This document shows positions 1 through 64,000 of a DNA stretch of 64,000 nt, in pieces (positions within the stretch are counted from its first letter, which is position 1; every line of letters begins with the position of its first letter). The notes beneath the pieces were generated by a model. It saw only the letters and a list, made by a program, of their open reading frames with translations. It searched no databases and was not told where the DNA came from. Source of the DNA: Lepidodermella squamata (Eukaryota > Animalia > Gastrotricha). The translations under genes were made by a program, and so were the position numbers. Location: positions 3,472,001 to 3,536,000 of the forward strand of contig JBLDXI010000007.1 of assembly GCA_047495785.1 (NCBI GenBank), written 5' to 3'.

Positions 1-595
1 CATTTTTTCGACTAATGACTCTTTTAAGCTCAGGGTCATCCACTCATTAATCAAGTGAGACGGAAACTGCCCGGCGCAAACTATCCCGAGTAATTTGCCA
101 ATACGGTTACCTGGCAGCGGCATGTGATCGAAAATTAGACAGCAAAAGTATGCCGCGCGTGTGTTGTGAGTTGCAGCGCGCCTGCAGTCATAAATAATAA
201 TAAAAGCATTGTTTTTGCCGTAGTATGCTTTGCGACCAAGTGCGCGGCATGCAAGGATTTTAAGACGGCGCGGTGATCGTGGAGATCGTTACTAAGCGGC
301 GCACTGATCGATAATTCATCGCTAGCCCACCACCACTACTACTACCAGCGAACAACAAGGGCGGTATTGCATGACAAAAGCAGGGCCGCGTATTTTTCTA
401 TGTATGTGTGAATATCGCGGCTGGCCACCGCCAAACAAACAAGCATACCACCATTTATAGAAAAAGACCGCCGCCTCTAAGCCGGACAACAATGTCCTCG
501 CCCACAGGAGGCTATTACGAACCGACTTATCACCCCATTGATTACGCCAGAATTTTCAAACCCCAATTCATTCAATTTTAGATTTAGTTATAGCC

Positions 596-3500
596 ATGAG
601 ATTGGATTTGATCAATTTTTTGTACGATGTGCACGAATCGTCGGACCAGTATCCGATCGAGTCGTGCGCGGAAATGCTGCACGGCTTTCGCATCATCGAC
701 GCGAATGACCTCGATGAAATTATGAAGCACGCAACGATTGTCGACCGAAAATTCGCCTTGGTTCGCGCGCTTTCGACCAAAGATGACGTTATGATTCTAG
801 TTTGGGCGAAAATCCTGGACGAAATGGGATATTCGAATCTGGGCAATCGGGCGCGGCTCAAGTACAACGAGTCTATGGAAAATGAGCCCCCGCATCCGCC
901 TAAGCGAGGGCACTCAGAAGAGCGGCCAGGCAATGACACCGGTCGAACTGATGAAGCGTCGAGAGGGAGAAATTCACTTACTGTGACCAATGCATCTATC
1001 ATTGGAGATCACATCAGTTTTATCTCTGATACTCCAGCCTCCTACAAGCAGAAGAAAATGCAGCTGTAAGTCAATATTTTCCGAATATATACTGAATTTA
1101 GAAAATAAAGTATAAAATATAATATGATTTTTTTTCCTTTTTTCCTTAAATAAAAGGATTTCCCAATATATTTTGATTTTTAATCGAATATTTTGTATCC
1201 TATTTTCTCAAGAAGAACTATCGCAAAATCAATGCTTATTCCTTGTTGTTTTTTGTAGGGTGAAGAGTCCGAAAGATTGGCGCTTAGGTGATATCCCAAA
1301 CCACATTGGCATCTACCTCGACCGAGATGAAGAATGGGACATTCGGAACGCGATCCTTCAACTTTTCAACCCCGGCGCATCCTTCCCTCGTCCTCCGCCT
1401 AACAAGCGCCCAAATCGAGCCCCGCGTGTTGTTGTCCAGCCCTCAAATAATAAGCCGACCCTTTTCCCGAAAATCTCCCAAACCCAGAATGTCAGTGTCC
1501 TCGAGGGAAGCAATACTGCTCAGTTGGTAGAGATGCCGCCTCGACCTAATTTCCACTCCGAAAAAGGAGCCAGTCGCCCTTTACTGCTGGTTATAACGGG
1601 CCAAAGAGGCATTGGCAAATCGACCATGATCGCTCACATAATATCAGACGATGTCTTTCTACAACGGCTATGCAGTGTTGGCACTGTCATCTGGCTGAAT
1701 GCTGCTTCGATCAACGATGAAGATACGTTTTTCGAGGAAATTGCCTCGAAAATCGACTTTCAACACCCTAAGGATTCTCGGCTCAAAATGCGGGATATTC
1801 TACCATCCGTCCTAGCTAATCTCAAACAAGCTGTCCTACTAGTTGTTGATGATGCGACGACGGAAAACCTCGCTTGGTTCTCCCTTCTCGGCGGAAAATC
1901 GCTACGATGTGTTTTCATCTTCAAAGGCGAGAAAGATGACGCGTTTTTGACTGAAGAACTTGGTCCACAGCTCACGAGAGAGTCGATCATAGTGGAGCAT
2001 GTCGGACGGGTCCAATATGAAGACACGATTTGGATTTTGCGTAACCATTGGAAATCCGACCTGGCAATGCCTCCTGGTCTTAATAAGGAAAGCTTCGATC
2101 GAATCGCCGAGACCTGCCACGGCCTACCTATCATGACCAATCTGATATTAGCCCTGCTCGAAGCAAGTACTTCCTCCGACCAAACTCAGTCTGTAATGAA
2201 CTGCCTGGGCCACCATTCTGACCCTTACGAAACAATGAATAACCTGGTTGAGTTGTCGTTATCTCGAGAGAACGACGACTTCAAAACTCGCATTTTCTGG
2301 ATGTTGGCTTTTGGCCAGGGCCAGGCGATTTCCGTGGACGACCTGGCCTTAGTTTGGAACTTGCCACGACACAGGGCCAAACTCTTCTGCGTCGATTTCG
2401 TCGATAAAGCGCTCATTGTTTCAGCATCTTCCCAACCCGGCCAGATCAATAAATTGCAGGACAATTGCAGTTATGTTGTTCAGAAAACGATCTACGACGC
2501 TTTGGAGGCAAATTTGCAGAAGCAACGGAGAGACACGACTGCCTCGTTCGTGAATAAGCAGCTCAATTCTGTTGAGTATCGCCATCCTAACCTAGCCCAA
2601 GCTCGACCAGGCGAGAATTTCTTCCATTTGATCACAAGAATCGGCAATATCAGGCTATTCAAAACCATTGTAGATCTCATTTCGACCAAGGATCGAACCC
2701 TTGAGATCTTATGCCGAGAAAGGGACCGGTTCCAAAATCAAACACCCCTACATTTCCTGTTCGAAAAAGCTACGCAGGAATCTTGGGAGTTGCTAGCTCA
2801 AATTTGTGAGAGATTGGTCGATACAAATGTTGCTACTTCGGTTCGAGACAAAAGAGGGCGATCTTTGGCTGAGATGTCTATAACTGAATTAGCCTCCCGA
2901 CGAGTTGGCTCTGGTCAGACCTTGCTTATGTTATCAGCCCGGCAATTGTGTTACAGCTTTGTTCGGCAACTAATCTCAGTCGTTTCGACTTACGAAAATG
3001 GCTCATTGAAGGATGACTATCTAAATGCTAAGGACGACTACGGTCGGACGGTCCTTCATCAGCAATCTGCTGAGGAAGGTGGTAGCACTGAAATGGTCAA
3101 ATGCCTACTCGATGCTGGGGCTGATATTGAAGCTGTCGATAATAAACGGCGAACTGCCCTGCATTACGTTGCTCGATTTGGATGTATCGATGTTTGTGTG
3201 GTTCTCGTCGACAGGAAATGCGTTCATTCGCCGCTCGATGATTGCGGCAAAACTCCTTTGATGTTGGCTAAAATTGCAAGGCACTATGGAATCATCCGCA
3301 TTCTTGAGGGCTATCAATACGAAATCGAAAGGGAGAAGCGAGAAGGTCCTCGTAGATTACCTACCCCCGTCCAACGAGCTCATTCTGCTGGAGTAGGGGA
3401 TACAGATGTCTTCATGCATGACGCTCAAATGCAGACGATGCCTGTCACAACTCTACCCGGTTTCGATGAGTAAGTCAAATCATTTTTATGGATTGATTGA

Positions 3501-6500
3501 AATAAATCTCGCGATTTGAAAGTTTCAAAACCTCGAACAGTTTATTAGGCGCTCGGCGTACCACAGCGGAGTAAGCTCTCATTTTAGCTCTTTCCTCATC
3601 ATTAGATTCCTCAGTTCCCCCTTCCTGTCTTCTTGTAAAATGCTTTTTGAACATATTTTGAATTTAACCTTTTCTTTATTACTTTTCAGGCCATTACCGG
3701 GGGCGAAGAAGCAGAAAGATGACGAAGAGAGTCTCTACGATGAATATGGCAGTGAGACTGGGTCCGAGTACGATCCGGACGAATTTGAGGAAGAAATCAG
3801 AGACAACAACAAGCGCGCTAAAACTCTCGTATCACGGGCTACTACCAACAAAACAAGACGTGGCCAAAGCAACAGTGGGCGGAGTCGAACGACCTTGACT
3901 AAGGGCAACAGCCTGCTCAGCATTCGAGCCGCTAAAAATGCATCGAAGTCGAATTTAAAAGAGACCCGGAGGTCTGAGACGAATCTGACAAACCTCAGCT
4001 CTCGGCAGAGTGAATCGAAATTCAACCAGAACATGCGTCGAAGCGACTTGGCTCTGGAATCAATCGCTGGAACGAGCGATGTTGGCTACGACAATGAATC
4101 GACCCTGGTACAACAGGATCATCACGACGAGAGTACTCGAAGCCGAAAGGGGCAACTTATGGTGATAGAAAAGCCTCGAAATGCGGCGAAAGATGTGAGC
4201 CCTGGGCGTACACCTCGGCCGAATGACGTCCATGGCGCGACTCCCCGGCGAGATAGCAAAGACAGAAGCCCACGACGGCTGAGTGTCAGTAACAGGACAA
4301 GCATCGATGGAACTAGTCGAGTGACAGATTCAACGGTCGATATTCGAAAAGCAGATAACTCAGACAATGTAAGTCGAGTTAGGATCAATGGCTATCACGA
4401 TGAGGAAGATGAAGAAAGAGCCAGACGGAAACAGACTAAAGACGCAAAGAGGCTGCATCAGGCTAGTAAAATCAAGATCTGCATTCGAAGAGGTGATATC
4501 CCGGAGCAAATCGTCTACCTCGAACGAAGGGATGAGGAAGAGAAACTTCGAGATGCTATCAAAGACATGTGTGTTCGCGATAAGACTGGAATAACCGTGG
4601 TAACCAGCGAAAAGGGCTGCGGCGCGTCAACGTTGGTCGGTGAGGTCGTTCTTCAGGATGAATTCATCCGAGATGTTTGCTTCGTCGATATGGTACTATG
4701 GGTTAGAATGTATAGATCTAACACAGACGCATCAGCTGTTAGTCTCTTCGAATACGAGGAAGACACCTTCTTCCGATCTTTCGCTCGTCTCCTTCAAATT
4801 CGAGAGCCCTCTGCGAATGCGATAACAACTCGAGAACAGAAGGCGTCTATCCTGGAGCGAAAGTTGCGCGAAATTTTGGCGGATCGACTTCGTCCTCTGG
4901 TGCTTGTTGTTCAGAATGTGAATCAACGTGATCATGCCTTATTAGCTGCAAGTATCGCGAAGTTACGCTGCCCTTATCTCAAGGTCATTTTCGTTTCTCA
5001 AGCTTCGATCCTCAACCTCAATAAGCATGAAAATCAACGAGTTGATGACTTTGCAATGCTTTCAAGTTTTGGTGATCATGTCGGCCTCGTCCACAGTTGT
5101 ATCCGAGTGAAGGCGCTTTCCAAAGGGAAGTTGGGCGGTCTATTCCAGGGTTTCTGGTCCAGACCCTTGCAAAGCGTGAATCCTCTCGACGCAATCCTCC
5201 TAAAAGCTGGCGGGCAAGAAAAACTCTCACTAGGCGGTGGGATGTTGGAACTGCCAACAATTGAAGACCTCGCTGAAATCTACGTCGGAAGACCTAGTTT
5301 GGTAGCCAACATCCTCTACGTTGCCCTGAAATCTTGCTACTACGAACAAGATCTACAGGAAAGCTTCTACGGCTATGTGGAAAATTTGAGGCAGAGACAG
5401 CAACTTACATCAAACCCGATGATGCCACCTAAGCTCACCCAGTCTGAATCCAGCATTCTTCAGGTCATGAAGTTCATCCTCGAAAAAGAACCTAAGAATT
5501 TCAAGCGGCGGTACTACTCGTTCCTGTTGTTCGACGATAATGACGTGAGCGCCAATTCGACCAGCCTTAACCCAATTAATGAGAATGCCTCCGTAAGAAC
5601 TGCTCCTAACGGTTCGATCGCCGAAGAAATTGCAATGGCTATTGTTTGGAACCCATATCGTAACCGGTATGATAACGACCTGCTGCTGAGAGCTTTAAGG
5701 AGGCTAGGTCTCACTCGCTACGTCGGGAAATTCAACTATGAAGTTTGTCTCCTCGTCATGCCGAACTCGCTGGTTGGTCAACTGAGCAAACCTGACTTCC
5801 AAATGCCGATGAAGGCGCTGAAACTTCTAACATCCCTTGTTAGCTTCAGATCGTGGTTTTTGACCAATAGCTTATCTACCCCTGAAACGAACGATCCCCC
5901 GTCAACTGGTAGACCTCATGCCTTGTCATCTCAGAGGACTACGACCAGGACCTTCGACCGGAATACTACAGCAGCTGAGTCGGAGAATGCTGATGGTTTT
6001 TCTAGTACTCGTTACGGCCAATCAGCTGCGTTGGAAACGTCCTCTGCCAACATGCTCTCGCGAAAGTTCAACAAGGGAAAGAAAAGAGTCGTCGTAGCTA
6101 ATGTAAGTAAAACGTTTTTTGAAGAAGGGGCTTTGATATTTTATCAAACTCTAATTTTCCACACAACTTTTAATAAAAGATCGAACCGCGTGATTTGCAA
6201 GAAAAAATGGTAAACTTTGATTTAGTAGCGCTAATATCGCATATTAGAAGGTCATTTAATCATAGATGTAATATGATTTTAATAATAGACATTAGAATCT
6301 AGAATTCTCAAATTCTTTCATTTTTTTATTTATTTTTATTTTTTTTCAGCTCAAGCCAAAGAGAATCAGCACAACGAATCGGCTGGTGAACCGGTCCAAA
6401 GAGGTCGCTGAAGAAGCTGCGCAAGCCCAGGCTGCAGCGAAAGAAGCTCAAAAGGACAAGAAGCCAGTAAATCCTTACCTTCAAAAGCAATCCGTACCAA

Positions 6501-6610
6501 TACCGAGAAAACCAGTGCCTCATATAATGTTGGAGGGAGGCAAGGAGCGTCTAACGAACCCAGTCGTAGCTGTTCTTTACTACTTTGACAAAGTCATGCA
6601 TAGCCAGTAA
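596..6610 (+). CDS. NLR/STAND-like protein: CARD-like death fold, NB-ARC (Apaf-1/CED-4 type), ankyrin repeats, disordered linker, second degenerate NB-ARC; ~1,780 aa
   Basis: Exons 596-1065, 1259-3469, 3690-6102 and 6350-6610 join in frame through GT-AG introns (CT|G, GA|G, phase 0). CARD-like helices RLDLINFL...IIDANDLDEI...DRKFALVRALSTKDD...KILDEMGYSNL. Walker A GQRGIGKST, Walker B LLVVDDA, GLP motif CHGLPI. Ankyrin repeats such as GRTVLH, RRTALHYVARFG and GKTPLMLAK. The true start may lie upstream (ATG at 492). Confidence 0.8.
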
Positions 6611-6996
6611 TGTTAGCTTTTTCAAATTGTAGAACAGCGTGATAAATCGAACAAATTGATACAAATTCCTATGAACTAAATGCAATTTCATGAGCTGCTG
6701 TTGTTGTAAACAACTCTGTTAATTGATTTTCCATCATTATAATGTTTTCCGTTCATTTCCATTTTAATCCATTCAAACAAATATTTTCGGGCGAATCCTA
6801 TTTGTTGTAATCAATCTGCTGCTCTATGAATTTATGGTAAAAATAAACGTGGAGTTTCGATAAAATTTGGTTTATTCAAAAAACGCTGCAGGTGGGTATC
6901 AATATCAAGGTAGAACGGAAAATCAGATCACGCAATACAGGTTGTGTACTGTGGTAAGGAATCATCGTAATTAGGTATTTCCAATCGAAAATGAGC

Positions 6997-9900
6997 TCAA
7001 TATTCAGTGTTAAGGTGGGCTGATAGGCCTTCAACAGACGCCGAGGTCGGGAAATACTTTTTTGACAAGCTAGACGGTGAGAAGGCATCTCGATCGCTTT
7101 CATAGGACCGACCAGATTTCGATGCGTTAGTCCTCTGAGTCGAAAACGTTGGAGACGGAGATCGCGTTTGGAAGTTGTCAACTAAACTTCCATTGGTAGG
7201 ACTCGGAAGAGGACTGCTACGATTTCCTAGGTACTTTTGGATAATATCATCAACAGCCTGTCTCTCGGCTTTAGCCTCAGTGGTCAAGTAGCTGCCAGAT
7301 GGTTGCGGGGCGGGTGACGTAGGTCGTGGTGAGGTAGTTCGGATATAGTTGCTGGCGTAATTAACAGAGGTCGTACCTTCATTCGATCGCGGCGTGGGAA
7401 TGTTGTTGCTTGAGTAATGCTGCGTTTTCATATCGTCCTGGGGAGGATCGTAGGTATAGCCATTAGCAGTAGGTCGAATATCTGAGAACGTGACCTTCCT
7501 TGCAGGGCTGGATTGTTGATTTTCCGGCGTGTTGATAGATGCTGCTCGAACATAGCTGCTGGTGGAATTGTTGGCACGCCAAGAGGTTGTTGGCACTGTG
7601 CCAGCTGATGAATCAGATAGGTAACTTGTCTTGGGAGTGTTGATGGCAGCTGTTGTGGTAGTTAGACTCGACTTGGCTGGTGAAGAAATCACCGAACTGC
7701 TAAAAAAAGATTAGAGACGTCAAATTTCAATCTAAGCGTAAATAACTGGGAAGAGAACTGAGAGATTTTAGCGACACAGAGCCTACAAAATGCTCATTCC
7801 CCGCGTAGCTCCTAGCGAGAAATTCTTCCCGCTTTTAGTTCAAGGAAAACAGAGCCAACATTTCGTTAAACGGGACTGAGAAGTCTATAAGCTTTCCCTA
7901 TCCTAGGCCTAGGTTTGCGATGTAATTTGGAATATTGCAGGCTTTAGAGCAAAAAGAAGCAAACCTTTCTGAGCGAATTGGCTTCGTATTGTTGACCGCT
8001 TGCTGTGATGTAACATTCGCAGTTAAAGTCTTGATAGGACTGTTCGCCACACTCGTCCCAATCGGCGTAGTCTTTGTCCCATTGAAGCTATAATTTGACC
8101 CATGTATCGAATAGCTCGAAACAGTGGACGAAATGGTGGAGGTAATAGGCGTTTTACTGGCTGTCACGTTTGATCCGTTGTTATACAGCTCTTTCGTAAC
8201 ATTGTCTCCCTTGCCTTCGGAATTTGTTGAATTTAAAACAGGATTGCTGTTGTATTTCGAGCCGTAGCCATTCAAATAATCGCCAGGCTTGTAACTCGAA
8301 ACAGCTTCGCTTGATTTAGCATAGCTATTTGTCACATGCTCATCCAATAGCTTCTTCTCAGCCGGCTTGCTATACGAAATCTTCACCTCTTCATTCATCG
8401 ATTGGTAAGTAAGCCCCGTCGACGGCGGAATTCGTTTGTCAGCAACCAAATAATCGATAACACGGCGATGCGACATTTTAAGCTCTTCAACTTCTTGGCG
8501 AACTGAGTTGACCGCTGAAACCACATCGGTTAAGACCCGTTTTGTCTCAAGGCATGACGAGCAGTTGACAGGACGCTGAACTCCGACGGGGAGTGACATC
8601 AATTGTCGAGCTGTAGAGCTCAACTGAAGAGCGTTTAATGGAGTAGTCGACCGGCCGTGGTCTTCGTTAGATGCTTGACTGTCCGTATCAACAGAACTCG
8701 CGTTGCTTTTCGTAGAGCCGGTCGATCCTAAAGCGGACCATGTTGTAGTACTCTTCTTCTCCAGCGGATTCGGAGCGCTCGCTGCGATGTTCGAAATAAT
8801 CGCCATAGCCAAAGTGTTAACTGCAGACTGTTGGTCGCACTTTGTTCGCGCTAGGTCTGAAACTTGTCGATTAAGCCGTTCGTTATCTTGCCGCAAAGAC
8901 CGCAGCTCAGTGAGTAGGGCTGGTGAAAAAAGAAAGAAAAATTAGCTGAATGGGTGAATTAAGGTGGAATGGCTGAATGGGTTGTTTTTCTCACCATTCA
9001 CGCCGGCGAGGTCTTCGCCTTGAAAAAGTTGGCTCTGTTGTAGCAGGCGCAGTAAATTGTGCGCGTTATTGCCATTATTAGGCCTATTGTTTGCAAGTCG
9101 CGCAGGTGGCAAAAGACTAGTGGCAAATGCGCTCGAATAAGCAGCCATTCACCTGAATTATGGCCACGCGTCAAAAATGATTTTATCATCAATGGCACGC
9201 GAGTCAAAAATTCATTACTTCGAGCGCCATTGTCCGCCGATTTCACGTAAATATTGTGTTATTTCTGAATTTTAACGGCCGTTTTGTTGAATAAATAATG
9301 ACAAACTGTGATTTATCTCGTTTGTTTTTTCGATGATTTAGGCTGTCAGACTGGTATGTTTGTACACCGGCTAGTATCAGAATAAACAAAAACAACCACT
9401 TGAGTAACGCAGCATGCTCGATTAAAGTTTCATAAACTCGGCTCGAAAACATATATAAAGAAGACTGATGCGCGTGTATTTTGGAGTGTGGGTGTCTCAA
9501 CAACACCCAAGAGGCTACGCGCATTATCGATGTGCTTATTTGTTTTTACGCGTTAGTGCACACATGAGCGAAAACGCTCTTGTATTCTGCAAGAATTTCA
9601 GAATAAAATAGTGGAATTTCAAATATCAGAACACAACCTAATTGGAAAATATAAGACCATTGAAACTGAGGAATTTAGATTTTAGATTTTTAGAATTTTA
9701 AGAAATTAAAAAAAAAATTTAAATTTCTAGATTTTTTTACTAGATTTTCACTAGATCTTCAGGTAGTGCGCAGCAATTAGAATTTTTCAAACAAGTACTC
9801 TTTCTAAAATTGAAGAAAAAATCTAATTTTTAATAACATGAGGGAAATCTTTGAGAAATTTAGAGATTTTCCTGGCGGCATCAGAAACGCATTAAAGCAC

Positions 9901-10877
9901 AGATTTCAGAATCTTTTACATCTAATTTCGATTTCTATTTTAACCCTATAGAGGTTAATTTTGAAGGTCTATTAAAATTCGATCATAATATGAATTATTT
10001 TCAAATTTTTGGAAATTTAAAAATTTAAATCCCCGTTTAACAAAAATTTGAAAAATCCAAGAATAATTATTCCGAATTGCAAGCAAAAAGAACAATTTAG
10101 GGTACTTACTTGCAACAAGTCCTGAAGTGTCGGTAGTATTCGTAGAAATAGGTGTGTTCGACGTTGTTAAATGGCTCGATACCACTCTCGAGGTAATATC
10201 ACCAGCCTTTCGATCCTCTGGTTGGGCTATAGGGGCCTTCAAACCACTGTCATTATTCGGCGTTAATTTAACCCCATTGGAGACAAAATTTGCCGTAGCT
10301 TTCCCACTAGTCTCCGTGAGGTCTAGGGAAGACCTTGGCTGAATGCTGATTGCTGATTTCACCGGTAATTTTGGAGTCTCAAGAAGCTGATTGCTGATTG
10401 GTTTACTCACGGGTTGATTCTTGCTTAATGCCGAACTGTGGTCATTGAATTTTGGCTGTTGCACCTCACTGCCGCTCAAATGACTGCTATGCACCGCTCC
10501 ATTGTCAGGCTCTCGCTGCATGAGTGCGTCGTCATCGGCGAAGGCAATGTCGTTGAGCAGTTCGGCCGACACGCGCCCGTATACGTCATCGATCGCATCG
10601 TGCACGATAGACGACGTGCCATCTGACGATGCGTTCGACGCGCTGCGTGCCAGTGGCGGGGCTCTGATCAGTAAATTGCGACTCGGCGAGGTCATAAAAC
10701 GATCGTTAACCGGCCTGCTGCTATAGCTCGACTGGTACAACGGCGTCGACTTGATATAGGAGAAAAGAGCGATAAAATTCGAAATCCCGAGTATGGAGTT
10801 AAATTTACATTTTTTAACGATAAATCGGTAATTGCGAGGCTGGATAGAAATTCTAAGGTCGGCCGGCCTGATGCCAT
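6997..10877 (-). CDS. Ser/Thr/Asn-rich, largely disordered protein with short coiled coils; function unknown; probably two alternative first exons
   Basis: ATG 10877, intron, exon ~10748-10110 (ends GCA A|gtaagt). An alternative first exon starts at ATG 9148 (ends AAT G|gtgaga). Both are phase 1 to the acceptor near 8920 (LLTELRSLRQDNERLNRQV). A phase-2 intron leads to the last exon, ending at 6997. Confidence 0.6.
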
Positions 10878-12682
10878 GGCGAGAGCGGGAAATGTGTACG
10901 CTGACTCTCCAGAGATTGAAATCGCTCACATTCAAGTGTGAAATATCGAGTTTAATTGCCTAGGGAATTGCAGCATTAATGGCTGTTCTATGTTTTGTTG
11001 CATGCATTTTTTGGTGGCTGCTGAAAATAACCAAGGAATTTCAAGCCTAAAAATGTATATGCTCCCGATTACTCTAATATTTTTGAAAGTAATTTGTCTT
11101 GGGAGTTTGATCTTAGAAAATTTTGAAGTATAATATAGGCGAAAGGAACGTGGCGTGCTTTTAGCTTGAAACGGACATTCCATGGCAAAAACTATTACTA
11201 CAGAAAAATCTATAATTAGAATCTCTAGAATCTGAAAGTGAGGGAAATGATAGCAGGGACGTTTTTCTAACAACAAACTGAAAAATTGAAATAAATTTGT
11301 TACAATTTTCCATGGCATGCCATTCGATTTTTCTCTTATATCATTTCAAATTTTGAAGATTATAAAAAATAACATTGTACAGTGTACAGGATTAAATACA
11401 CACAATTTTTATGAAAATCGTTTTGCTGATGAATTTGCAGGATACAAAAATCAATTAGCCAAAATATTCGGAAAAATTTCTAAAACTTTGTTAAGTAATT
11501 TTCGCAAGTGCCAGCAGAGTTTCAAATGTGTTGGAAGAGGATTTTCAATTTTTTGCAGTTATATAATAAATAATAAAAAATTGGCGTCACGCCGACGTAA
11601 TACGGCCGACGTAATAAAAATACCACGGAACACGGAAATGGTATCGTCATCGATTTTTCAGCCTTTCGCAAAGGTGTTCTTTATATCATTGGAATATCTA
11701 GCTTTAACGTGAGACATTTTTTCGTAACAAGCACATTTCGCTATAAAATTCCACAAAATTAATCTATAGCATTGCCCTAAAAGTAGATTTTTTTTAATTT
11801 ACGAGATTATATAGAAGCATAATTGAGTGATGATTGTAGGTGGATTGAATAAATCAGACCAGCACTAACTCTATTTGATCATTCGTTTTTAAGGGTTGGA
11901 CGATGGGCGGTGAATAATTCGTTACTCTGTATATATCTGACTAAGGTAATCTAAAACAACGATTAAGTTAGACATTGCACTAGGCCATTGGCAGCACTTA
12001 ATTATTTGATTGAATGCCACCACAGACTACACACCTGTTCGGTGTGTTGATTAAAAGCGCGGCATATATGCATTTTTGGCGCGTCCATGTTTTTCGCGAA
12101 TAATAATAATATGAAGTATTATTACTGCGCGATCAAAACAATAATGATGATTAAAAGCGCGCGTCTGCCGCGGTCAATAAATAAATAAGCCAGCATGTAA
12201 ATTTCCGTGCGCGGGTCAATGGTCGCCACGGTCCAACATCGCGATGTGGTCATCCATGTCATCGCTTTAATTCTATCAAAGCTGAACAAACCGGGCTGCA
12301 TGAGCGCGAAAAAAATGATTCTCACTGTTTCGTGCCCGATCAAGCGTGAAATCAAGACAAGAAAAAAGCTGGATATATATGTAATTAACTTTTTATGGCT
12401 GGATATTCACAGTGATGATGTGCTTATAGAACCATGTTTCGCTATTGAGAAAGATCAATACAGAAAGCGGAACCATTCAAGTGTGGCAAAAAATTCATTT
12501 TTTTCTACCGCTTCAGAAAAATATTCCTATTTTTATTAGAACGCGAAGCATCTTGGCAATATTCCCCGCTTTTATTTCAATATCAAGTCATGGTTTTTCG
12601 AAATTATTGGATCAAATGAGTATAAAAGCATTGAAAAATATTCCGAGGTAGAGTTTGAGATCGTTTTTTCGATAATCAAAAT

Positions 12683-15600
12683 TCACGTCTTGGATCGCTG
12701 ATCGTCACATTTGCTGACATCTTCCTGAAAATTACAAAGAGTATTTTAGCTTAAAAAATTTTAAAAAAATGGGACATGAAAAATAACAATCGGGTAGAGT
12801 TAATTGGTTTGGGAAAAATCCCCGATTTTCCGATTTTTTACTCATCGAAATTGCAAAAATTTCAAAAATATCAAAATTTGAATTTTAAAATAAATTCATT
12901 TTTCAGTTCTCTCTTAAATGAATAGTTTTCAAAATATTTAAAAATATTTAAAAAAATAATAATCACTTACATGATGGTTGTCACTGGCACATTTGCTAGG
13001 AACACGGCGCTCCCTTGGCATTTTGAGAATGCCACACTGCTCGTCGTTCTCTTCGTCGAATTCCAAAGTCTTGTTGCCAAGAATTCTCACGTAGAACTCA
13101 TTCCGCTCACAAATGCAATTGCTATCCACCACCAGCAGGACCAGATTAGTTTTCGGAATGATTTGGGCTCGCCAAGACTTTGTACAGTTAGAGAAGCTAT
13201 CGATATAGGAAAATTAAGTAAAAATTCATACATTTGAAATTTCCGCCTACTCTTCTCCTCGCAAGTTTCGCCTCTTTGTCCCGTTTACTGTCCCCTGGCA
13301 GTTGCGACACCTGCCATCTATGGTAACGTCTCGACAGGAGGAACAATCGCGGCAATTCTCCGTCAACTGGCCACTCAATCTCGAGGCTTTATAGTTCAGT
13401 CTGAAGGCCTTGTAGCGCTTTGTGCAAACTTTGCGACCCAGCAGTTTGCCTTGTTTTTTGGCTGATGGGTTTGGAATATTGAAACGCCCCGCCCTGAATA
13501 ATCATGAGTGAACTGAAATTCTTACATTTACTTCAGGCTTACATGGTTTGATTGATTGTACATTCCCAAAAGTCGTCGGTCAGCTCTCCATCCCCTAGAG
13601 CTGATTTGCAATCTACAGGAATTTCAATCGCAGGAGCGAAAATCTCATCTGAAAAAATAATGAACTACTGTAAATCTTTGAAATTAGCGCGAAATTTACG
13701 GAAAATGCTGACGAGCAGGAAAAATGAGGTAACTATGAATTTTCGGATGAATACTAATGCATGGTAAGTTATTGAGCAGGAACATCGAAACATGAGGCTG
13801 AAAGGCTGTAAATTGAAAAAATTACTTCAAAATTGTTAGAAATTCTAATATTTACGTTATTGAGGCCAATCGCACTGCTACGCTCATCATAAATGGCGCA
13901 AATCGCTTGATAGTCGTCGAATATTAGACTTGAATAGCAATTAAGTATTATTTTAATATTCCCACAGTTTTGTGCCTCACATTTCGTAAAGACTGCTCCA
14001 GGTTCTGCTTGATTTATCACCCTTTGGAATCTCCACATTTTCGTCGATAATTTCCTCATAATTTGTAAGCTGAATGAACACGTTGGGATCAAAATCTCTC
14101 ATCGGTTTTCCAATCTAAAAAAGCAATATTACTAAAGGTCTTATGAATGTTGGGAAACCCCACCAAAGCCTCATTTTGAGAGTAAACAATAAAACCATGG
14201 TCGTCCAGTAACAAGCAAGTGGTTGTATTTGTGCATAGTAGGGAGCATCTTCTCCCTGTATCATCACACGGCTGAGAGAAGACTAGATCGGACAAATTTT
14301 TAGCCGGCATTTCAATCCCAGCTACGGCTACAGCTGTTCGACCAATATTCCCCACAGTGGTCATTTGCTGCACGAAAAGCGCCTGCGAAAGGATTACTCT
14401 TCTTGGGGTTTGTATGGCTAAATTTTAATTTCGAAAAAAATTTACAAATAATGATTTCAGCATTCAGCCAATTTTCTTACTATTTGGAATTGTGACCATT
14501 ATCCTTTCCGGGCCAGCTTCGACCGCTCGTTCATAGTAAGCCTCTCGAATGGTTTCAGGGTGTAGATTGATGAAATCTGACTCAGAGTGGTCTGGTGTTA
14601 TGTACCTAGTCAAGCCACTTCGGGTCGCAATAAATATCATCGACATCCCATGTTTCGCGCTGAAAAACTTGAGACCATCAAACAGCCGCTCCGAGGTATC
14701 ATTTGTAATTTCAGCGTCGAAGAGTAAGTTTTCGATAGTTTCAACGTCGCATTTGCCGTGGCTGAAATGGGTCCAGCCTTCCTTACCAAGGCCAATGTAT
14801 TTGAGCAGGGTTTTCTGGAACTTCTTCTCAAACATCCACTCTTGCATGTCCTCTCGTAGTTGCTCCATGTGGAAGGCCTTGATACGCTCCACGCACTTCG
14901 CCTCGTTGAAAGTGTAACTTTCGATTGTTGTATTGTATTCTGTAGTGAAAGTCATCCTTTCCAGAGCCTCAGGGCTGTAAGAAGCGTTGTGAAGGTCAGC
15001 TATCAAACTATAAAGAAAAATTAGTAAATTAGTTCATTCCTATACTTCAATTATTACTCACCTTTGATTGTACATTTTGTGGGTATCATTGGAACCAAGA
15101 AATGCCTCGTCCATAAGCTTCCTTAGGTGACTGCAGTAGTCCTCAGGCAATTCGCTAGGCTCAAGTGACTCCAGCACGTCAGTCGCTTCGGTTAGATTGA
15201 AATTCTCCGCGTATTCGTGGTACATTTCCGTCAGCTGCTCTATATAATCGTCTTGGTTGACTGCTAACTCTGACGCGTTGAAGTGGCAATAACTCCACTG
15301 GGACGGTACTTTAGTGTTAAGACCTTCCCTTGGCTCTAAGACCGTCATATCAGCTTCACTGATGTCAACTCTCGCATCGATTCCAACAAAGCCGTAATCG
15401 TTGTGATCGTCTTTCAACCCCGGGATCGCTATTCCAAGAGTAAACGGCGTGAACGGGATCTGAGTATAGTGATAATGCATGCCCAAAACTTTGGGTCTCG
15501 TATTATTATCCCGCATCTTCAAAGTCATAGTCCATTTGTGGCCTGTCTCTGCTCGGACCATGCCATTTCTTAGATCGGATTTGTAATCAGGCAGACTTGA

Positions 15601-17891
15601 GTTCGCTCGCTCCATCACCTCAAGCAATCTATGCATTGCACCTGCCAAGTCGCTTTTGTTAACGCCTTTGTAGGATATCGTTCCGTTTTCTAAGTAATAA
15701 GGCACCGGCCCATTGTAAGCATTTCTCATTAGTTTATACCAACGGCTAGGCTCGAAGGCAGTTTCCAGCTTAGCTATGTCGACATTGGTGTAGTCAGGCG
15801 CGTCGAATGGAGGGACGTAGTCGGGATGAAAGAGGACAAATCCATTGTGGTTAACAGCGAACGCATAAGCATTGACACCAAGTTTAGGAGGAGGCACGAA
15901 TGATCGGAAGAAATGAATTGGCAAATCAGTTCCGATCACTCCGAGAAGTTGTTGTTTACTCTAAAATACATAAAAATAGCGTAAAATGGATATAAATTCG
16001 AAGATATTGGCTTATACTGAGTCTGGTTTCTTATCGAAAACAGGAGCTGCAACCGAAGCCATCAATCTCATATCGGGCATACTATTCTATATTAAAAACA
16101 ACTCCTTACAGTCATCACCAAGCCTAAGTCATAAGTCTCACTTTGACGGTAACTTTCTTCTTCGGAGTTCCAGACCGACGAGTTCCAGATGACTTGGCAC
16201 TTGCATACTCGTATTCCTGTCAATAGTTTAATTTAGGAAAATGTGTGCCCTTAGACGTTTGCCACTTACCGCTTCGTCTATGTAAACGCCTGTCCAGGTC
16301 ACATCGTTGAAATCGGCTAGAGCTAAAGGTCTCGCCAATGTCGTAACATACTGCTTCATATTGTCCTGAACAGCAGCTATAGTTTTGATCTCGACGTAGT
16401 AGCCTTTGTTATTACAAGCCATTTTATTGATTTCCGGGTTGTAGCTGGCGTCTTCTCCAATAAGGAAGCTAAATACTCTGACTTGAGACAATCCTAGGTC
16501 TGTTGGATTTGGATTGTTGTATTTCGCGAAAATGTAGTCGTAGGTTTCATGAGCTCCATCAGTTATCAGCATAATCGCTCGATTACACATTGAACCTACC
16601 CGCTCTTCCGCGGTTTTGTTGAATAATTTAAAAGCCTCGATGAGAGCTGTTTCGAAGTCAGCCATATTTTTCGTATCTATCTTCCTCAACTTTCTCTTTA
16701 ATCTCTGAAAATTGGCAAAATTAGATATTTCAGAATTATTGAATAGTTTTACCTCTTTGTTCTCGGCTGTAGCTTGAAGTAAGGTCCCATTGAAGCATTG
16801 ATCAACGTAGGACACATTGTTAGTTTGTACTTGAATAATATTGAAAAAATCGTCCTCTCCTAATGTCTTTAAAATGTGGTCGATTGTGTAAGTTGCGATG
16901 CGAAACCTCAACCCGGTCATAGAGCCACTCGTATCGATCAGAATGACCAAATCTTTGGGCGAACAACTCGCTTGGACGTACCAACCCTTCGTACGACAGT
17001 CGAACATTTCGACTCTATCAGGAAATGTCGCCCATTTAGAGCCGGGGAATACTCGATAGAACCCTAGGGCTGAGCCGAAATATTGCCAATAGATAGTTTT
17101 GTCCTCATCTCGATTCTCTCGAAACTGATCATTCAACCGCATTGTCCACCTTGCTCCATTATTGATCTCCTTCGAGCCATCGAACACGTTTGTAGGGACA
17201 TGGACCACACTATGCGTCAAATTGACGTCTGCCTTAAAATGAGTATCATAATGCAGCTCCATGTTACGGAATGGGTTGTTCAAAGTGAAATCCTTGTCCT
17301 TCAAATGCGGCCGGTTGATGCGTTTTGCGTTGAAGTAGGTGATACCCTTGAGGCTAGGATCGAATTCATATAGGGTATAAGCCTGTTCTCCGGCTTTCAC
17401 TGACCGCTTCACCGCATCCATTTTCTGCTTCATTTTCAGCTCGAGTTCGTCAGATATCAACTGGGTAAGCATGACGCCATCTATTTGAACCAGGGTCCCG
17501 GTTAGAGGGGGCCGATCAGGGCGTAGCTCGTCTACAGGGCGGCGGCATTCCTCTGTTCTTTGGTCGGGTGGTTGTAGCGTGCACTGGTACTTCTAGAAAA
17601 TCAGTATGTGCCTGAAACTTCTGAAATCAAACCCTGAAAATTTACCAATTGGTAGTAAAGGCGTTGCGTGGCATTGCTTAGAACATCGCTGATCTGTTTG
17701 CTAGCTTCATCCGCTAGAATTTTGAGGCTTTTCTGCAAGTCTTTGATCGGAACCTGCTGCTGCTTCGAAAGAGAGGCGGAAGCCGAGCCTGAAGTTGTCT
17801 TCTGCCGGCCAGAATATCTCCTCTCTTCGCGCACATCCAAAAATCCGTAGGAAGCAGGTAAAAATACCAAGACAAAGGCAAGCGGTCTCAT
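12683..17891 (-). CDS. CACNA2D: Voltage-gated calcium channel auxiliary subunit alpha2/delta (alpha2delta-3/4-like)
   Basis: Signal peptide MRPLAFVLVFLPASYG; VWA_N region (VHVPTNVFD, YWQYFGSALG); FDCRTKGWYVQASCSPKD; MIDAS motif DTSGS...ITDG; Cache-domain motifs (YAFAVNHNGFVLFHP, CLLLDDHGFIV); C-terminal NLVLLVVDSNCIC...CGIL...KC...EDVSKC. Multiple short GT-AG introns. Confidence 0.93.
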
Positions 17892-18284
17892 TTATAAGCC
17901 GATAGCGTGATAACAATAAGGATGAATGATGAGATCATCATCCGAGAGTTGTCACACAATAATGTTTACGCCCCTATAGTGGCTCAATTAGGTGCCAAGA
18001 TCAAGCGCGAAGATGTTTTTGTAAGACTCGCACATCGTACGCATTATCGATCGTGCTCTTTATCGCATCGTTATCTTTGAGACGCGCTAGGGCCATGCTG
18101 ATTGTTTTGCTAATTGTGAGAGGAAAAAGTGTCGATTGAAAAAACAACCCGTACCCGTTCGTGTTTTACACTCGCGCACTGCATCAATAGCAATTTTTTT
18201 CAGATAGCTGGGGTTGGCCAGATATCATTACGTTTTTATTGATTTACTACTCGAATTGAATTGTTAACGGTTTTTAATATCGAT

Positions 18285-20807
18285 TCAACCGTCATTCTTG
18301 TGCCTGTTTGTTCGGATCAGTAATACTATGAAAGCAATCACTCGAAAGCCGATCAAAAGCATAACTACGGCAAAAGCGTTGCGAGTTACATCACCAGCTG
18401 AAAAGCCGTAGAACTCCAAAACACTTGGTCCGTCCCTAAAACAAGCAGCATTGGCGTCTTGGATGAAACTCGGCTCGCATTCAAGCTCAGTGATATCAGC
18501 CCACTGGTTGATTTGAAGCAGCTCGTTTGCGTAGTAGGTCGGCGATATGTAGCACATCCATCGAATCCATTCAGGCATTGTTGATAGGTTGATGTACATA
18601 CCGGCAGTGTACGAAAGAAACGGTCCCTGAAATTAAAATGAAATGAAATGATTTCAAATTCGAACCAATTTCTTACCATTGCTCGCCTGACACCATTGGA
18701 GATGGCAGGGTTATCCACCGAGAATCCCACTACGTAACCTAATCCCGTCGCTGTCCATCCAGCCGAGCAATGAATCAAGTACGCCAAGAAAAAATGGGCA
18801 GCCGTTCGTTGTAAATTTGAGCTCAAGTAGATGATGGTCACAAAAGCTAACGAGAAGAACGCGTTCGCAGGAATGTCGACCATGCACATGGATAAAAAAT
18901 GCGCGAAAGGCGAGTACAGGGACGCTTGTTGCTCTCTCAGGTACACCGGCATTAGTTTAGGAATGGCCTGAGCGTAAGGGTCCAAGTTCTCCCAAACTGA
19001 AAAATCCCGAACTAATGCAATTTTATAAATAATTGAAGGAACTTACTAGCCAAAGTAGACATTTGATACAGAAGCCCGATAAAGTTATTCGTTCCTTTCT
19101 GATTGTAAGACTGATTTGCGAATAACAAGGCGTAGATTCCTCCGAAGAAAATTGTACCAAAAATACGACCTCCAATCAAACTCTTGGTACGAAAAGCTGT
19201 CTTGTATCCCCGCCAAATGGTCATCTTGTACTGAGTTAGCGCCGATGCTGGGTCTAATCCGGCAGCAATTCTTTGCTCGAGTATCGTTGAACCAGCAGCG
19301 GCGTCATTGCCGTATCGCTTGCTCGCAGTTTTAACATCCTCTCGGATTGTTTTGTAATACTTGCTGCGTTTGAATAGCTCAGCCATTGCGTCTGCTTTCC
19401 GAATTTGAGCCTTGTTCATGTACAGCATAGACATCTCAGCCTCTGTTAGGTCAACAACTGTTGAAGCATCGTCGTTATCAGGCTTACGTTTTTTCGCTGC
19501 AAGTGCTGGTGGCATTTCGAATTGAACTAAATTGGACGACAGTACCGAGAGGACGTGATCGAAAGGGTTGTAAGATTCTGGACAGTCATGACCGATTGAG
19601 CTGAAGTAATCCGTCACAGTTCGGGCTGATCCGAGGTAAACCACTTGGCCTTCACTTAGGACCATAACATTGTCAATGAGACTAATTATCTCTGAGGAAG
19701 GCTGGTGGAGGGTACTAAAAAGTGACATGTAAGACCAGAAATCTGGATTAAAAGTCAACTTACCAAACAACAGTTTTCCCTCTATCGGCGAGATGTTTCA
19801 TTGCTGGAGAAAAGGATGGAATGGAATAAGGTATTTCGGAAAGGAAGCTTTGAATTACCTGCCGCGATTTCTGATGCCATGAAGGAATCGAGGCCGGTTG
19901 TTGGTTCATCACAGAAAAATACGCTTGGATTAGTTAGAATTTCAGTGGCGAAAGCCAGTCGCTTTCTCTCACCACCTGACAGCGTCTTTTTGCCAACATG
20001 TTCGCCGGATTGGCCTCCGATAATGACATCAAAGCACTTTGTCATTCCCAATTCGTGGAGAATCGATCGAATCTTCTCGTGGCGATCCTTATCCGAGTAA
20101 CGCTCACCAGACATTCTCAACTTCGAATGAAACCACATGTGTTCGCCTATTTAATTTGCGTTATTTTGAAAACGTTTTTGAGTGGAAAGAAAAACGTACC
20201 AACAGTGAGGCTCGGGTGGAAGACATCGTCTTGCTGTAAGAACGCTGAAACTTTCGCGATGTCTTTACCAATCACAGCTCCATTCGCTTTAACTTTACCA
20301 CTGATAATAAAATCAGCAGCTAATTCAGTCTGTCCTGATGAAAGCAACTTACCTCACGACGAGATTTCGCTGGATTTTGCCCATTATAACGTTCATTAAA
20401 GTCGATTTACCTGAGCCACTGCTGCCAATTATCGCAAGAACTTGCCCAGGTTTAGCGATGCCATAAGCGTTTCGGAGAATCGGCTTCTTCAGCACACTAG
20501 ATGTGATTTCTTTACCACTTCGTCTGAGGAAACTGGGCAGCTTGTCTGCGAATGACTTCTCCCTGTTATCTACAGGTAGGTGGACTGATACGTGAGACCA
20601 GGCTAGGGTTATCCGATTTTCTGGCGCTGTGTAGCTGGAGTACTGGTCGAAGCCTTGGTAATTATCAGAAGAGTTAGCGCCGATCTCGAAGGCCGATGAC
20701 AAGAACAAATCTTCGCCATTCGGCTCTTCCCGTAAGGACTTGAAAGCATTTTCTCGAGACGGCCGCCGAACACGCGGTTCAAATTCTGGTGGCTCAAAGG
20801 AGGCCAT
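18285..20807 (-). CDS. ABCG half-transporter, white/ABCG-like
   Basis: Walker A GSSGSGKST, signature LSGGERKR, Walker B FFCDEPTTGLD, H-loop TLHQPSS; NBD precedes the ABC2 membrane domain; extracellular YANELLQINQW...C...C segment typical of white-family proteins. Confidence 0.93.
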
Positions 20808-20875
20808 AAATTGCCGGGGTATTACAAATAATTTTTGTTACAGCCGCTAACGGACTAAAATTGGTGAGTTTGTAG

Positions 20876-20989
20876 TGATAACTCGTTACGAGTAATGTCC
20901 AATTGCAGATAAACCAGCTACGTTGCTGATAAGGCTTAGATAAGCGCGCAGTTACCATTCTTCTGATAACATCTATTTATCAGTTATCT
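20876..20989. promoter_or_regulatory. Cluster of seven WGATAA (GATA-factor) sites upstream of the ABCG start
   Basis: TGATAA 20876, AGATAA 20907, TGATAA 20927, AGATAA 20938, TGATAA 20964, TTATCA 20977, TTATCT 20984, all within 114 bp and 70-180 bp upstream of the ATG at 20807. Confidence 0.6.
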
Positions 20990-21458
20990 AATTATAAATT
21001 GATTCTCTTAGTCACGCGCAACTTTGCGCACCACCTAGCGATGATTAGAGTTAGAACGAGGAATTTTGAGGTGTTTCGCGAAAGCAAAAATCCCTTTCCG
21101 GGGAGCCCATTTTAAACGGCGTCTTTCTCTTTTCCGACGCATGCATCGAAGGTAGGGCAAGTTCGACGATAACTGAACACGAAAAACGAAAACAATAAAA
21201 ATACTCCATTGCTTTAGTTGCTTCTAGTTTAGCAAATATTGCTTCCGCCTTCCGCCTTAAAACTTAAAACCGATAAAGATTCCTTTATTTGTAATTTGTA
21301 CACGCTGTTTTAGCCTCAGTCAGAATCAAATAGACAACAAGAAGTAAAGTAAAGTAAAACGAATATCTTACAACATCAGCGAAGGTTAAGTACTATTAAG
21401 AAAAGAATACAAATATGTGAATGATTCGTGTCAGGTTGTAAAAACAGTTTGAATTTTC

Positions 21459-24081
21459 TCAGTTTGATTGTTCTGAGAATATCGCGTGCAATTTTCGTAC
21501 GAATATCAAGCCAAGGTTTAGCCCGACACACAAAATTATAGTTAGCGATAAGGCCAAGCGTTGATATTCTTGTTCCTTGAAAATTAGCCCTGCTATGACG
21601 CCGCCACATGACAGTAGTATAATCGACCCGTAGAAGCTGTAAATGACTGCTTTGAGGTCATTAACCGTATTCAAGGTTTTCTGCAAAATCATCAAATAAA
21701 CATCTGCCGATAATTTTTAAGAAGCCAATCAACTCACCGATCGTAGGGCGTAAGCTAGCAGTCCTCCTCGGATGCTAAGAATTGCGAAAATTGCGCAGAA
21801 TGTCCCTAATACTCCCTGAGCCAAAGCGGAATCCCCTAATTCGCATTTGTATGTGATGGTATGATAGGCTACTTCTGCCCCGAATTCAGACCCATCGACT
21901 TTGCTGAGGTAACGCGTAGTTAGCATTGGCGAGAATAGGAACCAAATGGCAAGCATAAGAATGCACGCAGCTAAAGTAACCGAACCAACCAACAACGTGA
22001 AGCGGGTAATCAGCTTTCTGTTCAAAGGCCCTTCTGGAACATTATTGCTTGACGTCTTCGGGGCGGGGGTAGACGAACGGCTTACCAAAGTTGGCCTCGA
22101 AAGCTTAGAAATGTTTCGGCCAAGTGATACACTTCTGATAGACGCCGATATCTTGAAAGCCAGAAATAGCTTAGCTGTCATACTGTACAGAAGGATTCCA
22201 ATACCCACCAAGAGAGAACTTAATGAGGCCATGCAGTTCAGACCTAATGACTCGTCATAGCTTGGAGATTGAATAAGGGCGGAAATCAGCATCCACATGT
22301 TACCAATTAGAATGATGTAATTGAACACAGGCAATGACTTCTTGACCAAAAGTGATCGTCTCTTGAGGGACAAGACCAATAAAATGCCGAAGACAAAAAT
22401 AAGTTCAAAGCTTGAAGCAAAGACGATCGAGATGTAGCTCGACATTGATAGAAGAGGGGATTCTAATTCGACTATGAGGAGCTCATCAAAAGGTGCATTG
22501 CCGCTAGGTGTCCGCCAGTCGACAGGAAATGGGCCCATTGTAACTTCCTTTGACCCACTCAGATAAACTGCCACTGGTCGCATTGTCAAAGTTGAGCTAT
22601 TTTCGTATCTGTACTGGAAAAAAGCAAAAGCTACATCTCCGCCGGTGTTACGCGTGGTATTGCGCTCGAATCCAAGTTCGCCTATTTTCCCTTTGACCCG
22701 GGTTGAGAAGAGTGCTTGTTTCATTTCCTCAACAATGAAGGATCCATTTCTCTTGAAATTCTCGCTGTTAGTGGTCCAGTCTAACAGCGTTTGGTTCTTA
22801 CTGTTGAGGGATGCTTCGGTTGCGTTGAGAACGAACACCGCAAGTAGCAAAGGATCGTAGAACTGATCCCGCGTGCCCCATGCTTTTGATTGAGGACTGA
22901 CATCTACCCTAGATGCAATAGCTGAATCAAAATCTCTGGCTGAATTTCCGAGAGAGTCGACGCTAGCCCACTGCCCCAATTCCATAGTTGTAGCTTGGGT
23001 ATGAACGATAGTACTCTGCAAGACCTCACTGAGCATGGTTGTTGTGCACCAGCTGAAACGAAGGGGGTCGCTTTGTGTGTAAATACTTTTTGAAGGTACC
23101 AATATCACGTAACGAGGTCCGAAGAGGCCGAGGCGGTGGAACCAACAGGCCACTCTTGCCGAGTACAGGGCTCCGAGGAGAATAATCCGAGCATCTGATG
23201 CTTTCATTTCTTCTACTGTTGCCTGGACATCATCAGATTCTGGTGGGATGTTGTAAACGAAGGGAATTTTGAAAATCCCCAGCGTTTTCACTCCATATTT
23301 CGCCTCAAGCAATAGCGAGGCTTCGATTTCCATTTGATTATTCAAACCATACATTTCTGAAATCTGAGCCTTTTTCTGCCAGTTCATCATTCGCATGAAT
23401 TTGCCGACAGCGTCAACGGATTCGCTGAATGAAGGCGAGAGATTGAACAGGTTTTTCAGCAGGTCACGCCTCAAGTCCACTTCATCCATTATAGTTGCAA
23501 ACGTTATCTTTAAAAAATTGAATTGACTGTGATGCTCGCCAGAAAATGCCAGCTTACTTACAGATATGAAGTTATAGAACGGCAAGGTTGGACCGTTGTA
23601 GTAGTGGGCTGGGCAACTTGAGTGAATAAGGAGAGGCAATCTGTTCGAGGCCTTTCCATTTTCAGCCATCTTCGAATGGAAAGCTTCAATGCCTGGCGGT
23701 CTGCTACACTGCAAAAATAGGCGAAATTAGGTATATCAAGTTGCATTTCTGCCTTCTCCTCCACTCATAATAATTCAACCTGATATAGAAACTCACGTAA
23801 TCATTGTATGGGTCGATAGCAAGCTCGTATTTAGCGAGAAGATTCGGGATATTAGATAGCGAATCCAACACATAACGCATAGCTTCGGTTGTTATGGGCC
23901 CGTTATTTATCGATGGGGTGCCAAAATAATTACAAGATGCCAACAGACTAATGACCGGGCGGGAATCATTTGGGTTGTAGTTTGTTCGGAATACCCGCTT
24001 TGGCATGGGGCTATCCATCTGTAATTTCTGACCGTTAGATATCAAAAACATACATGCAACTGCAAATGCGATCACCAACAT
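21459..24081 (-). CDS. Class C GPCR, GABA-B receptor-like (Venus flytrap + 7TM, no cysteine-rich domain); paralog A, 3 introns
   Basis: Signal peptide; VFT motifs (MKASDARIILL, CWFHRLGLFGPRYV, FYDPLLLAVFVL, VKGKIGELGF); 7TM with KKSLPVFNYIILIG, TM3 Cys (GLNCMAS), ECL2 Cys (TYKCEL) and LAYALR...VNDLK. Confidence 0.85.
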
Positions 24082-24902
24082 CACTGTTCGCTAAAAGGTT
24101 CTAATGTAGTAGGTAGATATGTAGCTGATCATACTTTCAACCAGTTGACTTATTTGATGAACAGTTGCGACGAGCATTGACCACGGATTTAAGTGTGTCG
24201 CGTTCCAGGAAACCGTGGAATTTCGTGTGCTTCTAATATGACATTTCTGAGTGACACATCATTCAACCTAGCGTCTCTTTTTTCACTATTCGCGGAATAA
24301 AAGACAATTTATTAAGGCCGGGTAGATGCCAGTTTCCTGTCGTCTATATTTATTTTTATATTTCCTACCCTTTGTCGTCCAGTTTGAACCCTAGGCTAAT
24401 ATCAACTGCTAAATCCTGTCAATGCGTTCGAGATGACTTTATTGACAATATCCTATACACAAGCAATACGATATTTCCTGCAAGCCACCGAAGCACGCAA
24501 CATGTAGTTGGATGTTCAACATAGATAGATAAAGCATCCGTTAGTGGGTTAGTAGGCTAAGCTAGAATAATGTAGATGAACGGGGTCACGAACGATATAA
24601 AACTGTTCCACTTCCGTTATTTTACATTCGCATATCAATCGGCGCCACTCAACAACCTCGCACCCTACACGACATAGATTTATGTGCGATAAAATATGCG
24701 TGATGCAAATTCATTCTTGCAACAAGAAATTCAATTAGATTCCAGAAGAATAGGGTAAATAGCGATCAAGGGTAAAAGAAACTGAGAGATGATGGTGAAT
24801 CAGAAATCGGCAACATTCAGCCCAGAAATAAAATCCCAATAGCGAAGCTTGACAGGGATCACAAACTTGAAAATAATTCATGTATCGCAAATGATTGATA
24901 GA

Positions 24903-26558
24903 TCACAGATCGTCGCTCGCATTGCAATCGTGTCGTGGTATGCCATCAGGGCAGTCGCAAAGCATGCTTAAACAACGTTTGACGCCATTACAGTCGCATA
25001 TTTCTACGAAGCACGGAATGAAAACATCTTACCTAAATTACGGTATGGTAACTAACGTTGTAGGCAGTCAGGACCGGTTTTCCACTTATCAAAACACGAG
25101 CATGTATTGCCACCAGTGCACCATCCATTCTGTGGACAGGTTACGTTTCCGCAAATTTCTGAGACGGGAAAAAGTCAGGAGACTACTGAATCATCAGGAA
25201 AACCAACGATTATTGCATGCTGCGCCGGTCCAGCCGGGCTTGCAAGCGCATCTGTTTCCCCTGATGCAGAAACCATTGTTGCAGGGGGAGGTGCACTTCG
25301 CTGTGAAAAATTCAACGAATACGGTTTCCCTTAAACTGCACTATTCTTACCGAGATTGTAAGTTTTGATATCATAAATGTAGAGCCTTTTCTCGTGCTCA
25401 GAGTGGAAAGCCAAAACTGGTGGAAGAGCCCTAGTGTCATTAATCGGGAGGTACTCCTTGAACATGAGTCCGTTCGCAATAGTTTGGCACGAATCAAAGT
25501 CGCAGTATTCGACCCAAATTTGACTGCCGCCTCTCACAACAACTCCCAGTTGAAATCGGTCCTCAAACATTGGCGATTTTAGTCTGAACCGGAATTCGTT
25601 ATCAGGTGCCGTAGCAGTGAGGGCTTTTGCTACATTCGAAATTCTCAAGTACAGATCGGAGTCGGTTTCGTTCACAGTGACGTATTTGACCTGTAACCCA
25701 GCGAAGAAATTACTTTCGTTATGACCACCCGGGTAGGCTAATGTCCATCGATTCGATGAGTTCGTTATAGGGCCGAAGAAAAACACCCCACCAACATCAC
25801 GAGAGATGAAAAACGTTACGTTTATCGAGAGGTCTGTGAGCTGCATCGCCTTGATATGAGACATTTATATGCGACCGAGAAATTGAGGTTGTAAATTCTC
25901 ACGGTTGGACTGATAACATAAGCCCTATTCCAAGTCGAAGAGTCATTATGCGCCATTCGGAGAATGTAGTCTGAGTAGAACAATCTGCTATCCCCACCGA
26001 ATCGCAAGTAACGCCAATATTTTTCTAAAACAGCAGTTATCAACAATTAGCCAATTACTGGAGAAATAAACTTACGACTCCTTCCATCTGCGATCCAGCT
26101 GAATTCAGGTTCATAGTTGAGCGGATTCATCGGCGGGTTGCCAATCACTGAAATCAAAATTATTTGTCGATTTTTTTTCCTTTGGGTTAGAGGATTTATA
26201 TGCCTTCAGAGCAATCTGAGCCGGTGAATCGTGCCAAACAGGTGCAAATTCCAGGGCCGGTGCATAAACCCCCGGCCATAGAGCATTGGTCACAGATTGC
26301 TGGATTCAAAAGCTATAAGCCTCGTGGGAAATAGATATGTAAAAACTGCATTACGAGTCGCACATGTGGATCCAGTCCACCCACCGAGGCATTGGCATTT
26401 ATTTGTGGCGATGCAACTGCCTCCATTGATGCAAGGACTGCTGCAAGCTAAATTCAGAATAACGACGCAATCATCATATATGCTATAGATATTAACATAC
26501 TTTGACCTCGGATCAGCCTCGTATGAACAATCAACAAAACTGCTATCGCTTTGAGCAT
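24903..26558 (-). CDS. Secreted EGF-repeat protein with a central beta-sandwich (ConA/lectin-like) domain; paralog 1
   Basis: Signal exon MLKAIAVLLIVHTRLIRGQ; EGF exons CSSPCINGGSC...CQCLGGWTGSTC and CDQCSMAGGLC; ~200-aa all-beta-looking domain; further EGF and Cys exons to TGA at 24903. Intron 3 is GC-AG. Confidence 0.8.
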
Positions 26559-26640
26559 TTTGTCTTCCAATGTAAATTTCAAACTTATCTATGAATTCAT
26601 ATTCAGTTCACTGTCGAATCCGGCAAAATCTCTCGACTAA

Positions 26641-26813
26641 CTTCCCGCACTGTTCATCCCGCAGTCATCTCGCGCATTATCCCGCCCGGGATATAGTGTT
26701 GGGCGACTGCAGGAAAAACGCGGGATGACTGTGCGATGACTGCAGGACAGCTGTGAAATACGCAGTAGTTCGTCGCGCCCTAACCCAACAATATCGCGCA
26801 CGACTGTGGGAAG
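26641..26813. repeat. Small GC-rich imperfect foldback (possible MITE-like element)
   Basis: CTTCCCGCAC/CATCCCGCAGTCATC on the left; GATGACTGCAGG, GCGGGATGACTG and GACTGTGGGAAG on the right. Confidence 0.3.
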
Positions 26814-27214
26814 ATGGCCGATGTATAGATTAAAAAGCACAGACATAGCATTGCGTCAGCAAAAATCAATGCACCGAAATAACTGGCAACAATCCCGCCT
26901 ACGTTCTGTCACCCGAGACATCTTGGAGGTTGATCGTCAATAATTCGGTTCACAACAGCAAAATATGTATTTATGATTTCTGAAAAAAACGGCGTATTGG
27001 CGTCTTGCGTCTGGCGTCATCGCTGCAGTAACGTAGTATTCCTTTTTAATAATTCAACTCGGATGCTCGGATTAACAAAGGCATTGAGCTAGTAATTAGG
27101 GATTTTTAACCCCAACGATCATGTGGTGATTGGATTACGACAAATCATGTGAAGAATATTGCTTATGATCTGTAAGAAGATGCGACGTCTGTGGCGAGGC
27201 ATTTTTACACTCGG

Positions 27215-27564
27215 GTTTAAACTGAAGGTTCTAATACCGTCTATTTCAAAACTCCAGCATCCAGCACTACTGGCGCAGTTGGTTTATTCATTTAGCGTTG
27301 GCGCCGAGTTCGTGTTAGACATAGCCGCTGTTATTTCCCGCCCCATCCGCCTGCTGCCGATAGCCTGGACCTAGTACTGGATTCGAGCTGATCAACATTG
27401 AAGACCAGTGCCTGAAAATTGTGCTGAACAAAGTGATTGGGAGGTTCTGGAAAGGTGCCAAAAATGTTGCTGGACACGATTGATAATGGGTTATCAGTAA
27501 CATCATACCTTTCTGCGGGACCTAAATCGGCCATTGCAGAACCCATTTGATACAAAACACACAT
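27215..27564 (-). pseudogene. Degraded remnant resembling the lectin-like domain family of this cluster
   Basis: Fragments NPLSIVSSNIFGTF, HNFQALVFNVDQL and WSFEIDGIRTFSL lie in broken frames and resemble IPLTYNVESSAMSGIF, AEFRLIIQTVEDRI and LYIYDIKTYNL elsewhere in the window. Confidence 0.35.
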
Positions 27565-27890
27565 AAAAATGCATTTCGAGTCACGATTCTTTAAGTTGTA
27601 TTATTTCTTTCGGTCAAATTAATTGAGATTTCCAGAAAGATATGTTTTTCTCACTTGCGTCTGCACCCTTTCGAGCTTTGAGAAAACAAACTAGCCTTAA
27701 TTGTTCATAGAGTTGAGCTCCAACGTTAGACTCGGACAAGAGCAGAGCATTTCGCATAGACAAAATTCATTGCGCACAAGTCACACGAGGACGAATTAAG
27801 TGCATCCTGTTTTAAATTTCAAAATCAACAGTTGCAGTTTGCGAACAATTTTTAACGAGAAATCTCGAAAATTGCCAGAGAATTCAAAGA

Positions 27891-30218
27891 ATGAAGTTAA
27901 CAGAGATTATTCTGGTTATAACTTTGATGCCTGGCAGCTATACTGCAAAACCCAACAATATTTCCGTTCTCGTCGTAGTTCCTAAAACTGGCGATGACCC
28001 CAGGAAAGGCGAGGCTTGCATGATAGCAGCTGAGATCGTCCTCGAGGAAATGAACCGGCGAAGCGACTTCCTATTTGATCTCAACATTGTACCCGATTTC
28101 GCCGATGAAGGCCCAAGTGGGACTCTCGCCTCTCAACAACTCGTTAAATACCGCCAGAACGCCATTGACAACAAGGATCAACTTTTCTCCCCAATTTTCG
28201 CTGGCCTCTGGTTTTCTGGGGGTTGCCAGGGCGCATCCCCGACAGTGTCCCATCTCGACATGGTTCAGTCAGCATTTGGCTGTAATAGCCCAACAATGAC
28301 GGCTAGACATGATTTGTACCCGAATATGTACCGAATGCGAGCCGGCGCTGATACCTACCTTTACCCTCGTCTTAAATTCATTCGGGAAATTGGACTCTGG
28401 AACAAATTCGGTTTGATTTCGGACGTCCTCAACGCTGCATCATTCAAATTCGCGATTTCAATGGCAGTTGAAGGGCAAGCCCTCGGATTCGAAATTCCAT
28501 ACTTCGACGTGGTTACAGATATCACAGATCAAACGGTTTACATGATGAAGAAAGCGGATTTGCGAATCGTTGACTCGCCTATGAATTCTGCACCTCTTGT
28601 TCTCAAGCTGCTATGCAAAATGTACGAATACGGCATGACGGGGCCAAGGTATGCGTTTGTTATGCAAATCACTGCATATGTCGAGCCTCTGAGCCTACCC
28701 GAAATGGTCACGCCGACTTGCCGGCGATCTGCGGTTTGGGAACAGTATAAAATCACCTTTTGGATCGGTAGCACAACTCGAATTGTTAGTGACCCGCTGT
28801 TGAAATCAACTTTAGGCTACGACTCAAACGAATTCGATGATAGATTCGACAATAAATGGCAGGCGATGGGGAAAAGTGTTGAGGTAAAACCCGCTGATTA
28901 CGACAAGAGGACTGTTTGCCATGATGGAGTTTTAGCTGCAGTAATTGCTCTTGATTCTACGATAAAACGGCTTGGCAACCTCAATATGACTATAAACGAC
29001 TACGCAAGACATCCCATAATGGTCATGAAAATCGCCAATCAGTCAATGGCGCAGGTGGACTTTGTTGGGCTGAGATTTGGAAGGTTCCGGTATTCGGCTA
29101 GGCTCGAACCTGATGATGATGTTTTTGTGGCTCTTCAGTGGCTCGGCTTTGACCGAGGGGCTCAAATTGTCAGTTGGCTCCAGCGAGCTAACCCGGACGC
29201 TTCTCCGAATAATTACTCCAGTTACTCTGTCGGCAGGAATTCTCTCAAGCCAACCTGGATTACCAACGACCGGAAGCCTCCGAAGGACAGAAGGAACGAG
29301 AAAACCGAACTTTCTGCTATACCCGATGGCTATTTTTGGGCTATCACCAGCTTGGCTTTGTTGAATTTCATTTTTCAAATCTCGTTTGCGACAAGGTTGT
29401 TAATTCTAGATGGTCGCATGGAGAAATCCAAGCTAATGGCACTCACAGGATGTTTTTTCATGAACGCAATGTCTATTTTCCTGGGTTACCCCGTTGTTTC
29501 AGATCAGCATATTTTCGTCTATTTCCTTCAACGTATTTTTGGAGCCTTTTCCATTCTACTGATTCACGGAAGCCTCACCTTTCATATAGTCTTCATCCGT
29601 CACAAGGCGAAAGGGTGTGTTGTTCGCGTCAATCATGTTGTTGACCGCGCTTCTTCTCTTTCAAATGGAGCCAAAGTCAGAAGATTTGTGAAAATCAAAT
29701 ATAGCGTCGATGAAACCGATCTGAAAAGAGGTCAACTAAAATCAATCGCGATATCTGCAATTGGAGCCATTGGTTATCTCGCGATTTGGTTTTCAACCGA
29801 CCCACCTTTAAAAGTCGTAGGTGTTCTTGAAACGGCCAGGCCGTACGATGAGGGTACTGACACCTTCACAATTTATGAAGCTGTCTCGTTCGAGTCGTCA
29901 CAGGAAACAGCGTGGATTGCCCCTTTGGTTGTCGCAAACGCGATCTTATACGCAGCTGTTTCGTGGTTTTCCTACGATATCCGGCGCATGCATTTCAATA
30001 GGTCTCAGACAATCCAGCTCAAGCGATATCGACTCGCAATGGCTAATATGACAACGCTCTTTGTATGTGCTGTTTTACTGGTTTTTGCGCTGGCGAATTA
30101 CGCCGCTGAGAAAATGATCGCTTTGTCGGTAGTTGCGTGGTTGAGCTCTGCGGTTACATCCGTCATTCTACTGAATTTCAACGTCAATGGCTTGAACGTA
30201 ATTCAAGCTCATAAGTAG
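27891..30218 (+). CDS. Class C GPCR, GABA-B-like; paralog B, intronless, 775 aa
   Basis: Signal peptide; VFT (CMIAAEIVLEEMNRRSDFL, LYPNMYRM, LCKMYEYGMTGPRY, VCHDGVLAAVIALD, VDFVGL, KPPKDR); seven hydrophobic segments. Confidence 0.9.
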   Translation: MKLTEIILVITLMPGSYTAKPNNISVLVVVPKTGDDPRKGEACMIAAEIVLEEMNRRSDFLFDLNIVPDFADEGPSGTLASQQLVKYRQNAIDNKDQLFSPIFAGLWFSGGCQGASPTVSHLDMVQSAFGCNSPTMTARHDLYPNMYRMRAGADTYLYPRLKFIREIGLWNKFGLISDVLNAASFKFAISMAVEGQALGFEIPYFDVVTDITDQTVYMMKKADLRIVDSPMNSAPLVLKLLCKMYEYGMTGPRYAFVMQITAYVEPLSLPEMVTPTCRRSAVWEQYKITFWIGSTTRIVSDPLLKSTLGYDSNEFDDRFDNKWQAMGKSVEVKPADYDKRTVCHDGVLAAVIALDSTIKRLGNLNMTINDYARHPIMVMKIANQSMAQVDFVGLRFGRFRYSARLEPDDDVFVALQWLGFDRGAQIVSWLQRANPDASPNNYSSYSVGRNSLKPTWITNDRKPPKDRRNEKTELSAIPDGYFWAITSLALLNFIFQISFATRLLILDGRMEKSKLMALTGCFFMNAMSIFLGYPVVSDQHIFVYFLQRIFGAFSILLIHGSLTFHIVFIRHKAKGCVVRVNHVVDRASSLSNGAKVRRFVKIKYSVDETDLKRGQLKSIAISAIGAIGYLAIWFSTDPPLKVVGVLETARPYDEGTDTFTIYEAVSFESSQETAWIAPLVVANAILYAAVSWFSYDIRRMHFNRSQTIQLKRYRLAMANMTTLFVCAVLLVFALANYAAEKMIALSVVAWLSSAVTSVILLNFNVNGLNVIQAHK

Positions 30219-30688
30219 TTGATAAACATATCTTGCGGTTGACTGCTGATGGGCTAGTACATACAGAAAACTTTAACCACGTAGTAACGATGCTCTTTCT
30301 CGTCATCTTCACAAATCAATCTTTTAATACTAAATTTGTCTGTGTCTTTGTTGAGGAAGTGCATCAAAGTAAAAAAATAGGTGAAGTCTCTTGTTTTTTT
30401 CAAAGTTTCGCGACAAAAAGATGAGTCTCGAAACTCAAAACTGGATTGGATAAAATGGCGAACCGTGAAACAAGCTTAAGGGAAAAGGGAAATCTATGAA
30501 ATCTAAACTGGAAGTACTCCGAATTCGACAACATAACTCCGACCTATCGACTTAGGTATAGCTTCCTCGTTTTTTTCAGTTTTCTTCATTTTGATGTAGG
30601 TTTATTGACGTCAATAACTTTCTATAAAGTCATTTTTCTGTTGATTAACTACATACTCGAATCACCGACTATCAAACTAATCAATAAA

Positions 30689-32338
30689 TCACAGTTCGTC
30701 GTTCGCATTGCAGTCATGGCGCACGGTACCGTCCGGGCAGTCACACAGCATGCTTAGACAACGTTTCGCTCCATTGCAGTCACATATTGCTGCAAATTAA
30801 CAAATAAAACCAAATAGCATATTGTAAAAATGATAGCTAACGTTGTAGGCAGTCGGGCCCGGTTTTCCATTTATCAAAACACGAACAGCTATTTTCAGCT
30901 GAACACCAGCCATTTCGTGGACAGGTTACGTTTCCGCAAATCTCTGCAATTAGAACATTTTATATATTTGCTGAGTCACTAACAATTATCGAACGGTTGT
31001 TGCATGCTGCGCCGGTCCAGCCGGGCTTGCAAACGCATTTGTTATCTCTGATGCAGTAGCCATTGTTGCAGGGGTGGTAACATTTAGCTAAGGCAACGTT
31101 CGCTGAACTATGACTTTCTACCAGTTCAACATTCTTACCTAAATTGTACGTTTTGATATCATAAATGTAGAGATTTTTGTCATGCTCAGAGTGGAAAGCC
31201 AAAACTGGTGGAAGAGCTCTGGAGTCGTTAATTGGCAGATACTCCTTGAACATTAGTCCATTCGCAAGAGTTTGACACGAATCAAAGTCGCAGTATTCGA
31301 CCCAGATTTGACTGCCGCCTCTCACAACAACTCCTAGGTGAAATCGGTCCTCGAACATAGGCGATTTTGGTCTGATCCGGAATTCGTTATTAGGTGCTGT
31401 TGCACTGATGGCCTTGGCAACATTAGCAATTCTCAAATATAAATCAGAGTCTGTTTCGTTCAACGTAACGTATTTGACCTGTAACCCAGCGAAGAAACTA
31501 CTTTCGTTATGACCGCCTGGGTAGGCTAATGTCCATCGATTTGATGAGTTCGTTAGTGGGCCGAAGAAAAACGTCCCGCCAACATGGCGAGTGATGAAAA
31601 AAGTCACGTTGATCGAAAAATCTGTGAGCTGCATCGCCTGAAAAAGAGACAACTCCAATTCAAAGCATTATGAATTGGGAATATATTACATTTGTGCTGA
31701 TAATATAAGCCCGGTACCAGGACGAGGAATCATCATGAGCCATTCGAAGAATGTAGTCTGTGTAGAACATTCTACCATCGCCACCGAATCGAGCGTAACA
31801 CCAATACTTCTCTAAAACAGCAGCTATCAACGATCAGCCGATGAATGGACACCAAAACCTACGACTCCTTCCATCTGCGATCCAGCTGAATTCAGGTTCA
31901 TACTTGAGCGGATTCATTGGCGGGTTGCCAATCACTGAAATAAACTATTATCAGTTTATTTACTCATGGGCGAAGGAATTATATGCCTTCGGAACAATCG
32001 GAGCCGGTGAATCTTGCCAAACATGTGCATATTCCAGGGCTGGTGCATAGACCTCCGGCCATGGAGCATTTGTCACAGATTGCTAGAGATTCGAGAGCTA
32101 AAGATCTCGTGGGAATAGAGGAATCGAATATGCATTACGAGTCGCGCATGTAGATCCAGTCCAGCCGCCAATGCATTGGCATTTATTTGTGGCGATACAG
32201 GTGCCTCCATTGATGCAAGGACTGCTGCAAGCTAAATGTAAGAAATGCAAATCTTTTGGAAGCAACATAGTCAAACATACTTTGCCCTCGTACAAGCCCT
32301 GCGTTAATAAGAGAAAAAAGAGTTATTGCCGCGAACAT
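30689..32338 (-). CDS. Secreted EGF + lectin-like domain protein; paralog 2
   Basis: Same exon structure as paralog 1 and clearly similar DNA; signal exon MFAAITLFSLINAGLVRGQ; GC-AG intron at 31935-31986. Confidence 0.8.
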
Positions 32339-32808
32339 GTCATCGAAAAGTAATTTTAACTGCGGATTTGCCTAAACCTATTTGAGTGTATAGCAGAATT
32401 TCTAAGAATATTCCAATGCTGCCGTAAGAAGTATAGCAGCCTTGGTCACATGGCATTCCGTCCAAAAACACGTCACCAAAATCAATTTATCTTCTGGCAA
32501 CAGCCCCGCACAAACTGTCGCTTGAATTTGCACGAGGTGTGATGATCGATAAACTCTAAATTCGGTGCACCAAAAACAAAAAATCATTTGATAACGGACG
32601 TTCACATTCGCATATTTACATGTTCGCATATTGACATATTTATGGTCCCAGGGTGCTTCATTTCATCATCTTGCTCAATTTTACACTAATGGTAACATGT
32701 CTACCTGGCGATAAAACGAACAAGCAGCTACATTTAGGCCGTGTTTTATTAAAAAAACTCTTGTTTCGGTTATAGGGGTTTCGTCATGGTGTAGAATAGA
32801 TAGATTCA

Positions 32809-33614
32809 TTATTTTGTAACGTAAATATAGCGACAGTAAAGATTGCTCTCGTGGTCGGAATGAACACATTGAAGTGGCGGCAAGGCTCTTGTGTCATTTA
32901 TCGGCAGATATTCCTCAAACATGAAGCCATTCACTAGATTGCGGCACGAGTTCAAATCGCAGTAATCGACCCAGATTTGATTGCCGGCTCTGACAACTAT
33001 GCCGAGTTGAAATCGCCCTTCGAACATTGGCGATTTGATGTTTACTCTCACCTCGTTATTCGGCGCCGTAGCGCTTAGCGGCTTCGCAACGCTAGCGAGT
33101 CGCACTATTAATTGAGCGTCAGTTTCGTTTATAGAAGCATATTTCACTTGCAATCCAGCGAAGAAAGCTCAATGGGTTCATTGGCGGGTTTCCAATTACT
33201 TTAGAAAATTTCGGAAATTTATCTTATAGCATCAAAATTGATCTTGCCTTGAGAACAATCTGATCCGTTAAACCTCGCTAAACAGCTGCAAACGCCTGGA
33301 CTGGAGCAAAAGCCTCCCGCTAATGAGCATTTGTCGCACATCGCTGTAATTGTGAATGTTACCAATTTTGAGAGAACAATGCAAGGTTGAAATACGAGTC
33401 GCGCAGGTCGCTCCAGTCCAACCGCCGATGCATTGGCATGTGTTTGCAGCAACACAGGTGCCACCATTCTGACAGGCACTACTGCAAGCTTTAATCCGAG
33501 TTTTAGAAGAAATAGTTCCGGTGTATATAACGGTAACTTACTTTGACTTTGAACGCATCCTGTGCCCAAAAGAAGCAGTAGAACGGTAACCAGCAGATTG
33601 GGTTTTTCTAACAT
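32809..33614 (-). pseudogene. EGF + lectin-like protein paralog 3 with an internal deletion and frameshift
   Basis: Signal and two EGF exons are intact. Exon 4 (IGNPPMNPLS) is joined out of frame near 33166 directly to FFAGLQVKY in the middle of the lectin-like domain; about 0.4 kb present in paralogs 1 and 2 is missing. Confidence 0.75.
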
Positions 33615-34277
33615 TTATTATCTAACGATGTAGGGAAGTTGTCCCTATCAGCCGAATCGAAACACCAAATAATTATCTTGTAATCTGCTTCGCAGTTATT
33701 ATTGCGGCTGCGAAATCATCGATCGTTGTCAACGTAAACAACTGCTTGTCATGTGATATTTTGGCGGGTGTGAAAAATCGGTTTCATATCGATAAAGACA
33801 AGGCGTAGCTTCGCGGCAACAATATTGGCTGAAAGACAGCTTGCTTGCAAAATCGCCGGTTGGATTTTGCGTTGAATATTATGCTCAACTAATGTATGGA
33901 TTTGACTCAAAGATTGTGCAGGGTATGTTAGTTTGAAGCTACAATATGATGTATGATGAGAAAAAACGCGTGTGAAATTCTGTTTCACCAGTTTCGCTTC
34001 TGGTTTAGGATATATTTTTAGTTTCCCCTGAGCTCAACTCGTAAATTGACCGTAAATTGGGCAGTTGGAAAGCTGGTATTTTCTCATTTCGTGGAGTGAT
34101 GGCCCCCGGGATCCGGCCTAATTATCGTTCTTAGCTGTGGTGGCTGTCGTTTATTCGTCGAATTTCACAGCATTTTGGCGGTAATCGTTATTGAAAAATA
34201 ATCCAAGGTGGGCATTACTCGAAAAACTCTAACGATTTATTTTCTCTTGAGTGAGACATTATTACGTAAAATGTATG

Positions 34278-36629
34278 TCATTGTCGTCCGAAAACTGCAG
34301 ACTCTCCTGGTAACAACATTATCACGCTTGTAGTTAAAGAAGCTAAGAGGGCAATAACGGCTAGAGCCATGGTTTGACCAATAAGATAGTTGCTTAAAAT
34401 TAAGAAAACGAGTACAGTTAGTCCGTAAAGTGACGTCAGATTCCATTGGGCAAGCCTGATTTTCGTGAGCTCCACTTTGAATTCATTTTGAATCTTGTAG
34501 TGTCGAAGTTCAAAAGCAAACCACGCTCCAATATTGATTATGAGCCCACCAAAAGCTACCCAAGCAGCGAAAAAATAGCCTTGATACGTTGAATTGAAGT
34601 AGAAAGATCGAACTAATCGAAAAGTATCAGTCTCAGCATCATACCGACTCAGCTCTCGTATGACTTCGTAATAGGGTTCCACTCGATCGACCGAGAACCA
34701 GACTATCAAATAAAGTGCGGAAGCTGCTACGAAAACTGCCAGGTAAATACGGGTGAATTTCCGAACATGGGCTTTGTTTATAATGTTTAATTTGGAATTC
34801 GTCTTGGCGCGTTTTACTACCGCAGCTTTTGGGTGGAGGTTGTAATATAGCATCCTAGAACTTGGCGGAGTAGTTTGGCTGCGTCGCACTGATCGATAGT
34901 GAGACCAAAGGATGAATAATCTGCTGAACAAAGTACCTTCCAAAATCGCCATGGCAATGAGCGGGATAGCGCGTTGAAAGTAGAATATCGTGTAGGAAAA
35001 CCAAGGCTCAACAATGACAGCCAACGAAATCGAGGATGCATTGAGCAGGATGCAACCGATTATGACCATAACTTGAATGAAGTGAATGCCATGCTCTCGT
35101 TTCAGTTTGTAAAAGCAAGCTCCAATCTGAGCGATCGTAACAAGTGATCCTGAGATCGCAACAGCGTAGAAGAATTGGATAGATACTGCACTGGTCAATC
35201 TCATCTCATTTCTACGGTCCCGTGGAGGTTTCTTGTCTCCCGTTTGCCAAGTTGGAACATTCAGATAGTTGATTTTCGAATAACCTGCAAAGTTGAGCGG
35301 AGCATTCGGACCGCTCCTTCGAATAGAGCTGATGAATTCGATGCCAATGTTCTTCTTCAACTGGGCCACTACAAACAAGTCATCATCTGGCTCTAGACGA
35401 GATGAGTAGTTAAATCTGCCCATTCTAAGCCCAACATAATCAATCTCAGCGAACGATTGATTTAGCACTTGATTAATTGTATCTGGTTTATATCTGTAGA
35501 GATCAAGGCTGAGATTCATTTTTTGAAGTTTCTTCTCGGTCGAATCTAGCGCTACTAGCCCGGCTAAAGTTGCGTCGTGACATAGGATCCTCTTGTCATA
35601 ATCTGCAGGCCGTGAGGTGAAGGAACCATTGTTCATTTTTACCCATTTTTCGTCGAATCTTCTATCGAATTCTGCGAGATTGTAACCTAGGGTGCTTTTC
35701 ATCGTCATATCATCGACATTTTGCGAGGTTGAACCGACCCAAAAAGTGAACCTCATCTGCTCCCATAGTATCTCCCGTGTACAATTCGGCGCAATTTGGT
35801 TATCGGCAATAATATTCGGATCTATGATGTTTGTATAAATTGGGACGAAGACGTATTTCGATCCAGTTATCTCCAGGTTATGCGCGACGCAAAGAAATTT
35901 CGCGATCATCGCCCCCGTTTGTATCATTAGTACAATAACGCGCACATCGGAAGTTCGTAAAGACAACAAAGTGCTCTCCTCTACGTCTGTGATAACTTCA
36001 AAGTATGGAATTTCAAAGCCATTAGCCATTCCTTCGTTGAGGAGGGAAATTGACAAAGCATAGGCGCTGTTCGCATCAGATAATATGCCAAATCTGCGCC
36101 ACTTTCCTATGTCGTGGATGAAGCGTAGGAAACCGTAGATGCCAACCTCTGAACCAGATCGAATTTTGTAAAGATTAGGGTAGAGCTTCCTATTTCCGCT
36201 GATTGACGGATGGTTGCAGCCGACAGCTGAGTGCGTCATATCCAGGAATGAAACCACAGGACCTGCGGCTTTACAACCGCCTGAGAACCAAGGTCCGATG
36301 AATAATGGGGCCAATGGGAAGTCTTCATCGCGTCGAAATTCTCGATTGGTGTCGATGAGAACTTTTGCCATGAAGCTACTCCCGGCTCCCTCGTCCCTGT
36401 ATAAAGGGAGAAGATTATAACCGGGTAGAAATTCGTCTCGCTTGTTCGCTTCTTCCACGGCGATTTCAGTTGCGATAAGGCAGGCTTCACCTTTTCGAGG
36501 AGCATCGCCTGTAAGACCGAGAAAAACTAGCATAGACATATTCTTGCTTCGATAAGGATCTTGAGCGATTGCAAGGGCGGTGAACAATGAAGTTTCGAGC
36601 ATAATTGCTAAACAACATCTTAGAAGCAT
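34278..36629 (-). CDS. Class C GPCR, GABA-B-like; paralog C, intronless, 783 aa
   Basis: Aligns end to end with paralog B (TGDAPRKGEACLIA, GPWFSGGC, LYPNLYKIRSG, DYDKRILCHD, RLEPDDD, KPPRDRR); 7TM. Confidence 0.9.
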   Translation of the reverse strand: MLLRCCLAIMLETSLFTALAIAQDPYRSKNMSMLVFLGLTGDAPRKGEACLIATEIAVEEANKRDEFLPGYNLLPLYRDEGAGSSFMAKVLIDTNREFRRDEDFPLAPLFIGPWFSGGCKAAGPVVSFLDMTHSAVGCNHPSISGNRKLYPNLYKIRSGSEVGIYGFLRFIHDIGKWRRFGILSDANSAYALSISLLNEGMANGFEIPYFEVITDVEESTLLSLRTSDVRVIVLMIQTGAMIAKFLCVAHNLEITGSKYVFVPIYTNIIDPNIIADNQIAPNCTREILWEQMRFTFWVGSTSQNVDDMTMKSTLGYNLAEFDRRFDEKWVKMNNGSFTSRPADYDKRILCHDATLAGLVALDSTEKKLQKMNLSLDLYRYKPDTINQVLNQSFAEIDYVGLRMGRFNYSSRLEPDDDLFVVAQLKKNIGIEFISSIRRSGPNAPLNFAGYSKINYLNVPTWQTGDKKPPRDRRNEMRLTSAVSIQFFYAVAISGSLVTIAQIGACFYKLKREHGIHFIQVMVIIGCILLNASSISLAVIVEPWFSYTIFYFQRAIPLIAMAILEGTLFSRLFILWSHYRSVRRSQTTPPSSRMLYYNLHPKAAVVKRAKTNSKLNIINKAHVRKFTRIYLAVFVAASALYLIVWFSVDRVEPYYEVIRELSRYDAETDTFRLVRSFYFNSTYQGYFFAAWVAFGGLIINIGAWFAFELRHYKIQNEFKVELTKIRLAQWNLTSLYGLTVLVFLILSNYLIGQTMALAVIALLASLTTSVIMLLPGESAVFGRQ

Positions 36630-37515
36630 TTTTTTAAAAGCGACTTTTTGAGCAAAATAAGCCGCGCTTTATATGCGATTAGCTGACTGATGCAATCAGA
36701 CACCAGAGACTACTTTTCTCTCGAGAAATTCGAATCTTCATGATATCCGGAATGATGGCCATTGATCTAGGAAATATTGCCGTCACAACTCAAGTATGTC
36801 GCTATCCGATCATAGATTGTTATTTGCAAAGTTAGGGGGCGTCGAAAATGTCGGATTCGATAATTGTTCTAGCCAGCTTGAAAGTGGCACGTGACATTTA
36901 ATAATTCAAAATTAATATTTCCCTCACTAAAACGAATGCTTTTTACTTGTCCACTCAAGTCTGAAAGCTTACATCCGGATTTTCGACTCCGCTAGCCGTC
37001 AACGGTATATTATTCAAGTGCGTTTCAGGAAGCCTACTGACCAGCCATTTTCCTCGTTTATGCTGAGAAGCGAGGATAAGAAGCTGTTTTGACGTGGAAA
37101 AAGAGAAACAGGCTTGTCGTCCACATTAATGTTTTACCTGAGCAAATCTGGTCAAATCATGTGAAAATCTAGTGAGATATCGAATGCAATGTATCTCTCT
37201 GCCAAATTCAATCAAGCGTATATTAATGGAACAGTTTTCTGAAATTGTTCCCAGCGAGCAGGGACAGTAGAAGGCTTCAAACCGGAAAAACATCAGGTAA
37301 GTGACTCCACTAGGTTAGAAAAGCCGATGAATTTCTCGGGTAGAAACAAATCGGTAGGCAGGGGCACATTGAAGTTTGTGAAATCACAGAGAAATTACAG
37401 GACTTTGCTTTGATGGTGTTAAGGGCGTGCCACAAACGCGTGTCAAATCACCAATTCAGTCGTCAACATTCAAATCGCCGTGCTTTTAGCATTTTTTGCA
37501 AAAAATCCTCATGAT

Positions 37516-37687
37516 GATTTGCTTATTTGAATTTGACTGGACCCATGCCACAAACGAACATTCAAATGCGCTAATTCAAATAAGCTTTTTTGCTATCAAC
37601 GTCCACGAAAAAAACTAGAAATGGAGCCTCCTGGAATCGAACTTGCGTTCTCTAGAAATTGAAGCTAGTGCCCCAACCAATGAGCAA
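37516..37687 (-). mobile_element. tRNA-derived SINE-like element, copy 1
   Basis: Minus strand: TTGCTCATTGGTT (A-box-like) and AAGTTCGATTCCA (B-box-like), followed by a ~90-bp body shared with copy 2. Confidence 0.6.
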
Positions 37688-37806
37688 TGGTGGATTGATA
37701 GAAGACACGCATTCTTTTTGCACATATTGCCGACTATTGTTTTCAAGTCGTTGATCCAACTGATAGAAAAAAAATAGTTTTCATGGGAAAATTAATTGTG
37801 GCGTAG

Positions 37807-37981
37807 TTGCTCATTGGTCTGAGCACTTTCCTCAATCACTAAAGATCGCAAGTTCGATTCCACAAGTCTCCGTTCTTATTTTCGTCTTCGTGAACGTGTG
37901 ATAGCAAAAAAGCTTATTTGAATTAGCGCATTCGAATGTTCGTTTGTGGCATGGGTCCCGTCAAATTCAAATAAGCAAATC
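37807..37981 (+). mobile_element. tRNA-derived SINE-like element, copy 2 (inverted, head-to-head with copy 1)
   Basis: TTGCTCATTGGTC...AAGTTCGATTCCA, then body GATAGCAAAAAAGCTTATTTGAATTAGCGCATT...GTCAAATTCAAATAAGCAAATC, nearly identical to the reverse complement of 37516-37600. Confidence 0.6.
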
Positions 37982-38255
37982 GTTAAATACGACTGCGCGG
38001 TGTTTTTTGCAAAATCAAGAAGCAAACACGAGTCTGTGGCCCGCCCTTTACATTGCAACCAGTAAACAGCAAAATTTGGGCTTCCACCGCAACGAAAGCC
38101 GGGTTGGCCTTCTTGCTAATACACTTGTGATTTTATTTGATCAACGCCTTCTGACTTTTTTTTATCTAGTTTTAAGCCATATGACCAAATATAATGGAAC
38201 TGAAATCGATTTTAACATTAACCTTTTACGCTTTCAGCTTACACCATAAATGACG

Positions 38256-40665
38256 CTATCTAATGGTAATAGATTGATGATGAGGCAAGTCAATTTCAAT
38301 CGTGCTTCGCGGCTTAGGCCATAAAACAATCGAAGCATTGGAGACCGAGAACAACAGAGAAACTATCGCAAGTGTTTGACTAGTTTCTACCGGATTATCC
38401 GCTAATACGAGACATATTAACACAGTAGCAGAGTAAATTGTCCCAATATTTGCGGCTATCAGCCTAATTCTTGAAATCTCAATCAACCGAATGCTCCCAT
38501 GACGGTAATGTCTCGTCTCATAGACTATCCAAACGCATATTGCGGATAACAAAAATCCCATCAGTAACAAAGGGAGTAGCCAAAACAACTCCTCGCTCGA
38601 TTCCAAAGTCGATACCAAGTTAACGTAGAATGTATCTGCTTCGAAATTATAAGGATTCTCAGTTTTTAGATATCTCTCTCGATTGACAGGATTAGCCTGA
38701 GAGAACCAGGCCGCCAAATAGGCCAATAAGACGAGTTTTGAAGCGAAAATTGCTTTCAACATCAGACGTCGAGCACTGTCGAAACTTTCAATGGCTGGTG
38801 GGCGGTTTAAAACACTTCCGCTACCTCTCGTACTCCGACTTCCTGCAATATTTACGGTATGTCGGCTGGTACGTGTTAGAAATATATTTCTGCTATGCCT
38901 TTCGAGTAGAAGTCGGCTGAAAACAGATGCCTGAAAATAGTGGGTAACATAAATGTAAAATGGACAAATCAGACAGTTTTCAAACCTGGGACAGGCTAAA
39001 GCCGAATATCAGGAATATCCTCTGAAGGTAAAATACAGCAATCGAAGTATTCAAATCAATACTCAGAGCAAAAACAATGCTTGCTGCGTTGAAGCTCATA
39101 GATGAACTACAGAATAGAACCATCTCTTCGCCAATGCTGCCAGATTTTTTAATCCACTGACAGATCCAACAGAGCTGAATGATTGAAATCAGAATTGATA
39201 TTCCTATTACACACCACGAGAATGAAGGGGTGATTGCAATGTGAACGATTTGAAGCCGATATTGATCCCTAGGTTGTTTTCCATCAATAGTAAACCATTT
39301 CACAGGTCGATAATCTTTCCTCATGGAATAGCTAGAGTATGCAGTTGCAGATTCGTTCTGAAATGCCCTTCGGAAAGAACTCAGCACTTGAGGACCAGTT
39401 TCATCGGCAGCTTGTATCGTAACGTAAACATCATCATCCGGCTCTAATCTTGATGAATACTTAAATCGGCCTATTCTAAGCCCGATATAGTCAACATTAG
39501 CTAAAGAATAATTTAACATGGCCGCAATTTGCTTCGGATAAGTTTTGTAATCTGTTATGGACAAATTTTTGGCCGCCAAACCACTTTCAGTCATGTTCAA
39601 TGCAACAAGCGCGGCTAACATCGAATCGTGGCAGAAAATTCTCTTGTCGTAGTCTGTCGGTTTTGATTTCGAACCATTGCTCATGGCATTCCATTTTCTG
39701 TCAAATTTAGCCTCAAATTCTGCGAGGTTGTAACCGAATGTGGACTTCATGCTAGGATCATCCAAATTAGTGGCTATCCAACCGCTCCAAAAAGTGTATT
39801 TGAACTGATCCATCAAGATGCTTCGCGAGCACCCAGGTATCATTTGATTCTCCGCTAACGACATGGGATCGACGTAAGTTGTGAAAAGTGGTAGAAACAC
39901 ATACCGCTCTCCAGTTAGTCCCGACAAATAGGCTTTGCATAAGAATTTTACTGTTAACGTTGTCGAAGCGACTGTGAGAGCAATAATTCGCATATCAGCT
40001 GATTTCAGTGAAACAATTACCGAGTCTTCAATATCATTAACAACTTCGAAGAAAGGAATGTCGAAGTTGTTTTGAAGTCCAACGTTAAGGAGTGGAATTG
40101 CTGTTAGGTAGGCATTTGCAGCATCAGTGACTATTCCGAAACGTCTCCAGCCTCCGAGATCGTTGATAAATCTTAGAAGGGAGAAAACCATCATTTCAGC
40201 GCCACTTCGAGCTTTGTACAAACTTGGGTACATAACTCTGTTATTGGTCATGACCGGGTGGTTGCAACCGATGGCTGAATTCGCTAGGTTAAGCTGGGCT
40301 CCGATCAGACCGATGGGGCGACATCCAGTTGAGAACCATGGTCCAACGAAAACAGGCGCCATATTTTGAATGATTCCATTTGAAAATGATTGCGAAGTCT
40401 CAATGATTGCCCGTGTTGCTTGGATGCTGCTCGCACCCTCATCGCGGTATATTGGGGATATTCGATAGCCTGGCAAGAAATCGGACTTTTTGTTCGCCTC
40501 TTCAATCGCTATATCGATGGCGATTATGCAGGATTCAGCTTTCCGCGGGGCATCGCCAGTTAGACCGATTAACGATAGAATTCGCAAATCCGTGGCACTC
40601 CAGACTCCAGCTATCCACAAACCAGGGATAATTAAGGTTGCGTTCAGAAATAGGTAATTATACAT
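38256..40665 (-). CDS. Class C GPCR, GABA-B-like; paralog D, one intron
   Basis: ORF 40665-38986 is spliced over a phase-0 GT-AG intron (38931-38985) to ASVFSRLLLER...MLKAIFAS..., ending at 38256; same family motifs as paralogs B and C. Confidence 0.88.
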
Positions 40666-41981
40666 CCTTTTTTTAAACTTTGACCCTATAGTGAATAAAT
40701 GGCTTTGAGATTCGACTCAGACTACTAATAGATCAAACGCCCGCGCAACGAACGGAAATAAGCCACGCAGCGAATTGTCATAGAAAACTCATCTGGCTGA
40801 GTGTTATTTGTGCATCCTTTCTCAGAGATGTGTGATGTAACATCCCTTCAACACTATGTGGACTTTTACCTTGTCAGACAAACTGGGTGCATGAAATTGC
40901 AAACCTGTGATGAACAAGCTTTTTTTGTGAGTTCTTATGGAACAAAATGAATCGCACATCGTCCGTTATGAAACATGTGCGATCTTCACGATTTATGACA
41001 TGATAACAGGCTATTTAATGTTGTTTTCCTATTGAATTACTCGCCGCTGGATTCCACTGCAGTTGAAACAAGTTGACAGTATATTATATCTTCACGCTTC
41101 AGATCGAAAGATTCTTGTAAATTAGTTGGATTTTCGTGTTTGTCATGCATTTCTCAGCGCGAAACATGGACACGGAGTGAAAGCTGAGCCGGATCGGCCT
41201 GAAATGCGACTAAAGACCCGAAGCTTGAATTTGAAGCTTCGTATGAACTAAGCTTTGTTAGGTTGAACTAACAGCCATTATTCCCACACTCTAATTACAC
41301 ACTTCATTCTTTGGACGGAGTTTCTTCCTTGACTGCGCATAAGAGGTTGATGGATAATTTGAATTCGATCGCAAATCGCAAAATAAAAGCATTGAGCGAC
41401 AAAGCTTCCATTCTACACAAAGCCGTGGCATGTGGCGGCTTGTTGCAGCAACGTTCCTGGGACGTCAGCGTTCATCGCAAATCCTGGGCTGAAAAGCAGC
41501 CGTCCCTGACTGACTCGATAGACTCGAAAAGCTTAAATTTCTTTCCTCGTAGAATACCCTCGAAAAGGTTTATGGCAGGAGCTAGTTGCTTGCGACTTGC
41601 GAAGCTAGCAATCAGCTACTGATTGTCTATCGTGAAAGCCTTAGTCTTAACACTTACCCCTGCGTATGAGGCTGTGATGGGTAAGTTTAATTCTGCCGCG
41701 AGTTTATGGCCTCAAGTCTCAAGTGTGAATGCATCCACTCCGTTGAACCTGCTGCAGCAATTTAACAATTGCTCTCAAACACACCTTGAGTGCGAGGTGG
41801 CATTATTTATGTTTTGGGTGACATTGAAGGCCGTGTGTAAAGTTCATTCGTAGCGTTTTATCACTTTTATCTCCGCCCTCATAATTGTCTTGTCTAGTAA
41901 TTACTTCTCTCGGCAAAGGTTATTTAAACGAATATTCCTGAATTGGTGGATTTAATACCCCTCATACTTACTCTTACTTAG

Positions 41982-42849
41982 ATGCCTAGGAAAATTGAAC
42001 TCATTTTTATTCTGCTTTTGGCGGTTGTAATTGCCGTGGATTGCTGCGCGCCAACTTCTTTAACCGCGTCCTGCCCTGATACGTGCGCCGCCGGAAATAC
42101 CTGTGCCGATGTTGCTTGCTCTGGTAACCAATATTGCGCACCTGCAGTGAGTTGAACTGCTAGTGAAAGAACACTCGACTAAAAATTCAAACTCTGTCAA
42201 CAGAATGCCTACCAAATGTGCACTTTGAAAAGCAATATTCCTGGAACGTCATCCTTCATCAACTTCTGCTTCTCAAACCCTGGCCTGGCATGCAGCACTC
42301 TAACTGGAGGAGCGGTAATACCTTGCTACTTTCTTATTTGCGATTTCCAATTCAAGTTAACATGAAGAGCGTGTTCCCGAGCAAGATTTACAGCGATTTT
42401 GACCAATGCTGTGCAGCTACTTCGTCCAATGTCAGATATGAAACCTTCGTGAGCAAAGATGCCGCCCAGGCCTATGCAGTACTGCCTCTGATCTGCGTCG
42501 GAGCCCTCGATAACACGCCCTATAAAGTTTGTGCTCGTACGGACACAGGCTGTAAAGGAACCTGCACTCGGTTTCCGAATGTATGCAACGCTCCCGGGCA
42601 GCTTAACGTCTCGTCTACTGTAGGTTTTACACGTTATCTCTAGTAAAACTTGATATGTCTTGTGCGTTCTCTCCACCCCAGAATCCTGCACTTGCCGGTG
42701 GCATCTATGCATTTCAGACGTTTTCCAGTTGTTGCAATGCGCTCGCCTCGGCGTTTAGGGTTGTCTACAAAGCTGGAGGTTCATCAGTTTACGGTGGCTC
42801 TTTCGACACTTGCTTTCAGAAAACTGTTGCATCCGGCGAACGCTGTTGA
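41982..42849 (+). CDS. Small secreted cysteine-rich protein of unknown family, 4 exons
   Basis: Signal MPRKIELIFILLLAVVIAVDC, then CAPTSLTASCPDTCAAGNTC...; three phase-0 GT-AG introns give a continuous frame ending TVASGERC-stop; two similar halves, each with an F..CC.A motif. Confidence 0.7.
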
Positions 42850-43068
42850 GCCTTCAATTTTTGAAGCATTGATTATATTAGACATGATCAAACTGGCCAG
42901 AAATAAACGCCGCTTTTCAAGTTTTTTCGCTCAACACTGTCTCACGTTGATCATTTGTAGGTAGCGGGGAAGGCTCAACATTTATTTGATCGGATGGATT
43001 TTTAGCCTATTTTGAAAATGTTAAAATTAAAATTAAAATTTACAAAGGCAACCGAAGGTAAGTAGCTA

Positions 43069-46000
43069 CTAACGATTATCGCAGTTGACTCCAGTCCAGC
43101 CAGGTTTGCAGGCACATTTGTAACCTGAGTGGCAGAAGCCATTTTTACAGGGAGTTGTGCATTTCGCTGAAAATAGGAAGCAAACTTTGAAGAACACGAA
43201 AAACTTCACAGAATAATACCCGTTCCCCGTAAATGTAAAAAAGTAGTATAATTGCTAACCTAAATTGTAAATTTTGATGTCACGGATGTCCAATTTGTTG
43301 CCGTATGTTGAATGGAAAGAAAAAACAGCGGGCGCAACTGTCGGGTCGTTTATAGGCAGCGAAATTAGAAACATGAAACCATCGATCAAATTGATGCACG
43401 AATTCGTGTCGCAATAGTCTACCCAGACCTGATTGCCATATTTAAAAACTACGCCGAGGTGGAAAACCCCTTCAAACATCGGAGATGGCAGCCTTCTTTT
43501 GACAGCATTATTCCCATAACCTCCTGCGTTTCTCGCCACTGAAGCAGTTTGAACGAGTATTTCCGAATCAGTTGTGTTCATCACCGTATATTTGAAGTAC
43601 ATTCCAGCGAAACACAGCGTTATGTTGTTGGTTCCGGGAGGGTTGACCGTTGTGAACATATTTGATGAATTCGTAGTTGGTCCGAAGTAGAAAGACCCTC
43701 CAGTTGTCCTAACCACTTCAAGCGTTATGTTCATTGAAAAATCGGTCAACGGCATAGCCTAAAATTGTGCTCTGGGGTAGAAGAAAATGATAGGATTTCT
43801 GAAGAGCTTACGGCTCGACTGACCAAGTAACCTCGGGTCCATCCCGCAGTATTCCCCAAACGTATGACATAATTAGTCATCACAGAATTCCCGTCACCAC
43901 CAAGTCGTTCGGTGACCCAGTCGCTCACTAAAAATGCAAATCGATGACGAACTTGGAAAGTAATAGGCTTTAAACTTACGACGCTTGCCGTCAGCTGTGT
44001 AACTCAAAGTGGGGACGAAAGAATTTTGGTCGAACTTAGGATTCTTATTTATTTATTTATTTATTTAAAGAGCCATAACGCCCAGAAGAGGACAGCTCAG
44101 ACAAGTGATCAATAGAAAAGTAAAGTCAACAACAAAATTGAAAATCGAAATAGCATAAATAGTAGACTGATCGGGATCACTATCGAAATCAATGCAATGA
44201 TCAACATAACATGAAAAATATGAAAATATATGAATATTCAACAATCAGAGCAGAGCGGCATTAATGTTGTAGTAGTGTAGATAAGCCGCTTGGCGACACG
44301 CCTTCGCTGACTCCGCTTCGTGAACGCTCGAAGGCATTTGATTCCACAAGTGCGGGCCACGGTACGACATGCTTAGTTGGCCTCGCTCGGATGTGTAGGT
44401 CGGTTTTAACATGGGTTCGAAATTACGGCAGCTGTAGCCGTGGCTGCGATCGTTCAACTTAAACATCAACGTGAATTCATCCGGCGCCATCTTGTTCAGG
44501 CTCTTCCACATGAATGTACATAGGTGCATCGCATGTTTCTGGCCGACTGTTAGCCACCCAAGTCGATGCCGCAGCGGGGCCGGATCCGCCAATGGATGAG
44601 CGCCGTATATGATTTTGATAGCTCGATCCTGCGACGATTGCAGTTTGTCGCGAGTCGATTTTGAGGCCTGTCCGAGGGTGAGGTCGCCATAATTCAGGTG
44701 GCTGACGACGAGGCCATTTGTCATCATAACAGCAGTTTTGCGATCGATTCCAGCGTTGACAGCTTGTTTGAGAGCAAAAAGGCCTTTTCGGGCTTTGCCT
44801 TTGGCCATCTCGACGTGCTCATCGAATTGTAGCTTGTTGTCAATTTTGAAACCAAGGGTATCCATGATTTCTGACGGCTTTATCGCAACTCCTCCGATTG
44901 TGACCTTGAAATCGGGCGCTGTCGAGAGGTGTGGTTTGAGAAGCATGAATTGCGATTTTTTCCCATTTACTGCGAGGCTGTTCTGTTTTAGCCATGCGCA
45001 TACCCTGTCAAGTTCCAGTTGCAGAACTGAGTGGAGTTCGTTGATGTTCTTCGATCCGTAAAAAATTGTAATGTCGTCGGCGTATTGTGCTATACCGCAT
45101 CTCCTTAAAATCAAAGGCAGGTCGTTTACATAAATTGTAAACATGAGTGGCCCAAGAACCGATCCTTGTGGCACACCGCAATCAATTGACTCGAACGGGG
45201 ATGCTTCGCCGTTGATTTTCGTGGTTTGGCGGCGATTGCTCAAGTAGTTTATCAATAGGCGAATTGACTTTTCCGTTACACCAGCGGATCGGAGAGATTC
45301 GATAATCCCATCGTGGTGGAGCGTGTCGAAGGCTTTGGATAAGTCGATCGACACGGCTCCAACCACGTTTCCTTTGTCAAGTAGATGTCGCCAGCGTTCG
45401 GTGAACGATGCCACGCAGGTGTCAGTCGAATGGTATTGACGAAATCCGTGTTGTGCCGGTGTTAAGAATTTGATCGCTCGCAAATGATCTTTCAGCTGTG
45501 TTGCCAGGCAACGCTCGAACGTACGAGATAGTGGTGAAGTGATCGAAATCGGCCTAAAATTCCCAACCTCAGCCTTTGATCCGGACTTATGCAGCGGTGT
45601 GACAATAGCCGTTTTCCAATCACTGATAAAGACACCATCTCGAATGGCCAAGTTGAAGAGCGCTGTGAGATGCCGAGCAATTGAAGGCTTTGCCATCTTC
45701 ACGATGCACTCGGGGATGCCGTCGAACCCGGTCGTAGCCTTGTAACTCAGTTTGTCGATCGCTTTTTCGACATCGGTGACCGAGACAGGTCGAAACGTAA
45801 ACGGCGTTGAGCTTCGTTTACGTCTTGCGAAGTTCAGACAGCCTGCGAGACTTTCGGCCACGATTTTTCCTGCTTGTGAGAAGAACAGATTAAAATTGGT
45901 GGCCTTTTGCAATGACTCATCTCTTGATAGCTGCGTCCAGACGTTGCGGTTCTTTGGCTTGGGACGGAAATCTTTGACGATTCGCCACAATTTTCGCGGG

Positions 46001-46705
46001 TCGTTGCCAGCCTCCTTAACTCGTCGACGATATCCAGCACGGCGCGCCTTGCGTCGTTGTCGTTGACGTTGTCGCCGCGTGAGCGTTGGATCAAAATGCT
46101 TCTTCTTGGCTTGGCGATTTCGCTTTTTAGCTTGTTCTTTGTCGATCAACGGGGCCACTTCGTCCATCACTGCTAGAAGCCGGAGTTTGATTTGAGACCA
46201 GAAAGTTACGCAATCGTCCGACTCGTTGACCGTCGCAAGTTTCTCCTGTAGTAGTTGATTGAGTCGTTCAGTATCAACACTGTTCTGCACTGTATAATTA
46301 TTTCGAACAGTAAATGATTGAAGGTCGTACTTTAACGCCTTACCAATCGAGCAATCATCACCTTTGAAGCGAGCTAAACAAGTACAAGCATTCGGTGCCG
46401 AGCAATAACCACCTGCTAGCGAACACTTGCTGCATAGAGCTGAATGGTCAATAGGGGAACATAAAATAATTCATCCCGGCTCGAAACAATGATAATTACG
46501 AGTGGAACAAGTGCTGCCAGACCATCCGCTAATGCACTGGCATATGTTTGTCGAAATGCACGAGCCTCCATTTTGGCATTGGCTACTGCAAGCTATTAGA
46601 AATCGGGCAAATAATGGGCAAAATCCTGAAGCTTGGAATTTTCATACTTTGCGCATATCCCATAGCGAGCAAAGAATAATAGGTTAAAATCTTGTAAGAA
46701 AACAT
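43069..46705 (-). CDS. EGF + lectin-like protein paralog 4, interrupted in exon 4 by a LINE
   Basis: Exon 1 46705-46648 (MFSYKILTYYSLLAMGYAQ); EGF exons 46592-46500 and 46439-46344; exon 4 starts at 46289 and resumes at 44041 (VQNPKFDQNSFVPTLSYTADGKR, homologous to VIGNPPMNPLNYEPEFSWIADGRS); lectin-like domain at 43755-43260; EGF exon ~43167-43075. The 3' end is approximate. Confidence 0.8.
44046..46282 (-). mobile_element. 5'-truncated non-LTR retrotransposon (CR1/L2/Jockey-group-like) with intact RT ORF
   Basis: RT motifs PLHKSG...NFRPISI, QHGFR, IDLSKAFD, GVPQGSVLGP, QYADD; stop at 44245; ~200-bp 3' UTR ending in (TAAA)n at 44046-44066; flanked by TTCT at 44042-44045 and 46283-46286; no endonuclease domain. 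Confidence 0.93.
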
Positions 46706-47240
46706 TTTTTGTATTGTTTTTGGACAATGCGGAACATGCAGCTTGCGTAAAAATTGGGATTGCAGGTGAAAAGGCTGCCTATCAATCTCCCACGCAGTTG
46801 CATTACAGATTACAGATCGATGAGCATCGCGCTGGCTGCAGCGGCCAACGTCCGGGCACATGCAACGAACGATTTAAATTACTGATCAATTTTAAAACTG
46901 ATTTAAATCTTAGTAGATTTTCCTCTCATTTTTTGGCATTACGTTTCGACAAACCTTCCTCCTAGATACTAGAATTATTCAGATCGTTTCCGTCTTTTAT
47001 GATTTAGTTATATCAACGGCTGGGTATCTACTGAGTACTAAGGTGTTAGGAAGGACTAATTGCCGGCTGGAATTTTCCTTTGAAAGTTGAAACAGCTCAT
47101 ACAGAATAAGAGAAATCGATGTAATGAGAATTTAAATCGGTTCCCTTTGACGAATTTGATTGGGAAGGTTGATGGAAAGTAAACAGTGGAGGATATCCGC
47201 GCGCCAAACATTCGCCTGGGTAGATACGCTAAAAGCTAAA

Positions 47241-48479
47241 ATGCCTCTCAACTGCGCTATTTTCTTGAAATTGACACTTTGCCTGATGATCCAGTTCTCG
47301 AAATCGCAACCTCCACCTGATCAAGGGCCTCGAATGGGCGGGGCAGGTTTCTCGAACATCTACTCCGATTTGCCGGGGTTGACTTTGCCTATAAGTGAGC
47401 CCATCCCAACCATGACTACGGATGATTTGATAGTGTGCCACAACGTCCGCACACACCTTCGAAACCCTTTGGATAACGTAGATAAACCCATTGAAGTCCA
47501 TATGACCTTCGCTATTACTGGCGACGTTTTCGAACTTGACCCAATAGCTGAAGACCTCCGGTTCTCAGCAATCATCGGATTTCAATGGACAATCGATACT
47601 TGTCCCTCAAGTATCTTAACTGGAAATCGCCCCGAACGAGTTGTGATTGATTCGGTCGATGACGTCTGGCATCCTCGAGTCATGATGTCAACGAATCCTG
47701 GTGACATTCTATTGCAAGATTCCGATATTGGCCACTATTTGGAGGCTGCTTACATACCTACGACGCCTTATCGAAACATAACTTTCTACTGGACACGAAT
47801 GGGAATGTTCAATTCGAAATGTGAACTCACCCTCAGGAAGTTCCCATTTGACATACAAAAATGCCGTATCAAATTCAAAATCATTGAACCGGATAGTTTT
47901 TTGAAATTCGGCATATTGAGCTTTCCACCTCTTAGATTGTCTTCGAATGGCGAGTGGAGGGTTGAGGATTACACGACGGCTGTGACTAAATTGGATTCGA
48001 TAACGATAAGTGGGGCGAATGTGAGTGTAGCTGAGTTCTGCCTTGTAATCAGACGAGTCCCAGATTACATGCTGTTCTACTTCCTCGTGCCTTGTCAAAT
48101 GCTGGTTTTACTCGAACTGGCGTCATTTCTAGCTCCTCCAGAGCGACTGGATAGAACTCTTCTTTCCATCACAATTCTTCTAGCTCTATTGTTTTCGCAA
48201 TCTGACGTTCTGAGAAATGTACCCGAGTCGTCTCAGCGAGTAATGATGGCTGATTATTTCCTTCTTCTGGTTGCTTTCACCGGCCTCTGTGCGTTCTACG
48301 ATGCTTTGATGAACTACTTTTGCGCCACAATTCCTAAGAAAATGGAGTCGACGATGCCAGGCTGCCCGGGTTGCTTCGGAAAAATTCGTACTTCTCGATG
48401 TGTTGACATTTTCTTCGCAATAATTGCAATCCTGATTTTGTTTGTAATCAATTTTTATTCCTTCAGTGTTGCAGCTTAA
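47241..48479 (+). CDS. Divergent Cys-loop ligand-gated ion channel subunit 1, intronless
   Basis: Signal peptide; loop A WHPRV; Cys-loop CELTLRKFPFDIQKC; NGEW; pre-M1 IRR; four TM helices (M2 DRTLLSITILLALLFSQ); very short M3-M4 loop. Confidence 0.92.
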   Translation: MPLNCAIFLKLTLCLMIQFSKSQPPPDQGPRMGGAGFSNIYSDLPGLTLPISEPIPTMTTDDLIVCHNVRTHLRNPLDNVDKPIEVHMTFAITGDVFELDPIAEDLRFSAIIGFQWTIDTCPSSILTGNRPERVVIDSVDDVWHPRVMMSTNPGDILLQDSDIGHYLEAAYIPTTPYRNITFYWTRMGMFNSKCELTLRKFPFDIQKCRIKFKIIEPDSFLKFGILSFPPLRLSSNGEWRVEDYTTAVTKLDSITISGANVSVAEFCLVIRRVPDYMLFYFLVPCQMLVLLELASFLAPPERLDRTLLSITILLALLFSQSDVLRNVPESSQRVMMADYFLLLVAFTGLCAFYDALMNYFCATIPKKMESTMPGCPGCFGKIRTSRCVDIFFAIIAILILFVINFYSFSVAA

Positions 48480-49198
48480 TGGTTAGCTTGGCATTAATGG
48501 TTTATTTACCGAACCCTGATTCTTTTTTTAGGCATAAACTCTAACGAGGTATTTATCTGAAGTGAAGTAAAATAATTATAAAATAAAGTAAAGTAAAGTA
48601 TAGTATATAAAGCTAAGAAATCTTGAGGGTGAAAGTGTGATGAGTGTTACAATCATCAATCATCATATTTGCCGTGGGCTCAGCTCAGGGGGTTGGTGTG
48701 AGGGAAAGCATTACAGATTATAGATGCTACAAAAAAGTTACTTGATATTTGATATAAAAATAAAAAATGTTGTACTTCGAGATACTTTCCCGATGGAAGA
48801 TCAGTAGTGTACGAACACCTAACTGACGCTGTCGCGTCATCCTCGGTCGATGTAATCAGTGAACTTCGATTTTTTTAGGTTTATCGGTGAAGGGTTGAGG
48901 AACGTTTTGCTGATTGTATGAATGGTTTCATCAGTTAATGCCATTTTCTCCACACATCTTAGTAATCATTTTCTGTCATCTTCATTTTTGCAGTGTGTAA
49001 ATAAAAGTAAACTTGGCGGCGAGAATGATGCTGGCATGTTTGCGAATGAAATATACCTAGAGGGTTCACGTATGATCACGTATGGCAGCTGCGTAATCAA
49101 CAGCCTGGTTCGAATGACAATGCCTAAAACCTAACAAAGAATTCCCGTATAACGGACCACTCCATTTTATTATGAAAATTCGTTAGAAAGAATCAAGA

Positions 49199-50908
49199 AT
49201 GCAAGCTACACTGATAATCACACTTCTTTTTGCCAGTGGCGCTAGTAAGGAAATCCTGAAATCGTTTGATGGCTTTACATGAAATTGGTCTTCTATATTT
49301 CCAGACGCCTTGATTTCTCTTGGCGGCCTCGGTTGCACGCAGAATTCTGACTGCGATGGCGGTCCTCGAGCGCTGTGTCTCACTGAAAACAATGGGGAAG
49401 AAGTTCTGAGACGCTGCGCTTGTCCTACCACTGATTTGAATTTAATGGGCGAATGCAGTGAAAACAAGGCCTGTGAACCGGTAAGAGAACCAGCCTTATT
49501 AACAATCAACTGCAATATGCTTGATCTAAGGGTAAACCGGATCAGTGCAAGCCAGGCGAAGCTTGCATGGAACCGATGAACATTTGCTTGCCAGTGCCAA
49601 CCGACAGTTCCTTCGCCCCTGCGCCAGCACCATCCTGGGCTTTGAAAACAAACCCTCCGATTCCCGTTGACGACTCCGCTACCCCCTATGGTATAGGCGT
49701 TACAATCGATTTGAAGGATCTTCCGCCAGGAGTAACGTTCCCATCAACGGAGGCTTTGCCCATGCCAACTCCTGCTCCTGTTCCTTCTGTGGTGGCTCCG
49801 AGTGGTGATTTACTCGCATGATATACATTTCATCTCACCCTTTCATATACAATTTCAAGAGTCGTTGATAAAGGTCGGCGAGTTTGGTTGCACGAAACCC
49901 ACCGACTGTGAGGGTGGACCACGAGTCACATGCAATCTTGACAGAAGGTGAGCCAAGTTATCAAGTTTAGTCAAAATTTTCTACTCGACCTATCGATAGA
50001 GGCCGATGCGAGTGCCAGCCTGGCGACGTTCCATTCAACGGCAACTACTGCGTCATCAAGAGGCCGTGTGATCCTGTAAGTTACCAATTCAGGAATTCAT
50101 TATTAATAAATGCCTCTTGATCTTAGACTAACCCAGTTGTTTGCGATGCGAGAACCGAATACTGCTGCCCATTTGAACATCTATGCTTCCCGAAAGTGGT
50201 TCCAACAGCTGGAGCAGCTCCTGCATCTTTCGGAGCTTGCGGTCCAGCTTTGACCCCCTCAGCACCTTTTTATAAGGCTCCATCAGCCTCATCGGTAAGC
50301 TGGCTGTACTATTTCTCACCCGGAGCTTATTTTTATGACTTTGAAGGATGTTTGTACCACTAACTTTGACGTTTCTATTAATGAAATTGTCGAACGCCAC
50401 AACTGTTGGAGAGCGAAAGTTGATCCACCAGCCGATCCGATGTTGCCTCCTTTGCGGTGGGACGACGAACTGGCTGCAGGGGCGAGAAAGTAATAACTCG
50501 AAACAGACTAGTTAGTCCAACATTCATTTGTTTTTTTTTCAAAGATGGGCTTGTCAATGCTCGACCGATTATCACAACTCTGGCGATGACAGGGCGCTGC
50601 CTAGTCGCAACTCTGACGGCGTGTCCTGGGATCTCGTTGGTCAGAATGTTTGTCAGTCTAGCTACAACAGCCCTTGGAGCGATTGCATTGACGGCTGGGC
50701 GGCGGAGGCGAAGGATTTCCAATACGGCGTTGATCCAGGCGACAAAATGGTCGGCCATTACACGCAGATCGTCGCTCGCCGCTCAACTCATGTTGGGTGC
50801 GGCGCTGCGTATTGTCCTAATCTCAAAGCTTACAAGCTGGTTTGCAACTACGGCCCGGCTGGAAATGTGGTTGAGCCTTCAAATAATGGCCAAACCAGGC
50901 CTTATTAG
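49199..50908 (+). CDS. Secreted CAP/SCP (antigen 5/CRISP family) protein with two N-terminal Cys-rich modules and a Pro-rich linker
   Basis: Seven exons join in frame. Signal MQATLIITLLFASGA; repeated module GCTQNSDCDGGPRALC / GCTKPTDCEGGPRVTC; CAP motifs HNCWRAKV, LRWDDELA, GQN, GHYTQIV, VGCG, LVCNYGPAGN; TATAA at 49148. Confidence 0.88.
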
Positions 50909-51599
50909 AAGAAGAAAAGCGTTAATGAGAGCGCAGGTGAAAACTGTAAGATGATATTGAGAGCAGTGAAGGTAAATACTGTAAATTTAGAAGAGTGAAC
51001 AGACTGAAAAGCTTGCTGTAAACATGATGGATTGTCAAATAGCATATAGCTAAATGTCGAGTAGATACAAATAAATAAAGGCTGGCATATTCACCTAGTT
51101 CTGCTATTTGCTTGCATTGCATAAAAATTGACCACTTTTTCAACACTTTTTCTACCGTTTGGTCCCTTGGGCTCAGATGTTTACCATAGACAATCCGAAC
51201 TGAGCTCACAAAATCCCATGATGAGCTACTTCGTCACCATTACCGAGCTATCGCTGCTCAACGTTGAAAAAGGGAACAATTGAGAAAAGCTCCACTTCTG
51301 AACCTATTTTTAAAGGTCATTATGGCTGAAAAAGCATTAGCAGCGATTTTTAATTCTCCCCTCCGATTAGCAAAGCATCGTACAGCGGATCCCCGAATTT
51401 CGGTCACCTTATTTCCCTTCTGACGGGATTTCGCGATGTTTAAACATTTACGAGCGACTTGGACTCGCAGAGGGCATTTACACTCAAAACTACCTGAATT
51501 TTTCGTGGACGGGAAATCGGGGTTTCACTGTATATCATAAAATTGCTAAACAAGTCACATGAATGTTCACAGATGCCCCTGATGGAGCCGATCCTGGTC

Positions 51600-51890
51600 C
51601 TTTTTCGTTTTACGATGCTTATGATTTGCTGCTTTTACGCGGCAATTCTGGAGTAATAAAACCGACGTTGCCTGGTTGCCCGGGCTTCCTCGAAACAATT
51701 CGAACTCCAGTGAATTTTCTTCGCAATAATTGCAATCGTGGTTCTGTTTGCTATTAATTTCTATTCCTTCAGTGTTATTGCCTCCTAGCTCCGTTTCATG
51801 GTTGGTAATGGTTTATGTATTTTATACCTATTTGCTTTTTCAAGCCGCAGCTCTAACAAGATTGTTTTCTAGTTTGATACAAAAATAAAT
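51600..51890 (+). pseudogene. Decayed duplicate of the 3' end (M3-M4 and 3' UTR) of Cys-loop subunit 1
   Basis: TTTTACGATGCTT...CCTGGTTGCCCGGG...TTTTCTTCGCAATAATTGCAATC...TATTCCTTCAGTGTT matches 48293-48470 with indels; no upstream channel domain was found. Confidence 0.75.
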
Positions 51891-51926
51891 TCTGCAAAAA
51901 ATGAGTTCTGTCTAAAGGTAGAAACC

Positions 51927-53720
51927 ATGATACTTCAGGTAATTGCATATTCTGCCCTAGCTATAATTTCTCCAAGCTCAGCTCAACCACCCGCTGAGCC
52001 GTTGCTGAGCAGCCCGTCAACTCAGCCAAGCATTTCCACAGGTGGTCACGTGACAGATTTTCACGCTAACGATTCCATTGCATATACAGTGACATCCGCT
52101 TTGCCGATAGACGGATCGTCTCAAATGGGAGCAATAAGTACTGATGGCTCAAATACCCATCAAAAAATGAATCCAACAACAATAATCCCGGCTTCATCAA
52201 GGTTCCCTGATAATCCTATTTCAAAGCCTGAATCCATCCCTATATCAAATTCTGCTGATAATGTCTCACCGCCTTCAAATGGGCCTCAGTCGGGAGGTCT
52301 TAACAACAGCCCATCCGGAATTTCAGTGGGTCCCACAGTGAATACCGCAGGGGTAAGTGGCCCAGTCCCTAGTGGTGCACCACCCAGTTCAAACGGCGGG
52401 CCGCCCACGGCATCCAATTCAAGTCAAAACGGTCTGATGCAGCCTTCAGCTGGGAATGGAACAATGCCTGGGAATATGGGGCCTTCAGCTGGTGGTGGCT
52501 GCAAAGCAGGCGGTGTTGCGCCGACGGGGACGTTCCCAGGAGATTCAGCTGGATCCGGACAACCGATGCAGCGTGCCCCTGCGCCAGGCAATGGCTTCAC
52601 AAACATCTTCGGCTCATTATCAGGAAGCGCCGCTCTACCATTGGGGAATCCCTTTCCGAAGCTGCAAATATCCAGTCTAATGAATTGTACCTACATCGAA
52701 CCTGGTGTGCGGAATCCTTACAACAATCAAACCGCAATCCCGGTCCATTTTACATTCGCTATTATGGGCGAGAACTTTCACTTGGATAGCGTTGCCGAGG
52801 CACTTTCCTTCTCAGCAACTATCGGTCTAACTTGGACCATCGATACCTGCTCAGCTGAGATAACTGGAACTTGTGTTATGGATTACGAGAGGATCTACAT
52901 TCAAGACGAAAGCAGCATATGGCACCCTGAAATAATGATGGCGACAAGCCCGGAGGATTCGATGTTGAGGGACGATAAGATTGGTGGCGATATCGAACTT
53001 GCTTTCTACCCAACTTCTCCTAATAGGACTCTGACATTCTTCTGGACAAGAATTGGCAGTTTCACTTCAAAATGCGAGCTGTCACTCAAGACTTTCCCTT
53101 TCGACCAGCAAACTTGCTACTTCAAGTTCAAGTTCATAGAACCGGACGTATTTGTGAGATTCGGTGATACAGCGTTTCTCCCGCTTTCGTTATCTCCGAA
53201 CAGTCAATGGGAGGTTATGTCAACTAGCGCGGTGGTCTCGACCTATGCTTCGATGTCTGTGAGCGGAGCCAATGTTAGCATGGCGACATTTGCTCTGACT
53301 ATCAGGAGGATACCTTCCTACATGCTCGCCAACATTCTCGGACCATGCGTTCTGCTGGTTAGCCTCGAATTGGCGTCATTTCTCGCCGCTCCTGAGGATA
53401 GTGACAGATCCGTTTTCTCTATTACTATCTTGCTAGCTTTGATCTTGGCGCAATCCGATCTGCTGAAAGCTGTGCCCAAGTCGTCTCAGCGTGTATTAAT
53501 GGCAGATTATTTCCTGGCTCTCACTGCTTTCACGGCAATTTGCACGCTTTATGATTTAATCGCGGCATGGTTGTGTCAGATGATGCCGGAGAAGATGCAG
53601 TCCGTTACAAGGCTTCGAATAAGAATGATAAGACTGATCGATGCCGTTGCATTCGCAGTGGCGCTGTTTTCATTAACTGGCCTGAACATTTATGCTTTCA
53701 TCGTTGTGAGCTCTTTTTAG
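51927..53720 (+). CDS. Divergent Cys-loop channel subunit 2 with a ~200-aa Pro/Ser/Gly-rich N-terminal extension, intronless
   Basis: Signal peptide; low-complexity stalk; WHPEI; CELSLKTFPFDQQTC; NSQW; IRRIPSY; M2 DRSVFSITILLALILAQ; short M3-M4 loop. Confidence 0.92.
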   Translation: MILQVIAYSALAIISPSSAQPPAEPLLSSPSTQPSISTGGHVTDFHANDSIAYTVTSALPIDGSSQMGAISTDGSNTHQKMNPTTIIPASSRFPDNPISKPESIPISNSADNVSPPSNGPQSGGLNNSPSGISVGPTVNTAGVSGPVPSGAPPSSNGGPPTASNSSQNGLMQPSAGNGTMPGNMGPSAGGGCKAGGVAPTGTFPGDSAGSGQPMQRAPAPGNGFTNIFGSLSGSAALPLGNPFPKLQISSLMNCTYIEPGVRNPYNNQTAIPVHFTFAIMGENFHLDSVAEALSFSATIGLTWTIDTCSAEITGTCVMDYERIYIQDESSIWHPEIMMATSPEDSMLRDDKIGGDIELAFYPTSPNRTLTFFWTRIGSFTSKCELSLKTFPFDQQTCYFKFKFIEPDVFVRFGDTAFLPLSLSPNSQWEVMSTSAVVSTYASMSVSGANVSMATFALTIRRIPSYMLANILGPCVLLVSLELASFLAAPEDSDRSVFSITILLALILAQSDLLKAVPKSSQRVLMADYFLALTAFTAICTLYDLIAAWLCQMMPEKMQSVTRLRIRMIRLIDAVAFAVALFSLTGLNIYAFIVVSSF

Positions 53721-54036
53721 ATCCTATTCTTCATTATTCACCTGAACCGTGACCTGAAAGTTGAAATAAATCATCGTGATAACAGCTATAGCTATGTAAC
53801 GTGAAGACGCATTATAGTTTCTATGAAGAGGAACACATTTTGTACTTCTCGACCCCTCAATTATTTATCACTAGGCGAAACCCAGCTAAATCCGAAGTTT
53901 ACTCGCTATGCCATCTTTCAATGTCCGAATATGTACCTACACAGTCAACGCACTTCAGTTTATAAGATGAAAAACCTTATCAATGGCAAAAAAAATCGTA
54001 TAAGAAAGCGCACCACACGGCAAATGCATTGAGGAG

Positions 54037-57000
54037 TTATATGCGGATGATATCCCGAACGGTGCGGCATTTTCCGCTTGTTTCACCAGGGCACAGGACA
54101 CAGTAGAGACCGGGTTGGCACAAAGAGGCGTCAGCTGCCAGCGGGTTGAGACTGCAGTTTTCACCCTTGTTCTTAAAACCCTTCGAGGCCACAGAGCTGG
54201 GGACGCAGACGGTCTTATTGGCAGGGGCTTGTTGCCAAAGGGTTTTGACCTCATCGAACGCGACAGTTACGGGCGTGAAATCACTGGAACATGCGCATTT
54301 TCCACTGGTACAGACCGCACCAGGCCGGGTTGAATAGCCATACTTACCAACAATAGCACCGGTACCTTTGCATTGAGCATCCGAAGAGCAGCTTAAAAAC
54401 GAAAAATGATAAGTATGACAACAGTTGAACTGAAAGGCTTACTCTTCTCCGAAATTTCTTGGTCCACACATGGCATCGTCATAGCGCCACAGATGACCAG
54501 TTGCCGTACATTTGCATTCATTACCACCTGGACCACTAGCTCCATTCGGGCTGCAAGCTGTGTCCTCGGTGAAGCAGCCAAGAGCTGGCCGGCAAGGAAC
54601 TCCGTTGAATGCTTTATCGTTGTTCGATACGCAAAACTTGCTCACTGGGTCGAATTTTTGCAGCGGGTACGGGCAAGTGCAAGTTCCCCTGACTTTGTTA
54701 CACCTCATGTTGCCGTCACAGTCACAGTTATCTTTGCATGGCTCGTTTTCGCCAGAGGGAGTTGCGCCACCTGTTCCGCAGGTTAGGGTCGGGCATTCCC
54801 CGCAAGAAACTTCGCCAACAGTGCATTTCATCTTGACATTGACAAAATTATCCGGACGAGTGTAGGGCGAACAGCTAGCGCCGAGGTTCATCTTCGGTAT
54901 GGCGACACACCACTTTGCAGCATTCATATCGAATCCTTTCTTGCAAAGGCAAGTTCCGGAGCAAATCGGATCGTAGGGTGAGAAACAGGTCTCATTCTCG
55001 CCGCAGTCTGAGTCTGAGTTACAGTCTTCGCCAACCTTATGTCCTGAAGATGAGCTTCCCGATGAAATGCTAGATGAGCCGCCTGATGAGTCAACTGATG
55101 AGTCAACGGCTATAACGGGCACGAACACGGGTCGAGCTGGTGCCTGCGTTACTGATGTTGTAGTCGCTCTTGGGGCAGCAGTTCGGCGAGAATAGCCTCC
55201 GACTATGACGGTTCTGAACTGTTCGATAGGAATGGTTCGGAACAATGGTCGAGGCGTGGTATCAGGCTCTTCTTCGGGGGCGCTGGCGCCTACAACCGGA
55301 GCTCCGGCTCCGACGACAGGAGTTGGCGGGGGAGCTGTTACAGCAGCTTGAGAAGCGAAACATCGATCCAGCGTGTTACGATTTTCGAAGTTATTAGGCT
55401 TGGGAAGCGCAGTGACGTTGAAGAAAGCTAAAATAAAAACAAAGGTTGAAACGTTTCTAGGACCTATAGAAAGCCTTACAGCATTTCAGATTCAGCGAGT
55501 TGTTCGGGCAGTAAGCGCAGACACGAGTTTGAGACGGAGCATCAGCAATACCACATTTACCAGGAACGATCTCGATGGCGTTGTTTATCAACGTCGGCAT
55601 CTTGAAATTCGGGTCACATGTGCAAACTGTGCGATTATTTGTTCAAAGAGAGATTGATTAGAGGGCTGGGCACTACCTTTATCTTTGCAAACACGGCCAC
55701 TTGGTACAGTTTGAGTTCTGCTTCGGTCATCGCAATCGTTGTCGAATTCGCACGGATCGCCGAGTTTTCGCTCGATGCAAGCGTTTTGATTCGGGTCCCA
55801 GAATTTGTTTGAATTTGAACAGTCACAACGCTTATTAACCGGCATACACTCAAGGCCAGGGAAACAGTTGTTGTAGCCATCACGACACACAGTCCCAAAA
55901 CCGACGTAGTCATAATCTAAGATTGGGAAGCGAGTGATGAAATATCATATTCTAAGGTCGACTCACCGTTAAGAATGCACCGATCATCGGCAGTTCGGCG
56001 ATATCTGTCGTTCAGGCAGTCGACAACATCTCGGGAGCAGGTCATCAAAGGTGGGTACAACTCGTTTTTGGCATACCAACAGCGATCACGTAACTTGAGG
56101 CTAACATCTTTAAAGGCATAGTGTAAATATGGGAGGGAAAATGAGAGCTTGAATAGTTACTCGGAGCGCAAATTCGATTCACATCCTCTCCAAAGCAGGC
56201 CTTGCAAGCGCATTTTCCAGTGAGACAAGCTAAATTGACACAATGCAGATCTTACAATATAAATTCAGCATTCAGCAAACCTGGTTCAACTTGCGGACGG
56301 CTGCAAACCTCATTGAACCCGCACTGTGGATGGGCGGTGCAAGCTGGAAGGAGATGAATCAGTTTGGGCGGTTCAGTAGTGACTAAATAAGATTACCAGT
56401 TCCGATTTTAGCTACTTTAGCCACATCAGAGTTGATGCTAGCAACCGAGGTACAGTTGTTCAGCGGGGAGGGCTTAACACTGCGACATTTTCCAAAAGTG
56501 TCAGCCTGCCTCTCGCCTTCACAAGCGAAGCACGCCGTATTAGCATCGCAAACCAAGACACCAGATTGATCGCTCTGGCCAATAGGATCCACGTTACACT
56601 TATCACCCTGGGCCACATTAACAGTCGCTGAACTAACGACGCAGATCGTCTTAGTTTTGAACGTGAAATCAGTTGCGTTGATAAAGCCGGTTACAGTGGC
56701 AGTGTAACCCGAGACACAGGCGCATTTGCCATCAACGCACTTCCCGCCGGAGTTCGAGAAGCCATTGTCGCGGTCTTTGTTGTCTGGCAAGTCTTTTCTG
56801 TTACATTCAGCATCATTCGCACAACTTTCGCCGAAATCTCGCTTCCGACTAGTACAGGTCCTTGTCGCTAGATCCCATCTCTGGCCTCGTGGGCAAGTAC
56901 ACACTGAGACGCATCCGAGATTTGACCCACATTCGCAGTCAGCATCGCATTTCGAGAGGCGGGGCTTGTTCAGATTCAACGCCTGACACCGTCTACCCAC

Positions 57001-57360
57001 GATTCGGAAGCAGCTACGAGGGTTGCATTGCATGATGCCCTCTTCGCAGGTTGCGTTAGACGGGTAGATTTCCCATTTGCTATCAGCAACACAGGACGGA
57101 TTGCAGCCATCAGGAGCTCCACGGCCACATGGAGCCTTGAACTCAACAGGACGGCAGCCGTCCTCGTTCTCGTTAATCGCAAAGCAAGGCTTGCATTGAC
57201 ACATTTTCTGCTCAGGACGGTCGCATGGTTGGCCAACAGCCGCGCAAAATTGGTTCTCGCCATCACATTCAGAATCGCTGTTGCAAGCCTGGCCTAGCCT
57301 GGCTGCAGAAGACAGGTCAAAGAGGCCTAGCAAGAGAAAACACACCAGCAGGGCTTTCAT
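54037..57360 (-). CDS. Large secreted cysteine-rich repeat protein (EB-module-like) with a Pro/Thr-rich linker
   Basis: Signal MKALLVCFLLLGLFDLSSA; many G..C....C modules; two similar cassettes (LGQACNSDSEC...FGKCRSV and VGEDCNSDSDC...SGKCRTV); TAA at 54037. Confidence 0.78.
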
Positions 57361-57570
57361 TTTAATTTCGAAATAATGTTTTTTGGTATCTGGTGATGAG
57401 TATTTGTATATTATGGTGTGTTTTTTGTACACCTTTTATTGCCGTCGTGTTGCTGTGTGGCCACCATTGGTTTTATTGCACCGCCACGCTTGATTCGACG
57501 CTCGTATCGCGCCCAACTGACAACTTTTTTTCAACAGTGATATTACAGCTGGCCAAGTGACAACACTGCC

Positions 57571-59943
57571 TCATATTCTCAATCTACCTGCTGTTATTGC
57601 CAAATGGCCCGATGAATCACGTGATATACCATGTACACTTCTTGGTAGCATTAGTATGGCAGAACTCAATCCTGAGAAAAGAAGTGACGAAATTGACAGT
57701 GTTTGGGCCAAACCGACTGGGTCGTTTTGCAAAATCAAACAAATAAAAATTGTTGCTGCAAAAAGGCTAGCGAAATTCAACATGATCAGGCGCAATTTAA
57801 ACGGGTCAATCCAACGCACGATTGTCGATCTGTTTCGTGTTTCGTAAGCCAGCCAAGCACTTAACGCCAAGACTATTGCCGAGGCCATCAACGGCGGAAG
57901 TATCAAATATAGTTGTGGGACTTTCGACTCGAAATCGAAGACGTAATTCACGACAAATGTGTCACTCTCGAGGTCGTAAGGATTAGTGATTTTTACGGAG
58001 TTAGCTCGAATAACAGGATCGGCGAGTGACATCCAGATGCAAACATCAGCGTGGTTGTGATGAATATGGCAGGTATCCAACTATTGTATCGCTTGGTTGA
58101 GTTTTCCGGAACAGGAACAGGATACATTCTGCTCATTCGGGTTAAGCTTGAAGTGCTGCGGAGGGTTTTAGCGCTATTTTTGCAGCTTTCGCGCTCGAGC
58201 AACAGCCTGCTAAAAATTGTACCCTGCAATTTTGTAAAACTCAGACAAGTTGTACAAATGAAATTAAACACTTACTAGAGTTGAGGCTATGGCGAAAACC
58301 AAAACTATTCTTTGAAGATAAAATGAAGCTGTCCCGCTGCTTGAATCAACCTTGACAGAGAAAGCTACTGCGGCGGTATTGAAAGATAGGAAACTAGCTC
58401 CAAGCCATGCCAACTCCTCTTCAATTGAAGACATTTTTCCGAGTTTAGCAGATATTCCAATGACTTGGATCAGGGTTAAAAATAAGCTGATGCCCAAAAT
58501 TGACAAGAAAAACTCGTCGGGCATAGTTTTGAACACAACCTTCAATTGATAGCTATCTCTAGGAGGCTTGGCGTCCGCTCGAAGCCATTTAGCCGATTGA
58601 TAGTCCCGCCTCATCGTGTAACTTGTGTAGTTCAGGGCTGAAGCATTTATAGAGCCTCTTCGGAAAGAGTTCAAGACCTTGGAGTCGCTTCCGTCAAAAG
58701 ATTGAACAGCCACATAAACGTCATCGTCAGGCTCTATGCGTGTTGAGTATCTGAATCGTCCAATTCTCAGCCCAACATAATCAACTTCAGCTAACGACTC
58801 ATTAACGATTTTCCCTATCAGTTTCGGTGTTTGCTTGAAGTCAGCAAGAGACAGATTATGCGCTCGTAGCTTGTCTTCAGTTGAGTTCATAGCTACAAGG
58901 GCTGCCAGTGTCGCATCGTGGCAGAAAATTCTTTTATCGCTATCGAGAGGTCGCAATTTTGAGCCGTTGCTCATAGCCTCCCATCGTTTATCGAATCTCC
59001 GCTCAAATTCTGCTAGATCGTAGCCTGGGGTTGATTTCAAGCCAGGGTCATCAATGTTGGTCCCAATCCAGCCACTCCAGAATGAAATTTTGTACTGCTC
59101 GAGGAGATCTGCCTTTGAACACCCTGGTATCAGTTGGCTTTCACTCACGGCGGAGAATTCGACCAAGGACGTTAGTAGGGGTAGGAAAACATAACGTTCG
59201 CCAGTCAAGCCGAACTGATGGGCTCTGCAGAGAAACTTGTTAGTTGTAGCTAAAGAGACCGTCAAAGCAATGACACGAACATCAGCTTTCTTTAATGATA
59301 CAAAAACAGAATCCTCTATCTCATTCGTGACCTCTAAATTCGGTATAATGAACCCGTTATCAGAGGCCACGTTCAACAATGGAATAGCTGCTATGTAAGC
59401 ATTTGCTGCGTCGGTAACTACGGCAAACCTTTTCCAACCTCCTATTTCCTGGATGAAGCGTAACATTGCGAAAACCATCATTTCAGACCCGCTGCGAGCA
59501 CGGTACATGTTGGGATATAAAGCTCGGTTATTAGTCATTACAGGCTGGTTACATCCGATAGCGGATTGAGCGAAGTTTAGTTGGGCACTTATCAGTCCCA
59601 AAGGTCTGCAGCCAGCTGAATTCCATGGTCCAATGAATATTGGGGCTAGGCTAGGTATCTTCCCATTAGAAAACGACTGCTCAGTTTCGATGAGTTGGCG
59701 AGTTGAAAAGCTGCTTCCCGCGCCTTCGTCGCGATAAACGGGCGAAATCTTGTACTTGGGTAGGAAATCAGGTCTTGCATTTGCTGCTTCGATCGCAATA
59801 TCGACCGCTATCATGCATGCCTCAGCTTTTTTCAAGCCATCACCTGTTAGAACAACCAAAGTCAAGATTGATAAATCCTGTAACTGATCACAAGGTGACA
59901 GGGCTAGTGAAGATATAAAAAACATTATCCCTGAGAACTTCAT
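57571..59943 (-). pseudogene. Class C GPCR paralog E with a frameshift in TM4
   Basis: Closest to paralog D and has the same intron position (58224-58275). After AIFITTTLM the frame shifts near 58043 to CIWMSLADP; about 10 nt are missing relative to paralog D, giving a premature stop at 57993. Confidence 0.8.
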
Positions 59944-60447
59944 TTCCAAGCTATTACTTTTTTGGTCATTTATCCGTGGAGATTATATAATATACGATTC
60001 GCGACAGGAAGGAAAGCTGCAGCATGTGGATGTGGACTATGATGTAAAGCGGACAAGACTCGTTTCGTGTATGTCAAGGATCCTCTTACTATAGTCTGAT
60101 GTTCGCACCATTGCATATATTTTCCTCTTCCGTCAGTAGTTTCGAGTTAAATTTAGGTGGGTATTTGTGGCATATGACTCAAAAGAGCTATAAAGATTGA
60201 AACTGAGGAGAATACTCCCCGATTGCCAAGGTGATTTTCGCGACACCGGTTCTGCTCAAATTTCGACCAATTGTCGTGAAATCACACTATTCAGCAGATG
60301 TTTATTTCACGTCACAGGGCATCGGTATAATAAGATGATTTCCACTCAATCAAAGAAGTTAGTTCGGTCAGTAATTAAATTAATATAAAGGAGTTGACGC
60401 AAATATATTCAGATCTTAGCATGCGTTCCATGAGCTACTAGAATGTT

Positions 60448-63400
60448 TTAATAATGCATCACAACCAGCGTGGCGTACAAATTGATTGTGAGGAAACAAG
60501 CCATGCTGAGAAAAAACACGGCGACATCTATCGCCCGAGCGTAGCTGAATGCTGAATGCAGAATAGTAATCCCATCCTCCTCGGACAGCAGGTTAGGATA
60601 GCGTGAAGTCGCCGCAAACATAACAGCCGCATACAACGTGATCAACGCAGTCAGACCGCATAAAATCAATATATACTCAGCCATTAGCACAGATTCCGAC
60701 GTTTCAGGAATGCTGCGTAGAACATCAGATTGAATGACAATCATGCTTAGCAACCAGAAAATGCTGGACGATCAGGACAGTCTGGCTGGAAAAGTAACGA
60801 TCCAAATACCAAAATCATCAGAATCGCACACGGTGCCATATTGTTGATCAGGTAGGCGCAGGTTGACGCGAGAAACCAACCGTAAAAATCGCGTAACTTG
60901 ATGTCCCATTTTTACGGAGTGCTGATGATGTAATTCCATAGGCATGAGTTGATGATTGAAGGTTCCACAGCTCGTTCTCGAAAGCTCCGTCGAATAACAA
61001 CCGAGATCCATCGAAATTCAGCAATTTATCAGCCTCATCCAAAACGAAGGTAAAATCACATTTCTGCGAGTCGAATGGGAATTTTCGCAGTCTCAAGCTG
61101 CATTGCGCTGTCAAGACGCCAAATCGCATCCAATGGAAAAACAGCGTCCGATTCGGGCTTGTTGGGTAATAGACGATGTGAACTTGCTCTTTCCAAGCCA
61201 CGCTTTCCTGATACAAATCCGACGATGTGTTTGCAAATCGCATGCTTGGAACCCAGACGTCGTTACGATTGACCGTATAGACGCGATCAGCTTCATTCAC
61301 ATTAGGAGCCGTTACATCCATTGGGCAGTTATAAACCGGCCATTGAACGGTCAGTTCTACCCCAGCCTGCATTTCTCTAGCAGTGGCGTCGATATCGACT
61401 AAGTTTTCGAATTCAAGTGTTATGTACAGCTTTGTACCTGGTATTGGAGATCTGAAGCACAGAATTAACTCATTGGACCTATGAGGTAAATCCTTACCTG
61501 TTCTTCGGGCTGATAAACTTGCACGTCGTCAAATCGTCGAGTCGAATCAACGGAACTTCATTACCGTCAATCAGATTCGGAATTTTGAATGCGGGCGAAT
61601 TACTGGCGAAGTCGTATGTTCTAACAACGGGCGTGGTTGGTATTGCTGTCGTCGACACTGAAGCTTTGAGAGCCCAAACACGCATATTACCTACTGTCAC
61701 ATCGCCACTTGCCCCGTTTAAGCCATACATGTGAATTTTTGCGTTTCGAGTCGCCGTTGAACCACGGATACTTACCTCTGGGAACAAGATAATCGCATTC
61801 CAGTTCGTATCATTCCTTATTGGAGCTATAGCGACCTAATAAACATAGCGGAAAATGTAACTCGAATCATCCTTCACGGAAATAACAAACTGTGATTCTA
61901 TCCTCAACTGTTTGGATGATGAGTCTGAATTCAGCATATCCGGAGCTGGTAAAGATGCCAGACATTGCCGAAGACTCAACGTTGTAGGTCAAGGGAATAG
62001 CCTCGGCGACTAGTTGGTCATCATAGGCAAGGTAGCACTTGCCTTTTTGACCCAGTTGAAGGGACAAATGTAGCCCTTTGAAATTGCTGAAGATGCCCAA
62101 GCGCCCGTTTGAGTCATTTCCTAAATTTCCCTTTGACATTGAACTGAGAAAACTTAATAAGAAACTCACCAACTGTCGCGAGATTCTCGGAAACTCCAAA
62201 TACAAAATATCCGAAAGAATTCGGATCGTATTTCGAGCTTACGTCCATTTCAGCTCGAAATCCGCCATCTGGCAATGCGTTCACGACAAAGGCTGAGCCG
62301 TAATCGATTGCCGGGTACGAAGTTAATTGTAGCCCATTAACATCGATACGAGCTCCTGACTGCAAAGAGAGATTCGCCGAGCTAGACGTTGACGGGTTCA
62401 GTATGTCGAATGAGTTTGCGACGAGATAATCAGGTGGAAATTCCCACATTTCGGGAAGTGATAATGATGCAACATCAGGCACTGGCAATTCACCCGAACC
62501 AGCAGTTGTGGGCGCTAATGTTGATTCAGTTGTAGTAATACTGGTGGATGAGCTCGGTGAACGGGTTGTTGAAGATTGACTTGTGGTTGGGCTCGCGGTA
62601 CTCGGACTAGTGATAACACCAGTCGTTGAAATACTCGTTATAGGGATGGTTGTTGTTGATTGACTAATTGAAGTTGATGGCTGATTGGTGGTTGTTGTCG
62701 AGGAAGATAGACTCGTTGAGGTTGAGGATGTAGTAGTAGGTTGATTTGAAGTGGTGCTGGTTATTGGTGACGTAGGTGATGTCGAAGAAGTCGGCAGCGT
62801 CGTAGTTGTAGTTGAGGGTGCCGTAGTCGTAGAAGATGAGGTCGAAGAGGGACTCGTAGACGGCGATGTGGACGTTGTTGGGGTGGTCGTTGTAGAAGTT
62901 GACTGTGTCGTAGAAGTTGTAGTTGGGGTGGTTGTAACTTGGGATGTACTGGTTGATGCAGTCGTTGCAGCAGGCGTTGAAGCTGTTGAAGACGTTGCAG
63001 CACTTGAAGAAAGTTTCCATAGATTAGCAGACTTGAGTGTGAAGTTACCTGCATGTTCAGGGGGATAAATATATCACTCAACACAAGCTTCAGTTTTCAA
63101 TAATTCTAATTGAATTCAGCGGAGACATAAAATTATGTCCCCACTGTTGTCTTCCATTCCCAAGTGATTGACGCAATTCACGTGGCTTTCAGTTGGGAAG
63201 ATTTACTCTCCGTGCTAATGGTCGCCTCAGTCCATTCGTTCTACTTATATCTAAATTTATTGATTTTTGTCCAAAGTGTTTTGAAAATATGTTTTCAATG
63301 CGCTTGTTGGAAATGAGCCAAATTCAAAATTCACAGATAGAAGCCCGTCGAAGGGCTTGGTTACGATTAGAAACATCACTAGTAGAACTTGAAAATCACC

Positions 63401-64000
63401 GTTATTCCCGCAAAATCCAAGCAGTCGGATTTTACAGCTACCGCCCCCAGCGATTGCGCCTACCCCAGAAACGGAGACGTCGCTGAAGCAAACAGCCGTT
63501 GGCGTTGCCCCGTTAGCCGGCAACTGTGCCACACCGGGCTGATGAGGTTGCAACAGGAGTAAGTGGCGGCTGCCCAGTTGCTGGCAGTCCAACAGCACCT
63601 ACGCCGGCGTAGGTAAAGCCATTCTGTCCAAACTGCTGCCAAACATGTAGCCCAGTAACCCCAGAAGCGTTTACTCCACCGGGACAAAAGTTGGCATCTG
63701 AATAAAAGTAAGTATACTTAGGCTTGTAAATACTTTCTGTTCAATGAATCTTCACATACATTGGCTGACCGCTGTGGATGAAAGCGTTACTCCACTCCAA
63801 TGATAGCTACCACCGGACGGGTATATCGTGTCGTAATCGATTTCCAACCGGAAATCGGTTGTGCCGCTCGGCATTGCTGTGCTGTAGCTCACCCTACCAC
63901 CCATTGTCGCAGGAGTCTGGACAAGCAGGCCGGCTGACGACTGCGAACCGCTTGGCAGGTATACAGAGCTGAAAAAGGCGCCGGCGGATGTACTGACTGT
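60448..64000 (-). pseudogene. Cys-loop channel subunit 3 with N-terminal lectin-like domain(s) and a mucin-like stalk; frameshifted; probably extends beyond the window
   Basis: Thr/Ser stalk ~63005-62495, beta-sandwich domain ~62480-61655, then LBD (WVPSM, CSLRLRKFPFDSQKC) and TM region, linked by in-frame GT-AG introns. Frameshifts at ~60856 and ~60755. A second copy of the domain at 63400-64000 is also frameshifted (~63540); its link to the channel is inferred. Confidence 0.75.

Follow-up and report, generated by a model that had tools for sequence, protein, structure and literature searches.

What does an animal gene gain from carrying two copies of the same molecular switch, one of which seems unable to work? 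STAND switches such as Apaf-1, the NLRs and the plant R proteins are at the core of cell-death and innate-immune signalling, and plant receptors with tandem NB-ARC domains have raised the current question of how catalytically dead extra copies regulate such switches. The same question is posed by a locus of the gastrotrich Lepidodermella squamata, found on the forward strand of the window (the whole stretch of 64,000 nucleotides that was analysed, to which all positions refer). Here, an NB-ARC module with intact nucleotide-binding motifs is followed by a second module that has lost the Walker A lysine. We consider it likely that the product is a 1784-aa signal-transducing NTPase (STAND) of an invertebrate, encoded by a single gene and composed of a CARD-type head, an NB-ARC module, ankyrin repeats, a linker, a lysine-less second module and a conserved tail; it may function through the working-switch mechanism proposed below.

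Gene model and ortholog

A reading of this DNA made from the sequence only had proposed that four ORFs splice in frame into a protein of ~1,780 aa. This holds: the exons at 596-1065, 1259-3469, 3690-6102 and 6350-6610 join into a coding sequence of 5355 nt, which encodes 1784 aa up to its terminal stop and is otherwise free of stops, and the strings quoted in that reading are all present in the ORFs. Read by hand on the sequence, all three splice junctions are canonical GT..AG and in phase. Exon 1 (596-1065), an ORF with its ATG at 596, encodes a six-helix, CARD-like domain at aa 1-95, followed by a spacer of poor conservation, and ends at the donor CT/GTAAGT. Intron 1 (1066-1258; GTAAGT..TTTTGTAG, phase 2) has a counterpart at the equivalent place in the ortholog. 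Exon 2 begins at 1259, right after TTTTGTAG, with the NB-ARC NTPase of module 1 (1259-2580). Its second part (2581-3469) has helical repeats that run into ankyrin repeats at about aa 745-845; a short tail closes the exon, which ends at 3469 with GA/GTAAGT. Intron 2 (3470-3689; GTAAGT..TTTTCAG, phase 2), which also has an ortholog counterpart, contains an AATAAA (3501-3506) and, at 3640, an ATG in frame.

Exon 3 begins at 3690, right after TTTTCAG. Its first part (3690-4455) is a low-complexity, charged linker with the conserved motif DDEESLYDEY; its second part (4456-5883) is the degenerate, NB-ARC-type module 2; and its end (5884-6102) is a variable Ser/Thr-rich stretch that closes with the conserved KGKKRVVVA before the donor AAT/GTAAGT at 6102. 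Intron 3 (6103-6349; GTAAGT..TTTTCAG) is in phase 0, and exon 4 (6350-6610), starting right after its TTTTCAG, encodes a C-terminal tail that ends in the conserved NPVVAVLYYFDKVMHSQ, with the stop TAA at 6608-6610.

An ortholog was found on two metagenome contigs (L001 and L002). It has the same domain order, six exons and an open frame of 2015 aa, all of its junctions are canonical and in phase, and the downstream gene is syntenic. Identity between the two species is 64% for exon 1, 56% for module 1 (dN 0.38), 63% for the second part of exon 2 and 61% for module 2 (dN 0.32). The linker, about 255-300 aa between the ankyrin exon and module 2 and probably disordered, is only 26% identical (dN 0.94), yet its frame is open in both species and the motif DEEES[IL]YDEY is kept. 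L001 and L002 differ by 31 synonymous and 3 nonsynonymous changes; past the ankyrin exon every polymorphism is synonymous (8/8), and so is every one in the linker exons (4/4). Of the 40 strain variants listed for the window species, 39 are synonymous.

Head, ankyrin repeats and the two NTPase modules

The N-terminal head had been read as a CARD. At the level of the predicted fold this has support, whereas at the sequence level it has none, as Pfam gave no CARD match for aa 1-95 at E<=1. The AF2 model, built from 3 sequences, has six helices at a pLDDT of 73.5. Its best VIA matches are the CARDs of CED-4 (Z 10.8) and Apaf-1 (Z 10.2), although for a helical bundle a Z of ~10 does not decide the matter. 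Together with that of Dark these CARDs rank top (Z 9.9-10.8 over 88-96 aa), other death folds reaching 6.5-8. Foldseek returned a probability of 0.99 but an E of 0.13, and the closest language-model clusters are CARD (score 0.91).

Module 1 matches Pfam NB-ARC (PF00931) at 26.7 bits against a cut-off of 23.5, over profile positions 20-115 only; its ortholog reaches 33.1 bits over positions 12-207. Walker A (GQRGIGKST) and Walker B (LLVVDDA) are intact and invariant in the ortholog, GLPI is present and conserved there, and the pre-P-loop (RLGDIP..) and winged-helix motifs (FWMLAF / LALVWN) can also be recognized. Both species have VQK, with Gln rather than His, opposite the VHP/LHE of the related proteins P0003/P0005, at an MHD site where the alignment is uncertain. 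The ankyrin repeats that follow are clear (Pfam Ank_2 E 5e-17; ankyrin and DARPin matches in the PDB down to E 6e-37). The proteins most similar to module 1, at 36-50 bits, are P0003-P0005, NB-ARC-ankyrin STAND proteins of this lineage found in metagenomes. These match Pfam NB-ARC at 32-48 bits, with P0004 covering positions 9-247 of 248, and P0004 and P0005 combine NB-ARC and ankyrin repeats by Pfam. By sequence similarity, the gene belongs to this family. P0004 stops past its ankyrin array, with an opposite-strand gene right behind it, and thus has one module.

In module 2 the corresponding motifs are a pre-P-loop RRGDIP.., a P-loop SEKGCGAST, LVLVVQNV at the Walker B position, GRPS, and the winged-helix motifs YSFLLF / MAIVWN. 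BLASTP of exon 2 against exon 3 gave an E of 2e-10 over 131 aa from the P-loop to Walker B, and a second HSP of 15/26 at the pre-P-loop motif; as judged from these alignments, the internal repeat of the two modules is beyond chance. In hhalign, 293 columns of the two modules, among them the GLPI/GRPS and winged-helix motifs, align with 95% probability (E 3.6e-8). Taken together, hhalign, BLASTP, the language model (closest clusters NB-ARC, score 0.97) and VIA make module 2 a homologue of NB-ARC modules in all three parts, NBD, ARC1 and ARC2, while Pfam found in it only AAA_16 (E 0.0096). The modules had previously been called internal duplicates. Their homology is upheld, but the term is too specific: module 2 scores about as well against the NB-ARC of a further family member (27.8 bits) as against module 1 (29.7 bits). 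Fusion of neighbouring paralogs is therefore equally possible as a source of the two modules as duplication within the gene.

According to the sequence-only reading, its proposal would fail if module 2 did not adopt a STAND fold or evolved neutrally. Both points came out in favour of the proposal. The predicted structure matches the STAND/AP-ATPase fold: the NBD part of the AF2 model has a pLDDT of 75-88, the whole model being poor (50.7), and VIA placed this NBD closest to CED-4 (Z 14.3), NRC4 (14.0), Dark (13.2) and Apaf-1 (12.2), ORC/Cdc6 AAA+ domains differing from the AP-ATPases by no more than about 1 Z unit. As for neutrality, the two modules are equally constrained (the dN values given above, 0.32 for module 2 vs 0.38 for module 1, with dS saturated). 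The loss of catalytic residues was also claimed, and it is confirmed in part. The Walker A lysine is gone in both species: its place is taken by Ala in the window (GCGAST), and the ortholog has Ser there (CSGSST). The acidic Walker B residues, in contrast, are lost in this species only, which has QN where the ortholog has EE. Opposite the MHD histidine lies a Cys, at a position that is uncertain in the alignment (A4). Strong purifying selection, as estimated from these sequence comparisons, indicates that module 2 is a maintained pseudo-NTPase rather than a decaying copy.

One chain, two genes or two products

The proposal of a single gene is supported by the ortholog, with its in-phase junctions and a linker exon (L002 3942-4436) that contains zero Met, so that no separate gene can start in that exon. 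In the exon after it, the first Met lies ~25 aa before module 2, downstream of DEEES[IL]YDEY. By this comparison, both species share a conserved gene model, in phase throughout, that contains two NB-ARC modules. Run X1, which we guess to be RNA, covers exons of both gene halves. Its depth is zero in the bin 6119-6315 inside intron 3 (15.6 and 23.2 in the adjoining bins), and one of its contigs stops exactly at 6102, the exon 3 donor, with 54 extra letters that map elsewhere. Among the reads and contigs listed for this run there is no joint across 3469/3690, and the claim of one chain therefore rests on comparison.

One may ask, then, whether the locus holds two adjacent genes: a CARD-NB-ARC-ankyrin gene with its stop in the TAA at 3471-3473 and its polyadenylation past the AATAAA at 3501, and a pseudo-NTPase gene that starts at the ATG at 3640 or is trans-spliced, in an operon-like manner, at the acceptor TTTTCAG at 3689. 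The TAA within the intron 2 donor, the AATAAA 28 nt downstream, the in-frame ATG and the missing joint in run X1 make a short product plus a separate gene formally conceivable, in this species alone, and the automatic calls on L001/L002 do give separate ORFs, these being ORF calls without splicing. However, the TAA is the plain product of a phase-2 GTAAGT donor, and it recurs in the ortholog, in the donor of an in-phase intron at the corresponding site; the ortholog exons past the ankyrin exon have no usable start; at three successive junctions in the ortholog, and at one here, canonical sites keep the phase; and the linker exons show synonymous polymorphism only. We regard two genes as highly improbable. 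A single gene might also yield two products, the full-length protein and a short CARD-NB-ARC-ankyrin isoform that retains intron 2 and ends at the in-donor TAA, their ratio setting the level of the tethered pseudo-module. The presence of that TAA in both species, the AATAAA of the window species and the nonzero X1 depth in bins overlapping intron 2, though these bins include exon sequence, would agree with such an isoform. Nevertheless, any phase-2 GTAAGT donor brings such a stop with it, without a need for selection, and the AATAAA, which both of these readings use, is not conserved in the ortholog; we consider the second product improbable as well.

Possible role of the second module and known systems

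For the single chain with two modules, the following mechanism can be proposed. Module 1 would be the working nucleotide switch. The ankyrin repeats, or a partner bound to them, would release its autoinhibition and let it oligomerise, as Apaf-1, CED-4 and NLRs do, and the oligomer would bring CARDs together so that a caspase or adaptor with a CARD of its own could be recruited. Normal nucleotide binding and hydrolysis are both improbable for module 2, which may instead persist as a structural NB-ARC surface, flexibly tethered, that either docks in cis on module 1, holding the switch off, or fills protomer positions in the oligomer. The roles suggested for it in the sequence-only reading, as decoy, inhibitor or scaffold resembling a fused sensor/helper pair, are putative. 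Alternatively, module 2 may still bind nucleotide as a second, non-canonical switch, for example by binding without hydrolysis as in the NSF D2 ring or degenerate ABC sites, and not be an inert scaffold or decoy. Its glycine-rich loop and P-loop Ser-Thr are kept in both species, its constraint equals that of module 1, and, with the EE of the ortholog, some residual nucleotide handling may remain. We nevertheless think this unlikely in view of the Walker A lysine missing from both species, the QN of the window species and, with the reservation on its alignment, the Cys at the MHD site.

One may tentatively speculate that the gene encodes a self-contained 'paired' STAND receptor of independent animal origin, in which an active CARD-NB-ARC-ankyrin sensor carries a conserved, nucleotide-dead NB-ARC on a long disordered linker as its intramolecular inhibitor or oligomer partner. 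If true, this would give the NLR pairs of sensor and helper, or guard and decoy, a single-chain counterpart of a kind not yet described in animals. The gene offers a natural construct for testing a dead NB-ARC as inhibitor or nucleator of apoptosome-like oligomers. Its presence further supports the idea that some small invertebrates own an expanded NB-ARC-ankyrin receptor repertoire, apart from the vertebrate NACHT-LRR type. An animal NLR of that NACHT-LRR type was ruled out for this protein, as NACHT scored 18.2 bits, below the Pfam cut-off of 26.7, and Pfam found no LRR in the protein.

In Apaf-1, CED-4 and Dark, as in our predicted models, a CARD-type fold directly precedes the NB-ARC NTPase, and CED-4 is the top structural match for both the predicted CARD and the NBD of module 2. 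By analogy, the mode of action is probably like theirs, a nucleotide-gated oligomerisation that clusters CARDs. The differences are substantial: ankyrin repeats stand here in place of the WD40 propellers of Apaf-1 and Dark, and none of the three proteins has a second, degenerate NB-ARC module. An ortholog of Apaf-1, CED-4 or Dark was ruled out, as there is no sequence-level relation of the NB-ARC. The module 1 profile matched no Apaf-1, CED-4 or NLR chain of the PDB at E<=10, and a search of 1.84 billion representatives gave only 4 matches, none of them Apaf-1-like.

Catalytically impaired NTPase or kinase copies kept under selection beside an active one are familiar from ORC subunits, the NSF D2 ring and kinase-pseudokinase tandems. 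The likeness of module 2 to these is an analogy only, ORC/Cdc6 being just general AAA+ neighbours in the fold search; as analogies, degenerate AAA+ subunits and the extra NB-ARC of plant tandem NLRs can illustrate the role proposed for module 2. To our knowledge, tandem NB-ARC switches have so far been described only in plant immune receptors, rice Pib among them. The sequence-only reading knew the architecture from no characterised animal protein; in plants it has a precedent, since the wheat receptors WTN1 and Sr62-NLR have two NB-ARC domains per polypeptide (bioRxiv 10.1101/2024.08.30.610185, 10.1101/2024.08.30.610287). For Sr62-NLR, AlphaFold models put the partner pseudokinase on NB-ARC2 (bioRxiv 10.1101/2024.08.30.610185 / 10.1101/2024.08.30.610287), by which one NB-ARC is proposed as a docking surface. 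These plant tandem NLRs are built as CC - two NB-ARC - LRR, whereas the protein described here has a CARD-like head, no LRR, and modules set apart by ankyrin repeats and a linker. The tandem-module arrangement is of independent origin here, in an animal, and the gene would be an independent animal example of a maintained pseudo-NB-ARC tethered to an active one, with a CARD-type head.

Gene model and domain content

Four forward-strand ORFs in the ORF list of the window (596-1069, 1173-3473, 3640-6213 and 6386-6610) are linked by canonical splice sites, which we inspected base by base. Exons 1 and 2 join in phase 2 (donor 1065, CT/GTAAGT; acceptor TTTTGTAG/1259), as do exons 2 and 3 (donor 3469, GA/GTAAGT; acceptor TTTTCAG/3690), and exons 3 and 4 join in phase 0 (donor 6102, AAT/GTAAGT; acceptor TTTTCAG/6350). 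The spliced coding sequence of 5355 nt yields 1784 aa without an internal stop, and the TAA at 3471-3473 is a by-product of the GTAAGT donor that arises with any phase-2 GTAAGT. Every peptide string quoted in the sequence-only reading, which had described one CARD/NB-ARC/ankyrin gene with a second, degenerate NB-ARC, was found in these ORFs.

Exon 2 encodes an NB-ARC domain, module 1 (Pfam, 26.7 bits; cut-off 23.5), with Walker A GQRGIGKST, Walker B LLVVDDA, GLPI and NB-ARC-type winged-helix motifs, and ankyrin repeats (Pfam Ank_2, E 5e-17, in agreement with a PDB sequence search). PDB searches with the module 1 and module 2 profiles returned no STAND chain, which leaves the relation to Apaf-1 and CED-4 at fold level only. 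Exon 1 has no match in Pfam or NCBIfam, and gave only chance matches to designed TIM barrels when compared with the PDB by sequence. The nearest neighbours of its first 100 aa in protein-language-model space are CARD clusters (0.91; 22 of 30 matches). AlphaFold2, with the ortholog in what is still a shallow alignment, predicted a six-helix bundle (pLDDT 73.5), for which Foldseek placed the CARDs of CED-4 and Apaf-1 on top (probability 0.99, E only 0.13). VIA-align of this model gave Z 10.8 for the CED-4 CARD (rmsd 2.5 A, 93 aa), 10.2 for Apaf-1 and 9.9 for Dark; scores were lower for the remaining CARDs (8-9) and for death, pyrin and DED domains (6.5-8). The head is thus probably a CARD-type death fold, as judged from the model.

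Pfam domains in the genes around this one indicate an animal genome. A class C GPCR-type cluster (21729-40665 and 58264-59949) has ANF_receptor ligand-binding regions and one 7tm_3 match, and its single exons are exceptionally long, reaching 783 aa. Neuronal gene content of an animal kind is represented by two genes for Cys-loop ligand-gated channels and one VWA_N/VWA gene of the alpha2-delta type (47160-53720 and 16228-17472), and an EB module is also present.

A degenerate but conserved second module

Module 2 (4456-5883, in exon 3) matches module 1 over 131 aa by BLASTP (E 2e-10), with a further 15/26 at the pre-P-loop motif. Profile-profile comparison extends this to 293 columns (95% probability, E 3.6e-8), spanning the pre-P-loop, P-loop, Walker B, GLPI/GRPS and winged-helix motifs, and NB-ARC families are the closest clusters in language-model space (0.97). 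The AlphaFold2 model, again built on a shallow alignment, is poor overall (pLDDT 50.7), with the nucleotide-binding domain at 75-88. This domain aligned with CED-4 at Z 14.3 (rmsd 3.0 A over 156 aa), followed by NRC4 (14.0), ZAR1 (13.6), Dark (13.2) and Apaf-1 (12.2); ORC/Cdc6 AAA+ domains lie about one Z unit below the AP-ATPases. The STAND-type fold anticipated for module 2 is supported by these matches.

The loss of catalytic residues, also part of the sequence-only reading, holds for the window gene and in part for the ortholog. The P-loop is SEKGCGAST, with Ala where the lysine is expected; the ortholog has Ser there, so that the lysine was lost before the two species split and the module has been retained since. 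The Walker B position reads LVLVVQNV, and here the acidic residues are lost in the window species only, the ortholog having EE.

To gauge constraint, we compared the window gene with the ortholog on metagenome contig L002, two species in all, by region. Amino acid identity and dN are 64% and 0.26 for the CARD-like domain, 56% and 0.38 for module 1, 63% and 0.33 for the ankyrin repeats, 26% and 0.94 for the linker, 61% and 0.32 for module 2, and 39% and 0.69 for the tail. The C-terminal 17 residues, NPVVAVLYYFDKVMHSQ (window 6350-6607), are near-identical in the ortholog, and the preceding 120 aa are poorly conserved. Synonymous sites are saturated (pS > 0.75): pS exceeds 0.8 in all six main regions and is 0.67 only in a short spacer (aa 96-157), and we therefore used dN and polymorphism counts instead of a dN/dS ratio. 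By this comparison of sequences, module 2 is under constraint at least equal to that on the active module 1, and neutral evolution of module 2 is contradicted by its dN (0.32 vs 0.38). The DNA run to which the window belongs, X2, contains a second haplotype or strain over window 1290-3340 and 5001-5283; for example, two 283-nt contigs over 5001-5283 differ at 25 positions. All 37 differences listed for this run fall in exon 2, and all but one (36) are synonymous changes at third positions, indicating very high synonymous diversity.

The ortholog, the family and the case for one gene

A search of 1.84 billion representatives with module 1 returned four matches, the ortholog (P0002) and three weak relatives (P0003-P0005); Pfam finds NB-ARC in all three of the latter, and two are NB-ARC plus ankyrin. 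Searches with exon 1 and exon 3 each returned one protein, the ortholog, and no full-length product of about 1800 aa was found in the homolog searches. Neither a profile scan with module 2 nor an exact-match search with the spliced 3469/3690 junction gave a match in JGI metagenomes. The gene belongs to the NB-ARC clade of STAND NTPases, in a lineage-specific NB-ARC-ankyrin family that is very sparsely sampled. Orthology to Apaf-1 or CED-4 was ruled out by the module 1 search together with the PDB profile search, and a NACHT-LRR NLR identity by the Pfam domain results.

Two ENA metagenome contigs from a single species, L001 and L002 (99.2-99.7% identical), carry the ortholog. On the gap-free L002 we built a six-exon model (657-1102, 1173-3821, 3942-4436, 4675-5357, 5559-7108 and 7172-7396) in which every junction is canonical and in phase; it encodes 2015 aa without an internal stop. 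Domain order is identical to that of the window gene. The ortholog differs in having two more introns, one in the linker and another just before the pseudo-P-loop, and about 150 aa more after the ankyrin repeats, with GQL[VI][VI]NG-type repeats (L002 3300-3800; L001 2520-3000) that have no counterpart in the window and match bactofilin weakly in Pfam (E 0.0036). The opposite-strand neighbour is syntenic: two ORFs rich in Ser/Thr (231 and 332 aa; window 6997-8896), probably exons of a single gene, lie tail to tail with our gene, and the second (7898-8896) matches L002 8985-9152 at 50% by tblastx.

Whether the two halves form one gene or two was weighed on reads and on comparison. Among the read joints listed, which are opposite-strand contig artefacts, none spans intron 1 or intron 2 (3469/3690). 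A run guessed to be RNA, X1, covers exons in both halves, has zero depth in a bin within intron 3, and includes one contig that ends exactly at 6102. The comparative evidence is the stronger. In both species, all junctions between the ankyrin exon and module 2 are in phase. In the ortholog, the exon next after the ankyrin exon (165 codons) has no methionine, the first methionine of the following exon lies about 25 residues upstream of module 2, and DEEES[IL]YDEY, the sole conserved linker motif, is upstream of that methionine; these exons therefore cannot start a separate protein. L001 and L002 differ at 34 coding positions, 31 of them synonymously, and all eight differences downstream of the ankyrin exon, four of them in linker exons, are synonymous. 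If about one random change in four is synonymous, we estimate the chance of eight out of eight at about 1.5e-5. In the window species, synonymous changes make up 39 of the 40 strain or haplotype differences with the best support. Counted against one gene are two features, an AATAAA (3501-3506) and an ATG in frame (3640), the latter within the polypyrimidine end of intron 2; both occur in the window only, neither being conserved in the ortholog. Rfam gave no match in the window, L002 or the relative's contig L003, hence no spliced-leader RNA. We consider one gene very probable. A short CARD-NB-ARC-ankyrin isoform, made by retention of intron 2, is conceivable, since the in-donor TAA is followed 28 nt on by the AATAAA, although this signal is missing at the corresponding place in the ortholog.

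The sequence-only reading took the two modules for internal duplicates, which as a specific claim was not confirmed: module 2 is about equally close to the NB-ARC of P0004 (29.7 bits) and to module 1 (27.8 bits), and the best scores of module 1 are with P0003-P0005 (36-50 bits), above its score with module 2. P0004 is a one-module comparator of 897 aa with a long ankyrin array (L003 1700-4393), from a metagenome sample that also yielded L001; directly behind it, on the opposite strand, is a gene for a Ddi2-like aspartic protease. Two motifs common to both modules, RxGDIP...DEE..[IL]R.AI and [DE]EDTFF, point to a specific link between them. Even so, on present sampling duplication within the gene and fusion of two neighbouring paralogs fit equally well.

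A possible mechanism and known systems

By analogy, the protein probably works as a switch in which module 1 would respond to nucleotide and the ankyrin repeats would sense or autoinhibit. Once activated, it would oligomerise in the manner of Apaf-1 and CED-4, and its clustered CARD-type heads would recruit a CARD partner. The Walker A lysine holds the beta and gamma phosphates, and nucleotide cycling by module 2, which lacks it, is thus unlikely. Module 2 may instead be structural, either bound to module 1 in cis or taking up places within the oligomer, a role that fits its strong conservation and its long flexible tether.

A literature phrase search found tandem NB-ARC domains in plants only, and no animal tandem STAND module. 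In those plant NLRs, WTN1 and Sr62-NLR, the additional NB-ARC is proposed to serve as a docking surface with a regulatory role (bioRxiv 10.1101/2024.08.30.610185, 10.1101/2024.08.30.610287).

Follow-up and report, generated by a model that had tools for sequence, protein, structure and literature searches.

An in-frame LINE insertion in a coding exon of a putatively secreted EGF-domain gene of Lepidodermella squamata: probably a recent gene disruption

Host genes that arose from the reverse transcriptases (RTs) of retroelements include telomerase and the rvt genes; such genes are ancient, exist as single copies, show conservation between species and stand apart from any active family. Gene-inactivating insertions of LINEs into exons are also well documented; in humans, for example, a de novo 5′-truncated L1 has struck exon 14 of F8 (PMC4859970). 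LINE copies as a rule are truncated at the 5′-end and show microhomology where this end joins the host DNA (PMC2881922).

Here we describe a LINE copy situated in a coding exon of a minus-strand gene of the gastrotrich Lepidodermella squamata (contig JBLDXI010000007.1; the whole stretch of 64 000 nt that was analysed is called the window, and positions are counted from its first letter). The closest known kind of event is an exon-disrupting de novo LINE insertion, and in this sense the finding is ordinary. As in insertions of the F8 type, a 5′-truncated non-LTR element with a 3′ tail lies within a coding exon, where it breaks up the host protein; also, there is microhomology at the 5′-junction, and the family is active and has intact full-length copies. 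The differences are in the host (a small invertebrate with introns of ∼55 nt, on a contig whose gene families and transposons are of invertebrate rather than human type), in the element (a LINE that has one ORF and ends in (TAAA)n rather than in poly(A)) and in the orientation, as the insert is in sense, in frame and carries an open RT. With telomerase and the rvt genes the locus shares an endonuclease-less RT under a host promoter (here on the host promoter side, by position); however, mobile copies match the inserted one at 99% identity, and the locus falls into no known class of host RT genes.

If uninterrupted, the host gene would have ∼342 codons, encoding a leader, two EGF-like modules, a domain of ∼230 aa and a third EGF-like module. 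Its exons, all on the minus strand, were searched one by one. Exon 1 (46648..46705) contains the ATG and 19 codons of a hydrophobic leader, and ends in phase 1. We infer that it encodes a putative signal peptide, as a short hydrophobic first exon is common to four paralogs: an equivalent exon, ending in ...Q + A|gt, is present in all four (the host gene included), with the leaders of the other three being more hydrophobic than that of the host gene itself. Exon 2 (46500..46592) encodes the first EGF-like module and passes curated Pfam cut-offs for EGF_2 (29.6 bits, cut-off 22.1) and EGF (22.6 bits, cut-off 21.5). Exon 3 (46344..46439), followed by a donor GT at 46343, encodes the second one; its matches to EGF_PEAR1L (E 5.3e-6) and EGF_2 (E 0.004) are below the curated cut-offs, yet the module is clearly EGF-like. 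The first three introns have 55, 60 and 54 nt, and exon 4 begins at 46289, past the 54-nt intron. Exon 4 is split by the insertion into 7 nt (TGCAGAA, 46283..46289) and 62 nt (43980..44041). Downstream are exon 5 (43812..43927), exon 6 (43260..43758), exon 7 (43074..43166), which encodes the third EGF-like module and passes the curated EGF cut-offs of Pfam, and a tiny last exon near 43007 that holds the stop. All host exons located 3′ of the insertion, exons 5 and 6 among them, remain open; this lack of decay fits a very recent hit.

Exon 6 contributes 166 codons to an uncatalogued domain and is 47–49% identical to its counterparts in the paralogs. The central domain of ∼230 residues matched no Pfam family, and a word search of protein records with exon 6 found no relatives. 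An exhaustive search of 1.84 billion representatives produced five marginal matches, all of them to bacterial CARDB-repeat proteins at 23–27% identity; we took them as a generic beta-sandwich resemblance rather than as homologues. These three results mark the host family as lineage-restricted.

Three paralogs with the same exon plan, also on the minus strand, were found in the window at ∼25.2–26.6 kb, 31.0–32.4 kb and 32.8–33.7 kb; two of them are complete and one is partial, and all lie within 21 kb. Exon 3 of the host gene is 63–70% identical to exon 3 of the paralogs. Without the element, exon 4 of the host gene has 69 nt, a multiple of three, runs from phase 1 to phase 1 and reads V-Q-N-P-K-F-D-Q-...-Y-T-A-D-G-K-R, in alignment with V-I-G-N-P-P-M-N-P-L-...-W-I-A-D-G-R-S-R in exon 4 of the paralogs. 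The initial annotation had stated that removal of the element restores VQNPKFDQ, and the alignment of the emptied exon with exon 4 of all three paralogs bears this out. The segment ...S-[YW]-x-A-D-G... is kept across the paralogs and probably contributes to the folded structure of the ∼230-aa domain. The host gene is one member of a small tandem family of putatively secreted EGF-domain genes.

The inserted copy (44045..46282, minus strand; its ends are uncertain by 2–4 nt due to junction microhomology) has a length of 2.24 kb (2238 nt) and includes a linker, the RT, a C-terminal region, a 3′ UTR of ∼180 nt and a tail. The placement given in the initial annotation, 7 nt into exon 4 and on the strand of the host gene, was reproduced from the sequence. 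The open frame with the RT (44245..46290, minus strand) has 681 codons, the first of which is shared with the host exon, and contains the YADD motif. In Pfam this frame matched RVT_1 only (E 5.6e-34, 118 bits with a cut-off of 29.6, aa 237–482); among PDB sequences the RT matched the RT cores in the structures of R2 and of human L1 ORF2p. The copy starts just past the last endonuclease motif of the longer copies of its family; it is devoid of the first ∼1.5 kb of the element, and thus of the 5′ UTR, the promoter region and the whole putative endonuclease. The earlier view of a truncated copy with neither promoter nor endonuclease agrees with the longer copies, which extend ∼1508 nt further upstream. 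The tail, (TAAA)5TAA (44045..44067, minus strand), includes AATAAA and so would supply this signal, as had been proposed.

Two bases (AA) of the 5′-junction are ambiguous between host and element, and one A of the 3′-junction may be part of the tail. The sequence AGAA (minus strand; TTCT on the plus strand) is present at both ends of the insert, in accord with the initial annotation, which regarded it as a 4-bp target-site duplication. However, it overlaps both element and tail, so that the real evidence for a duplication amounts to 1–4 bp, and no clear target-site duplications were seen at the other copies of the family.

We checked the predicted fusion by phase arithmetic and exon-by-exon translation. 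Exons 1–3 make up 247 nt and end in phase 1; the remaining G, joined with TG CAG AAC AGT, leads into the RT frame. With normal splicing, the frame would extend from the host ATG through the RT for 763 codons, up to a TGA at 44247–44245. Coordinates, phase and translation agree with the earlier description of a donor gt at 46343, a stop-free ORF of 681 codons with YADD intact and a product of ∼763 aa; the anatomy, a host leader and two EGF modules in frame with an endonuclease-less RT, is accurate in silico. The caveat that had accompanied this description is also correct: for an exonic insertion, same strand and same frame would coincide by chance in 1 case of 6. Besides, 10 random substitutions would leave the RT frame open with P ∼0.64, and the seven long young copies of the family include three that are open over the part that they cover. 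At the young age of the copy an open RT frame is thus to be expected and is uninformative.

The LINE family was searched for in the whole 121-Mb assembly. We found ∼7 long copies with 96–99% identity, ∼10 short 3′ fragments, and older copies with 75–90% identity. The copies reside at unrelated sites, with a 3′ UTR common to all of them and a tail of (TAAA)3–6 in every copy examined; their 5′-ends vary, with more than 10 start positions among them. Variable 5′-ends combined with (TAAA)n tails at unrelated sites are characteristic of target-primed reverse transcription that yields 5′-truncated copies (PMC2881922). Four longer copies extend upstream of the first base of the inserted copy, and two of these run for 1508 nt to a common 5′-end, which implies a full element of ∼3.75 kb.

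One full-length copy, L002 (G000:C11:1000508-1004249), has an intact frame of 1167 codons with an AP-endonuclease-like region and the RT. The upstream region of L002 covers positions 3–225 of the 225 positions of the Exo_endo_phos profile, but its score of 20.6 bits is below the cut-off of 24.5, and the endonuclease region had no match among PDB sequences. L002 is collinear with P0001, the nearest LINE protein in public data, of 1038 aa (39% identity over 935 aa), whose equivalent region passes the endonuclease cut-off; the two share the order of endonuclease, linker, RT and C-terminal region found in ORF2-like proteins of APE-type LINEs. Ahead of the endonuclease, L002 has ∼230 extra open codons that match no family. 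The nearest protein relatives of the RT are at 42–49% identity; the word search with the RT found no protein of this LINE family on record, i.e. none above 49%. The family is a young, low-copy, active single-ORF LINE, probably of the AP-endonuclease type, with an intact master-like copy.

The inserted copy differs from the other young copies by 11 private differences in 2238 nt (0.5%). Ten of them are in the coding part (window positions 46208, 45845, 45715, 45628, 45532, 45528, 45157, 44779, 44698 and 44457): three are non-synonymous (E28V, G149A, A255S) and seven synonymous, with pN/pS of 0.13. At 7 of the 11 private sites the young-group state is present in all outgroup copies; we rejected on this ground the notion that the private differences are retained ancestral states. 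At the other four sites (45628, 44698, 44457 and 44126) the base of the inserted copy occurs only in more diverged copies. Most likely, the 11 differences are derived on the lineage of the inserted copy. Short-segment searches, with all candidates scored and 19 copies inspected, found no source or sibling copy with the private variants.

The excess of synonymous changes has p of 0.002 under neutrality; compared with the pooled private counts of other copies (3:7 against 45:16) it has Fisher p = 0.010. Transition bias does not explain the excess, as all six private transitions are synonymous. The pattern indicates that most of the private changes were shaped by selection. A ratio of 0.13 is compatible with selection after insertion as well as with selection in the source lineage. 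When the young group was compared with a copy of 88% identity from contig 66, omega was 0.138 over 676 codons, a value usual for active LINE lineages. Moreover, in L003, a demonstrably dead copy that bears a stop as well as an 8-bp deletion, the private changes are synonymous-rich too, 8 to 7, which means that divergence of source elements prior to insertion does occur in this family. As the pN/pS of the inserted copy equals the omega of the family, most of its private changes probably arose before insertion, in an active source that is not sampled. The simplest account is that the inserted copy derives from a source element absent from the assembly and was inserted very recently.

Taken as a whole, the locus is likely to represent an ordinary recent retrotransposition that disrupted one member of a tandem gene family. 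An active single-ORF LINE of the AP-endonuclease type (∼3.75 kb) would have inserted into exon 4 by target-primed reverse transcription; either reverse transcription or the joining of the 5′-end would have halted ∼1.5 kb short, leaving out the 5′ region and the endonuclease, and the agreement of strand and frame with the host gene would be due to chance. The host protein would be lost past residue 84, and with it, presumably, the function of the host gene; the two complete paralogs nearby would provide redundancy, and we count them in favor of disruption. The transcript may end at the AATAAA-rich tail, thus yielding a leader-EGF-EGF-RT chimera with no role; otherwise it may read through the tail, and its premature stop would then lie far 5′ of the later junctions. 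If the leader works, the chimera would enter the secretory pathway, where an RT with no nuclease, template or primer would have no evident role. Two points are at odds with a recent disruption by a copy from an unsampled source. No other copy in the assembly shares any of the 11 private variants, which leaves the proposed source lineage hypothetical; also, the synonymous bias (p = 0.010) could in principle reflect purifying selection acting after insertion.

The latter point leads to the idea of incipient domestication, in which the promoter, ATG and leader of the host would drive a fusion with an endonuclease-less RT, and purifying selection would have kept this fusion since the insertion. 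The open fusion frame of 763 codons and the intact catalytic motif agree with this idea, as does a branch with pN/pS of 0.13 (p ∼0.002–0.01 against neutrality) whose variants are shared by no source copy in the assembly. However, the test was post hoc, with 10 changes in one of 7 copies examined, and ordinary evolution of an active family gives the same ratio, with the dead L003 biased likewise. The family is still active and retains its intact master-like copy; the undecayed downstream exons fit a very recent event; and searches of protein records (by words with the RT, by words and exhaustively with exon 6) revealed neither the chimera nor a related protein. We know of no role for an RT routed to the secretory pathway, and we count this against domestication as well. 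We thus regard domestication as quite improbable, and the small chance that we allow it is owed entirely to the synonymous bias among the private changes. The early stage of capture proposed in the initial annotation found no positive support in an active family, a divergence of 0.5%, a family-like ratio and two intact paralogs. The comparison of divergence and dN/dS with the family, which had been suggested along with it, did return a low divergence and a low ratio, but the ratio is that of the family. The reservation added there, that an intact ORF may only be the mark of a gene knockout by a recent insertion, we judge to be the better reading, given a young active family in which an open frame is expected.

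One could also suppose that the insertion is tolerated, with the enlarged exon 4 skipped in frame or the element spliced out at cryptic sites, so that a slightly shortened normal protein would be made. A symmetric exon 4 of 69 nt and a set of downstream exons that are all open would allow this, and exon skipping following retroelement insertion is documented (PMC4859970). On the other hand, exon 4 encodes a segment conserved in the paralogs; besides, introns of ∼55 nt suggest splice-site recognition across the intron, a mode under which skipping should be uncommon. We consider such tolerance unlikely, if less so than domestication. Still fainter is the chance that the insertion is an assembly artefact or a somatic or individual-specific event outside the germline of the species. 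The assembly does hold a single haplotype of the locus: in searches of the 121-Mb assembly each flank matched itself alone, and neither an empty-site allele nor a second haplotype was found (the same flank searches found no retrocopies of a spliced transcript of exons 1–3 and the RT). However, the junctions are precise and of the retrotransposition type, with a tail on one side, microhomology on the opposite side and an exon exactly restored on removal of the insert, and the 11 private changes show that the insert does not stem from another copy through a mis-joined read.

To our knowledge, no host gene has arisen from a LINE RT in such a manner. If the chimera turned out to be expressed, fixed and constrained, the locus would represent the first step of a LINE RT becoming a host protein, possibly a secreted one. 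Ordinary evolution of the source lineage, however, fully explains the synonymous-biased private changes. Read as a recent disruption, the locus would be a clean textbook case of how an active LINE disrupts a gene by insertion in an invertebrate whose genome is compact; it also puts on record a LINE family that is young, has few copies and retains an intact master-like one.

Three tandem relatives of the disrupted EGF-domain gene lie on the minus strand of the window, at 25200-26640, 30990-32420 and 32780-33680. Judging from their sequences, two of these paralogs look complete; the third is probably a decaying copy, because its exon 4 reads into a stop and both exon 5 and the initial third of exon 6 are missing. 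At the donor position of intron 3, we saw that all three paralogs carry GC, not GT (AAG/GCA, with the slash at the splice junction; ∼26205, ∼31990 and ∼33250, minus strand), and no GT was present near this position in any of them. The three introns are probably of the GC-AG type, whereas intron 3 of the disrupted gene begins with a standard donor, GTAAGG.

The central uncatalogued domain of the disrupted gene (43261-43758, minus strand) resembled the beta-sandwich repeats of bacterial CARDB proteins only marginally and in a repeat-wise manner (26% identity and an E-value of 2.7e-11 for the best match); a short tblastx match to this domain was also observed at 63776-63859, within the channel-lectin gene.

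Considering other genomic copies of the inserted LINE, we found a full-length one, L002 (positions 1-3750, corresponding to G000:C11:1000508-1004249), with an open frame of 1167 codons; this copy is apparently intact. While database relatives have PHD-like fingers before the endonuclease, L002 has there instead ∼230 open codons, partly hydrophobic, for which a domain-family search returned no family match. Two further young copies are interrupted by insertions, of ∼1.5 kb in L008/L009 (G000:C9:4639917-4643695) and of ∼1 kb in L006 (G000:C15:2493798-2496988).

On the plus strand, 47160-48479 forms one uninterrupted open frame (439 codons), which gave weak matches to the ligand-binding and membrane domains of Cys-loop channels. 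This frame begins ∼450 bp from the ATG of the disrupted gene, on the opposite strand; thus, the two share a short divergent intergenic region.
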